From positions 53,320,001-53,384,000 of the forward strand of contig OX597827.1 in the NCBI GenBank assembly GCA_951406725.2: a stretch of 64,000 nucleotides of DNA, given 5' to 3'. Positions within the stretch are counted from its first letter, which is position 1. Each line of letters opens with the position of its first letter. Positions 1 to 64,000 of the stretch are shown in pieces. The position numbers and the translations under genes were made by a program. The notes below the pieces were generated by a model. The model saw nothing but the letters and a program-made list of their open reading frames with translations, did no database searches and was not told the DNA's origin. This DNA comes from Octopus vulgaris. Taxonomy: Eukaryota.

Positions 1-88
1 AGATGAATTAAGACGATTTCAGCAAAAAAAAAAAAATCGCTGGAGACGGGGTCAGAAAGGGGAATTTCCGATGTCCGGATCATCACCG

Positions 89-150
89 CCCCTCCACTCC
101 CTCCGCTCCCTCCGCCCCCTCCGCTCCCTCCGCCCCCTCCGCCCCTCCGC
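89..150. repeat. GC-rich 9-bp minisatellite (ccctccgct/ccctccgcc units)
   Basis: About 6 tandem near-identical units directly visible. Confidence 0.8.
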
Positions 151-453
151 ATTTCCAACAGCTTACGAAGTCAGTGTGAGTGTGTGTGTGATGTACTGTA
201 AGAAGCAGCAATCACAGTGTCTCATTTGTGTACCCGGTAACACACTTACAGTGAACCAGTTGTTTATTTTCTGTGTCAACTTTTGTTCTTATGTGTAAAT
301 GAACCTTTAATTTCTCTCGATATATATGAGGTCTCTGAAATTGTACAATATATTTATTTGATCAGCGTGACATTTTGATTTGCTTCTCAAGTTCATACAA
401 ACACCCACACACACACGCACACGCACACGCGCGCGCGCACACACACACACGCA

Positions 454-484
<31 letters not shown>

Positions 485-816
485 GCACTCACACAAACAC
501 AAACACAAGAAGGATTGCTGAAAAGTTCCAGCCTTTAAGAGTATATATAATTATATAATTATATAAATATAAATATAATTATATAATTATATATTATATT
601 TTATATTTTATATTTCTATTTCCTTGTCTAATTATATTTACAATATATTTTGTATAATGCCTTTACTGTTATGTAATGGTGTAATAAAGTATTGATTGGG
701 TATCATCTGATGGTTGATGTTTGATTGATTTAAGTATGTTTCTCCATTTTCTAATTTTGTATATATATATATTATATATTATATATATATCATATATTAT
801 ATATATATGTATATAT

Positions 817-1203
817 AGGCGCAGAGTGGCTGTGTGGTAAGTAGCTTGCTAACCAACCACATGGTTCCGGGTTCGGTCCCACTGCGTGGCATCTTGGGCA
901 AGTGTCTTCTGCTATAGCCCCGGGCCGACCGAAACTGAAAGAAGCCTGTCGTATATATGTATATATGTATATATATCTATGTATGTGTGTGTGTTTGTGT
1001 GTCTGTGTTTGTCCCCCTAGCATTGCCTGACAAGCGATGCTGGTGTGTTTACGTCCCCGTCAATTAGCGGTTCGGCAAAAGAGACCGATAGAATAAGTAC
1101 TGGGCTTACAAAGAATAAGTTCCGGGGTCGATTTGCTCGACTAAAGGCGGTGCTCCAGCATGGCCGCAGTCAAATGACTGAAACAAGTAAAAGAGTAAAG
1201 AGT
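817..1203 (+). mobile_element. tRNA-derived SINE family A (CORE-like, octopus OR-type)
   Basis: A-box tggctgtgtgg, B-box ggttcggtcc, CORE-like cttgggcaagtg motif, internal (TA/TG)n, tail gaaacaagtaaaagagt; near-identical copies elsewhere in the window. Confidence 0.85.
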
Positions 1204-1276
1204 ATATATATAAACACACACAAATACATACATACATACATACATACATACATACATACATACATACATACATACA

Positions 1277-1348
<72 letters not shown>

Positions 1349-1422
1349 TATATATATAAACACACACAAATAGATACATACATATATATATATATATATG
1401 TAAGAACAAACAGCTGAAAAAG

Positions 1423-3532
1423 ATGGAACTTTACTCGCTGGATTTTTCTCAGAAAAATATACCTATCCCTGCACGGAAACAATATCTCAAAGGTCTTATA
1501 GAGAAAACGGAAGAGTTTATTCGAAGATTGAGATGGAAAGCCTTCTTCTTTGATAATAAACAAAAAATAGAAGGAAACAAATATGGATTTAAGTCTCCCA
1601 GAAACCCGCCACCCATTCCGGAATTAGAAGCCTTCGAGAAAGACCTTTTCGAGCTTATTAGAAAAATTAAATTCCGCAAATATACCAACCAATTACAGAA
1701 AAATATGAGAGAAAAAATTAAGGAGATTAACGACTCGAATAAGATCTTCGTTAATTCAGATAAGACAAGGAACTTATATGCACTTGATAAGGACGTTTAT
1801 AAGCGCCTGATTTCGAATAGTGTCACAGACACATACAAAAAAGACAACACGAATATATACAAAGAGGTGAACTTAGAAGCAAGAGGAATAGCTAACGATC
1901 TTAAGATTAGCGATAGGATTGAATATCTTTCACCACGACCAGCTTTTATTACTCTGAAAGACCATAAAGCCAATTTTAGTAGAAACCCCAAATGTAGATT
2001 GATAAATCCGGCTAAAACTGAGATAGGAATTATTAGCAAAAATATTTTTGACCGTATTTTAGTTAAGTTAGATAGTGAAGTAGACTTGAGAATTTGGAAA
2101 ATAGTAAGTCAGTCATAGAGTGGTTTAAAGGTATTAGCTATAAGAATAATTGTAGTTTCACACAATTCGACATTATTGACTTTTACCCGTCAATATCTAG
2201 GACGTTGCTCCTAAGGGCATTGGACTTCGCCAAGCAGTATGTCAACATCGATAGCTCGGAAATTGATATTATTTTTTCGAGGATTCCACCTGGATTAAGA
2301 AGACTGAGGATTCTCTTTTCGATGTACCGATGGGGGCATACGACGGGGCTGAGTCATGTATGCTCATAGGAGCCTTTATTCTCCATAACCTAAAAATAGA
2401 ATTCCCATTTATAGATGCAGGTTTATATAGGGATGACGGCCTTATAGCCACGCATAATCTAAACGGCCATGAATCAGATAGACTTAGGAAGGACCTCATA
2501 GCTTTCTTTCAAAGGATGGGCTTACGGGTTATGATAGATGCTAACCTGAATAGTGTAGATTTTTTAAACGTAAATTTTAATGTAAGATCGGATAGATTTA
2601 AACCTTTCCGTAAGCCTAATGAAAAGCTATCGTATATTAGCAAAGATTCGAACCATCCACCAGTTATCCTTAGCAACTTAGTCAGCAATGTAGGTAGAAG
2701 AATATCTTCAATTTCTTCGGACGAGGCAGCATTCCATAATGCTGCACCTTATTACGATAGCGCATTAAAGAATAGTGGATTCTCTGAGAAGATCCAGTTC
2801 AACCAGCTTAATGCTGATAATAATGCTGCACGAAGAACTAGGACCAGGAAAGTTTTGTGGTTCAACCCGGCTTTCAATTTGGCCGTAAAGACTAATATAG
2901 GTAAGGAATTTTTGAGATTAGTTTCTAAGCATTTTAAGCAGGGTCATAAATTCTATAGGATATTTAATAGAAGAACCCTGAAGGTTAGCTATTCTTGTTG
3001 CAGAAATTTCGCCTCTTACATTAGCCAACATAATAGGAAGCTAATTGAGATTAGACATGGTGCCGAGCCCATTAAGAAATGCAATTGCAAAAACGAAAGC
3101 TCCTGTCCGTTAGAAGGGAAATGTCTAGTGAAAGGAGTAGTTTATAGAGCCAAGGTGCAAGTGGAAGGCTCATCGGAATACAAGACATACACAGGGGCTT
3201 CAGAAAATTCATTTAAAACAAGATTTTATTCTCATAAAAATTCATTTAAATACCCAGAGAATAGGAAGAAAACCAGCCTAGCAAAATATGTCTGGGAACT
3301 AAAAGAAAAAGAAGCCCCACCTTTCAACGTGACATGGAGCATTCTGGACAGGGTGGCACCATACAGGCATGGAGCATACAAAAATAATTTCAAGTGCAAA
3401 CTTTGTCTGTTAGAAAAAATGTACATCTTATTCAAAGACAATAATTCTTTGAATCAAAGACGTGAGCTAATGAACTTATGTATGCACGCGGCTAAATTTA
3501 AAATGTCGAATATAAATATACCATATGGATAG
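1423..3532 (+). pseudogene. PLE reverse transcriptase/GIY-YIG endonuclease ORF with two frame breaks (~2100 and ~2275)
   Basis: Motifs KNIPIP, RRLRWKAFFF, DKTRNLY, AFITLKDHK..NPKCRLINPAK, FDIIDFYPSI, MGAYDGAE, LYRDDGL, WFNP, KVSYSC, CNC..CPL.GKCL, GVVY..YTG..FKTRFYSH, CKLCLLEK, ELxxxCxH across ORFs 1423-2118, 2094-~2275 and ~2275-3532. Confidence 0.9.
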
Positions 3533-4617
3533 AGTATATATTTTGCATTTTTGATTTTTGAAATTTTGATTTTGACTCTTGAACGATGAGCGCTACGATG
3601 GATTTCGTTTCCAAGCTATGCGGATCTTAATCCGTATAGCAAAGTCTTATGTTTCTACATATACATTAGGAAAAACCTCCGACTTTGTTTCCATGTTATT
3701 GTATTGTATAGGATTACATTGATTATTTATATTACCTTGATTATTTATAAATGATCCAAAATAGCGTGTTATATTTTATTTTATATGTCTTTCGTATATA
3801 TTTTTATTAATGCACCCATTTTTTTTAAAAAAAGCAATGTTTTTTTAAAAAGCAATGTTGTCAAAATTAGAATGTTGATATAAGTATGTGTATAACTATG
3901 TATTTGTAAGCATGCGTATTTGTGTATGTGTAAGTGAGAGTATGTTTGTGCTTAAGCACACATATACACGACTGTATGTATATGTATCCATTCGAACTTG
4001 TGCTTGTATACTTGTCTCTATATATATGCCAATAACGCCGTTACATAGCTAGTATACATAATTTTTTCTTTTTTCTTATTTCGTTTTTTTCCCCACCCCT
4101 CCTTCGTTCCCTTTTCTCTCTCTTCCTTTCTTTCGTTTCCCCCCTTACTCAGTATATGAGAATCGCTACATAGATGATTTTTATCTTGCGTGCGAGATGG
4201 TTTGCGTGAATATATGTACACATGCATTTATGTGTATATTTAGATTTATATTCATACGTCTGTATATGTATGGCGTTTGCGCGCATCCTTTTGTGTATGT
4301 TGATATATATATGTACATCTTAATATAAATATGTATTGCAGTGTAATATTTATAACAGGTTTAATTTCTATGCATTAATTTATACCTTCTTCATTAATGT
4401 CAATATGTATTTTATTCAATGTAAGGTTTTCCTCGGATTTTATAATTTTTATAAGTTTTTTATATATATATACATATATTTTTGACCTTTTTGTTTATCG
4501 CTCGAAGATTGACCGTTTTTTCTAAAGGGCCAATCAAACAAGTCCATTTCTTTTTAAAGGTGTAGCGTTCGTAAGAGTCTAGATTGAATTGATATATCGG
4601 TTCCATTCTAGCAAAAA

Positions 4618-4655
4618 CTGTCTGATGAACGGCAACGAGAAACTCAGAGTAACAG
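4618..4655 (+). ncRNA. Minimal type-I hammerhead ribozyme in the PLE 3' UTR
   Basis: ctgt-CTGATGA-a-cg(gcaa)cg-a-GAAA-ctcaga-GTA-acag: stem I ctgt/acag, intact core, GUA cleavage triplet. Confidence 0.8.
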
Positions 4656-4687
4656 ATTCTGTTGAATTTTCTGCTGCTTAAAATAAA

Positions 4688-5903
<1,216 letters not shown>

Positions 5904-5905
5904 TA

Positions 5906-5937
<32 letters not shown>

Positions 5938-6293
5938 CATACAGTCACACACACAAACACACACACGCACACAAACACACACACACACACATACGTACAC
6001 ACACATAAATACACACACACACACATATGAAATACATTTGCCAACTAAATGTGGCGATCCTATAGAGGACGGTATTATTGTTGATTTTAGCCCCAGGAAG
6101 ACATCTCCTCCTGGGTCAAATCTTGACGAAACTTATCAAAGATTCTAAGTATGTAATACATATATACATATATACATGCATACATATATATTATACATAC
6201 ATTCACGTACCCGTACACACACATATGCATGTATATATGTATGTGTGTACGTGTGTGTATATGCCTGCGTGTGTGTGTATATACATACATATA

Positions 6294-7740
6294 CAGTAGA
6301 GGCCATAATATAAGGGTCAGTAAGAACAAGTGCATTGAAATATTTATTATAGAAGATTAACAGATCGTTGAGATTAGGTATTTTACGCATATTTATATAT
6401 ATCCAATATCTGTCTTCTGTGAAAATTGTAAGTGAATCGAATAGATATTTCGTAAGTTATAAGGAAGTAAACAAATAATCTTCCAAACTGCAACGGCTAA
6501 AAGTTAAGTGTCACTTAGAAAAACAATGAAAAATGGAACAAGAACAAAAAAGAAACCCTTACTATTAATATTTTGGGAACATCCCTTTACTATCGACGAC
6601 CTCCTGACATCTGTTACCTCAAGACTGAATTAATTTCTTGCAAAATGATGGAATAATATTGTTACATTCGTTTTTCAATAGCTCCCAGAATTCATCTTGA
6701 GCCGTTGGATTTCTCCTTCGCGCCCTATCTACAATTATCTTCCAAACGTCTTCTATAGGACTGGGATCAGGGCTTTGAGGTGGCCAGTTCATGAGATCAA
6801 CCCCTTCATCATTCAAAAAATCTTTGACTCTAAGAATCTGCTTGTAGATTTCAGCATTGACAGTCTCTTGTAGGCGAATAAGTGGACCAGGACTAGCAGC
6901 ACAGAACACTCCCCATACCATTAAACTGCCACCTCCATATTCCACTGTTTTCTTCACACATGCACGAGATAACATTTCGCCACTTCGTCGGAGTATACAT
7001 CCTACCATCGGATCCAATCGCATTAAACTTCAATTCATCGTTTTTGAAAATTAGACTTGAATATTCTCAAACATTGGATAACAGAAATAATGCATTTGCG
7101 GTATATTAGGAGCTCAACTAAGATGATAGCAAAAGGATAGCATGTCCAAACGACATGTTCGTGAGCGAAACGATGACGGGCTCTTTGATTCTTCTTGCCC
7201 GAGCTAGCAACCCAGAACCTCGTAATCTCCGAGAAACTGTTTAGCGCGATACGTTGACATCGAAAGTGGATTTAAACTCGCAGGATATTTCAGCAGTACT
7301 CTTAAACCAATCCTTCAGTAACATTCTAACCATAATACAATCCTGTCTTGGTGAAGTTTTACGGGATCAACCGGTTTTGGGTTTAGCATCTGTCGATCCT
7401 GATGACTTAAAACGAGCTACGATTCGTTGCAAAACATTTCTAGACCTTCCTACAGTAGTTACTATCACAGAATTTGACTTGCCCTCTTTGTGAAGGCAGA
7501 CAATCCTTTTCATCACAAGGCACCAGTCGTCTCTCACAGCCGTCATGTTAACCGTTGAATGTTCCAATAATGTAATATCATAAGTGGTGACTGTTAGCCC
7601 ATTAACAATCTTCTAAACAACAAATACTTCGGCTAGAAGTTCAATTTTTCTGAGTGACCCTTAAATTTTGGCTGCTGTAATTTGGAAGATTTTTTGTTTC
7701 CTTATAACTTACGAAATATTTATTCCATTCACTTGAAATG
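6294..7740 (-). mobile_element. Decayed Tc1-like (DD34E) transposon
   Basis: TA-cagt terminus at 6294; HTH region (7367-7567); YGGGSLMVWGVF and WPPQSPDPSPIEDVW motifs (6619-7023); other end not found. Confidence 0.8.
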
Positions 7741-7744
7741 TTCC

Positions 7745-8238
7745 ATCTGAAAATCGTCGTCCCAGAGTGTCGTTTCTTTTCCATCCTCCAAGTAAAGTTA
7801 TGCAGGAGAATGGAAAAGTAACGATACTCTGGGACTATGATTTTCAGATGGATGTAATCGAACACCGTCGGCCGGATATTGTCATATTGAATAAGAGAGA
7901 CAAATACTGTCCGATCATTGATGCAGCCATACCAAATGACATGAATGTTGTGAGTAAAGACGTTGAAAAGTACTACGAATTGAAAGTGGAAATGGCAAGA
8001 CTGTATGGAATGCGAGAGGGTAATGTAAAAGCGATACCAGTGGTGATCGGAGCGCTGGGCTCAACCCCATTGAAACTTCAAAACTTTCTAAGGCAACTGG
8101 AAATCCCATGCAAGATTGATGTCTTGCAAAAAGCAGCCTTATTGAGCACAGTATTATCTGTCTGAGGTCCTTGTGACTAAAGACTCCGGTGCATTTTTAC
8201 CTACACTGTGTTACGAAGGAATAACAACAACAGCAATA

Positions 8239-8307
<69 letters not shown>
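7745..8307 (+). mobile_element. 5'-truncated RLE-type (R4/Dong-like) LINE with (AAT)n tail
   Basis: ILWD..RRPDIVIL..IIDAAIP.D..KY.EL..IPVVIGALG restriction-like endonuclease motifs. Confidence 0.8.
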
Positions 8308-8308
<1 letters not shown>

Positions 8309-8309
8309 G

Positions 8310-9194
8310 AGTACCTGGAAGTGGCTCTCATAATATGTCCTGATGCTATACCAGGCAGTGACTCATGGTTTCTGATCTTAACTGATTGGATGTGTTATCA
8401 TGTACATTGTTTTGTCTTGGTGTAAAAGATGTGCTACAGCAAATATTCTGTTCAATACCACAGATTTCCTTGTCAGTTGTTTCACCTTAACTAGTTCAGC
8501 ATGTTCCTTAGTGGCTGACTGACAATATGTGCATCTCTGATCATGAGCAGAAATAGTTTGGATAATTCACTTTGGAAACATGGGTGTTTTGTCCAACATC
8601 CTTAAACAACCCTTCATGGTCCTTTTGAGCGGGATGCGAGATTTTTTTCCCCATGAGAGTTCTGGACCCCAGTTATGCATAAAACCAATCAGAGCTCAAC
8701 TATCAAACTAATTTATGAACGCATAAGGTCACTTGGTTAGGGAATGATTATCCATTTTTTCTCTTATAATAACGCTTGTTGTTCTTGTTCTTGTTTCAAC
8801 CATGGCTGTATCTGCGTAGTTATTTGTGTTGTGGGAGCACAATACAAGATTCGCATGGCAATCGGAGGTCGCCATTTTGAATTCCAACCTTTGCTAACTT
8901 GATAAGGTCAAGGTGAACTGCAAGCTGCATGCAAATGAGTTCATTACCGGGGTTCGAAACTCTCATGGGAAAAAAAATTCAGTATGGGATACTCGACCTG
9001 AATTCTAACTGGGTCCCACCTGCAAGGTCATGCGCTGTTTATCTTCATATGAAATCACCATGTTGCGCACATATGGTTGTGATGCATGTCCCTGGTGTGC
9101 CCTCATTAGACGGGTAGTCATGATGGTTATACTGAGCTTCACATATTTAACCCCAGTATCACTTTGATGGTATGCACTGCTCTCTCACTCAGTT

Positions 9195-9267
<73 letters not shown>
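8310..9267 (+). repeat. Non-coding (AAT)n-tailed repeat (LINE 3' UTR or derived SINE), interrupted by a MITE
   Basis: Segments 8376-8480 and 9050-9190 recur at 9270-9370 and 9685-9826; each copy ends ctctctcactc followed by (aat)n. Confidence 0.65.
8640..8980. mobile_element. MITE-like non-autonomous element
   Basis: Imperfect ~30-bp TIRs ttttttccccatgagagttctggacccc / ggggttcgaaactctcatgggaaaaaaa; interrupts the surrounding repeat. Confidence 0.6.
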
Positions 9268-9271
<4 letters not shown>

Positions 9272-9387
9272 TTAACTTATTGGAAGTGTTACCATGTATA
9301 TTGTTTTGTCTTGGTATGAACAATGGGCTACAACAAATATCCTGCTCAATACCAGAGATGTGTTTGTTAGTATCTTCCAGAAACTGT

Positions 9388-9458
9388 GGGCATATGGCGT
9401 AGTGGTTAAGAGCGCGGACTAGTAACCCCAAGATTCAGAATTCGATTCCAGGCAGTGA

Positions 9459-9505
<47 letters not shown>

Positions 9506-9684
9506 TCGAAAAATACCTTAGGAATGAGAACCCAGGTTCGAAATATCCCCAAGACACCTGATGAAGGCTGGAGGGTATATCAGCCGAAACGCTGTGTTAA
9601 CAAGGAAGATGAGGACAAATATCTGTCAAATGTAAATAATGTAAATAATGTACATAATTCCTCATCTCTTAAATATAGAACTGT
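9388..9684 (+). mobile_element. tRNA-headed SINE family H carrying a hammerhead motif
   Basis: A-box tggcgtagtgg, B-box-like aattcgattcc, internal (AAT)n, hammerhead at 9553-9598 (triplet mutated to GCU); two more copies at 44327-44836. Confidence 0.8.
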
Positions 9685-9825
9685 AAGATCACCATGTCGC
9701 GCACATATGGTTGTGATACATGTGCCTGGCGTACTCTTATCAGACGGGTAGTTTTGATGGGTATACTGGGCTTCGTATATTTGTGCCCCAGTGTCACTTT
9801 GATGGCATACACTGCTCTCTCACTC

Positions 9826-9887
<62 letters not shown>

Positions 9888-10625
9888 GACCAAAAGCACA
9901 AGACCAAAGCCTCCCCACCAGAAATTGCCAAAAACATGTAATGAAAAGAAATATAACAAGTAACTGCAAAATATGTGGAGATGGACAAGAAACAATAACT
10001 CATAATATCTCTGGCTGCCCAGTCCTGGCTAAGAAGGAATATATTCACAGACATGACAGAGTTGGAACCTACATACACTGGAAGCTATGCCAACATTATG
10101 GAATAACAACAGAAAAAAGATGGTATAGGCACACACCAGAAAAGGTCACAGAAAACGAAAAAGCAACCATACTCTGGGATATGCCGATACACACAGATAG
10201 AGAAATTAAGACCAACAGACCAGATATAGTTGTCAGAGATCATGAAGAAAAAAATGCTTTCTAATTGATGTATCAATACCGGCAGATGACAACGTGTCTC
10301 TAAAAGAAATGGAGAAACTTTCAAAATATAAAGACCTGGAAATGGAGGTAACCAGAATGTGGAATCTAAAAACAGAAACAATTCCTATCATAGTAGGTGC
10401 ATTAGGCATGATAAAAAATATTCAGACAAATACATAACAAAAACACCAGGACTTACAAACACATATGACATACAGAAAATTGCACTACTAGGCACTGCAC
10501 ACATCCTACGCAGAACACTTTCCATACAATAACCATCAGAGCATCACAACAAATCACAGCACATACCTAAGGCGCACAGAGCTGCGCTCGGTAGTGAAGT
10601 GAAAGCACGCTATAAAATTAAACTA

Positions 10626-10629
<4 letters not shown>
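9888..10629 (+). mobile_element. 5'-truncated R4/Dong-like RLE LINE flanked by (AAT)n
   Basis: CKIC..ETITH..SGC zinc knuckle, YIHRHDRV, ILWD, NRPDIVV, KYKDL; (AAT)n on both sides. Confidence 0.85.
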
Positions 10630-10716
<87 letters not shown>

Positions 10717-10734
10717 GCAACAACAACAACAACA

Positions 10735-11880
10735 AAGACTTTACCTTCCAAGAAAAGAGGGTGGCCGTGGACTTTTACAACTGGAATTAACAAGGAAGAA
10801 TGCCACAATTGGCCTAAATATCTACCTGAAAAACTTTGATGACGGGATGTTAAAACTTGTCTTAAAGCATGAGAGCAAGAAAACATCATACTCAGTAACA
10901 AAACGGGAAAAGAAATATTGAAATGAATTCCAAATACAACACTTTCCAGAAACAAGCACATATAAAGCTAAGCGTGCGAAAACCCGTGCTAAAACTGCTC
11001 CCTTAGATGTTCTTAGTGATAAATGGCAAGAAAAAACCTCTGAATGGCAAATACCCACATAGCTAATAATGCAGATATTGACAAAGCTCTTATCTATGAA
11101 TGGTTAGTGTCTTCTGGCTTAAAATCAGAGACAGAAGGGTGTATCATAGCAGCTAAAGATCAATGGCTGCCTACAAGAAGCTACTAGGCGAACATATTAA
11201 TGAATGGCAGTAGCCCGACATGTCGTGTACGTAAACAAAATGAAATCATCGATCATGTTGTCTCCGCGTGCAGTTTTTTTTCACCTACAGAGTATCTGAG
11301 CATGCATGATAGAGGGGCACAGTATACTCACTAGGTAATTTGCAATCACTTCGACTTTCCCTATGATAAAAACTGGTGGGAACACAAACCATCTCCAGTG
11401 CTTGAAAATGACTATATCTCACTTCTCTGGAACTTAACCGTTCAAACTGACAGAAAGATAGATGCAAATAGGCCAGACATTATTATATTGAAGGACTTCA
11501 GACAAAAATCATGCCTCCTCATTGATATGTCTGTCCCAATCGACATAAATTCATCTGTCATGACCTACCTAAATTTGAGAAAGTATAAAGATCTTCAAAT
11601 AGAAATTAGCAACATGTGGAGCCTCAAGACTAAAACAATACCTGTTGTCATAGGTGCCATAGGAATGATACCAAAAGGAGCTGATTGTAATCTCAAGTTT
11701 TAAAACAAACTTATAATTTTCTTTTGCTTTCTTGAACATTCTCTAGAACAATACTTTGTACAAAACCAAATATATGGCACCCTAGTCATAACACAAACAT
11801 GAACTTCTAACTTGTCTCTTGGGGTTCCCTGGGTGAGACTTGGAGTCAACTTGTACAAATACAAAACAAAAGTCAAACAT

Positions 11881-11882
<2 letters not shown>
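10735..11882 (+). mobile_element. Decayed R4/Dong-like RLE LINE fragment flanked by (AAT)n
   Basis: LKSETEG, LLWN..ANRPDII..LIDMSVP.D..KYKDL..IPVVIGAIG motifs. Confidence 0.8.
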
Positions 11883-11926
<44 letters not shown>

Positions 11927-11937
11927 CAACAATAATA

Positions 11938-12215
11938 GAGGATTGAGGTAACTTCTCCAGAAGATATAGAGTCAAAATTAAAAGAAGAGTGCCATTGTTA
12001 TCTAGTGAACGATATTTCGACATCTTGAGTGTCTTCAACTGGTTCAAAAAATAAATTTGTCAATCTACTTCATTTTGGTTAATATATAAAGGATTGAGGT
12101 AACTCCCCCTGGAGATATAGAGTCAAAATTAAAAGAAGAGTGCCATTGTTATCTAGTGAACGATATTTCGACATCTTGAGTGTCTTCAACTGGTTCAAAA
12201 AATTATTTGACATCT
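11938..12215 (-). repeat. Tandem ~112-bp duplication, each copy with a hammerhead-shaped motif
   Basis: 11938-12050 is nearly identical to 12090-12202; motifs at 12006-12046 and 12157-12197. Confidence 0.7.
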
Positions 12216-12489
12216 TGATGCGGGCGGTTTCGGACGTGCCAGGTGGGAAATCTTCATGATCGGCTATAGCTTCATTCTCGTCGATAATTTTTTCTTTTTT
12301 GTATTGTATCATGATTTCATGAGGCGTTCGAGGGGTTCCCACGAGAGTTGTTATGGAGGTCCCATCTCTCTTTTCCTCTCTTTATTTGTATATACACGTG
12401 CACATGTATGTACATAGGCATATATATATAAATAAAGTCTCGCATCGTGTCGCATACATAACCACAGTGATTATCATTACTACCATCGT

Positions 12490-12678
12490 TCTACCTCTAG
12501 CATTTAAAATTATAAATAATAATATGGGTCCCAGTAAATTGCAGCAGATCTTCGTCACTATTTATCAAATACTCGGCAAGCATTCTCCTTTCACTCTTTA
12601 TACAATGGTCTATACTAATCAGTCCTCTGCCATCATTCTTTCTTTTCATATACAGTCTGTTTACTTTTGCAGTTAACA

Positions 12679-12680
<2 letters not shown>
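12490..12680 (-). mobile_element. R4/Dong-like LINE fragment next to (ATT)n
   Basis: RLYMKRKNDGRGLISI motif typical of the RLE-LINE thumb region. Confidence 0.7.
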
Positions 12681-12719
<39 letters not shown>

Positions 12720-12860
12720 CTGTGCGATAAGGAGACAAAAAGGCCTCACACCCTTTGGATCAGCGGAGGTCAAATGTGTTTACTACTCCGAGCGATCAGT
12801 GAGAACGCTGACCTTGGCCTTGAAAAGAAGCAATTCACCTTGATCTATTTTTATACATAC

Positions 12861-12956
<96 letters not shown>

Positions 12957-13116
12957 ATTAATGTTCACATTGTTGTTTGACTTTCTGAATTTTTTCTTCC
13001 TTTTCTTTTTATGAGTTTTGCTGTGGTTTACACTTTTGTAATTGTGCAGTTTGTATATATTGGCAGGTGCTTACCTCCTTAATTTTTTTCTTTTTCCTGT
13101 GCATTTAATTGTGCTG

Positions 13117-13610
13117 TTGCAATAAAAGGTATGTTTACATATTCGGGTAGTCAGGGACAAAAGAAAGACAAAATTTTCACACAAAATTGTAGATATTAAA
13201 GTTTTAAAGTTCTCTAGAGATGTTCGTTTGTATGTCCAATTAGAGCAGACAGTAGTGTTTTTGCAATAAAAAAGGATGTTTACATTTTCTAATACTCAGG
13301 GAGAAAGAAAAGGAAAAGAAAGAACAGAAAAGGAGAGTAAAATTTCCACAGATAGATATTAAAGTTTTTTTAGATTTACTAAAGATGATCTTTTGTATGT
13401 CCGAACAGAGAAAACTGTAGTGTTCTTAGAATAAAAAGTATATTTACATTTTCGAATACTCAGGGAGAAAGGAAAGGATAGATATTCACAGAAGTTGTTG
13501 ATACTAAAGTTTTTAAAGCTGACCGTTTGTGTGTTTGAAAACTGTAGATATGTAAGTTTCTTATTTAAAATACTCACAGGAAATTGTAGATATTCCAATC
13601 TTTGAGAGTT
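13117..13610. repeat. Degenerate tandem repeat, ~150-bp unit, about 3.5 copies
   Basis: Recurrent aataaaa..tttacattt..actcaggga..gatattaaagttttt blocks near 13119, 13263 and 13429. Confidence 0.65.
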
Positions 13611-13664
13611 ATTATTATTATTGTTCTTCTTCTTCTTCTTCTTCTTCTTCTTCTTCTTCTTCTT

Positions 13665-13695
<31 letters not shown>

Positions 13696-13715
13696 TTATT
13701 ATTATTATTATTATT

Positions 13716-14002
13716 AATGTTTAGCGGTATTTCTCGCGTCGCAACGTTCTGAGTTCAAATTCCGCCGAGGTCGATTTTGCCTTTCATCCTTTCGGGATCG
13801 ATGAATTAAGCGCCAGTGAAACACTGGGGCCGATGTAATCGTCTAGTCTCCCTTCCCCAAATGTCAACCCTTCTGCCCATAGTAGAAAGGCATATTATTA
13901 TTATTAATGCTTAGCAGTATTTCGCCCGTTGCTACTTTCGATTACATCGATGCATCTCCTCTCCCAAAATTGCTGCCCTTGTGGCAAAAGTTAAAACACT
14001 GA

Positions 14003-14063
<61 letters not shown>

Positions 14064-14240
14064 CATAATAAATGCTTAGCGGTATTTCGTCCGTCGCTAC
14101 ATTCTGACTTGAAATTCACCAGAGGTCAACTTTGCTTTTCATTCTCTCAGGGTCGATTAAATAAGTACCAGTTACACAGTGGGGTCGATGTAATCGACTT
14201 AATCCCTTCCCCAAAATTTGAAGCCTTGTGTTTCCTGTAG
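13716..14240 (+). mobile_element. Cluster of 5'-truncated SINE family B copies (Nin/Deu-domain-like)
   Basis: ttctgagttcaaattccgccgaggtcga..gcctttcatcctttcggg motif, in three partial copies separated by (ATT)n. Confidence 0.75.
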
Positions 14241-14319
14241 AGAGGATTCTTCTTCTTCTTCTTCTTCTTCTTCTTCTTCTTCTTCTTCTTCTTCTTCTTC
14301 TTCTTCTTCTTCTTCAGTA

Positions 14320-15741
14320 GTCTTATTTTTAACACTTGCTTTCACTTTACCACCGAGCGCAGCTCTGTGTGCCTTGGGTGTGGGCTGTAGTTTGTTGTGG
14401 TGCTCTTATTTTCACTGTATCGAAAGCATTTTACGTAGGATGTGTGTGGTGCCTAGTAGTGCTATTTTCTGTAGAGGGCAAAGAAATTTTGTTTCTTCCC
14501 ACGTATTGTGGGAATATGTTGACAAGAGACTGGGTCTGCGGGTTACCACCCGGGATAAAACCCAAGTGGATAGAGGAGACTATCCGCCGGGGTCTGGGTG
14601 GCTGCGGAGCCAAGCTCCTTAATGTGAAAGTTTTTCCTGCGGCTGATTGGGTTGGGCCAAAAGCTGTTTTGACACTGTGGACCCTATCAGCCAATCTGGT
14701 TTTTCCAGATTTTTCGAAAATGGCTGGATGCAGGTACAGAGTGATTCTTGAGGGTGCCCACACCCCCCGGTATCATCGGTGCCTGGAGCCTGGCCATATA
14801 AAAAAAACTGTCTCCAGTAACAAAGTAAGGTCCTGGGACAGTTGGTTGAGACCTCTGTAGAAGAGGGAATGAAGGCGACCGAGGAGGCGGAGGACTCCTC
14901 AAAGAAGGGCCGCAAGAGGAAGAAGGTGAGCAACAATGGGTGCTCACCGAAGGATCCTAGGGATGACGGAGGGGAGGCAAATCTCCCGGTCACGGAGGAG
15001 ACGCACCCTCCCTCAGGTGAGAAGAAAAAAGAGGAAGAGGAAGAGAAACGGAACATTGCCGGCAGTCGGTGATATAGTACCGGGATGTCCCGGAACCTCA
15101 TCGGTAGGGGTTGTGCTACCGGCAGGGGAAGAGACACCGTTGACGGGAACTCTGCCGCCAACGGTAGAATTGATTATCCCGGCCGCGGAGGAGGACGAAT
15201 CATTGGTCTTCTTCTATAGAAGCGGAGAGGTAGAAAAGGTGGTGCACACAGAATCCCGAATGGCCTCTGCAAATAGCTGTGGAGGTCATAACGTTGCTCG
15301 TGATGGATAGGCTGAAGGGACACAATGAGGAATATCGCATGTGGCCGGGCGACGCCGACACGGCACCCGCTTTGATATTGAATGAGGCGTGGGTGATTGC
15401 GGAGTATGCGGGCACAGGCGATGTTGAGGAGGAATAGTGATAAGAGATTGAAAAGCCTCATTGTTACTGAAAGTTCCGAGTTTGGAAAGAAAGGTAAAAG
15501 GTTTAGCGCCTCATTTTTTTTATTGAATTTTATTATTGAATATTGTGAACAGTGTAGAGGTTTGTTGCCTCATGAAGAATATACAAGAGATCAATATTCT
15601 CGAGAAAATTGATCGGCGGGCGTCGTTTTTTCCTCCCATTAATCATCATTTTCATTTTCATTTCATATAACATTATGCCTACGTCCAGCCCGCAGATTCC
15701 TTTCTCTGTGTAAGGCCTTATGGCTAATATAGTGAAATAAA
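14320..15741 (+). mobile_element. ORF1-only Tx1-like non-LTR element (gag-like, degenerate CCHC), 5'-truncated
   Basis: EILFLPTY..WVCGLPPGI..DWVGPKA..RVILEG..RCLEPGHIKK, homologous to the copies at 23000 and 25322; ends gtccagcccgcag..aataaa with no ORF2. Confidence 0.7.
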
Positions 15742-16158
15742 GAGGCTTGCTTCCCAAACACATGGTTCCGGGTTCAGTCCTACCGTAAATACCTTGGGCA
15801 AGTGTCTTCTGCTATAGCCTCGGGTCGGTCAAAGCTTTGTGAGTTGATTTGGTAAACGGAAACTGAATGAATCCCGTCGTATATATATGTGTGTGTGTGT
15901 GAACATGTGTGTTTATGTGTGTGTGTGCGTTTGTGTTTGTGTATGTGTATTTGTACCCCCACCACCGCTCGATAATCAGTGTTAGTGCGTTTACGCCCCC
16001 ATAACTTAACGGTTCGGCAAAATACACCGATAGAATAAGTACCAGGATTAAAAATATTAAGTCCCGGGATCGATTCATTTGACTAAGAATTCTTCAAGGC
16101 GGTGCTCCAGCATTGCCGCATTCTAATGACTGAAACAAGTAAGAGACAAAAGAAAAGT
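15742..16158 (+). mobile_element. SINE family A lacking its first ~30 nt
   Basis: Begins at gcttgcttcccaaacacatgg; body and tail match 817-1203. Confidence 0.8.
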
Positions 16159-16194
16159 TAATGTATTTGAAACATAATGGAAGACAAAGCTTTT

Positions 16195-16271
<77 letters not shown>

Positions 16272-16335
16272 CATATTACGGTTTTTGTATGTTTCTTAAA
16301 TGGCTTATAAACACCTTCCACGCTGCAATTGTTTG

Positions 16336-16404
<69 letters not shown>

Positions 16405-16747
16405 TTATAAATAAGGATAATATCGATATATAAATATCGATATTATCAAATGGCCAGCATGGGAATAAATACCATACAAAGGTAATAATTTTTCACAACT
16501 ATAAATAAGGTTGTCTGAGAGACACCACCATGCCGAAATAGCAGTCAAACCCTGGCTCTAAAAACCACCTAAAATTTTCATATCGTACCACGAGATAAGA
16601 CAGAGAAACAAAATAAACTAGCAAAAAGATATTACTGGATAATTCAAGATCCTGGATTTCTAGCTTTACTTCAAATAAGCTCTGCTTTCGTCAGTTGAAT
16701 ATACCACATTAGCACATAAATACAAAAATATATATACAGAACACACG

Positions 16748-16793
<46 letters not shown>

Positions 16794-16802
16794 ATATATA
16801 TA

Positions 16803-18005
16803 TTAGGTCGTCAAATATGAAATTTGTAGAACAGGAAAAAGTTTGCTAATATTTTATAAATACAAGGAATAGTTTTATTCATCAATGTATGCACCTATAT
16901 TGTCAATACACTTTTACCATTTCAGCGGTAGCTTGTCCAGCCTGGCAATCAAGAGTCAATAAAATCTTGGATGGCCTGTTTTACAGCATCGTCGGAGTTA
17001 AATTTTTTCCTATCAAAAAGTTATCCAAATTCTAGAAGACGTGGGGAATTTCCGACTCCAAATCCTGTAGTTTCGCGAATGTCATTTTGCGTTGTCTTGC
17101 AATAAAACAGGAGTGAATCTGTTGACTAATCTAGGCTGTTTTCTGTAAGTTTCTCCATCATTTGGTCCACTTGGCTGCAGTATACTTCGGCCGTGATTGA
17201 TGAGCCAGGTTTAATGAAATCATAATGGATCACACCTGCGCCAGACCACCCAACATACACCAGCAGCTCCTTTTGATGAATTTTGGTTTTTGGACTGTGT
17301 TTTGGTGGCTCGTTTTTGTCCAACCATTGTACTGGTCATTTACGGTTGTTATTTTGGATCTCATCACATGTTACAATTCGATTCAAAAATGATTCATTTT
17401 TGTGATGAAAAAGTAGTATAATGCAGGCTTCCAAATGTTGCTGTTTCTGATTTCCATTGAGTTCATGAGGAACCTACTTATCCAACTTCTTCACTTAACC
17501 GATTTGAACTAGGTGAATCAATATTGTTTGCTTGCTAACACCAAACAACAATGATAATTCCCGTGCACTTTGTGATGGACCTGACTCGACGGTGGCTTCC
17601 AGTCCATCATTATCCACTTTTGTTTCTAGTCGACCGCATTGCACATTTATAAGGTCAAAGTTAACAGAACGAAATTGTGCAAGCCAATTTGATACTGTCT
17701 GCTATGTAATAACATTAGAATGAAATATTCCATTTATATTCCGCGCTGTCTGTGATGCTGCATTTCCAAGAAAGAACTCATATTTTAAAATTGTTCGAAT
17801 TTCCGACTTATCCATCTCTGAACAAAAATAGTAAAAAACGATTTATAAATACTTTATAAAGCGCAAAATAAGTTAGAATAAAGAAATAGATGTGTCAGCT
17901 TTCTAACAAAAAATAAAGATTGTCACAATATAATAATGGCGCAAAATGAGCAGCTGTCAAAGTTTACCATATACCTTACTACAAATTTCATACTTGACGA
18001 CCTAA
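16803..18005 (-). mobile_element. Decayed mariner (DD34D) transposon
   Basis: TA-flanked TIRs ttaggtcgtcaaatatgaaatttgtag / tacaaatttcatacttgacgacctaa; minus-strand MDKSEIRTILKYEF, VPHELN and RIVTCDE motifs. Confidence 0.88.
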
Positions 18006-18039
18006 TATATATATATACACATGGAAGTAGAGAATAGAA

Positions 18040-18880
18040 AAGATGAACAGAGGGTACATAAGTTCACCATGGAAATACTTATAGAATAGACAGAACGAAG
18101 ATAAGTTTTGACGATGAGCCAAAACTTCCACATTAAATAGAAAGAAGAGTACCCACCATATTAACGATTCGATCCTAAATTCGACCAAGTAAATAAGAGA
18201 CCCGGAGGAGGCACCAGCCTAAAGATAACAGCAATGTAAGAAACTTGTAAGCAAGGAAGAAAGATCCAACCTTCTTGGCAGTCGACATGGCAATGGACTG
18301 AAAGTGCTTGTTCCAAGAGAGATGACGTCGGATACTATAGCTTTCTGAAAGATCAGTGCCCCCGCCCATAGCAATGGAGGGGAAGGATGGCTACCTATAA
18401 TGATTAGTTGACAAAAGCTTTATATTGCCAGCATTAAAAGTCACCAGTCAGTCACTATCCCATTTCATGACCGCATGAAGAACAATCTTAAGAAAGACAA
18501 CCAGCTCAAAGTCGCTAATTTTGTCATGACCAAATTAAGGAGCTGTACCATCGACATAGATGGCAGTTTAGAAACAATTTCGTCTGGAAGATCATTAATG
18601 AAAAGGAGAAAAAGAGTAGGACCAAGTACAAAACTTTGGGGTACTCCAGCAGTGATACCATATGCTTCCAACTGCCGGCCATCAATGACCATCTTCGTTG
18701 TACAACTTGAAAGAAATGACTTTATGTTGAGGAACGGCCAAGGCAGACCATAGCCTCTGAACTTATAGGTCAGTCCAGCCTACCATACTCTGTCAAAGGT
18801 CATTCAGATATCAAGAGCGATGATTCTAGCTTCACCAAAAGAGTTAAGGGAACGATAGAACCGTTCAGATATGACATTGG
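18040..18880 (-). mobile_element. LINE RT fragment (Jockey/CR1 group)
   Basis: GVPQSFVLGPTLFLLFINDL plus upstream IIALDI and FDRVW motifs; frameshifted. Confidence 0.8.
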
Positions 18881-19529
18881 GTATTTTACTTAAATTGAGA
18901 AAAGCTATTTGACGGCCCTCTGTAGTGTTATAAATAACATAGTCTTACATATAGAGACATATACTTGGTTCCAACCAAGGTAGTTTAACATGCAGGTCAT
19001 TATTATTAACGTCAAAATCATTATCATAATCTATACTGTATTTTTAACTTTTTTTACGTATTTCAACTTGTAGATCAATGTGACATGCCAAATAATTTCT
19101 CAGATTCAACCGGCTATGCATTTGCATTTGAATGTGTCCCATTTAGCTCGGGAAAATATAGACAATATAAAAAATAATCACCGTAGAGATGATCACGTTC
19201 CCATGGTCTATGTGGTGAGATAAGAAATGTGCGAACTCTGCCAGTGTTGAGTTGTCACATATTGCATCTTAGAAACATGTTGAATGTCAAAATCTTTCAT
19301 AGTCATTGTTAAAAATAAATGAACGTGTGAAATCTCTTACACACATATGGGCGAGCGCGCATACATACACACACGTCCCCTCCATAAAAAAACACATATA
19401 TGAAAGTTTGAAACTTTGGACGTTAATACAAAGCCCACACTAGTTTTCTTTCTTCATAACCGTCTGAAAATGTGTGTTTTTAATGAGATATTCTCAAATG
19501 CCTTTCAGGTTGTGTAGATTAGGGTTATA

Positions 19530-19702
19530 TCGGAGCAGGGGGTATTGACACCATTGTTCGACTGGTACTTATTTCATTGACCCCGGAAGGGACGAAAGGT
19601 AAAGTCGATCCCAGAAGAATTTAAACTCAGAACGTGAATTCTAAAGAAATGCCGCAAAGCATTTTGTTCAGCGCTGTAAAAATTTTGCCAGCACTCCATC
19701 TT
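19530..19702 (-). mobile_element. Diverged SINE family B
   Basis: Reverse complement of the gagttcaaatt..gcctttcatcc..aagtaccag consensus. Confidence 0.65.
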
Positions 19703-20199
19703 TATGCTAGAACTAATTATTGAATAGATATTTCATCCATTATTTTATTACAATCTTAATCTCTCTCTTTAAACAAACTCAAGAGTAGTCCATACCAAAC
19801 GTTTTCATATTGTATACTAGAAACAGTAGGAAACACATAGGTCTCAAAAGTATTTTTTTTTTTGCATAATTGTAATTAAATCATAATTAATCTTTTGCAT
19901 AATTGTAATTAAACGATATGGAAAGAAAGTCGAGATGCGTGAAAAATACGTTTCTCCTCAGTTTTTTTTCATACTAAATTCTTCTAAAATCGTAATCTAA
20001 ACAATCTGAAAGTTATTGGTAGAAAATTTCATTAAAAAATACTCATTTTTATGAACTCTACGAGGAAACAAATTTGAAGTGCGTGAATTATCCGAAACAC
20101 TTCTCCACAGATGTTTTTCACCAATATTCCGGTATAATCATTAAATATACCGTCTGAAGCGTATTTGAAGAAACTTTCATTAGAAATATTCGTTTTTCA

Positions 20200-20402
20200 T
20201 AAGCGAGCAGGCCAACAGAAGAAAGAGTGAGAGAAAGTTGCGGCGAAAGAGTACAGCAGGGATCGCCACCACCCCCTACCGGAGCCTCGTGAAGCTTTAG
20301 GTGTTTTCGCTCAATAAACACTCATAACGTTCGGTCTGGGAATCGAAACCGCGATCCTACAACCGCGAGTCCGCTGCCCTAACCACTGGGTCATTGCGCC
20401 TC
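20200..20402 (-). mobile_element. tRNA-derived SINE family C
   Basis: Minus-strand head gaggcgcaatgacccagtggttagggcagcggactcgcgg..ggtttcgattccc with A/B boxes, followed by a non-tRNA body. Confidence 0.7.
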
Positions 20403-20513
20403 ACACACACATAGACACACACACACACACACACACGTATGTGTGCACGTTAGTATTGTTTGTGTATAAATATATGTGTATATGCATATAATACACATGT
20501 ATATGTATGTATA

Positions 20514-20574
<61 letters not shown>

Positions 20575-21208
20575 GGTTTTTATTGATTTGTGAAACGTGA
20601 AATGTATTTTGTGTGTTTAAAATGACGGTTGTGAAGATAATGTGAGGCAGAAGTTTCGATATTAGTGAAAAAATGTATTAAGCGAAAAGCCGTTCAGTGA
20701 AATTAGATCTATGTCACCTATATAGATTTCCTGAAAGGACTAGAAGAGGTGAGCGGAAAAGCAGAAGTGTTGTAACCATTATTGTATTTTGTGTGTCAAG
20801 TTATGAAGAGTTTTTTTATGATTATTTTGTGTGTTTTGATTATATTAATTTGTAAATTGTTTCTTGATGTTATGCTTGTTTTCTTAAATGTGCTTATTAA
20901 TAATAATAAATGAATATATAGGAATTGTACTTGCTTGGCAAGTGACATGATCTAAGTTTGTATGTTGAAACTCAAACAGATTGCGCGTGAGTCATGTTTG
21001 TCATAAAAAAGAATAACACATATACCGATGCATTCAATTTCTTAGCAGTATTATATTCTATAAATGTGGAAACGTTTTAACACTTTCTAGTTTACAAAGA
21101 AAGAAAACAAAAATGAGTAATAAATTATTACTAAATGTACATAATTTGAATAATATATATGATTACTATTTGATTATTTAAGTCCAGTTTCGTATCATAC
21201 AAAGGAAT

Positions 21209-21554
21209 AAGGCAGCGAGCGGGCAGAATCGTTAGCGGACTGGATAAAATGTTTGACGGTATTTCGCCCGCCGCTACGTTCTGAGTTCAAATTGCCTTTC
21301 ATCCTTTCGGACTCGATAAATTAAGGACCATTTGCTTAATCCGTTTGTCTGTCCTTGTTTATCCTCTCTGTGTCTAGCCCCTTATGGGTAGTAAAGAAAT
21401 AGGTATTTCGCCCGCCGCAACGTTCTGAGTTCAAATTGCCTTTCATCCTTTCGGACTCGATAAATTAAGTATCAGTGAAACAAAGTGTCAATGTAGTCGG
21501 CTAGTCTCCTCCCCCAAAATGGCTGCCACTGTGGCAAAATTTGAAACCATTATT
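21209..21554 (+). mobile_element. SINE family B, internally duplicated, with 12-bp TSD
   Basis: atacaaaggaat at 21197-21208 and 21555-21566. Confidence 0.8.
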
Positions 21555-22953
21555 ATACAAAGGAATTGAATTTCTCTTTGGAATAAAGTCTGGAACCTAT
21601 TTTAATTAAATTTATTTCTCATACCATAACAAGATCCATAAAATATGAACTCAGTCAGTGTCAGTCGATTTTGTACACAGGCTGCCATGGATCTGGAATG
21701 ACTCAAAATTAACTTAGATAACGTACTTTGCATAAATGAAATACATAAAAGACAAACATACTGTCTGCAACAAGGTTTAGTTTGGTCCCAGGCTAAATTT
21801 TATTCAACAAACTGTTATTCTTAATTCGTAATTTTAGAATATTTTGTAGAATATACATTGTCCACAATAGAAAACAATGTTTAATTACAGTGGAAACTGG
21901 ATAATATAACGTTAATAAAACTATTAATATCATTTAAAAAATAACATTTTAATATGCTACAAAAATCTAGTTGCCACCTCGTCTAAGATTTTCGTAATGA
22001 CTTTTTGAAATTGTCTAAAGACTTTGTAATATCTAATTGTAATATCTAATTGTCTAAAGACTTTGTAATATCTAAAGACTCTGTAATATCCTTTATATGC
22101 GCTGAGAATCGGAGGGAGACCAGAGTCGGAATTAACACCAGTTCCGGTTAGTGAAATAGATGTAACTCAGAGAACATGTCCTTATCTCAACCAATAAATA
22201 AATTAAAAAAAAAAAGCCTGTAGATCCATGCACTAAAAGATGGGATATATTTTCCTTTTACTATGTCTATATGTTCAGAGCAAAATAGTTTTTTTTATTT
22301 CAAATCCATACACGTGTGCAATTTTCTAAAGTTTTGCAACTGAAACCATGCAAGCTGAAACCTATTTTCTTGAGACATTCATTGAGACAATATTTAACAT
22401 CGTTCTTTTTCTAAAGACTCTTAGACTATAAGATTGTGTATATATCGTGTGGATCAGTCTTTCTTACACATCCCTGCACACCAACACATAATCTGCACAC
22501 AACTCATAATCTGCACACAACACATAATCTGCACACAACTCATAATCTTTTTCTCTATTTTTTAATAAAGTTGTTATATTGATATCTTCATTAAATTAGT
22601 TCGATCTACATTATGAACTGAGATTTTAGGAATAATTTTCCCTATCTGGCTCACAAAATCCAGTTTATGCTTCAATTTGGCCCGCAGAGTGAGCCTAATT
22701 GAAAATAAATGCTTGAGATAAATGCTTTCCAAGTCTAAACAAGTTTTTAAGATAAGATATCAGTATATCAAATCTAACTTTTCTAGTTATCTATTTCTTA
22801 CATCTAAGAGAAAGATAATGTAGAGTAAATTATAATTCACAGAAACGCAACGAATCATTCGTAGCCGATGAACAGAGTCCTACTCAAAAGTGGGGATTCA
22901 CTGAAAAGCATACTGATAACAAAGCAAATATATTGCACGAGACATCTACAAGT

Positions 22954-23000
22954 AGGCGTAGGAGTGGCTGTGTGGTAAGTAGCTTCCTTACCTAACCACA
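22954..23000 (+). mobile_element. Head only of SINE family A
   Basis: aggcgtaggagtggctgtgtggtaagtagcttccttacctaaccac, then an abrupt switch to the ORF1 element. Confidence 0.75.
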
Positions 23001-23930
23001 GAAGAATTCGTGCTGCTTGGAAGTCACGTCTTTTGATGTGAAAAATTGAACATTTGAAGCACTTTTTAGCGAGAATTGTGTGTTTTCGGGAGGTGTGTCA
23101 CTCCGAAAAGTTTTTGAAAATTTCTATGACTGTGTTTATGTCCTTTCAAGTGGATTTTTACGATAAAGGATAAGAGTACAGACGGAGTTGAACGGAATAA
23201 CATTTGTGCTGCGAAGGACTACCAGTTTGCATTACCAGTAGCAGAGTTGTGTTGTGTTGTGTTGCCATTTTGGAATATCTTCCTTCGCTCTTTTTTCTCA
23301 TCTGTCTTTCTAATCTTTTTTGAATTTTTTATAGACTTTCACTTGAACATTTTGATTTTTGTTTGTAGATTTTTTCTTGTTTTGGCTATCAACATGGCAA
23401 CAGCGAAATCTGCTTTGGCGTGGCAAATTCTGGCCCCCAAAGAATAGGTGAAAAATTATACGGAGAGAACGGTGGTGTTAAGGACCTATTCCAGGGTCCT
23501 TGACACCATCAAGGTCTTCTCTGAGAAAGAAATTGTGGAGGAGTTGGCAGACTAGCTACCAACAGTTAAGTTCATCCGCAGGGTTGCGAAGTATGGAACT
23601 GTGTGTGTACTTTTTAACACCCCTGCGGAACCTCGTGATTTTGCGACCACGCCTTTGGAGGGGGGAAAATTTTGTTTCTCCCTACTTATGGCGGTAGAGG
23701 GTTGACAAGAGCCTGGGTGTATGGACTTCCACCCGGTATAGAGGCCTAATAGATAGAAGACACTATCAGTGGAGGCCCTGACAGGCTCTTAAACATAAAA
23801 ATGTTGCCTGCGGTCGATTGGGTCGGGTCAAAAGCAATTTTGACCTTATAGGCCCAATCGGCTGAAGATCTGGTTTTGCCAAATTTTTTAACAATGGGCG
23901 GTTCCAGGTACCCGGTGATAGTTGAGGATA
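23001..23930 (+). mobile_element. 5' part of an ORF1-only Tx1-like element
   Basis: ATG at 23394: MATAKSALAWQILAPKE*VKNYTERTVVLRTYS, homologous to MANIKSALEWEVIPPKQWIKNFKRRTVVLRTYS; contains stops; truncated by a SINE. Confidence 0.7.
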
Positions 23931-23939
23931 CTGCATCAT

Positions 23940-24130
23940 TTACATCGAGCACAGTACTCAACTGGTATAAAATAAGTTGAGCCCAGTACTCAACTTATTT
24001 TATCGACCCCGAAAGAATGAAAGACAAAGTCGACCTCGGCGGAATTTGAACTCAGAACGTAAAAACGGACAAAAGGTCGTTAAGAATTTCGTCTCGCATG
24101 CAAATCGATTCTGCCAGCTCACCACCTTGA
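23940..24130 (-). mobile_element. SINE family B
   Basis: Reverse complement of the family-B head and body. Confidence 0.7.
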
Positions 24131-24242
24131 ATCGTGATAATATTTACACTCAACAGACACTGCAGATGAAGGGATCTCCGTCGATCAAGATTGACCTTTT
24201 TTCTCTACAATTGTATGCAGGCCTGAACAATTATTATTATTA

Positions 24243-24303
<61 letters not shown>

Positions 24304-24954
24304 CATTACTATTATTCTTATTATTGTTATTATTATTATTATCAGTATTATATGAGGACAGTCTTTTGCTATGCTTCCAAGTATTGCAATTCTCCGGCTT
24401 CCTCTTTCCTCAGCACCGGTGTTATGCAAGTGAAAGGCCAATACTGTCTTGCATCAGTGACCTCGCAAACATTACTGATAGGACACAAACAGACGGAACA
24501 AGTACCCCAACACAACTTCCCTGACCCTCGAGAAGATCCGCCAATTCCTTACCTTCGATTAGCATTATTTTTATCAACCACGAAAAGGTGACAAACAAGG
24601 TTGATCTCAGGGAGATTTGAACTTATCCAGAGAACGACTCTACCAGTAAGCCGCCTTCAACAACTAGCACCCACCTCACACGTTCACAAACACACACACA
24701 AAATACACATAACACAACACACACATACACACATCACAACACAACACACTCATACACAAGACACTCATACGCACACACACACAGAGAACAACATAAAACA
24801 AATACATATGTCAAACAATCAAATCAGTCACTTCTCATACAGTGTTGAATAAAGGAAAGGCTTTTTCTTTATCTCCTCTTAACTTTCCGCTTTCGGCGCC
24901 TAATCACTAACTTTTGTAATTGTTCAGTACTTTTTTCTTTTTTCTGTTTTTTCT

Positions 24955-25321
24955 CTTTTACTTGTTTCAGTCATTTGACTGGCCATGCTGGAGCTTCGCC
25001 TTTAGTCGAAAAAATCGACCCCAGGACTTCTTTGTAAGCCTAGTACATATTCTATCAGTCTCTTTTGCCGAACCGCTAGGTTACGGGGACGTAAACACAC
25101 CAGCATCGGTTGTCAAGCGATGTTGGGGGGACAAACACAGACACACAAACATACACACACACATATATATATACATATATACGACGGGCTTCTTTCAGTT
25201 TCCGTCTACCAAATGCACTCACAAGGCTTTGGTCGGCCCGAGGCTATAGTAGAAGACACTCACCCAAGGTGCCACGCAGTGGGACTGAACCCGGAATCAT
25301 GTGGTTGGTAAGCAAGCTACT
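24955..25321 (-). mobile_element. SINE family A lacking its first ~25 nt
   Basis: Minus strand begins agtagcttgcttaccaaccacatg directly after the ORF1 element's aataaa. Confidence 0.8.
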
Positions 25322-27285
25322 TTTATTCATCAAATTGGCCATGAAAGCCGTACATAGATAAGTAACTGCGGGCTGGACAAGGACATTAATGTGATGAGGA
25401 TGATAACGATAAAATTGAATAAAAATAGGTGGGGCAACGGCGCCCGCCGACCGATAACCTCTCGAAAACAATGTTCAATCTAAAATCAAGAAAAATTAAT
25501 ATACAGTAATTAAATACAAATATAAAAATTCCAAAAACAAAAATTCGTTTTTCATTCCTTGTCCGGGACCCCAAGTAAGTTTCCTGCCGCCTGCAGGAAA
25601 GCCTGCATTGGCAGGCCCGGACGGAAGGACACAAAATCTTCATTATTTTACTCCTGAGCTCAATTAGTTCTTCTTGGGTGATGGCCTCCGCAGCCACCGG
25701 CGAAGGCCAACAATGACCGTCTATACAGACCAAGTCGTATCGTTCACAGTCTAAAAGACTATCCAAATACATCTCAACAGGCCTTCCCTTGAAATAGAAA
25801 ATGAAAAGTTCCACCCCTTTCTCACGGGGTGGGGCCTCAACCTTCTCTGTCAGGGCTTCTCGCTCCGGTGGCACACTTCCCACCGGGGGAGCCTCGTGTT
25901 CGGACGGCGGCACAACGACATCCGCTGACCATCTCCAATTTCACTTCCTTCCTCTTTTTCAGTTACGGAAGTCGGGGCCTCCGTCGACACACCCGGGAGG
26001 TCCTCTTCCTCTCCCGCAACCTGCACTTCAACTGGTGAGCAACCACCATTGCTCACCTTTCTCTTTCTTTTCGTTGAAGCCGACGCCCCAACGACTTCCT
26101 CCGTTTCTCCCTGCAATGGGAGAGAGGAGGGCACCTTAACCTTTTCCTTCTGCGGGACCTTACCGCGGCCCCGGGGGCAGACTTTCTTAATGTAGCGTGA
26201 CTCCAGGAACGAGTGACACATGGGGAGCGGGGAGACCCTCACGTATCACTGGATATCTTGAGCCATCCATTTTCAAGAACTAGGGAAAGTCATTTCACCC
26301 GCGGTTACTGGGGTCCATAGGGTCAAAGTTGCCTTTGCACCCTCTCAGTCGAACGCAGGCTTTATCTCTATATTTAAGAGCCTGGGCCCGCTATCCCACC
26401 AGGCCCCACCGGATGGCATCTGCAATCCACCCCGCTTCGTTGCCCGGGGTCAGAACCACATACCCAAGCCCTAATCACCTTCCCACGATATGCGGGAAGA
26501 AACAAAATCTCCTGCCCTTCCAGGGGCTGGCCTGCCACAGTGCAAGCCTCCTCAGGGGTGTCAAAAAGCAGCCACATCGTGGTGTATTTGACACTCCTGG
26601 TTACATAATAATTTTTGGCTGGCAAACAATTTGCCAGCTCTTTACTAATAATACCCTTGTCGAAGAGGCCGGTGGCGTCACGTGACGTTGAATAGGTCCT
26701 TAGTACTACCGTCCTCCTCTTAAAGTTTTTAATCCATTGCTTAGGTGGAATAACCTCCCACTCTAAGGCACTTTTTATATTTGCCATGTTAAAAATCAGT
26801 TCAAAAGAAGAAAGAAAGTCCAAATAAATTAACAAGAAGTTCAAAAAGAAATAAACAAGTCAGTCCAAAGAATGAATAAAGATAAAATCCAAAAGAAACG
26901 CAAAAACAGTTCCAAAAAGAAAGAAAAACACAGAAGGATAGAGAAAAAAAAAAACCAGTTTACACAGCAAACATCAATGGCCAACAGGTACTCATGGCCA
27001 ACTTCGTAGGTTCAATGGTAATCCAACAAATTCCAATGGCAAAATCCAGTAAGTTCGGGCGAGAATACGCCCCCTTTTTTTTTCTCTTTTCCCAATATAA
27101 CAAAACAACAAACAGCAGCGAAATTTATCAACAAACAAACAATTACTATTCAACAAATTACACCCAGCTCAAACGAAAACAAAACCACCTACCTCAACGG
27201 TCTTATGCTGATGTTCTTTTTTCTTTCAGTTCAATATTATACGGAGATGACAACACACTCACGTCCACCTCGTCCAAAGAAGTGT
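25322..27285 (-). mobile_element. Apparently complete ORF1-only Tx1-like element (~1.96 kb)
   Basis: T-rich 5' UTR, frameshifted ORF1 from ~26787 (CHSFLESRYIKKVC degenerate knuckle), short 3' UTR gtccagcccgcag..aataaa; no endonuclease or RT sequence. Confidence 0.72.
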
Positions 27286-27661
27286 TGTAGTAGTTTAAAG
27301 CTTCTGATATCGTCAAGAGATTAAATAAGTTAATTCAGTTTGTAATTTCAGACTCGCATCATTGAAGTAATATCAACCAGTACGCCAATCACAAAGAAAT
27401 GTGCATCTTCTAATTGCCTGATGAGAGTGTTTTTATCATCCTTCAAGAGCTGCACTTTATTTTTCACCTCAAATAATTGCATGTACATAAATCTTTTATT
27501 TAGACATCATGCATACAATAATTTAATAAATCATCATACTCTATTTCGAATTCCGTCAAAATTTCCTTAAATTTTCAGTTTTCTCCAAGTTAATACATTC
27601 TTTTACCAGTTTCAACACATTCAGAAAGAATGTGTACATACATTTTATTAGCGAATAATAT

Positions 27662-27880
27662 AATGGTTTCAAATTTTAGCACAAGGCCAGCAATTTCGGT
27701 GGGGTTAGGTGTAAGTCGGTTACATCGATCCCAATATCCAACTGGTACTTATTCAATCAACCCCGAAAGGATGAAAGACAAGGTCGATCGCAGTGGCATT
27801 TGAACTCAGAAAGTAGAAGCAGAAGAAATGCTGCTAAGCATTTTGTCCAACCCTGTAACGATTCTGCCAGGTCACTGGTG
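27662..27880 (-). mobile_element. Diverged SINE family B
   Basis: Reverse complement of the family-B consensus. Confidence 0.65.
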
Positions 27881-27958
27881 AATAAAAATACTGACACACC
27901 ATGGGCGAGTGTCTTCTACTATAGCCTTGGGCCGACCAAAACCTTGTGAATTCGGTAG

Positions 27959-28506
27959 TTTAACAGCAATATTTATTTATTTTTGCGGAAGAACCTTACT
28001 TTGTTAAATTGGCTTTGTGAACATAGATTTAGACATTGCTAACACATTTTACTTCACTCATCTGATTTGAAAATTGTCGATTGTCAGGATTTTTCGAAAC
28101 ATTTTATCATACATTATAACTTACTCTGGCCGTAGTTTTTTTAATTCTTAGGTTGTCAATACATTGGCAGTCCTCGAGAATAGGGTGTGACTTCCACAGT
28201 TAAACAGATTAAAAATAGTAGCATATACCAAGGCTCGTTCAAACAGTCGCCACATAATTTGTTCAACTGTGGAATGTCTTGACAACCTAAGAATTAAAAA
28301 TAAACTACTGCCATTTTATATTATGAGTAAGTAATAATGTATGATAAACTGTTTCGAAAAATTCTGACTAAAATAATCGACAATTTTCAAATTGGATGAG
28401 TGAAGTAAAATAAGTTAGCAATGATGAAGTGTAAGTTCACAAAGCCAATTTAACAAAGTAATGTTCTTCAGCGAAAAAAAAAAAAAAAAAAAAATATTGC
28501 TGTGAA
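27959..28506. mobile_element. Foldback/MITE-like element with ~210-bp imperfect inverted arms
   Basis: 27959-28165 is the reverse complement of 28273-28506 (e.g. ttactttgttaaattggctttgtgaac / gttcacaaagccaatttaacaaagtaa). Confidence 0.8.
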
Positions 28507-29609
28507 ACCTCATGTTTCCAATAAACTAGTAAAACAGTTTTTTTAACTTTGTAGTAAAATAAGAAAATTAAAACTACAATTATTATTTCTATTCGTAGCT
28601 TTCATCATTTAGGAGAACTTATTAATAAAGGGACTTCTTTATCATTAATTGTAGTTCATTTCAAAATGCAAAGCACACATATTTTTATATGCGATATGAA
28701 CTGACTCTCAAAAAATCAAGAAATGATTTGTTTTTATGGAACAATAACACTTTTTTGATAAATGCTTTAGGCCCAACATGGCAGTTGGTTTTTTCAAAGC
28801 AGTTCCCATCTAAAATGGGTGTCGGCTCTACTTCTGACTCAAGGTTTTCTACCTGCAGTTTTGGAAAACCACTCTACTCTCCCCACACATGCACAAAATT
28901 AAATTTAAAATTCAAAATTGTACAAAAATGCCATACCCTATCTCATAACCTCTCTAGATTTTAACTTCTCACTTTACACAATCTATTATCTAAAATACTG
29001 CCTGTGTACCTTCAGACAACGAAAGAAATTCTGCATAATTTCTACGAGCTGATATTCGGATATATCATGTCCAGCCAGTTTGAGGTTATCATAAACAACA
29101 TTTGGATGAATATTTGCTGCAGCAGAAGACTCCCTACCTCCTATCGCTTAATTAAGATATACAAACCTTGATGCAAACTAAAAATTATACTTATCGTCTT
29201 TGGAAAAGTTCGACTATTTCGTAAAATTTCATGGTTCTGGTCAAAAATCTTTAAATACTTACTCCACACTTTTTCCGGATATATCAGCGGCTCCAATAAA
29301 ATCATCGGACCAAAATCCCTCAACACCACAACACTAAGACAAAATCGATATAACTTATTCTAAACGTAATTTCCCTCTATAATTTTCTACCTGCTTAGCC
29401 GTCAATTTGATAACCGACCGTTCCACTTCTACCAACTCTCTGCTGCTTCGATCTTGATTCTTTGGAAACCCACGAATACTGGCTATACTCGTTAGCAATA
29501 AATACTTTCAGTTTGACAACGCCTTGTAAAAGAGATTTCTTGACTACCGATGGTTTCAGGCCCGAGTAAGTGTAAAGCGCTTAGAATTTGCTATTTCGAT
29601 GCTTTCTTC

Positions 29610-29812
29610 TCCATATATCTTTTATCTTTTAATTGTTTCATTCTAGAACACCGCTTTGAGGAATTTTTTAGTCGAATGAATCGATCCCAAGACTTATTTT
29701 TTGAAACCTGGTGATTATTCTATCGGTTTATTTAGCCGAACCGCCAAGTTACGGGGACGTAAACGCACCAGAACCATTTGCCAAGCAGTGGTGAGAGACA
29801 AAGAGACAGACA

Positions 29813-29888
<76 letters not shown>

Positions 29889-30250
29889 CAATTCGAATAA
29901 ATGAACATTAAAGTTAACAATAACAAACAACAAGAGGACGTGCACAAAGAATGTTTGACTCTCAGTAAAAAGAGATTTTGACGTTTCGACATTTTTTGAC
30001 GTTTTTTTAAAGTCTTTAACGTTTCGAGCATAGCTCTTTGTTGGAAAGGAGAAAAGGAAAAGTCCGAAGAAAGAAAAGAAATCGCCAACAACACGTGTGT
30101 AGGGATTCTTTCAGTTTCCGTCTACCAAATCAGCTAACAAAGCTTTGGTCGGCTCAAGGCTATAGTAGAAGACACTTGCCCAAATTGTCACGTAGTGGGA
30201 CTGAACCCGGAACATTATGGTTGGGAATTAAACTTCTTACCACACAACCA
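29610..30250 (-). mobile_element. SINE family A interrupted at ~29885-30095 by a short repeat
   Basis: Tail at 29610-29880 and head at 30100-30250; the insert carries a gagc/gctc-GAAACGTT motif at 30014-30048 (minus strand). Confidence 0.7.
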
Positions 30251-31062
30251 CGATGTCTTTATGCTGACTTCCTCTCATGAGGAAGCCGTCAATATATCAC
30301 AAGTTTAACATTGACGAACATATCGAATTTGAAATTCAATACCTCAGAGCTGTCTCTTTCTGCTCGAACACAGAGAAAGGATTTATATATAGCTATTTCT
30401 GCAGAAGAGTGACCAATAGGGGTCGCGACCCATTTGTACATTACACAACAGCCATTTCCATCCCAGTCAAGCCAACTTACATACAAAATGAAATTTTCCG
30501 AATCTGTAACATGCGCGCATGCGCAGCAAGGTAGACGGTAAAGTCTCCCAAAATAAACTGTCACAAATGACAAATGCACATTAATTAACTTTAATTAACT
30601 ATCCCATCACTAACATTGATGCGTGCTCGAAGACTAACATGCAGTACGAAATAGTCTGCAAAAATAACGTGGTGTATCCTATATTGGAGTCGCCGTGCGC
30701 AAATTACATATTAGTATTAAGGAAAACGTCCTCACAAATACATCTAGAGAAACGTGACACACAAAAACATCACTGTTTACACCGAGACCATATAACAAAC
30801 ATTGGCATTTTGAGGATTAAGAAGGCTTTTCTCATTGATAAACTGAAACTATCTTCTAACAATAAACGTAAACTTCACAACACGGACTGGATATTATAAC
30901 AGTACCTGTTCGAATGTGTCACAACCGTCACTTGCTACATATCTGTACTAAAGATACCAGATACCCTCCTTTTCTTATGATAAAGGGATTTTAACATCGA
31001 AATGTTGAAATATAAGATAATGATTAAATTGTCTTCTTGTCATTGTCATTTGTATATTCATT

Positions 31063-31469
31063 CTACTCTTACTCTTTACTTGTTTCAGTCATTTGACTGC
31101 GGCCATGCTGGAGCACCGCCTTTAGTCGAGCAAATCGACCCCAGGACTTATTCTTTGTAAGCCCAGTACTTATTCTATCGGTCTCTTTTGCCGAACCGCT
31201 AAGTGACGGGGACGTAAACACACCAGCATCGGTTGTCAAGCAATGCTAGAGGGACAAACACAGACACACAAACATATACATACACATACATACATATATA
31301 TATACATATATACGACAGGCTTCTTTCAGTTTCCGTCTACCAAATCCACTCACAAGGCATTGGTCGGCCCGAGGCTATAGCAGAAGACACTTGCCCAAGA
31401 TGCCACGCAGTGGGACTGAACCCAGAACCATGTGGTTGGTAGGCAAGCTACTTACCACACAGCCACTCC
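31063..31469 (-). mobile_element. SINE family A, full-length, young
   Basis: Nearly identical to 817-1203 and 46777-47205. Confidence 0.88.
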
Positions 31470-31793
31470 GTTATTTTTAAAATAATTTTGATAACTACTT
31501 TGATCACATCCCTTTAATCAAACTAAGCAAGTCTATCAATTTTAACTTTATATTCATAAACAAAAAAATCCAGGGTAAATCTATGAACCCAGCAGCCTTA
31601 GGGAGAAGATGACAATCATGCTGTTCGGATTAAAATTAGAATCCGAGCGACATGAAATTAAATACAATATGGATTTTGCATCTCTTTCTCGCTCTCTGTC
31701 TCTCTTTCTTCTCTGGCTCTTTCACTATCTCTCTCTTCCTGTCTGTCTGTCCTTGTTTTCGTCTGTCTGTCTAACTATCTGTCTGTCTGTCTG

Positions 31794-31849
<56 letters not shown>

Positions 31850-33315
31850 GTTATTTCCACCAACCTTCTCTCACAAGTTCGATTTTTTTTTGACTTTTAC
31901 AAAGGCTTCATTAAATTTTGAAGATGGGGAAACGAAATGTGAAATTCGAGCCCAATTAAATTAGTATTAATGACAAAAGACAAGAAACGGATTTTTATGA
32001 GAATTTAACAGTCCAGAAGCTCTACGGAGATCACCAGTTCTTTGTTTTTGGCTAGTTGAAATGACTTAGTGTAACAAACTGCGAAAGACACAACCCTATC
32101 ATTGAAATTATTAACAACAGAACACGTCACCATAAAGAATATGTATATGGTATAATGGCATATAATTTGGTAGTTTGCTCTGTAGTCGAGAATTTAAATT
32201 TCCTCCGGGTAGATTTGAATTTAGCGTCTGTTTGGGCCCTGAGTTTTACAGTGACAATTGTTCGTAAACTTGATATTGGTCAGTTGTAGCTTGTCTTGAG
32301 CTATTTCAGATTTTGGCAAAATGTTCATGGACACAATAAGATGGAAATGGATAAAATTTGTGGTTCACAACAACTGAATCGTCTGTACTTTCTTGAATAA
32401 AATACTGCATTATATCCGTTATTATACCGCTTCATTTAGAGAGTGATAGATTTCAGAATCAGATGAGCCGAACAAAATGCTTTCAGAATCTTTTGGCTCA
32501 TCAAATTTTAAGTTCAAATTTCGTCGGAACTGACTTTGTATTCCTCTCTTTCCTAGTGATAATAAAATAAGTAATTAAATGTAGCGTTCAATTAAAGTGA
32601 TGTGTCTCGCTCATCAAATTAAGTTATAATTTAGAAACCATTCTTTTTGCTTTCTGGGAAATAATTGTTCTTAAAAAAGAAAGGAAACGGGCTGTTGTTG
32701 TTTTTTCGCCCGATAGCAGACCTGACTGATCTGCCTTACGCTGATAGCCGTTGTAGCCGTGACCATCTTGCCTTATTATATATCTAGAACTATAGTTTCA
32801 AATGTGCTTTTCGTTTTTTATTAAGATAGCAGAATGAAATTTCACGGAGGTTCGAGTGAACATATAAACGCATTAACGGGGATGCGTTTACAATGTTGAC
32901 CTCAAACCTCAATGAAATTTCATTCTGCTGTCTTAAAAAAAGCACATTTTTTGCAAAACTAGTTTTTTTTTAAATGTTTACCTAACATGTTCTTGATTTA
33001 GGTTTTAAACTCTACCCTATCATCCAATCAATTATTCAAAGAGCTGGCGTCTCGCGTATTTCATTACATCCAGTAAGTTCTAAACTGTGGTACTTTCGAT
33101 ACTATAGAAATATCCTATACTTTTGAATGTGATATTTCATTAACTTTTCAAAAATACACAAAGCAGGTTAAACAATAAAACAGGAAAGAAATCGGGTATA
33201 TTCTAAAACAAAATACAACAGGTGTGAAAGAAAGGTGCTTAATATAGGCACATACATATCTATACACATGAGTGCATACATACAGCCATACATATACACA
33301 GACATAAACATACAG

Positions 33316-33401
<86 letters not shown>

Positions 33402-33410
33402 TTATCTATC

Positions 33411-34161
33411 AATATTGTCACGCCTCCTTCCTTCAAACGGGAAGGAAGAGCTATTTTCATCATCCTTTTGGCTATGGCGAAAGAATGTATCTGGTGGACG
33501 CGTCTGAAAGGATTGGAGACAAACACTTTCCTCTCCGGTCAATCTCTCATCAACTTCTTCAAGTACCACTTGAAAAGGAAAGTGAGAATAAAGAGGCAAG
33601 TTTTGTCTAGCGAATGTTTTAAAAAAAAGATGGGTGAATGTAGCAAGGATGGCACGTATGAATGACGAAGCCACCTTGAGCATAATCCTATGAACCCAGA
33701 AATTGAAAACAGAGGGTTACCCACTTGCAAACAAATGTGGTAACATATAACAATATTGACCAAGGTTACCGTGGTCTTTTTCGTAGGCTTTTCTTCCCAC
33801 TGATAAACCTTACTTGCTTTCCCCTTTACACCATATATCATAACACTGTGATACACGATCCCTATTGATCGTTTTTTTTCCTCTTCCCCTTTTTTTCCCC
33901 TTTTTTCTTCTTTTTTCATTTCTCTTTTCTTTTGTTCCTTTTCCTTTTCTTTTTTATATTTTTCTTTTTTCTTTTTTCTTTTATTTTTTAAAATTTCTTT
34001 TGATTGTTCTTTTCTTCCCTTTTACGATCCCTCTTGATCGAAAACCTACGCACCCCCCTTTTTTGTCTCTTTTGTTTTTTGTTTTTTTCATCCCCCAAAA
34101 GAAAAGCTCTACCTTGTAACTTGTCCCATCTGTGTGCAGCCCTGTGTGGCCAATAAAGAAA
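33411..34161 (+). mobile_element. 3' fragment of a Tx1-clade LINE inside (ATCT)n
   Basis: MAKECIWWTRLKGL..FLSGQSLINFFKYHLKRK matches the C-terminus of the 51937-52896 ORF; T-rich 3' UTR and aataaa. Confidence 0.8.
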
Positions 34162-34757
<596 letters not shown>

Positions 34758-35183
34758 CTTTGATCTTGGTGAAAAAGCCTTTGCAAGAATGAAAAGTAAT
34801 GCGTAACAGAATAAATTATTCAAATTCAAAGAGAGAAAAATGCATATGATTAACTGAAAACTTTCTCTCATTTTTGCTTTTATATACTTTTTTGAAAATT
34901 ATCTACTGCCGACCAGACTAGATATATAGGCATACGTTTTCGGCCAATCCTTCCTATTCAAAATAAAACAAATTACATAAACAACAATCCCAAGAACATC
35001 CAGCTATTTTTAGAAATGTTGTTTTTGATTATGAATAATCACAATAGCCGAGAGAGCAATCGCATTAGAAACAAATGAAAATCTCAGCTCCTGTATCAAC
35101 AGACGCAAATTTGCATTACAAATTTCGCGTAGGCTGTTTCATTAAAATACTTCCTGTTACTGTAAACTTTAGGAAATCAAATA

Positions 35184-35221
<38 letters not shown>

Positions 35222-35408
35222 GTGTGCGTGTCTGTGTATGTGTGGATAATCGGATGGAATATCCGAATGAAAAACAAAAGTATTAAAACAAATGGGCGTG
35301 CAGACACTCTGAGATGTATGTATACAGACAAATGCGTGCGCGCATCCAAATATGTAAAACTGACATACACACACAAACACCCACATACACCCACACGCAC
35401 GCACGCAC

Positions 35409-35446
<38 letters not shown>

Positions 35447-36040
35447 ATGAATAATTATAAGCACGTTGTCACAACACGTGACATTTTCTTCCTTTATTCT
35501 TATTGGAATAATTTGGCAAAATGTTATATAAGTGGCCAACTTTGAACTTTGGAACCATACCTCTGTGAACTCGCAGAAACTAACTTTGCCTCTCAGCTGT
35601 ACCTAACTACATTCCTGGAAAAACAATGAAAATCTTTCTTGGGTTTTTGTTACTCTGCGTAACATGTTTATCAGCATTTGCTCTTGAAAATAGTTATCTA
35701 ATAAGTAAGTAAATGGTTTCTGTATATTCTTCATTCATTTTCTTTCATTTTTTTGTTGTTTTCTGCTTGTCGTCGCACTTTTCATCTGAATGTGTGGTTT
35801 TGTTTTGTCAATAGTTGTATTAACTTGTATAAGAAGGTGGTAAGTACCACGATTAATGTCACATGTCTTTCGACATTTCAACTGACGTGAAATCAAATTG
35901 AATATTGCACATGTTCATAGACATATACACAATCTGCATAGACAAATACGGACCCATACAAATCCATCCATCCATCCATCCTATCTACCTATCTACCTAT
36001 CTACCTATCTATCTACCTATCTATCTACCTATCTATCTAC

Positions 36041-36129
<89 letters not shown>

Positions 36130-36362
36130 CATATTATGTAGACAGAGTTAAAATCCAATCAGTGTCATCTTGAAATATATCTGATTATTTCATCCCAAAT
36201 ATAAGGTTTGTATTATTTGATTCGCTGTCTTAAAAATTGCCAATAGAAGATATATTACATATTTTCTACAATATGAACAATTTCATTACTTCTATTAGCA
36301 AATGGAACACGTGTAATAATGAATAAATAATACCAAAAGTTGTTTCAGATCTAAGGGGCGCA

Positions 36363-36491
36363 ATGCAAAGAAGAAGAGTGGCTGCAAATATACAGTATAC
36401 TCGTAATTCTCATACTTGCAACATTTGCGGGTTTCTTTGTAAATCGTTGGTGGGACTCAAATGTCACGTTCGACAGAAGTATTATGACTGA
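36363..36491 (+). mobile_element. Probable C-terminal zinc-finger remnant of an RTE-like LINE
   Basis: HTCNICGFLCKSLVGLKCHVR followed by a stop; resembles the CxxC..S..GL..H.R LINE C-terminus. Confidence 0.4.
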
Positions 36492-37387
36492 CAAAGGAAG
36501 TGTAAGTTGTCGGATCTTCATATGTCGAAACCGATTGGTTCCTACCAATCGAAATGCTTTACATTTTCTGGGAAGGGAGATAAGGCATCATACTTTTTCC
36601 TAAGGCAAAACATTTTGCAGGTGATTTGTACTGGAAGTGTTTTTATGCTTGCAGGAGAAAGCGATTATATAATGAAAATATGTCTATACATTGTTATCGA
36701 AACAACAGCCAATTTTTTAATTTCCTCAATGTCACTCGATGTAATGAAGGAATTGCTACACATGTAAAATTGCTTGTATTCAATGAAAAGTGTAAGCATT
36801 TTTTAAAGTTTAGTTGAATGGGGGCGATTATGACTTCGAGGTAAATGTATTCTTGCTTTCTTCAATGCAGAAATAAATATTTGTTGTTAATTCTTCCTTT
36901 TTAAGAATCAATTATTCATGTAGACCATGTGCAATAACGTATGAAACGTTGTGGTTCTCATGAGTAAATTCATTTCTTTTTCACTAAAGTTAAGGAATTT
37001 CAGTTTTTCGCATAGACTTCAAGCAGCCGTTCGCTTAAGACGGCCACAAAATGAAACTTTTGTTCTTCTTTTTGATATTGAAATTCCTTGTTAGCTAACC
37101 AAATAATTTCTGTGTGCAATGGCACATATTCAATAAAATTAGTGGTCGGAGAAAATGAGGCGATTGGCCGTAGTTTGCCAACCTTGCTCCCAGGGCATTA
37201 CTGGTGTGAAAAGAAATACCTCACATGAGAGACCCTCCTCTCTTCATACCGATCTTTTTTTATTGTGGAACGTACACAAGATAAGTGTCAACCATCCTAA
37301 TCAATCTACCACACTCATTATTATATCGGTGTTACTGGAACCAATGCGTGAGAATCGCATCAAATATTTACTACCATTTAGTTCGAT

Positions 37388-37730
37388 TAAGGTAACGAGC
37401 TTGCAAAATCATTAACTAACTGGACAAAAGGCTTAGCGGCATTTCGTCCGTCTTTACGTCCTGAGTTTAAATTGGCCCGAAATCGACTTTGCCTTTCATT
37501 CTTTCGGAGAACGATAAAATAAGTACCATCGAACACTGGGGTCGTTGTAATCGAGAAGCCGTCTCCCACAAAATTTCAAGCTCTGTTCCTGTAGTGGAAA
37601 ATATTATTACTTTGGTGGAAGACGACGAAGTGGCAGAATCATTAAAGTGTCAGCCAAAATGCTTAGCGGCATTGCTTCAAGCCTTTTGCGCCTGAGTTTA
37701 AATCTCGCCAAGATCACCTTTGTCTCGCAT
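37388..37730 (+). mobile_element. Two diverged SINE family B copies
   Basis: Heads at ~37388 and ~37612 with gcttagcggc..tgagtttaaat. Confidence 0.65.
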
Positions 37731-38139
37731 TGAGTGTATAAGAATACTATTGGGGATTTCTCTTCATATATATAAGTGTGGTTTCAATTTAGGTAAGGAT
37801 ATTTTGCTCGAGAGTAAAAGTTTGTTTTACGGACTAGATTTTAGACGAATCTAGGACTCAATAGACATTCAAGAGGTAGAAAACGCCTTTAAAAATTAAT
37901 AGTTACACTTCTAAGCGAGTATTGTATTGAGGGACTTAGGTTTTAGATCTAAGTTAAGGCCATTTCACTTTATTTATGCTGTTAATGTCTTGAAACATCA
38001 CACCAGCTCCTTTCTTTTAAAAGCACGGGGTTTTTGTTTCTAGTTCTCTAAAGAAAACTATAATTTATAATTCTGTAGCATCAACTTAAAGCATATTTTA
38101 AGATAAACTTTCAGCTAACAAACAAGTTTATATTTTCAG

Positions 38140-38334
38140 AATACTGTGAAAAATGTTTGGAAGACAGTGTCGTATCTGGATACTATGAACATCCACAACG
38201 TTGTGACGGCTTTGTACAATGCCAGTATGTTAATAAAACATTGACTGCTTTTGAACAGTTTTGCAACGAAGACACATGTTATAATAAAGACACTCAGAAC
38301 TGCGACTATTGTTCAGAAACTACATGCCAGAAAA
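38140..38334 (+). CDS. Pif-like chitin-binding/LamG protein, exon A (chitin-binding type-2 domain 1)
   Basis: tttcag acceptor, gtaagt donor, phase 1/1; YCEKC..GYYEHPQRCDGFVQC..C....YN....CDYC. Confidence 0.88.
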
Positions 38335-38611
38335 GTAAGTATAAACTTAACATTGGATTTTTCGCATCGAAACCAAATTCATTAAAACTTAGTTAATTTA
38401 AAAACTGTTTCTAAGAGTAGTTTTCTTATACACATTCTTAAGACCGACCTCATTGGAAAATTTGGGGGTTACAGTCAAAAGAAGAGGTGAATAAATCAGC
38501 CGTAAATTTTGAAGATAATATTATCACTAATACACTGGAAGCGAGTATTATGTTTAATATAGAGCAACACTCATTTTTACTAAGATAAACACCGTACTAG
38601 TTTATATGTAA

Positions 38612-39008
38612 AGGTGGCGAGCTGGCAGAAACGTTAGCAGGCCTGGCGAAATGCTTAGCGGTATTTCGTCTGCCGCTACGTTCTGAGTTCAAATTCCGCC
38701 GAGATCAACTTTGACTTTCACCCTTTCGGGGTCGATTAAATAAGTACCAGTTACGCACTGGGGTCGATATAATCGACTTAATCCGTTTGTCTGTCCTTGT
38801 TTGTCCCATCTGTGTGTAGCCCCTTGTGGGCAGTAAAGAAATAGGTATTTCGTCTGTCTTTACGTTCTGAGTTCAAATTCCACTGACGTCGACTTTGCCT
38901 TTCATCCTTTCGGGGTCGATAAATTAAGTACCAGTTGCGTACTGGGGTCGAGCTAATCGACTGGCTCCCTCCCCCAAAATTTCGGGCCTTGTGCCTAGAG
39001 TAGAAAAG
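38612..39008 (+). mobile_element. Intronic SINE family B, full-length, with 9-bp TSD
   Basis: tatatgtaa at 38603-38611 and 39009-39017; internally duplicated body. Confidence 0.85.
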
Positions 39009-39100
39009 TATATGTAATATAATTTAATTTGGGATAATCAACAAATACAAACTTTTTTCTTGGTTTCATTGGGCAAAACAAATTTTATTTTTCATTGCAG

Positions 39101-39274
39101 AATGCGATTATCCCACAAAGTTTAAGGATGTTTTCTCTTGCAACAAATATTTTGAATGCGATAACTCGGGTTTCAATTACGAAGCAAAGATTTGCCCACC
39201 TCAAGAAAGATTCGACCAAAAAACATCACGCTGTGTTTCAGATTACAGATGTGTAGGACCTGTTCTCAAGAAAC
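39101..39274 (+). CDS. Pif-like protein exon B (chitin-binding type-2 domain 2)
   Basis: ttgcag / gtatgt, phase 1/1; CDYPTKFKDVFSCNKYFECDNSGFNYEAKICPPQERFDQKTSRCVSDYRC (not in the ORF track). Confidence 0.88.
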
Positions 39275-41960
39275 GTATGTTTACATTTATGCTTTTCCTT
39301 TTACTTATTGTTTCTTTTTCACATCAGATAATTTGATCGTGAAGTCTTCACGATCATATTATATTTCAGTATTTAGTTACGTCGCTTTACTTTCTTAGTT
39401 TATAGCTCTTACCTGATCTCTAAAATATATATTAGTCAAATACAGTGGTCAACTTAAAAAATGTCACCATTTAGTTTGAAAATCGGATAAATATCTTTAC
39501 AGTCATACAAAATTTTAAAATGAGTGAAACAGTATATAGTAGCCATGTCGCTTTAAATTCTGGATTCAAACTCTGCTTAGTGTTGGTCATAGATTCAAGT
39601 ACTGTAGGCGGAAAGTTAATAAATCAAATTGTTTCAAGTAATCTACACAATTAGAAAAATATTACTGAATCTTTTAGCTCTTATAACTCACTGTATATTA
39701 TAGAGCTCCTTGAATCAATTACATATTTACTTTTCAATTGACAGAATTCTGGACTATATGTGGTACTTAGTTATTTTTCTCTTACAATTATGTTACCTAC
39801 TGATGAACTATGTCTATAAATATGTATGCATGTTCTTTTTACTGATTAGCCATCGTGACTTGAAGGTTCATATTCTGAAAAAGCTTCTAAATATCGTTAG
39901 ATGATAAAACATAACAGCTCAACTCAAATATTCCTAGTGGTTTGTTGTGAATAGATTTTTTTAATGATGGATGATAGAGATTCAAGTATAGCATGATGGA
40001 TTTGATGTTATGGTAAGGGGTGTAAGTCTACATATTGCATATTAAGAATGGAGTACTTCATAATGGATTAAAACCTAAAAAATAAACAGAGATAGTGTGA
40101 CTGCTCTCCGCAAAACGTAATCAATCACTTTTTTCCTGGAAATATTTTTTTAAATGGTCACACTTGCTGAAGATTTCTGAGCCAATATTTGGATCGTCCG
40201 CAGATGTATCCATACAGACACAGCACAGGCAACGCTTTCAGGTGTTTTTGGATAAAGAGTTCAGAAATAACCCAGTAGGTTTACCATTAATTCCTTCAAT
40301 TAATTCCATTAATTCATAGGTCCCGCTAGTAGATCCCGTATGTAATAGGGCGAATTCACATAGTTAGTGATAATTTACAAATTTTGAGTTTATTGTTAGA
40401 AGTAAGACTTCTTGTGGCTATGTTACAGATGTATGAATTAACTAGTAAAACTAATATAAAAGATTTATTTTGCCTATGGTACATTTTTGTAATGTTCCTT
40501 GATGACAACCAGTTGGATTAAAGAGAAAAGGCTAATGTAATGAAAATAAAATAATAAAAATGTGGTTATTTGTTTACTCAATTAAAAATACGTGTAAAGA
40601 TTTTAAGCTATGAGAAAGATATATAATACCCCCTATATATAAGAAAAATAAAACTTAAAAGAAGAAAAAGAGAGGGAAAGTACAGATGAAGAAAAATCAT
40701 TTTGTACCATCTCTGAATTGTGAGATATTATTTGCTATTGGTAGATCCATGAAAATAAATTGCACCCCCGGCCTTGGAAGCCTTTTAAAGAGCGGTTTTT
40801 AAATGTTCTCTCTCTCAGACTGGTAAATTTCTCATTGGAACAAAAAATTTCACAAGTTTTCTGAATAATTCCCAAAGAACTATTATAAAAGACTCATGTT
40901 TACTTATTTAAGTACATTTTTGAAATGAATATAGCCTGTTAAAAACCAACAAAGTCTTTGCTATTTTTGCTCATTATCGGATATTTTTAAACGTTGATAG
41001 ATCTGGTTATACTAATGAAAGATTGAAGTTTAATAATTTATCTATTGATTCTTTTCAATATATTCTCCCCCCTTGATAATAAACATAACAAAAGATATTA
41101 TGATTTGATATATGTATCCATAGTGAAGATTTATTTGTTGAAAAAAAGTAAATAAAGATTTGAGAGTAAGGTAAAATTATAGGCAGTCTTTAATTTTTGA
41201 AATAGTAACTTGATAACTAGGAATCTTTTGGCGATGATTTTTACAAACTGGAAATACTGGCTACCCTCGTTTCAACTCGAAGGAAAACTGACGCTTCCAG
41301 AATAACTTATATTTAGCATATCAAATAAATGTTTACTTTTATGCTACATTTCACCTATAGTTTACTAAAATCGGGATAAGTCTTACGAAATAAAGTTAAC
41401 TTAAATAGATTTAATTTGCATAAGCATTTTACCGATCACTTTAACGCGAATTTAATGACGAAAGGTTCTGTGTTATAAAAAGACATACAATTATCTGAAT
41501 ACAGTGAGATGACTGTAGATGTTTTGAAAACAACTTGCACGTACAAGTACTACCAGTAGAAAGCTCTGCATACTGGAAGCCAGCAAGTGTATGGGGTCAA
41601 CAGGAGAGAATGTGCGCCTTTTCAGGGCCTACCTCTTGACGGCATCATTGCGAACTGTAATGAGGCCCCACTTACTAGATGAACTGGTTATCAGATACAG
41701 CTCAATATTCTTCTAGCCGTAGCTCATCGTCTTTTTTTAATCAAATCCAATGGCTAACCTTTTCCACTGTAGTTTGGATATCACTCATGGTGTTATTTGC
41801 TTTACAATAAGTTAGGCCTAACGATAACTACAGTCGCCTCACATTGTGTCCAATGAATCCTCTACATCCGACTTCGATTGGAAAATGCTCCGCTTTCCAG
41901 CCTGCGTCTTCCTCGAGGAGGTTTGCAAAACGTTCAATCTTTCGCATTTCTTTTTTTCAG

Positions 41961-42107
41961 CGTGTTCTGAAACATTCAAGCCGTCTAAATCTCTGGGCAA
42001 ATTCTGGCAGAAGGATGCTATAGGTTGGATTGAAAAGGAGTGTGGTCCTGGTACTGGTTTCGACGTCAAATCATGCACTTGTGCTAAAATGATTCCTGTG
42101 AATGATG
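41961..42107 (+). CDS. Pif-like protein exon C (third, partial chitin-binding module)
   Basis: tttcag / gtaagt, phase 1/1; CSETF..WIEKECGPGTGFDVKSCTC. Confidence 0.88.
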
Positions 42108-42897
42108 GTAAGTTCGAAAGCAACTCATTTAATCAATTATATCAAAAAAGTAGATGTGTGTGTAGGAGCGGAGGAAAATGTCTTTGAGTGAGAATGATTC
42201 GAAGTCTTAATACAGACAAAAGAGATGAATGGCAGGAAGATCATACTGTGTGTATGCACAGAGTTCCCTTTTCGGAATGATATATAAGTAGAGATGAAAA
42301 AAAGTATTGAGAAATTTGTATTTCGGAGTAGTATAGAATATAGGACTTGCATGTCAGTAGCAGATGAGGTATGGAATCAAGGTAGGATCGGAGAGCCAGA
42401 TACTAAGTGAAGAGAAAGCAGAATTAGCTAGGAAATTTTAGTTCTAGTTTTTAGTACCTACCAAAGTGCAGAATTTGCCTACAGTGACAGGTTCAATATT
42501 GTATTGGACTACATTTTATGAATATAGGTAATTAGCTTCGTTATATATGCCTCTATTCAGAATGGGAATCGAATTGTACTCAACTTTATCTTTTTATGAT
42601 CTTCTGTGGATCGCCAATACTCATTTTTTACAGATATACCTTTGTCATATACCTCTGTTACACATTTTGTTTATATTTGAACTGTAACTCAACCTGTTTA
42701 CTATATACATATTGGGAATTAACTTGATACATTCTAATTGTATATAACGAATAAATGGTGATTAGCATTTTAATGAAATTAAATTTTTACTCAAACCATT
42801 AGACTCGATTTCTTTATGACTTTCTAACAATCGAACTTCTATGAAATTTTAAGATATTTGTTACTGTTCATGTTTGTTTTTGATTTTTTTTTTCTAG

Positions 42898-43256
42898 ATA
42901 AAACTTGTCTAATTCTTGATATGCCACTGAAGAACAATTGTGTTGAACTCTCTCATAAATATTGGGTGAATAATCTTAACGTTACGTTTTCTGATGGTGC
43001 TGCTCAATTTACTACTGGTTCTGGCCTGGTGATTCCAGCTTTGATAAACAACGATTTAGGTGAGAATGTTGAAATTAGTATGAACTTTTATATTAAAAGT
43101 TCTCCCAAAGATTCGTACACCATTGTGACTAACGGAAATTGCGATCGTAAGCCTTCACTCAGTATTGGAGTCGAAAATGCAAACACCTTCCCAACAGTTT
43201 TTGGCTTTATGAAATTAGAAGGAAATGTGTCCCCAGTACAGATAAGGACAAGAGTG
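42898..43256 (+). CDS. Pif-like protein exon D (laminin-G/ConA-like domain, N-part)
   Basis: ttctag / gtaagt, phase 1/0; CLILDMPL..WVNNLNVTF..GAAQF..LVIPAL..IVTNGNCD..PSLSI. Confidence 0.88.
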
Positions 43257-44063
43257 GTAAGTGAAAGAAGATATATTGTTTTAAAAATATATTTTTTATT
43301 TAAGTAGTCTGAAATTGAATAGTAAAACGTAACTGATACAAAGCGTGATGATGTATATCTCTAATGGTAACAAATGTCCATAAATCAAAGAATTAACTAA
43401 TGCTTATTTCCCGCAAGTATATTTCAGTAAATGGCTTTAATTTCTACAGTCAAATGTATTATCCATTAATCGGGGACTAATCTTATTGACTTAAGGATCG
43501 TATCATTCCAAGCAAACCGATGATAATATTTGTGATCGGAAGTGAATCTGTTTCAACATATTGTGTTTCTGATGTCTACAACGGTTAACCGTAGAATATT
43601 AACCCCCTTATTGGGGTTAATTTTCAATAACACAATGTACTTTTGCTTAAAATTTCAACTGATTAAACATCCTTTTCGGTTCACCACTTTAAGTATAGTA
43701 ACCTGCACTTAATTATATGACATATTTGTTCACCATAACATCGACAGTTACACGTTTTAACATAATATAAATTGTCAGTGATAAGAAATACAGATCTTAG
43801 AATATCATCGATATGAAGCGAGCGCTACGAATAGAGAAGTAAGCTTGGCATTAACCGGGTTTTTGTTTCCTTCAATTTACTTCCGGTTAAAATATATGTA
43901 CGTCCCAACACACCATTTTTCTACTCTTTTAAGCTTGAAGAAAAATAAATATTAATTCTGTTTTCCTATTCATAGACTAGGGAGACAAAATTAGTATTCA
44001 TCGTTATATTGCCAATAGAAACCATAGGTAAGAATTAAAATAATAATATTTAATTTATCATAG

Positions 44064-44160
44064 GCATTAAACCAATGGTATAGCATCAGATTTGGAAAGT
44101 CAAGCGATAAAGTGCGAATGTACTTGAATAACAATCTTCAAAAAGAAATAAAAATTGAGG
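44064..44160 (+). CDS. Pif-like protein exon E (LamG)
   Basis: atcatag / gtaagt, phase 0/1; ALNQWYSIRFGKSSDKVRMYLNNNLQKEIKIE. Confidence 0.85.
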
Positions 44161-44326
44161 GTAAGTGAAATTATAAAATCAGAATTTAATAAAAATATAA
44201 AATAAATAACAAGTTTAAAATATTTTCAGATCAACCAGATCCCTTAACTTTTGTGTCGTGTATTTCAGTAAATCAATACTAATTCAATAGAACATATTCA
44301 TAAAACATGTAAGATTAATTCATTGT

Positions 44327-44455
44327 ACATTATTTACATTTGACGGATATTTGTCCTCATCTTCTTTGTTGTTGCCACCACATTTCGGCTGATATACCCT
44401 CCAGCCTTCATCAGGTGTCTTGGGGAAATTTCGAACCTGGGTTCTCATTCCTAAG

Positions 44456-44521
<66 letters not shown>

Positions 44522-44836
44522 TCACTACCTGGAATCGACCTCGGAATCTTGGGGTTAGTAGCCCGCGCACTTAAACACTACGCCATATGCCCGTGGGCAT
44601 ATGGCATAGTGGTTAAAAGCGCGGGCAGTGACCTGAATAATAATAATAATAATAATAATAACATCAAAAAATACCTTAGGAATGAGAACCCATGTTCAAA
44701 ATCTCCCCAAGACACCTGATGAAGGCTGGAGAGTATATCAGCCGAAACGTTGTGTTAACAACAAAGAAGATGAGGACAAATATCCGTCTAATGTAAATAA
44801 TGGACATAACTCCTCATCTCTTAAATATAGAACTGT
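44327..44836. mobile_element. Head-to-head inverted dimer of hammerhead SINE family H with 13-bp TSD
   Basis: Minus copy 44327-44592, plus copy 44595-44836; attaattcattgt at 44314-44326 and 44837-44849. Confidence 0.85.
44711..44756 (+). ncRNA. Minimal type-I hammerhead ribozyme with palindromic stem III
   Basis: gacac-CTGATGA-a-ggctg..cagcc-GAAAC-GTT-gtgtt; stem I gacac/gtgtt, stem II ggctg/cagcc, AACGTT palindrome. Confidence 0.78.
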
Positions 44837-45676
44837 ATTAATTCATTGTGCCTGATACTTATGTTTTATCGTATTGTTACCTTTCTCTCTCATTACTATG
44901 AGAAATATATCGATACCAATACTACTAGATGTACACTTTATGAAATTAATCAATTATATCCCCTAAATTAAAAGCCAAATATCTAAGTGAATAAAGCATT
45001 ATATAGTAACTGGGTTCATATATGATGCAGGCACGTCTTTGTATTTGAATAGGAGATTTATTTTTACCGGACTCTGTTGTTGTTGGACACGCCGAAGAGG
45101 AGGTTTAACTTACATTCACTTACCATCATGAAGCCGAATATACAGTTGCCGAAAAAGACATATATACTTTTAAAAATATAGACTTTCTATTGTATATATT
45201 TGTGGGTCAAATCTTTTATATTTTGTAATCTCCAAATAGTTTGTGCCTGGTTTTCGATTGGCGATATTATTTATACATTTAGAAATAGTGTAATTCTCCA
45301 TCAATCTTTTAGACCTTGTTGTACTACTAACCTCTTATTAGTGCAATCAGTGGGAAGACAAGAACAAAACCGTATCTAGACATATACATATTGAAAAAAG
45401 ACTTTATAACGAGTAGCAATTAAGCGTATTTTCTATGGCGTCTTTAGACAAGACATTTAATTCTAAGCTAAGTTCACATAGATATACAAAATCGATATAG
45501 AAAATAAGTTTCTAGTAAGGGAATATTATCTGTCATAGACGGTTGTTACTTTTAAGGATTGGTTTATCGCTCTTCTCTTTGGTGACAAGAAGCTAGAGAT
45601 AAGCTCTAGATGTTTGGACCTATCTTGGATATCGTAGAAGGATTTAGAGATATTACAATTTTGCTTTAATTTTCAG

Positions 45677-45756
45677 GTGCTATCGAAGTAGTTGACAGTG
45701 CATTGAGTATTGGAAAACCTTGTGCTCAAAACGTTTTCGTTGGTTCAGTAAACGAG
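45677..45756 (+). CDS. Pif-like protein exon F (LamG)
   Basis: tttcag / gtgagt, phase 1/0; GAIEVVDSALSIGKPCAQNVFVGSVNE. Confidence 0.85.
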
Positions 45757-46268
45757 GTGAGTTACATTTTTCTTACACAATGTCATAGATTGGAAATGGA
45801 TTCATAATGCAGTAATTTATGTCACATATTTGTAGTATTGTGTGTCTTACAAAATTCTCATACAACAGACAATACCATACATTCACAATATAGTGTTCAA
45901 TATTCTGACTCATACGATACAGATTTTAAGAATGCACATCCGTTTCATGAATACATCCGCTATAGTATCAGAGGAACTACAACAAATCTACAATAATTTA
46001 ATCTACGACCATAGAATCTAATTTACTATTATAAAACTTATTCTACGTCTATATGATCAAATTACAATATTACCTTATATACAACTACATAATTTACCTA
46101 CCAATGTACAGTGTATCATAGTATTTTACATTTTAACCTACAATAATACGATGTAATATATAGATACATTATGTTATATATCGCTTTTCAATCTAATAAA
46201 TTAATACTGCATAACAAATAAGAAAATAAATGAAATTATAAAATTCTGTCTTTTTGCTCTTTCAACAG

Positions 46269-46298
46269 TTCAAGCTCACCAAATGCCCATCATGGTAA
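46269..46298 (+). CDS. Pif-like protein terminal exon G
   Basis: Polypyrimidine tract plus caacag acceptor, phase 0; FKLTKCPSW-stop. Confidence 0.8.
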   Translation, partial: FKLTKCPSW

Positions 46299-46360
46299 AC
46301 AGACTGTAACTATTCACGTTCAATGAAAACAACTCATCGAAAGAGAATTTGATGTTTAAA

Positions 46361-46397
46361 AATAAATTTATAACTGTCCCTTTTTTAACTGAATAAA
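46361..46397 (+). promoter_or_regulatory. Candidate polyadenylation signals
   Basis: AATAAA at 46361 and 46392, 60-100 nt after the stop codon. Confidence 0.5.
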
Positions 46398-46776
46398 TAC
46401 ATGAATCAACTACTAAAGTTGGCATTAACAATTGCTAAATTGATTTGTTGGCGTTATCTTTCTTGTTATATCTTTTTGGCTTCAGCGCATAACATTAAAA
46501 AAGTAACTTTAGTATTACCCTGCTTGTACGTATTTACATCAATCAGAGAAAAACAAAAGGCAAAGGAAATTTCGGTAGCGTGCAATATATATTTTGTGAC
46601 TTAGTCAAGCTGTGACTGCGAAGTAAACTTCTTTAGCCGCTTAACTATGCGTACATTATCTGGCAAAAACTGACAGGAGAAAAGCGCAGGCACCTAGTTA
46701 TCGTAACACAGTAACATTAATGATGAATTTTATTTTGCTTGCAGCAGATAAATTAAAAAAAAAACTTTTTGTAGTC

Positions 46777-46941
46777 AGGAGTGGCTGTGTGGTAAGTAGC
46801 TTGCTAACCAACCACATGGTTCCAGGTTCAGTCCCACTGCGTGGCATATTGGGCAAGTGTCTTCTGCTATAGCCCTGGGCCGACCAATGCCTTGTGAGTG
46901 GATTTGGTAGACGGAAACTGAAAGAAGCCTGTCGTATATAT

Positions 46942-46977
<36 letters not shown>

Positions 46978-47205
46978 ATGTGTTTGTGTGTCTGTGTTTG
47001 TGTGTCTGTGTTTGTCTCCCTAGCATTGCTTGACAACCGATGCTGGTGTGTTTACGTCCCCGTCACTTAGCGGTTCGGCAAAAGAGACCGATAGAATAAG
47101 TACTGGGCTTACAAAGAATAAGTCCCGGGGTCGATTTGCTCGACTAAAAGCGGTGCTCCAGCATGGCCGCAGTCAAATGACTGAAACAAGTAAAAGAGAG
47201 AGAGA
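46777..47205 (+). mobile_element. SINE family A, full-length, young
   Basis: Nearly identical to the reverse complement of 31063-31469. Confidence 0.88.
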
Positions 47206-47701
47206 GAGTATCTATGTTTGCACGTGCATCTTCATCAATATCTCATATGTGAGATTTATTATAATAAAGCCTGTAAACCGATCAATGATGAATTACTTTC
47301 TGATTTTTAAGGGATTAAAGACCAAAACATTGACTTCTCAGATTGTGGATGCCTGTTATTTTGTACTAGCTGACCCCGTACCGTAAAAAATGACGGCTAG
47401 TTGTAGTATTTTATATATAAAATAGGTACAAAAAGGGGAAAAAAATCAAACAGTGATTCAACTGTGTCTGTGCGTGTGTGTATGTGTGCATGTGTATACA
47501 TCTATATGTGTGAGTAGCACAATCTGTAGCGAACGCGGTTTACTATACTTTGTCACAACCCACTTCCTTCCTTTTTAAGTGTGTCTGTTTATATATCATA
47601 TATGTATGTGTAAAAGCGCGAGAGTCTATGATTCTATTTTCTATATATGTTTCTAAATAAACATACACAAACACATATACACTCACTCAAATATATAAAC
47701 A

Positions 47702-47775
<74 letters not shown>

Positions 47776-48087
47776 ACACAAACATTCACATTTCTTTCTT
47801 TTACACGCACACACATATACTCACACAGAGTTGAAGCACTGTTTGATTTTTGTTTCAACGTTGAATTTTACCATCTCACTTCCATCAGTGGATCACCCCT
47901 TCCTTTCTCATTCATATGTTGTGCCGGAGAAATACACAAGAGTATTATTACAGTAGAAGATAGACGACCGTCTCTTTGCTACATCCTGTCTCTCATTGCT
48001 ATTAATTTCTCTCACTCCTTCTCAGTCACTCCCTCTCACCACTTCTTCTTCACTGAATTAGTAATTACTCCTACACCGTGGTTTTGG

Positions 48088-48124
<37 letters not shown>

Positions 48125-48181
48125 ACTACGCTCATTATTATATTAGATGCCTGTGAAATCACCATGGGAGAACACCAGATA

Positions 48182-49451
48182 CGAGGGGCGTTCAATAAGT
48201 AATGTCCCTGACCCACTTCCCATAGCAGTAGAGCAACGACACTTGGCACATTTATTAGTCTTTTCCTACATAGGAACTACCCAGAGTTATGCATTTCTCC
48301 CATCGTTTGATACAGCTGTGGAGACCGTTTTTATAGAAGACCCCAGCTTGGTCCTCCAACCACGACGTGACTTCAGAAATCAAGGCTGCATCATCTGGGA
48401 AACGCTTTCCTTTCAAAATCAACTTCATGGCTCGGAAGAGGTGAAAATCAGAGGGTGCAAGGGGAGGAGTTCATAGCTGCACGCCTGTGCTTCTGATCTG
48501 GCGACACGCGAGTTGTGGACCGGAGCGTTGTCCTGCAGGAGGAGGATGCCTTTGCTGATCTTGCCCCGCCTCTTGATTTTGATAGCTTCTCTTAATTTCC
48601 TCAAAAGTGAAGCATAATAGGCTTCTGTAATTGTGGTACCCTTTGCCAGGAAATCTGTCATCACTGCTCCGTCCTGGTCCCAGAAGACTGTGAGCATAAC
48701 CTTGTCAGCGGAGGGCTGCACCCTTGCCTTCTTTGGAGGAGGTGAGTCACGGTGCTTTCACTGCATTGACTGGGCTTTGGCCTATGGATCATAGTGATGG
48801 ACCCAAGTTTTATCCTGTGTGATCAGTCTTTTGAAAAATTTTGACTCATCCTCTTGGCACATCTCCAAATTCATCCTCGAGCACTCAACGCGTTCTTGCT
48901 TCTGGAAAGGTGTGAGCAACCTGGAAATCCATCTGGCAGACACCTTTTGCATATGCAAATGGTCATGAATGATAGTTTCCACAGACCCGGTACTAATCTT
49001 GACTTTATGGGCTATTTGGCGAATAGTTATGCGTTGACCTTCCAAAATGGCAGCCTCAACTTGACGGACAGACGTCTCATCAACGGCAGAAGGGGGCGAC
49101 CAGATCTGGGAGCTGTTTCCACAGAGTTCCGATTATGTTTGAATTCACAATGCCAGCGTTTTACAAGGTCATATGATGGGGCATCATCACCATAAGTTAC
49201 TTTCATTTCATCAAAAGTCTCCCGTGGTGTGCGTCCTTTCAAATACAAAAACCAGATCACTGCTCGACACTCAACAGGCTCCATTTCACACTTGACTCAG
49301 TTCAAATACCTGTAAATCAGAAACCACAATTAGTTCAGAGCTGTAATTCGCCACTTAATCTATAGAGGTATAAATAAGTGCACATGCAAAATTTCAGCTA
49401 GATCAAACAACTGCAAGTGGGTCAGAGGCATTACTTATTGAACGCCCCTCG
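48182..49451 (-). mobile_element. Near full-length mariner (DD34D) with frameshifted transposase
   Basis: TA-flanked TIRs cgaggggcgttcaataagtaatg / cattacttattgaacgcccctcg; MEPVECRAVIWFL, ITQDKTWVHHYDP, KVMLTVFWD, LLQDNAPVH, LAPSDFHLF; the YSPD segment is deleted. Confidence 0.92.
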
Positions 49452-49989
49452 TATTATGAAATATTGTACATGTGATGAGTTTGTTATATTTCTAAGTACA
49501 GCAAGTGTGGTGTATAACTTGATATGTCATACGCCACACTAATCTTGATACCTGCAGCTACGATTACACTTTGTGTTAAAGGAGAATAGTTTGTTGTGTA
49601 ACCACTGAATCTTACCGTATAAGGATTCAGTGCAACTTTGACGTGAGACGTCCGGATGAATTGTGGATAACATTAGTATGTAGAGAGGAGTGATATTTTC
49701 TGCAGAAGTGTGTTAATAAAAGCAGTTTTAAAGAACGTGAGTGAGGCGAAATAAGTCCATGCGGTGAATAAAAATTAGTATTGAGTTGGAGATTTTTCAG
49801 TGGATGTTACAAAGCAGTAGACCAACATAAACATGCGATCCAAGAAATTGAAGACTCAAAGAGATTTTAAGCAGGTAGCTAAGCTTGACAGTCAAAATCA
49901 ACATAACTTTGGCTGAACTTCAAAGGGACAAGAGAATAAAATAAGAAAAGCAAATATTCAATAGATATCATTATATGTAAGATGTATTA

Positions 49990-52896
49990 GTGGCTACTGA
50001 GAAAGGAAATAGCTTTGAGCTAGCAGATCCTTATAGGTTGGAATTTCCGAACGCTCCATTGTGGACATGGTCAAACAGCGACGGATCTTCCAGGTCATAT
50101 ATAGATAGGATACTAATTAGAAAAGTAGACAGAAAAATAGCTAAGTGTCCACAGTTTTACCTGGTCAGCTACAGTGATCATAAAATGGTCACCTGTAATC
50201 TTGACATAGATAAGGTTAAAAATAGAGGCTCCGGTTACTGGAAACTTAATACGTCCCTTTTGGTGATTAAGGAGTACAGAGACCGGATTAGGACTATAAT
50301 TCAGAGGGCGCTATCTGGTGCCATCATTAATAACAAATGGTGGTATGCCCTCAAGCGAGCCATCAAATTCGAGTCTATTAGATATAGCATAGGATTAGTG
50401 GCTAGAGAGGCTAGGGGGGAATCTACTCTAGTTAAGGAATTAGAGGAAGCCTTGAAAACTGGCTCTGCGGTTCAGGTGACGGCCAAGAGACTGGCGTTAA
50501 ACCAGCACCTCGAGGCCAAACACATGGGCTGCATTGTCAGGGCTAGGATCCGCGCAATGGGTTGTGAAGGAATCAACGCCGTGAGATGGGCCCGAGTGGT
50601 GGAAGCTCAGCGTAGTAACGACGCCACGATTCGATCTATGACAAACCAACAAGGTGAGTTGATAAACGAGCCCGAGGAGATGTGTGAGGCCTTTCAGGAG
50701 CACTTCGCTCAGCTTTTCGGTGAGTGCGGCGGACTGGATAGGAGGAGGGCCTTTACGGACCTCCTCGACGGGCTGCTGCGCTTATCGGGGCGAGATGCGG
50801 AGGGCTGTGAAGGGCCAATCACGCCTGGGGAGGTGGTTGAGGCGATGGCGGACTGCGGCGCGGGCAAGGCGCCGGGTTTAGATGGTCTACCCTATGAGTT
50901 ATATAAGAGTATGCCAGACTTGTTCGGGCACCTACTGGCGGAGGTCTATACGAACTGGCAGCAGAACGGGTTCATACCCAGATCTGTGCGCCGGGGAGTA
51001 GTGACACTCGTCAGAAAGGACCCGAGCAAGGGGGAGTGCATTGATAATTTCAGGCCCATCACTCTGCTAAGCACAGAGTTGAAGATTTTGGCCAAAGTGT
51101 TATCGAAAAGATTGGCGCGTGTCGCGGATGGTCTGATCGGGGAGGCACAGACATGTGCCGTTCCCGGCAGAACCATTCAGGATAATCTCCATCTTATGCG
51201 GTACACTATAGAGAGGTTTAATAGTGATTCTGGCAAGGGTGGGGCACTGGTCCATTTAGACCAATCTAAAGCATTGGATAGGGTCGACCATCGCTACCTG
51301 GTATCTGCCCTGGCACAGTTCGGGCTGGGCCTTGGCTTCCTCAGGTGGATTATCCAAATTTACGACAACATCGACTCGGTAGTTCGGGTGAACGGCTTCT
51401 TGTCGAAGCCGTTCGACATCAAGCGCTCGGTTCGTCAAGGGTGTCCGCTCTCCCCGCTTCTGTACGTGATGGCTCTTGAGCCATTACTGCGAAAACTGAG
51501 CGGCATCCCGAGACAGCCAGGTAGTGGAAAATCGGTGTCAGCGTACGCGGATGACAACACCACCATCGTAACCGAAATGGATCACCTACGTAAAGTAGAC
51601 AAGGCCATAGAGGTTTACGAGACGGTGACAGGAGCAAAAGTTAATCGCGAAAAGTCAGTCGGCTTGCAACTCGGCACCTGGAGAGGCAAGTCGATGCCTC
51701 CTGACAGCGTCGTGGGACGTTGGACGGAGGGTCCGATTAAGTTGCTAGGGGTTTGGTTCGGTCCAGACCTCCAAATAGAGAAGAATTGGGGCGAGGTATC
51801 GAGCAGGGTGGCTGCAGTAACCAAGATCTGGTCTTGGCGGTGGCTATTCCTGAAAGGGAGGGCGGAGGTAGCCAATGTGTTTATCGCATCGGTTATCACC
51901 TACCGCCTTTCCGTCGTTCCTTGCCCTGATTCGTAGTTGATCAAGTTGGAAAGACAGCTCTTCTACTTCTTGTGGAAGGGCGGGAAACCACTTGTGAAAC
52001 GCTCTACTTGCTGTCAACAACCGTTAAAGGGTGGGCTAGGGATGCCTTGGCTGATGATGCGCAGACATGCGCTGAGGTTAAGACATCTGTGGCTCTACCT
52101 GGATGGTGAACAGGTGTGGTCTCCGCTAGCAAAACTGATGTTTCCCAAGTTCACTAGTTTCGGTGGATGGGAAACCTGGCTGAATCGTAGATCGAAACTG
52201 GGCACATGGTACACGGAGTGTCGCAAGGCTCTCCTGCTATTCCGTCGCTCGGGCAACGCCTGCGGTGGGGGTTCCACCACATTCTTCTATAGAGGGTTGG
52301 TAGAGGCGGAATGGGAAGATACCTTGGGGGAAACCCTAGGTCTCGACGATAATCAGCTGGCCAGTCTGTTCCGATGTACGTTCGAGCCGAAGACACTGGA
52401 CAACTTCCAGATGTCTCTGGCATGGCAATGCTACAGAGGAGCTCTACCTGTTCGGGATAAACTCGCAAGGCACGGTGGCCAAGACAGTCCTATATGTCCA
52501 AGATGCGAGCGGGATAGGGAAACCGTCCCGCACGCTATTGTTCATTGTTCGGTCGTGTCTGAGGTGTGGGTTTATGCCGAACAGTTGTTGTCAAGCACAC
52601 GAAGAGTACAGCTATCGACTGAGTCTATTACAAAAATTGACCCACCAGATTTCCTCGCGAAAGAAGGTAAAAATTGTTTTCTCGTTGTAGTAGCAATTGC
52701 GAAAGAGGTGATATGGAAGACGAGAATGAAAGGTTTACGGTCAGGCAAGTTCATCTCCGGCCCTGGTTTGATGAATTACTTCATCTTTCACCTGAAAAGG
52801 AAGATAGGGCTGGAGAGAAAATGCCTGACTAAGAGAGTGTATGAAGAACGATGGAAAGATGTAGCACGAAAGTTGCGAGTGGATGATACCACATAA
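49990..52896 (+). pseudogene. Tx1-type ORF2 (endonuclease C-part, RT, zf-RVT) with a single in-frame TAG at 51934-51936
   Basis: SYIDRI, SDHKMV, GYWKLN, KAPGLDGLP, NFRPITLL, LDQSKALDRV, VRQGCPLSP, AYADD, GGLG, CPRC..ETVPHAIVHC; the two ORFs are in the same frame. Confidence 0.9.
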
Positions 52897-53135
52897 ATGT
52901 AAAACTAGACGAAACCAAAGTATCAGTGGGGAGGCGGGGCTCGTGGGGTCCGAGCTAAACCCGCTCCCACTCCATCCGTAATGTCTTCTGGTCTGTTCCT
53001 CATTCGATTTTTGATATTTTTGTAATTTTTGTAAATTTTTAAATTCGCCTTTTTTGTAAACCCATTCGTTAATATGACCCCACATCAGGTTGTATTGTCC
53101 CCTCTATGTTTGCCCCTTGTGGGTAATAATAAAAC
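50015..53135 (+). mobile_element. 5'-truncated Tx1/L1-clade LINE (ORF2 plus 3' UTR)
   Basis: APE C-terminus, RT, zinc-finger region, then 3' UTR ending aataataaaa. Confidence 0.9.
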
Positions 53136-53199
53136 AATTTATTTATTTATTTTCTCTTTATAAATATTTCTATTTCATCATAACTAATTTTAATTTTTG

Positions 53200-54753
53200 G
53201 TTGATCCTGTATCAGTTATTATCTGGTTATTATTGTGTATCGGTGAGTGTCTATAGTGACTTTTGTTATTGTTGAACTGTTACATTCGTTTTGTTGAAAA
53301 ACTGTGATAACTGCGTGTGGCAGTCCTTTTTGTTACAATTTCCCCTTGTTTGAAGTGGGAATTATTGTTTTTCTGTGGGGCGTTAGTCTAAAGGCATTTT
53401 TATTCCGTGGGGCATATTTTCCCATTAATTTATTTTCCGAGGGGCGTTAGCTCAAATCTTGTATTTAAACAATGTTTGACTCAATTGAGTCGGAAAAAAA
53501 ACTGTCAGGACCAATAATTGGATATGCCAATCTTATCGTCACCTATGGCACCAGTGCAGCCTCCAGCTACACCAAAAGCCAATTTTGCTGATGCTGCAAA
53601 AACCTAAACAAGAAACCTCAACACTGAGTTGAGTGAAATAAGCAAATTTAAAGGGATATTGAAAAACGAGGGGATGGAAGTCCAAACAACCCTCCAATTG
53701 AAATTACGCACTTAACAAACAGGACAAACATAATTTTCAAAACATATATTGTAAAAGAAGAAAAACAAGACGCGGCGTCTATAGAAGCGGTAGAGAGGTG
53801 TCTCTGACCAATCTGGTTGGACATCATCTGCATAACACGTGTTAAGAAGTTTGCTGCCATCGAGGTGAGATTCACAAACGAAGAGAATGCCAGGCAGCAT
53901 TCTACGAAGACTTTAAGGACGTCAAAAGTAAAGATAAATGAAATACCACCAGAAGTAGATGCTGCCTGGCTAGTGGCAGCAGCAGTTGTGGCTTGGAGGA
54001 CAAAATGTCGATCCTCCAAGCAACAGCAACCGAAAAGCAAAATTGGCAGGGGTAAGGACTCGAAATGTTAATCCAAGCAGCCCCTGCTGATTTAGACGAA
54101 ATTCCAGGAGTGATCCAGGTGAGAGACACAATGCTAATAGCGATGGTAGAGGGGAGGAAGCCTCGCTGTTTGAAATGTGGCAAGAAAGGCTACATAAGGA
54201 CAGAATGCGGCTCTACCCCCAGAAAAAATGGTAGCTCCCCACCATCAGAAGAGGAAAAAACAACAACACCAACTACAACGGAGGAAATGACGAAAAAGGA
54301 AAAGTCTCCCACGAAGGAAATAGACAGAGATAGCGACGAAGTAAAAGGTGAGAGGTGGAGCACAAAATGTGGGAAAAGAAGAAACCCACAACCCACATAT
54401 GCAAGCACCTCATCACATGCACACAAAAAGAAAAAATCTACAACAGTACCAGAAAAAAAAAAGGAAGACAGAAACGTAATGGCAGTCAAAGAAAGTAACT
54501 CAAGGCGGCAGCTTGATTAGATGTGGTACAAACAGCAAAAGCTGTGGACTGTTATAAAGGACCAAAAGGGATAAATATATTTGCCACAGACATGAAAAAC
54601 TATCAGATTTTGAAATCTGAATTCCATCATAACATAGGCCCTCTTCGAAAAGACGTTTCCCCCAAAATTTTTGAGGGCCTATCAAATACCATCCCACAAT
54701 CCAGCGCAGACGAATTGAGAGATGGCCATAACAGGCCATCTCGCACCATATAA
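53200..54753 (+). mobile_element. Decayed ORF1 (gag-like CCHC) of a Tx1-like element
   Basis: VEGRKPRCLKCGKKGYIRTEC knuckle and KVKINEIPPEVD, related to the other ORF1 copies; multiple frameshifts. Confidence 0.7.
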
Positions 54754-55268
54754 ACAGTAAATCTTTTATGAGTATTCATGTTGGACGTATATTGAACTCT
54801 ACTATTTTCCTCTAGTTAACTCTCTCATATCGTCTCTGAAGGGATATCCCTAATATCCCAGAAACAGCTGTAAAACTACCTTCCTCTTTATAAATGTCCT
54901 ATAAATTCCACATTGTCTTGGCTTTGTTGTCATTATATTTAACATATACATGCTCGCACAAGACCTGCATTAGACTCCTCACTCGTTTTATTATTATCGA
55001 ACCGAGAGTCAAACTACGGTCCTCCAGTAGCACTTACATAGCCTTACCTGCCATCTTGGGTCTTCTGGATACCAATACTTTTCATATATATATATCGCTA
55101 AATCCACAAGTTTTTTATACTCTCTCTATTTTATAGAAATCAGGATAAAATCATGTTAATGATAATATCAAGTGGCCAGCATGAAATAAAACCTTGTGGG
55201 TAAATTTTGTACTAAAATTAATAACTATATATGTATATTATATAATTATATCAAAGGGATCAGGAAAT

Positions 55269-55460
55269 AACCTGCTCCAACATGCTACAAGAAGACGCCA
55301 ATAGGCACTATAAGCCACTGTTAACTCTTACAAAAACACTGGTTGTAAGCGAGTAAATGAAAAGCACAGCATAAAACTCCACAGTAGCAATGTTTTTGTT
55401 GGAGTTAACAGTGGCTTATAGCGTCATTTGGTGTTTTTTTATAGTATGTTGGAGCTGGTT
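55269..55460. repeat. ~70-bp imperfect inverted repeat
   Basis: ctataagccactgttaactc / gagttaacagtggcttatag and gctccaacat / atgttggagc. Confidence 0.7.
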
Positions 55461-55541
55461 AATTTCAAACCAAACTAAGTAATATCGACGTCAAATTTGG
55501 GCAAAATCCGTTGAAATTGGTTATATTATATATATATTATA

Positions 55542-56433
55542 TCTATATATATAAAAGTGAAGTTGTGTGAGTGTCTGTCTCCTACGATTTAGATTCCTAA
55601 CTACTCCCACATTTTGCGGTGCAGTTTAACCAAATTCGGGTATCTTATAGTCGTGATTCATATCGAGCCCGTCTGGGTATTAGCGCGCGTCTACGATGAG
55701 TCTACGATTTTAAAAATAATTTACCATAATTTTTTTCCATTTTAAGGCATATTTTATCCGTGTGTCGATGGCGGCAGAGTTGGCGTCCATGCTCACACCT
55801 GCACCTGTGTTGCTTCTCCCCTTCTTCCCTCCCTCGTGAAGCTGTGGGGAAGGGAGTGTAAGGAAATCAACGTCGTAAAGCGTTGTCAAGGAGACCAGCG
55901 TTCTTTTAGAACAACGACTTCATGGCTTGAATTCGCCAAAACAGAAATCGCTAAAAAAGCTGAAACAGATCCACAAAAACGGCAAAAACCGCCACACAGG
56001 GCAGGTTTCCTGTGCAAACAATTTGCACAACCGAATGTTTTAGTTGTTGCACAAATCTTTATATATAAAAGTGAAGTTGTGTGTCTGTCTCCTACGATTT
56101 AGATTCCTAACTACTCCCACATTTTGCGGTGCAGTTTAACCAAAACCGGGTATCTTATAGTCGTGATTCATATCGAGCCCTTCTGGGTATTAGCGCGCGT
56201 CTACGATGAGTCTACGATTTTTTAAAAAATTTACCATCATTTTTTGGCTATTATATAAGGGCAGTAACTCTCTAAAAATGTCTACGATGAGTCAACGATT
56301 TAAAAAAAATTTACTATAATTTTTTTTCCATTTTTAATGCATTTTTTTGCTATTTTTTTTAGCTATAACTCTCTAAAAATGCTTTATAGTTATTTCCCTT
56401 ACAAACCCGAGCAACGCCGGGCGATACTGCTAG
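55542..56433 (+). mobile_element. Non-autonomous Helitron with duplicated 5' segment
   Basis: A|TC start, 3' hairpin cccgagcaacgccggg plus CTAG|T; second 5' end at 56056. Confidence 0.85.
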
Positions 56434-57076
56434 TATATTATATATATATAATATAATATAATATAATATAAATGTCCTATATATATATGGGCAACAGACA
56501 CGAACACACATATACGTACGTACACCTATTGCATGTTTTGTGCATGCATACATGTTCATAAACAGAAATGAATGGAAAAATGTTGCTAAATTTGTAGATT
56601 AACACTCGTACGATTTTCACTAAGAAAAACAATCGTTTTTTTGCGTGGAATCAACTACTCTGGCCTCTTAATATGCTACAAAACCCTTTTTGTGGTCCGT
56701 GAAACGGAGTGGGTGTGGTGGAAGCCTCGGAAATTGTACCCATTTATATTGTGCAATTCACTGACAAATTGCTACTCACCTCTTTGTTTCTTTGTTGTTA
56801 AATAAATGGATTGTCAACAAAACAATTTTTTACTCTGCGTAAAATAAAAACAAAACTGTTTCGCACCCAAAGTAATGTGTGTGAGAGAGAGAGGGGGGGG
56901 GGGGGGAAGATGAACGATTTAAAATAAATAAATGATTTAAAATAAATATATTGTAATTGTTGTGTGAGAAAGTATATATACTATGATTATAAAATATAGT
57001 GTCTTTCAAAAATATCCTGAATTTGAACACTATATCTCGTGTTTAAGAAAAGACAAAACATTTTACATTTTATATT

Positions 57077-57360
57077 TTATGAACGTCGTCACTTACTCTC
57101 TCTCTCTCCCCCTCTCACTTTGTCTTTCCCGTGAAACTCTCTGCTTCTCTTCCACTTTTCTTTATCTTGTTTTTTATTTGTTAGACGCCGTCAGAAAGCT
57201 ATGGTTGAAAATAGATTTTTATGAACGTCGTCACTTACTCTCTCTCCCTCTCTCACTTTGTCTTTCCCGTGAAACTCTCTGCCTCTCTTCTTCCACTTTT
57301 CTTTATCTTGTTTTTTTTTGTTAGACATCGTCAAAAAGCTATGGCTGAAAATAGATTTTT
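57077..57360. repeat. Tandem duplication of a ~140-bp unit
   Basis: tttatgaacgtcgtcacttactc...aaaatagatttt occurs twice. Confidence 0.8.
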
Positions 57361-57544
57361 ACCGCTAAAAGTTATGGCTGAAAAAAAATTTTTACCGATA
57401 TCCGCGGGTGCCTCGGGAAAAAAATAAGTTGACAAAACCCAGATAGGATGTTGACGAATGTCCTAAAATTTGAGCGACATGTGTGCTAATTTGTGGATGT
57501 GCATAAACTACAATCACGTACACATACACACACATCTTGCCGTA

Positions 57545-58365
57545 TATAAACTTAGACTTAGATAAACTTAGATATGTTTCGACCAAAGATTGGTCCAGGC
57601 CATGTCTAACTTAATAGCACCACCTGATAGGATTATTCGAATCCTGTTTAAGTCAAGTTTTGTTTAAGTCAAGTTTTGTTCAAATAGTGAGTTCTTGTTG
57701 GGTGAGTTGTATCCAGTTTTGTTCAAGTAGTGAGTTCTTGTTGGGTGAGTTGTATCCAATTATGGGTGGCTTATCTGGTATTCTTTGAAGGAATTTATCC
57801 AGACTCTGTTTAAAGTTGATGGGATCCTTTTCCTCTTTGATCTCCCTCGGGACAATGTTAAATAGGGCAGGGCCTGTTGAGGAAAAGAAATTATGTTGCA
57901 GTGTACATGTATGTTGTGATCTTGAATTGGGCAGGGGACGTATAGCCCGTGGTCCAAGTCTTGGATAAACCTTGAAGCTAATGTTTAGGTCGTTTGGGCA
58001 AAGTTGGCGGTATATTTTCCACATCGTACAAATGATGTACCGCTCACGGCGACGCTGGAGGGAGTAAAGTTTCAAGGCTTTAAGGTGATCCCAATAATCG
58101 AAAGCAGCCATGCCTTCAATTTGTTTAGTGAGAGCCCTCTGGGATGACTCAATTCTGGAGATGTTTTGTCTTGTGTAAGGAGACCACAGTGGGCAGCAGT
58201 ATTCAAGGTGTGGCCGTACAAAGGAGGAAAAAAGTGGTATGATGACACCTTGTTCTCTGGACCGGAAAGTTCTTAAGATCCATGAACTCATCCTACGAGC
58301 TATATCGACCTTCTTGTTGATGTGTGCACTCCAACTGAGATCGTCATCAACAATTACACCCAGAT
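57545..58365 (-). mobile_element. 5'-truncated CR1-group LINE 3' end
   Basis: LGVIVDDDLSW, VRPHLEYCCPLWSP, LKLYSLQRRRERY; 3' stem-loop and short ctaagt repeats. Confidence 0.88.
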
Positions 58366-58397
58366 ATATATACAGATATATATAAATATATATGTAT

Positions 58398-58530
58398 TCC
58401 CAGCCACATGGTTCTGGGTTCAGTACTATTGCGTGACACCTTGGGTAAGTGTCTTCTGCTATAGACTCGGGCCGACCAAAGACTTGTGAGTATATCTGGT
58501 TGACGTAAACTGTAAGAAGCCCGTCTTATA
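58398..58530 (+). mobile_element. Partial SINE family A
   Basis: ccacatggttctgggttcag..ccttgggtaagtgtcttctgctatag. Confidence 0.7.
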
Positions 58531-58741
58531 TATGTATATATATAATTATAGTATATTCTGTTAAGAACATAGTAGAATACAGTATAAAGCTCGCTCGTCC
58601 ACTTTCACATTTAAACTGTGCTTTCCAGTAGTAGTATTATATGTATTTCCAGGTTTGCGTTTGGGCATCTGTCGTGTGTGAATAGATAATTGAAAAAATT
58701 TGAGTAAACAAGAAGGGTACGGCTGGACATTTATGTTTTAA

Positions 58742-58845
58742 TCACTACAATTGTTTGCACGCAACGTAGTTCTCCAGATGTGCAGGTACTTGATTAAGAA
58801 ACTATTTCCCTGCATTATGAGATCTAGTTGTGTTTCCTCAGGTGA
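58742..58845 (-). ncRNA. Degenerate hammerhead with extended stem II
   Basis: tcac-CTGAGGA-long stem II-cAAAC-aatt-GTA-gtga; the conserved G of GAAA is mutated. Confidence 0.5.
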
Positions 58846-59608
58846 TATGTAAATATTGTCTCTGTAAATTTAAAATCCTCGGCTTCAAGAACATTCTATC
58901 TCTCGGTCGTGGCCTTAATTTAGTAGTAGTCACAAAGCCTATCAGGGTATGTTGTTGGTGAAGGGCCGTTGGCAAACTGCTTTGAATGCGTAAATGTAGT
59001 GGGATGGTGATTCTCGTACTCTTAAAGTGGTTGCCGTTTTAAAGAGATTGGTATTTTATTTCTTTGTACTGTTGATTTGTTCTTCATGGCTGGTTACTCA
59101 TATGATTGTCCTTAGCTGGCCTTTAAGATTCAACACTCGGACACATACACGCATATATATATATATATACATTCACATACACGCATATATATATATATAC
59201 ATTCACATACATACACATATATAAAATCTACACACACATATACATACGGATATATACACACGCTCACATATACGGATATGTACGCGCACTCACGTTCATA
59301 TATATAAGCACACCTACACTCGCTCGCATATACATACACAGATGCTCGCGTGTGCATACACACACTTACACACATGTATACATATCTACTTACACACACA
59401 CACACGCACACCCACTCACACCATACATATAAATTCACTCACAAATTAAAAAAAGAGTAGCTTATTAGCAATTAAATAAAGGCGATTTTATAGAGGTAAA
59501 AAAAGTGACAGATGGTACTGACTAGCACAGTTTTTGTTAAAATAACTCAAAGCCACAAGAGCACTGAACTTAATGACTGATAAAGAGAGGTAAGTCCCCA
59601 GCGTGCAT

Positions 59609-59664
59609 AGCCGGATCACAATTTCGGATTTTGATGCAGGCCATCTTAATCTTCATCAGCGACT
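59609..59664 (-). ncRNA. Type-I hammerhead ribozyme in a ~320-bp repeat unit
   Basis: agtcg-CTGATGA-agatt.aa.gatg..catc.aa.aatcc-GAAA-ttgtg-ATC-cggct. Confidence 0.75.
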
Positions 59665-59828
59665 CTTAAAGCCTAGAGTTAAACACGACTGCCTCTATCA
59701 GTCTTACAAGAAAAACCGTTGAGAACGTGCTGATTTTCAAAACGGTAAAAGTGTAAACAATAAATTAAAAAGTGGGGCTTATTAGCAATTAAAGCATAAA
59801 GGCAAAATTAATAGAGGTCACAAAAGTG

Positions 59829-59863
<35 letters not shown>

Positions 59864-60243
59864 CAATAATAATTCTCTAAAAGAGATATAGACAGTAATG
59901 TCTATATCTCTTTTAGAGAATTATTATTGCTTTCGAACAGATTTTCGAAATCAGCAAATGTATTTTGCTTGAAAATCTATATATGAATATCCTGCAGAGT
60001 GAGAATTCGTCGAGGAAGCGGAAGCCTACCACACGCCGACGATAGGCAATACACCTTGAAACCATGGTCCGTGTGTGGTTTCCGCTTCATCGGGGAATTA
60101 CCTCCCTTTGCAGGTTAAGGACACCGTGACGGTGTCGGGCCTTTCTGGTGACGTCGATGTTCGCCTGGGGCTAAATGCAACAGTAACACCCCCACCACCC
60201 TGCCCTGTCCCTAGCCATATTCAGATGGCTTTAGTCCCTTATG

Positions 60244-60289
<46 letters not shown>

Positions 60290-60437
60290 TTTTTTTCTCC
60301 TTGTTTTTTCTTGTGTCCCTTTCTGTAGAAGAGCGTAGGCTCGAAACGTAAAAGACTTTTCTATTCCTGAGCGTTATCCTAATACACCTGTTTGTTTTGT
60401 ACACCACCTGTCTTCGTCTTTTGTTTTTTTCGTAAAC

Positions 60438-60519
<82 letters not shown>

Positions 60520-60745
60520 TATACATATAGATATGGTACATATATAAACAAGGCATGAGAAACTACATGTTTGACCTCTAAATCCACAAGTTATTTATTT
60601 TCTCTGTTTATGTCCTCGTGTTCCTTTCTGTTGAAGAGCATAGTCTCAAAACGTAAAAGACTTTCTCACCTTCTGGAGCGTTAAACTAATACACCTGCTT
60701 GTTGTTTATACACCTGTCTTCGTCTTTTGCTTTTCTGTTAATTTC

Positions 60746-60747
<2 letters not shown>

Positions 60748-60813
<66 letters not shown>

Positions 60814-60973
60814 GTATATGTATATGTATATATATATATGTATATGTATGTATATATATATGTATATGTATATATATATATATGTATATGTATATGTATA
60901 TATATATATATGTATATGTATATCTATATATATGTATATGTATATGTATATATATATATATGTATATGTATAT

Positions 60974-61004
<31 letters not shown>

Positions 61005-61020
61005 TATATGTATGTATATG

Positions 61021-61051
<31 letters not shown>

Positions 61052-61328
61052 ATGTATATGTATGTATATGTATATATATATGTATATGTATATATGTATG
61101 TATATGTATATATGTATGTATATGTATATATGTATATATATATGTATATGTATATATGTATATGTATATGTATATATGTATATATATATGTATATATATA
61201 TGTATATGTATATATATATATGTATATGTATATGTATATATATATAGATGTATATATAGATGTGTATATATATGTATATGTATATATATAGATGTATATA
61301 TAGATGTATATATAGATGTATATGTATA
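60748..61328. repeat. Compound (TA)n/(TATG)n/(TATATG)n microsatellite
   Basis: Directly visible. Confidence 0.95.
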
Positions 61329-61725
61329 CTAGCAGTATCGCCCGGCGTTGCTCGGGTTTGTAAGGGAAATAATTATATAAGCATTTTTAGAGATGTAAAG
61401 TATAATAGCCATCTCAATATGGCTAACCACAATGGGGAGGGGTGTTACTGTAGCTTTTTACGTTCTGAGATTTAATAATAAATTTTAGAGAGTTACTTCC
61501 CTTATATATGTCAAAAATGGATTAAAAATGGGAAAAATTGATGGTAATTTTTTTTTTAAATCGTAGACTCATCGTAGACGCGCGCTAATACCCAGACGGT
61601 CTCGATATGAATCACGACTATAAGATACCCGGTTTTGGTTAAACTGCTGCACCGCAAAATGTGGGAGTAGTTAGGAATGTAAATCGTAGGAGAAAGACAC
61701 ACAACCTCACTTTTATATATAAAGA
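61329..61725 (-). mobile_element. Non-autonomous Helitron, same family as 55542-56433
   Basis: Reverse-complement TC start and hairpin plus CTAG end, between A and T. Confidence 0.85.
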
Positions 61726-61887
61726 TTTCCTCTATTTACATAATATTGAGGTCTCTTTCTTTCTTTTGTTATCTTACTGTTTTTACCAATATATATATAT
61801 ATATAAATATAAATATATATATAGTTACAGAGATGTACTTGCATAGCAAGTGACTTGATCTGAGATCGTGTGCTGGAACGAAAACAG

Positions 61888-62146
61888 TTGCAGCGTTGAA
61901 GGTGTTTATAAGCCATTTAAGAAACACACAAAAACCGTTAGATTCACTTCAACATTTAAATTTAATTTGTCAAAATATTTTCGTCGCTTTGAGACCGCGA
62001 CCTGTTAGCACGATATTTTTGTCAGTGAACAGGTCGCGGTCTCAAAGCGACGAAAATATTTTGGCAAATTAAATTTAAATGTTGAAGTGAATGTAACGGT
62101 TTTTGTGTGTTTCTTAAATGGCTTACAAACACCTTCCACGCTGCAA
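61888..62146. repeat. 119-bp near-perfect inverted repeat with 21-bp spacer
   Basis: 61888-62006 versus 62028-62146; a partial copy also at 16277-16336. Confidence 0.88.
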
Positions 62147-62479
62147 TATATATATACACACATATATATATGTATGTATGTATGTATGTGTGTATATGTG
62201 TATGCATGTATGTGTGTGTGTGTGCGTGTCTGTGCTTGTGATTGTCCTCCACCACTGCTTGACAACGAATGTTGGTTTGTTTACATCCCTGTCACCTAGT
62301 GGTTTGACAAAGGAAACAGATAGAATAAGTACAATGCTTACAAAAATAAAACTGGAGTTGATTCATTAAACTACAATTCTTCAATGGCTGGAAAAAGCAG
62401 AAGAATAAAAGAATACATTCTCTGCTTTGTTCTTATGTTCAAGGCATGAGAAAGCTTGAGTTTACATGAGAAGGCCTAA

Positions 62480-62646
62480 CAGACCTGGTAGAAACAGCAG
62501 CCAAATCTCCCTCAAATCACACCTTACTGTCTTATGTATGTATATATATATGAGCCAATGAGGGGGACCTCTACATGGTAGCTAGACCTGGTAACATGGT
62601 AGAAATAGCAGCCAAATCTCCCTCAAATCACACCTTACTGTCTTAT
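62480..62646. repeat. Duplicated ~55-bp segment
   Basis: tggtagaaa(c/t)agcagccaaatctccctcaaatcacaccttactgtcttat occurs twice. Confidence 0.75.
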
Positions 62647-62733
62647 CTTTCTGCTACTTGGATATAGGTGTTATATTCGTCGTAAAAAACTTTCCTGTCA
62701 CACACTCACGCACACGCACACACACACACGCAC

Positions 62734-62785
<52 letters not shown>

Positions 62786-63175
62786 ACACGCACGTTAGCT
62801 TACAATTTTATTTATATATTTGCGTGTCTATGTGTGGAAAGAGGAAGTGGGAGGCAGAGTGAAAGAATCACTCACTACAGTAAGGGAATTACTTTCATTT
62901 TATTCGTTGCCCACTGTGTGTGTGCGTTTGCGTGTGGTGTAAACCAGACTAAGAAAAGCATTTGACACACACACCAGAATGTGAGTTTTCTGTAAATTTT
63001 GCTTAATTGGAGTTTAAATTTTAAAAACTGGACCTGGCATGACGCGATGCATTGTACTCTTAAAAATGCTAGGTAAATTGTAATTGAAGAAATCCTATAT
63101 TGTAGATTTCTATAACTCCCAAAGGGAGGCAGATAAAATCTGCCTTTTATAATAAGTGATATATAGATGTATATA

Positions 63176-63224
<49 letters not shown>

Positions 63225-63780
63225 GTATATATATATGTATATATATATATGTATATATATATATGTATATATATATGTATATATATATGTATATATATAT
63301 GTATGTATGTATATAGCAGTGCATCAGTGCTACCTCAAATCAACACCCAACTAGGACAGATGTATTCTTCAAGACACTGGGAGATGCCCTCTTTGCAGAC
63401 CCATCAGGGGGACAATGTTCAGCAAAGATGGGACTCTCTCAGGGACATCATCCATAGGACTGCACTGAGAGCCTTTGTTATTAGAAGGAAAATGACAAAA
63501 GTTCTTCATCCAGATCGTTTAGTCAGTCTCTCCAGAAAAAAAACTCCATGATGGAATGAATGCATGCGTCAATGGGTGATATGTTCTGTGAACAGTTGCT
63601 TCAAGAGGCATCCATCATTGCCAGATCTATGCAAAAAATGAAGATCTCGAGCAGTAATGGAAAGCCATAACCATTCTGTTTATGCTTAAGCAATGGCATT
63701 GATCAAAATTAAGTTGCAGTCATCAAGTATGTACATACGTACATTCCTGATGACTGTTTCTTTCTTTGTATGCATGTATG

Positions 63781-63813
<33 letters not shown>

Positions 63814-64000
63814 AAGACACTCGTAGCAGTAACACCTACTATCGCTGGGGTTTATATTATAAAAAAGGATCAGAAACAGTTACAAAACCTGAGGCCATAT
63901 CCTTAAAGTGATTTGTCTTTACGCATATTTGATGTACCAAGGTCTAAAACTGTAGCCTACAATTTCAAGCATCGATACATACATAGATAATACTTACAAA

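Follow-up and report, generated by a model that had tools for sequence, protein, structure and literature searches.

The 64-kb window (the whole stretch of DNA that was analysed) contains three decayed members of a ~2.2-kb family of non-LTR elements in the octopus genome that retain only ORF1, the gene for the packaging protein. Pieces of a SINE, here called SINE A, adjoin them, and a Tx1-like LINE lies further along. The features that bear on this study are listed below.

14473..15739, plus strand: copy 1, an old ORF1-only element represented by its 3' part (broken ORF1, 3' UTR, hairpin tail)
15740..16153, plus strand: SINE A body, from the target base (AAGAGGCTTG..., a degenerate AAGTAGCTTG)
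22953..23000, plus strand: SINE A head with an A-box-like TGGCTGTGTGG; the target is cut after 22976 and a target-like run of 24 nt comes next
23001..23927, plus strand: copy 2, an old ORF1-only element of which the 5' part is present and the 3' part absent
24949..25322, minus strand: SINE A body, from the target base AAGTAGCTTG
25323..27272, minus strand: copy 3, near-complete old ORF1-only element
49981..53135, plus strand: sister Tx1-like LINE, 5'-truncated (RVT_1, zf-RVT), a control outside the system

Copy 1 is about 75-77% identical to the complete copies L147 and L139, starting at 14473, and its 5' part has been lost or has other repeats in its place. Its last bases, ...GTGAAATA, end at 15739 on the plus strand, and SINE A picks up at 15740 (AAGAGGCTTGCTTCCC...). 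On the minus strand, copy 3 ends in ...GATGAATAA at 25323 and SINE A picks up at 25322 (AAGTAGCTTGCTTACC...). The first-pass annotation had proposed that both 3' ends join SINE A at one point and that the 5' end of copy 2 follows a SINE head, and these coordinates, with the head at 22953-23000, bear out both statements. Its caveats also stand: none of the three copies has both junctions, and there is no SINE head near 27272-27290, upstream of copy 3, which lacks about 70 nt at its 5' terminus. The ORF1 of copy 3 has its ATG at 26787 and is interrupted by stops. Copy 2, which is 84-87% identical to L032, L048 and L154, has an internal deletion in its 5' UTR and a broken ORF1 that starts at 23393; the 24-nt target-like run at this copy is atypical.

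Sites with at most 4 mismatches in 22 nt number just 5 on the two strands of the 64-kb window, and this scarcity, together with genome-wide recurrence of the junction, places the window junctions far beyond chance. ARAGORN called 0 tRNA genes in the 64 kb, and Pfam searches with the window ORF1 fragments and the L032 ORF returned no significant match.

Insertion at one base of SINE A

The target, GTGGT^AAGTAGCTTG, lies in the head of SINE A, an abundant tRNA-like SINE, with the cut between A-box-like and B-box-like motifs. Both the ORF1-only elements and a full-length two-ORF LINE are inserted in the orientation of the SINE, and an insertion interrupts about 1% of the SINE copies that are well conserved. 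The SINE A head gives a weak colinear alignment with tRNA genes, in which the A-box-like and B-box-like motifs are present and no parent tRNA is assigned; an Rfam search of one SINE A copy yielded low-complexity matches only and no tRNA match. Octopus SINEs named OK, OR1 and OR2 are on record, as cited in PMC4758252.

We counted insertions from element-only queries, scoring the best 40-150 candidates, a procedure that is biased to young, intact copies. The ORF1-only family and its full-length relative land almost always at one exact base of this common SINE. All 30 young ORF1-only loci were at the site (29 continuing into a SINE body and 1 into a full-length copy), as were 30 of 30 loci of the two-ORF LINE (28 into a SINE body, 2 into another element); the accessible part of PMC4494074 calls an element target-specific when more than 20% of its flanks are of one type, and the full-length LINE is so by that measure. 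Old ORF1-only copies were at the site in 23 of 30 cases (21 SINE body, 2 tandem; a window copy is included). Six of the 30 had no SINE or tandem continuation (L010, L016, L017, L024, L025, L029), three of them starting with AAGTAG, and one further old copy (L002) had its SINE junction about 22 nt deeper. With a 5' query, a SINE head was found upstream at 26 of the 30 loci recovered; four had no recognisable head, one of these being a tandem. The family of the sister LINE was at the SINE A site in 0 of 30 loci. The flanks are clearly non-random, and the recurrence of the junction genome-wide supports the original suggestion of a SINE-targeting retroelement.

The elements are more alike than the SINEs that they interrupt. 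For the full-length LINE, element identity was 99.5% against 93.2% for the SINE bodies (378 pairs, with SINE identity equal to or above that of the element in 0), and for the young ORF1-only family it was 99.8% against 93.1% (406 pairs, 6 of them so). Two SINE subfamilies occur among the targets within one 99.5% element family, 5'-truncated inserts of 41, 46, 155, 156, 159 and 249 nt still adjoin heads, and in L140, L149 and L150 the element is flanked on either side by the same private variant of the target. From the identity gap, the truncated copies on heads and the duplicated private variants, we conclude that the insertions were independent and went into pre-existing SINE copies. The alternative raised with the first-pass annotation, that the SINE body is a co-mobilised 3' part of the element, fails on the same evidence and on the heads found at 26 of 30 loci. 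In a comparison of L140 with public contigs as possible empty alleles, no contig spanned the unique flank and the junction, and the element-skipping joints were intact SINE copies elsewhere.

A target-site duplication of 18-20 nt, as first suggested, proved too long, the true length being about 9-12 nt. In complete copies whose 5' end is unlike the target, the duplication is exact over 8-12 nt; where the two match, it reaches an apparent 15-18 nt. The first bases of full-length copies resemble the target (GCTAACC in young families), and at TTA-type SINE targets the 5' side reads TAA in 9 of 9 full-length copies. There are irregular cases: L158 has a head and no duplication, L151, L224 and L233 carry a mismatch inside the first 10 nt, and L145 differs at its 5' end. 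A GGACG(T/C)G motif, which resembles a downstream promoter element, sits some 45-55 nt in from the 5' terminus. The fixed 3' end, variable 5' truncation and target-site duplication of non-LTR elements of the target-primed type are all present in the ORF1-only family.

The ORF1-only family and its full-length relative

Young ORF1-only copies are 2.23-2.35 kb long with a single ORF of 414 aa, and none of the 20 copies picked from an ORF1 search has an ORF2 between its junctions. Relatives of this ORF1 are octopus Tx1-like ORF1 and one Octopus sinensis protein. It is 29% identical to the ORF1 of the SINE-targeting LINE (196 aa, E 8e-25) and 25% identical to that of the control LINE, a difference that hardly discriminates in favour of descent of the ORF1-only family straight from the SINE-targeting LINE. 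The dN/dS of ORF1 is 0.12-0.24 in 27 of 28 pairs, about 0.2, with subfamilies diverged up to saturating synonymous change; judged by these ratios, the lineage holds its ORF1 under purifying selection.

The full-length LINE is 5.45 kb long and has two ORFs with an APE-RT-zinc finger arrangement. Pfam finds Exo_endo_phos, RVT_1 and zf-RVT in ORF2 and zf-CCHC in ORF1, the last at 20.8 bits, which is at the Pfam cut-off; a CCHC knuckle in ORF1 is typical of Tx1. By domain content this partner is Tx1-like, and at that level the analogy with Tx1 drawn in the first-pass annotation holds. Its best PDB matches were to human L1 ORF2p (E 1e-66), ahead of R2 (1e-19), and no named Tx1 reference was among the matches of the protein searches. 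An ORF2 of at least 1133 codons is open in 7 of 22 copies, and in L234 both ORF1 and ORF2 are open. Table 1 of PMC13282606 names L1-Tx1 as the sole group of L1 type in its set of O. vulgaris LINEs with recent activity, which bears on the assignment indirectly. The first, stricter junction pattern gave 25 matches with no ORF2 within 1.5 kb upstream, and 14 of these, when extended, had no ORF2 inside the insert; with a looser pattern, 6 of 30 consecutive interrupted SINEs had ORF2 directly upstream. The Tx1-like LINE of the window itself, 60% identical to the SINE-targeting LINE, was rejected as partner, since none of the 30 loci counted for its family lies at the SINE A site. In the endonuclease domain the hairpin loop reads WMSGDGKFKSY in L234 and WSNSDGSSRSY in the sister family.

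A 3' hairpin with a covarying 4-bp helix is common to the two families; after it comes an A-rich end that lacks a poly(A) run. Pairing holds in 95.8% of cells, with 4 two-sided changes, and slid controls paired at 4-55%; 0 of 500 shuffles scored as high, a test inflated by drawing the helix from the same alignment and by the relatedness of the sequences. Because a similar hairpin is also found on the control LINE and on SINE B, the hairpin alone does not explain the choice of site. The young passenger and the young full-length family have a terminal GAAATA and a GCTAACC start in common.

Mobilisation and competing explanations

We consider it very probable that the window copies belong to a decayed ORF1-only family that inserts at one base of the SINE head and is mobilised in trans, by target-primed reverse transcription, by a Tx1-like LINE with the same site. 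The shared site, the tail and the mixed tandems make the full-length LINE the likely source of the machinery. Its APE endonuclease would nick the bottom strand at …CTACTT^ACCAC, the freed TT end would pair with the terminal AA of the RNA, ORF2p would recognise the hairpin common to both families, and a second nick would fall about 10 nt downstream. The target-like 5' ends of full-length copies may aid 5' joining and restore a usable site, and restored sites would give rise to tandem chains mixing both families. By separating the A box and the B box by 2-5 kb, each insertion would silence its SINE copy.

The ORF1-only family might instead owe its mobility to a different, unsampled LINE of the same or overlapping specificity, or to several over time, with site-specific insertion itself being real. 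The 29% identity to the ORF1 of the sampled partner, the tails that differ outside the hairpin, and the older ORF2 lineages that occupy the same site (at 75-84% identity to L234 in their main segments) all suit such a history, which we nevertheless find unlikely, as the young passenger and the young full-length family are each at least 99% identical among copies, use the same base, have the same termini and occur in mixed tandems (L202, L214, L239, L285). These tandems, and at least three kinds of insert at the SINE A site (ORF1-only, two-ORF LINE and SINE B), also speak against a single ancestral insertion that created a composite of SINE head, element and SINE body, later amplified as a unit. 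Such a composite would fit the identical junctions of window and old copies and 5' junctions that read TAA or TTA according to element subfamily, but the far more divergent SINE bodies, the two SINE subfamilies within one element family, and truncation points that vary as the head stays have largely refuted it, and we regard it as barely credible.

A tRNA gene as the true or ancestral target, with SINE heads as look-alikes, is in our view very unlikely. The cut does fall at the D-loop-equivalent position in the colinear alignment of head and tRNA, and related elements target small RNA genes in the accessible parts of PMC4494074 and PMC3706591; against this, 60 of 60 sampled young insertions had gone into the SINE or belonged to tandems at that position. 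In all 30 tRNA loci the matching place lacked the target, which is weak evidence on ancestry as the loci covered 6 amino-acid types only, and there was no tRNA match at 9 off-target loci or, in Rfam, for the SINE head.

Relation to known elements

Several Tx1-clade LINEs are described in the accessible part of PMC4494074 as targeting transposons: Xenopus Tx1 in Tx1D, and in crocodilians Tx1-Mar in Mariner-N4_AMi, Tx1-8_Crp and Tx1-4_AMi in LTR elements, and Tx1-9_AMi in Harbinger, with SINEU-3 as a passenger. As far as that account goes, the octopus system is alike in having an APE-RT LINE whose fixed site lies within a second abundant repeat, a passenger that is non-autonomous and uses this site too, tandem copies around the TSD, and truncated copies as evidence of independence. 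It differs in its target, a tRNA-like SINE head cut between promoter boxes, in its main passenger, a 2.2-kb protein-coding ORF1-only element rather than a SINE, and in its mollusc host. The same source and the accessible part of PMC3706591 place Keno in U2, Mutsu in 5S, Dewa in a tRNA-Leu spacer and, among DNA transposons, Dada in tRNA genes; like the octopus elements, they insert at a fixed position in high-copy sequence of small-RNA type, whereas their targets are functional RNA genes or spacers and the sampled octopus insertions are in a selfish tRNA-like repeat.

No octopus or SINE-targeting Tx1, and no Tx1 derivative with ORF1 alone, came up in our literature search, whose scope did not take in the supplements of PMC4494074 and PMC13282606, Repbase Reports or most subscription papers, where one could be described. 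HAL1 is already known, and so are Tx1 elements with other transposons as targets; a passenger limited to ORF1 combined with a SINE as target did not turn up in the same search. HAL1 (half-L1) is not known to be site-specific. In the accessible part of PMC5753468 it resembles the octopus family as a non-autonomous LINE derivative that encodes ORF1p alone and is long-lived, with several subfamilies. HAL1 derives from mammalian L1, in contrast to the octopus ORF1, which bears a CCHC knuckle and whose relatives are octopus Tx1-like ORF1s; the octopus element ends in a hairpin and GAAATA with no poly(A) run and is site-specific. Since it does not derive from mammalian L1, we did not file the family as HAL1, though it is HAL1-like in its working.

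On balance we lean towards an undescribed system of three tiers: a recently active Tx1-like LINE whose endonuclease is specialised on the promoter region of a SINE that ranks among the most abundant in the host; a long-lived ORF1-only 'half-Tx1' that outnumbers the LINE ~3:1 at the site and whose ORF1 stays under selection; and, in both, 5' ends that track the SINE subfamily sequence and rebuild the site. One genomic parasite would here use another as its landing pad, a SINE would join the sequence-specific targets of Tx1-type LINEs, and an ORF1-only passenger would now be found outside mammalian L1. Every insertion would also disable one SINE promoter; with about 1% of copies hit, the SINEs as a population are little affected. 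The intact copy would represent a single-base-specific APE retrotransposon, and its SINE-targeting ORF2, in one genome with a 60%-identical sister of other specificity, would allow target choice to be mapped and would make it testable how APE endonucleases switch targets. Equally testable is why non-autonomous LINE derivatives retain ORF1, here at a dN/dS of about 0.2. Annotation will mistake nested composites of this kind for subfamilies of SINEs or LINEs.

Insertions at a single site in SINE A

Three ORF1-only non-LTR elements, all of them old and broken, lie in the window (copy 1, 14473..15739, +; copy 2, 23001..23927, +; copy 3, 25323..27272, -). The first-pass annotation had joined them to SINE A, an abundant tRNA-like SINE whose head lies upstream of the target base and whose body runs on from it, and the junction sequences place these joins as it had described.

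15739 (+): 3' end of copy 1; SINE A resumes at 15740
25323 (-): 3' end of copy 3; SINE A resumes at 25322
22953-23000 (+): SINE A head before copy 2

Its caveat that no single copy displays both junctions also holds: no 5' part remains of copy 1 and no 3' part of copy 2, and copy 3 is short of ~70 nt and has no SINE head. Because the 64-kb window contains only five target sites of the SINE A type, the presence of three element ends on such sites (two 3', one 5') is not chance.

We searched the genome (2.8 Gb, 227 contigs) using flank queries free of SINE sequence. The 3' end of copy 3 drew 513 candidates, of which 40 were scored and the best 30, copy 3 itself among them, were retrieved. The SINE body continued 21 of these 30 old 3' ends at AAGTAGCTTG; a tandem copy followed the same bases at two, one joined ~22 nt deeper in the SINE, and six had other flanks. 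For the 5' end of copy 2, 30 of 115 candidates were retrieved, again with the query copy among them; a head lay upstream at 26 loci, a tandem at one and a target-like motif only at three. When the 3' part of a young ORF1-only subfamily was the query, all 30 ends taken from 2,417 candidates were at the site, 29 against SINE bodies and one against a full-length LINE. The shared abutment proposed from the window thus recurs genome-wide, and the flanks are not random. The young subfamily is 2.23-2.35 kb long with a single 414-aa ORF, which has a CCHC motif with a Pfam score under the cut-off. Searching with the ORF1 protein produced 10,598 first-look candidates; among 20 loci fetched of 150 listed, picked for long open frames, none had an ORF2 between the junctions, and all 20 had a head or another element on the 5' side.

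Interrupted SINEs were sought with an exact 28-nt pattern, which matched 627 places; its intact form matched 62,403 (reversed controls, 0 matches), so ~1% of well-conserved SINE copies have been hit. The first 30 interrupted SINEs on contig C1 comprised 19 ORF1-only insertions, six with ORF2 right upstream, one SINE B, one short tail only, and three plain SINEs with a one-base insertion. The SINE B copy (L062/L178, G000:C1:129328864) has a GCC..TGGC hairpin tail and a 14-nt duplication at the SINE A target, which makes it a third type of passenger at this site. Within the window, at 38611-39010 (+) and 21224-21480 (+), a Tx1-like SINE B tail (…GTCCTTGTTTGTCCC…GCCCCTTGTGGGCAGTAAAGAAAT) is followed directly by SINE B internal sequence (AGGTATTTCG…), an arrangement that looks as if one SINE B copy had inserted into a second at a fixed site.

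Alignment of the SINE A head with tRNA genes is weak but colinear, with the cut just after an A-box-like motif, at the D-loop-equivalent position, ~30 nt before a B-box-like motif. Rfam returned no tRNA match for SINE A, and two weak tests were negative: the target was absent from 30 tRNA loci of six amino-acid types, and no tRNA was present at nine off-target insertion loci.

Independent insertion and target-site duplication

The same flanks could arise if part of the SINE were co-mobilised with the element as a composite. At 29 young ORF1-only loci, however, mean identity was 99.8% for the element and 93.1% for the next 125 nt of SINE (406 pairs); the SINE was at least as alike as the element in six pairs, one SINE body being truncated. 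Ten young copies are 98-99.7% alike over their full 2.2 kb, yet their SINE bodies are of two subfamilies. Heads are still joined to truncated inserts of 41, 46, 155, 156, 159 and 249 nt, and L140, L149 and L150 each have a private target variant repeated on either side of the element. These observations argue strongly against a composite: the elements inserted independently into SINE A, in line with the SINE targeting suggested as possible at first pass. The same test of independence has been applied to SINEU-3 (PMC4494074, section 14). Exceptions are L158, which lacks a duplication, and L151, L224 and L233, which are mismatched within ten bases.

The duplication had been put at ~18-20 nt. This was too long, as the exact duplication is 8-12 nt where target and element start differ, and an apparent 15-18 nt otherwise. 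TAA is present on the 5' side in all nine full-length copies within a TTA-type SINE (L186, L187, L222, L229, L235, L237, L136, L140 and L141; L145, with another 5' end, was omitted), and therefore the elements bring target-like 5' bases and rebuild the site. Tandems of the ORF1-only family and its partner LINE occur in both orders (L202, L214, L239, L285, L138, L142 and L150), and another element follows 3 of 60 young 3' ends, against ~1% site occupancy, although the numbers are small.

The probable partner LINE and the ORF1-only passenger

The probable partner is a 5.45-kb two-ORF Tx1-like LINE. With the end of its ORF2 plus the 3' UTR as query, all 30 of the 3' ends examined (from 1,831 candidates) were at the SINE A site, with 99.5% identity for the element versus 93.2% for the SINE (378 pairs, none reversed). 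Among 22 longer stretches, a head precedes an intact 5' start in 19 and an ORF1-only copy precedes it in one; one, preceded by a head, is truncated by ~12 nt, and in one no 5' start was found. ORF2 is open in seven of the 22, and both ORFs are open in L234. The partner has Exo_endo_phos, RVT_1, zf-RVT and zf-CCHC domains, and the nearest solved structures to its protein are of L1 ORF2p. At the SINE A site, older ORF2 copies share 75-84% identity with the partner over their main segments and 47-58% with a sister Tx1-like family (window 49981-53135), our control, and the targeting is therefore old. The control ORF2 is 60.5% identical to that of the partner (681/1125).

None of 30 control 3' ends was at the SINE A site. 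Open ORF2 frames of ~1132 codons are numerous in the control family (L086-L115), which is young and also forms 5.27-kb tandem arrays (e.g. C22:14.18-14.24 Mb, C27, C30). Among its 3' flanks, AAAACAATTCCAGTCTG recurs in 8 of 30 and others are also repeated; the family therefore has its own target preferences. Just 3' of the window copy, an ORF1-like frame at 53500-54520 (+), decayed and followed by no ORF2, has a weak zinc-knuckle match and may be a further ORF1-only or truncated Tx1-like element.

The passenger ORF1 has one full-length protein relative, in Octopus sinensis (64%). It is 29% identical to the partner ORF1 over 196 aa and 25% to that of the control; the passenger is therefore a long-separate lineage. 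Among eight open copies (~195 codons, dS up to ~2), dN/dS was 0.12-0.24 in 27 of 28 pairs and 0.48 in one near-identical pair. In all 24 tails compared, from two window copies and 22 of 30 loci found with the interrupted-SINE pattern, a 4-bp stem with a 5-nt loop precedes an A-rich end. The stem is 95.8% paired with four two-sided changes, and 0 of 500 shuffles scored as high, a test inflated by kinship among the tails; a similar hairpin also occurs in the control LINE.

Some ORF1-only copies (L162, L061, L077 and L003) retain both ends around an internal deletion, 63 nt of 5' end being fused to 41 nt of 3' end in L162, and are possible seeds of minimal non-coding derivatives. In L069 (G000:C4:37365487) a reversed SINE head lies ahead of a short truncated ORF1-only copy, possibly through 5' inversion or template switching.

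Proposed mechanism and other repeats

Site, orientation, independence, duplication, shared tail, ORF1 selection and an intact partner are established for this system, and a real SINE-targeting system of ORF1-only passenger and Tx1-like LINE is well supported. By analogy with established TPRT biology (PMC3747384, PMC4494074), the partner endonuclease would nick the bottom strand, the terminal AA of the RNA would prime on the freed TT, and the tail would be recognised in trans; a second nick ~10 nt downstream would follow, and target-like bases may help 5' joining. The SINE that is hit would presumably lose Pol III promoter function. Described Tx1 families include some that insert into DNA or LTR transposons and have SINE passengers (PMC4494074), and HAL1 is an ORF1-only precedent for the passenger (PMC5753468). 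In a recent annotation of O. vulgaris repeats, active L1-Tx1 families are counted, and a word search of its main text found none of 'target', 'nested' and 'ORF1' (PMC13282606). Literature outside Repbase Reports and most subscription papers yielded no SINE-targeting Tx1 or ORF1-only Tx1 derivative.

Elsewhere in the window, translation read by eye gave Penelope-like RT and GIY-YIG-type frames at 1360-3532 (+), with a SINE A copy and a microsatellite immediately before them; Pfam returned nothing for the 421-aa frame. At 48179-49454 lies the remnant of a Mariner-like transposon, its inverted ends 40 nt long, and the same family also interrupts the element in L073.

What the first reader, a model, noticed from the sequence alone, without database searches (positions are those of the whole stretch)
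44314..44849. Single-event inverted dimer of the hammerhead SINE inside a host intron
Seen: head-to-head copies centred on atatgccc-gt-gggcatat, bounded by one 13-bp TSD, so both were inserted together. The copies differ: the plus copy lacks the B-box segment and has an intact hammerhead, while the minus copy has the full head and a mutated hammerhead. Known: inverted 5' segments are typical of Penelope-type integration. Inference: the pre-mRNA carries a sense-strand hammerhead that a ~200-bp hairpin could mask, and which could be edited by ADAR, about 170 nt from a splice donor.
Basis: partly seen in the sequence, partly recalled or inferred. Interest (0 to 1): 0.7.

Follow-up and report, generated by a model that had tools for sequence, protein, structure and literature searches.

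The report
Penelope retrotransposon end mimicking a SINE
The inverted pair is a routine insertion of two end-repeats of an octopus Penelope retrotransposon, with no sign of a role for the host gene, but this transposon carries a tRNA-derived head and lacks T-runs, so it is likely copied by RNA polymerase III, which would be unusual for a protein-coding element.

Summary
In detail: two head-to-head arms, one 13-bp target duplication, in intron 6 of an octopus chitin-binding/LamG-like gene. The 'SINE' is the pseudo-LTR of an autonomous Penelope/Poseidon-type element. It follows the GIY-YIG ORF's stop codon and also opens the ORF (ATG and hammerhead included).

Head-to-head pairs are the family's routine form: 8 of 18 insertions in an unbiased 1 Mb, none tail-to-tail. 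Of 87 selected loci 49 are pairs, 26 with TSDs; the ~30-bp tail is on one arm only. The same centre recurs at 80 or more loci and is a palindrome native to the element. This architecture is published.

A host-regulatory role is unsupported. The minimal hammerhead is of a type inactive as a monomer, lies 590 nt from the donor, and is intact in 46 of 127 arms anyway. Editing is plausible but untested.

The new part is family-level. The pLTR holds a tRNA-derived A/B-box head, 5' ends pile up at its start (47 of 87 arms), and the ~2.8-kb sense strand has no conserved T4 run (control family 15 of 43). This suggests Pol III transcription of a protein-coding retroelement (about 40%).

The parts
44314..44326 (+). 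Left copy of the 13-bp target-site duplication; its last 3 nt (TGT) also match the element, a microhomology at the inverted arm's start site
44327..44594 (-). Inverted, tail-less pLTR arm: 2-nt extension of the element's upstream sequence, full tRNA-like head, (AAT)20 tract, ORF start, damaged hammerhead; ends at body position ~135-137
44521..44592 (-). tRNA-derived head with A box (~44585-44575) and B box (~44543-44532); the family head is about 60% identical to genomic tRNA-Arg genes
44374..44419 (-). Damaged minimal hammerhead (changes at the cleavage triplet and stem I); antisense to the host pre-mRNA
44585..44602 (.). Junction palindrome atatgccc-gt-gggcatat; its core (44588-44599) is the TGCCC-AC-GGGCA palindrome native to the Penelope element just upstream of the head
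44595..44836 (+). Tail-bearing pLTR arm; 34-nt deletion between 44626 and 44627 removes the B box (GGC microhomology against the family majority)
44682..44836 (+). First ~51 codons of the Penelope ORF (MRTHVQNLPKTPDEGWRVYQ...), cut at the tail end
44712..44755 (+). Minimal type I hammerhead: stem I 4-5 bp, CUGAUGA, unpaired A, stem II 5-6 bp, GAAA, palindromic ACGU in place of stem III; predicted cut after 44751
   Evidence: description in PMC4209133
44807..44836 (+). Penelope 'tail' (~30-33 nt), present on this arm only
   Evidence: PMC8557442, PMC11167929
44837..44849 (+). Right copy of the TSD; its first 4 nt (ATTA) equal the ORF continuation of the full element
44064..44160 (+). Host exon 6 (chitin-binding type 2 x3 + LamG-like protein, orthologue of O. 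sinensis LOC115219132)
44161..45676 (+). Host intron 6 (GTAAGT...TTTTCAG) holding the insertion
45677..45756 (+). Host exon 7

Best explanation
The insert is two pseudo-LTRs of an octopus Penelope/Poseidon-type retrotransposon lying head to head inside one target duplication, likely made in a single event in which both cut DNA strands primed reverse transcription, and likely neutral for the host gene. Shown: the repeat is both the 3' end and the start of an RT + GIY-YIG ORF; pairs with one TSD and one tail are the family's usual form; the arms mostly share subfamily letters; neither arm is a subset of the other. Inferred: the endonuclease makes a staggered cut (TSD mode 12 nt). One 3' end primes at the outer start site (tail end, body ~167) and the other at the inner site (~135-141), on the same RNA or on RNAs from one source. 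Both cDNAs run to the RNA's 5' end at the tRNA-like head, and their 3' ends anneal through the element's own TGCCC/GGGCA palindrome, giving the recurrent centre. The 34-nt B-box loss is a microhomology deletion during or after insertion. The short 'SINE-like' copies are likely run-off products ending at a promoter in the head, probably a Pol III type-2 promoter.
For: Head and body follow the GIY-YIG ORF stop in most of 30 loci fetched with an endonuclease fragment. RT with DKG and YVDD motifs, RVT_1 E=3e-11; relatives share one Pfam architecture, including an 836-aa Anolis protein. The body continues into the ORF in 6 of 30 N-terminal loci. Unbiased 1 Mb: 8 of 18 clusters head-to-head, 0 tail-to-tail (9 further stretches held none). 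Selected loci: 49 of 87 pairs; TSD of 8 nt or more in 26 of 49 pairs vs 4 of 38 single copies, null 11 of 400; broader search 23 of 49 vs 4 of 38, null 18 of 300. Inverted arm ends at 130-145 in 37 of 43, full tail in 1 of 43. Exact 26-nt centre at 80 places, control 0, with the tail on either side (7 right, 5 left, 8 not seen, of 20). Arms concordant at diagnostic position 51 in 35 of 39 pairs, p=2e-5; shared derived letters 26 vs 9.0+-2.6. The inverted arm reaches further 5' than the tail arm in 12 of 43 pairs. In vitro, Anolis Poseidon cuts and extends both strands and starts at two sites flanking the tail (PMC11167929). Both junctions are present in 3 of 4 public DNA runs, one about 8% diverged in the flank.
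Against: No experiment on this element. 4 of 39 pairs are discordant at position 51, so two different RNAs or later conversion occur at times. Within-pair divergence (7.7%) is only slightly below between-pair divergence (8.6%). The selected loci were picked by similarity to three tail-bearing queries, which biases the tail arms. TSDs were not found in 23 of 49 pairs. PMC3846280 (passages) explains such palindromic junctions by self-priming instead. No empty site was seen, so the TSD is not verified against a pre-insertion allele. Neutrality rests on the absence of any special feature, not on RNA data.
Confidence: 0.8

Rival explanations
1. Self-priming/fold-back: one cDNA folds at the TGCCC/GGGCA palindrome and copies itself back to about 30 nt short of the target junction; later deletions made the arms differ.
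For: The junction sits exactly on the palindrome; arms are mostly concordant; self-priming was proposed for rotifer Penelopes (PMC3846280).
Against: A fold-back arm cannot hold sequence absent from the first cDNA, yet the inverted arm reaches further 5' in 12 of 43 pairs, sometimes into the ORF end (L242, L253; L215). In this locus each arm holds sequence the other lacks. 4 of 39 pairs are discordant at position 51.
Confidence: 0.2
2. The short copies are a true, self-propagating SINE: solo pLTRs are transcribed by Pol III from the tRNA head and mobilised in trans by the Penelope protein. This is compatible with the dual-priming model and differs only in the source RNA.
For: 47 of 87 head-bearing arms stop at -8..+8 of the head, only 13 go further; A and B boxes are conserved; 2 of 18 unbiased clusters carry ORF sequence; schistosome SINE-like elements combine a Pol III promoter with a hammerhead (PMC6765202 passages).
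Against: The head is part of the autonomous element itself. Both diagnostic variants occur in ORF-linked copies (by eye; not tested by a tree). The Anolis protein needs ORF sequence beyond the start sites, which solo copies lack. T4 absence extends over the whole ORF.
Confidence: 0.3
3. One reading: this copy was co-opted; the duplex masks a sense hammerhead, and ADAR editing or cleavage modulates splicing or stability of the host pre-mRNA.
For: Sense-strand intact core in an intron; very stable duplex; metazoan A-to-I editing mainly targets young repeats (PMC9989829); the insertion is shared by 3 of 4 DNA runs.
Against: A single minimal HHR showed no cleavage or needs the element's protein. 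The only partner motif here is antisense and damaged. An intact core is kept in 46 of 127 arms. About 20,000 similar pairs are expected genome-wide (8 in 1.09 Mb scaled to 2.8 Gb). The host protein has the same length (386 aa) in two related octopuses and its exons map cleanly here.
Confidence: 0.07
4. Two independent insertions, one beside the other.
For: The arms differ at 10 of 137 positions; Penelopes tend to insert near earlier copies (PMC6765202).
Against: One TSD spans both arms and there is none at the junction; 8 head-to-head vs 0 tail-to-tail (p=0.008); the tail is on one arm only; the centre recurs.
Confidence: 0.03

Closest known systems
Penelope/Poseidon PLEs (Poseidon_Ac of Anolis, PMC11167929; Pen2a_Av of Adineta, PMC3846280; general scheme in PMC8557442)
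   Same: [quoted passage not shown]
   Different: The pLTR here holds a tRNA-derived A/B-box head, and the sense strand has no conserved T4 run. The described promoters are Pol II-like (TATA-less LINE-type in D. virilis, PMC2377424 passages; putative TATA/Inr in Adineta).
Minimal hammerheads of metazoan PLEs (PMC4209133)
   Same: CUGANGA core, unpaired base before stem II, G-C closing pair, palindromic helix III remnant, short helix I; dual motifs 100-700 bp apart on opposite strands were already reported in Schistosoma.
   Different: Octopus is not named in the text parts read or in the one supplement searched; no tRNA head is mentioned there.
Schistosome SINE-like hammerhead elements (SM-alpha/Sj-alpha; review PMC6765202)
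   Same: Pol III-type promoter next to a type I hammerhead in a short, abundant repeat.
   Different: Those are described as non-coding repeats in tandem; here the same stretch is the end repeat and ORF start of an autonomous element and inserts as inverted pairs.
Non-LTR retrozymes (PMC7229834; bioRxiv 10.64898/2026.07.22.740005)
   Same: Short type I hammerhead repeats proposed to derive from PLE pLTRs.
   Different: Retrozymes are tandem arrays giving circular RNAs; here tandem arrays were not seen in the unbiased sample, and pairs are inverted.
Octopus tRNA-derived retroposons of Ohshima and Okada 1994 (seen only as a reference-list entry; names OK/OR1/OR2 and an Arg origin for OR are recalled)
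   Same: tRNA-derived head in an octopus repeat; the best tRNA matches here are Arg.
   Different: Identity with any of those families could not be tested; a Penelope link is not known to me for them.

Membership tests
Penelope-like element, Penelope/Poseidon clade | Single ORF with PLE-type RT (DKG, YVDD) | tested here: met
Penelope-like element, Penelope/Poseidon clade | C-terminal GIY-YIG endonuclease | tested here: met
   aligns to residues 651-806 of an 836-aa Anolis protein, 29% identity, E=3e-24, across its VYRIPCSCG...YIG and SAIAEH motifs; the local Pfam copy gave no GIY-YIG hit
Penelope-like element, Penelope/Poseidon clade | pLTR at both ends, containing the ORF start and a hammerhead | tested here: met
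Penelope-like element, Penelope/Poseidon clade | Inverted 5' copy, tail on one end, short TSD | tested here: met
Penelope-like element, Penelope/Poseidon clade | Placement in an RT phylogeny | not tested
   no tree built; clade assigned from domain order and best named relatives
tRNA-derived SINE | tRNA-derived head with A and B boxes | tested here: met
   45-46 of ~75 positions identical to tRNA-Arg, z about 7, best of 27 distinct tRNAs from 30 loci; boxes conserved in 53 heads; not a foldable tRNA gene (0 of 17 loci)
tRNA-derived SINE | Non-autonomous element distinct from its partner, sharing only the 3' tail | tested here: not met
   head, middle and tail are all part of the autonomous element
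tRNA-derived SINE | Pol III transcription | not testable with these tools
   indirect only: 5' end pile-up, T4 absence
tRNA-derived SINE | Short copies act as source genes | tested here: inconclusive
   both variants seen in ORF-linked copies by eye; no tree
Minimal type I hammerhead (PLE type) | Core CUGANGA...GAAA, NUH site, stems I and II, palindromic helix III remnant | tested here: met
   plus arm; not met in the minus arm; below Rfam thresholds
Minimal type I hammerhead (PLE type) | Self-cleavage | not testable with these tools
   literature on relatives: none as monomer, protein-assisted
Non-LTR retrozyme | Tandem arrays of hammerhead units | tested here: not met
   none among 18 unbiased clusters

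The most novel reading that the evidence does not exclude
This is an autonomous, protein-coding retrotransposon transcribed end to end by RNA polymerase III from a captured tRNA gene in its pseudo-LTR. Selection removed every Pol III terminator (T4) from its ~2.8-kb sense strand, and its run-off cDNAs have seeded tens of thousands of SINE-like copies, about 20,000 of them ready-made long hairpins that could feed octopus ADAR editing.
Probability: 0.4. Interest if true: 0.8.

Novelty: new variant of a known kind. Interest (0 to 1): 0.5.

Why it matters
The locus itself is ordinary. The family matters in three ways. (1) If Pol III makes the element's RNA, it is a natural case of an uncapped Pol III transcript encoding an ~820-aa protein, or at least of a Pol III-made full-length template. 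I found no such case in the searches; Repbase/Dfam were not available. (2) Thousands of short inverted pairs make the open question of how Penelope inverted ends arise (dual priming vs self-priming) testable by counting, and the counts here favour dual priming at the two start sites shown in vitro. (3) Part of what is annotated as SINE in octopus may be Penelope end-repeats, and their insertion mode produces long duplex RNA by default.

Tried and rejected
Rfam at gathering and E-value thresholds: no hammerhead or tRNA. ARAGORN: 0 genes in 17 loci. Local Pfam gave no GIY-YIG or LamG hit on the fragments; the LamG label comes from the precomputed PF13385 on P0002. A metagenome scan for relatives found none, so no outside control DNA for the T4 test. 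Sequencing-run search: no RNA holder on record. RNA-like runs were not examined, so splicing, editing and cleavage at this locus remain open. The first screen of the random sample used a query contaminated with another repeat and was redone. One row of alignment (L255) was given on the wrong strand and is ignored. The T4 test on single natural copies was not significant: 3 runs vs 5.8 or 3.3 expected, p=0.13 and 0.57; those 3 runs are private to one copy each. G4 runs are also rare, in both this and the control family. The A after the tail (45 of 50) cannot separate microhomology from cut-site preference. PMC5785218 is not held. Earlier-findings look-ups returned nothing. Rejected: rarity of the pair, sequential insertion, an independent SINE with only a Penelope tail, selection on this hammerhead.

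Full report
Observation. The 13-bp duplication lies at 44314-44326 and 44837-44849, and the arms meet at atatgccc-gt-gggcatat (44585-44602). The arms are 92% complementary over 140 nt, plus the microsatellite and the head, and fold at -306 kcal/mol. The plus arm lacks 34 nt with the B box; the minus arm lacks the last ~30-33 nt. The plus arm has a minimal type I hammerhead with a predicted cut after 44751. Rfam does not detect it; the call rests on the description in PMC4209133 (parts 1-2 of 4 read). The host is an eight-exon gene on the + strand, matching O. sinensis LOC115219132 and an O. bimaculoides protein, both 386 aa. The insert lies in intron 6, 153-166 nt from the donor, but the hammerhead site is 590 nt away.

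What the repeat is. One related locus (L015) held an endonuclease-like fragment between its arms. Searching with it gave 30 loci, in most of which the ORF's stop codon is followed after about 35 nt by the same head and body. Upstream lie an RT with DKG and YVDD motifs and a C-terminal region aligning to the GIY-YIG part of an Anolis protein. In 6 of 30 loci found with the N-terminal region, the body runs on into the ORF: the ATG lies before the hammerhead and the 'tail' is coding sequence. So the 'hammerhead SINE' is the pseudo-LTR of an autonomous Penelope/Poseidon-type element of about 820 codons. The element itself reads TGCCC-AC-GGGCA across the head's start, which is the core of the finding's centre.

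How common the pair is. In 100 evenly spaced 10-kb stretches of contigs C1-C8 there were 18 clusters: 8 head-to-head, none tail-to-tail, 10 single. Nine more stretches held none. Scaled up, that is roughly 46,000 insertions and 20,000 pairs, a rough figure from 18 events. Among 87 loci selected by three tail-bearing queries (one duplicate dropped), 49 are pairs. A TSD of 8 nt or more was found in 26 of 49 pairs, 4 of 38 single copies and 11 of 400 random pairs of positions; 11 of the 26 are 12 nt long. The inverted arm ends at body position 130-145 in 37 of 43 cases and has the tail in 1. A 26-nt version of the centre occurs exactly at 80 places, possibly a capped count, with the tail on either side. 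Inverted pLTRs, one-sided tails, TSDs and junction palindromes are described in PMC8557442 and PMC3846280 (passages), and opposite-strand hammerhead pairs in PMC4209133.

Mechanism. PMC11167929 (parts 1-2 of 4 read) shows that Anolis Poseidon cuts and extends both target strands and starts reverse transcription at two sites that flank the tail. The data here fit one start site being used on each strand. The arms share subfamily letters more than chance: 35 of 39 concordant at position 51; 26 shared derived letters vs 9.0+-2.6. They therefore mostly come from one RNA or one source, though 4 of 39 disagree. The inverted arm reaches further 5' than the tail arm in 12 of 43 pairs, the tail arm further in 19, and 12 are equal or unresolved. 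Simple fold-back cannot give the first class without later deletions. Annealing of the two cDNA 3' ends at the native palindrome would give exactly the observed centre. These steps are inferred.

Host role. Nothing singles this copy out. An intact core survives in 46 of 127 arms. A lone minimal hammerhead did not cleave in vitro, and the Anolis one needs the element's protein. Both junctions are held by contigs of 3 of 4 public DNA runs, one of them about 8% diverged in the left flank; the fourth run's listed pieces do not reach the junctions, and no empty site was among the rows shown. The insertion is therefore old and shared. A-to-I editing of the duplex is plausible because young repeats are the main metazoan targets (PMC9989829 passages), but no RNA was examined.

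What is new. The head is tRNA-derived: 45-46 of ~75 positions match genomic tRNA-Arg genes, best among 27 distinct tRNAs, with A and B boxes conserved in 53 heads and matching the consensus quoted in PMC8969392 (passages). Of 87 head-bearing arms, 47 end within -8..+8 of the head start and 13 go further, as expected if the template RNA begins there. Runs of four T, the Pol III terminator (established knowledge), are nearly absent from the sense strand: 24 vs 123 expected in 59 kb from 39 non-independent copies. No T4 site is conserved (0 of 12 and 0 of 7 T3 sites in overlapping halves), against 15 of 43 in a second Penelope-like family of equal T content in this genome (Fisher p 0.024 to 0.003). 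That control was not checked for a tRNA head. Codon-shuffle nulls give P(0) = 0.012 and 0.002. Against: single natural copies show no significant deficit, G4 is also rare, there is one control family, and the test was chosen after seeing the head. D. virilis Penelope uses a LINE-like internal promoter (PMC2377424 passages). Searches listed no tRNA-headed or Pol III-driven PLE. The octopus repeat papers PMC13282606 (part 1, passages, one supplement), PMC8967140 and PMC6962438 (passages) do not describe it. One supplement of PMC4209133 could not be searched, bioRxiv supplements are closed, and Repbase/Dfam and Ohshima and Okada 1994 were not seen, so the family may already be catalogued under a SINE or Penelope name. 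Other papers seen: bioRxiv 10.64898/2026.07.22.740005 (part 1 of 5), PMC10886601, PMC7229834 and PMC6765202 (passages).

Verdict. Observation confirmed; interpretation partly supported. The locus is an ordinary member of a known insertion type (interest about 0.15 alone). The family is a new variant of a known kind with a testable chance, about 40%, of being a Pol III-transcribed coding retroelement. Overall interest 0.5.

Noticed in passing
window 9388-9684 (+): Single full-length copy of the same pLTR with tail and no TSD found; its hammerhead has a change at the cleavage triplet region, and the 6 nt before its head equal the tail's last 6 nt.
   Followed up: partly
87 selected loci: TSDs go with inverted pairs (26 of 49) and are rare for single copies (4 of 38), suggesting that single copies close their 5' end without the second target strand priming.
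   Followed up: partly
L015:843-1669: One TSD encloses an inverted arm and a forward arm carrying ~270 nt of the endonuclease ORF end; this led to the autonomous element.
   Followed up: yes
L262 / L266 (G000:C11 about 56,265,000-56,268,000): Two long copies of the element lie head to head with ORF sequence on both arms.
   Followed up: no
L052:683-1054: Inverted pair of a different, very abundant short repeat with only 15 nt between the arms; orientation and TSD not worked out.
   Followed up: no
L069:5062-6863 and L321-L340: A second Penelope-like RT family (660 candidates in the first look) with normal T4 content; used as control.
   Followed up: partly
window 49981-52893 and 53808-54517 (+): Non-LTR element with long endonuclease/RT frames (RVT_1 E=2e-26) and a downstream zinc-knuckle-like frame.
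   Followed up: no
window 35626-46295 (+): Eight-exon gene for a protein with a hydrophobic N-terminus, chitin-binding type 2 domains and a LamG-like C-terminus; only two relatives found, both octopus, among proteins of 227-2000 aa.
   Followed up: partly
family heads: The head's anticodon-loop position reads CTACTAA, matching no Arg anticodon although the overall best matches are tRNA-Arg; tRNA-Thr(AGT) scores nearly as well.
   Followed up: no
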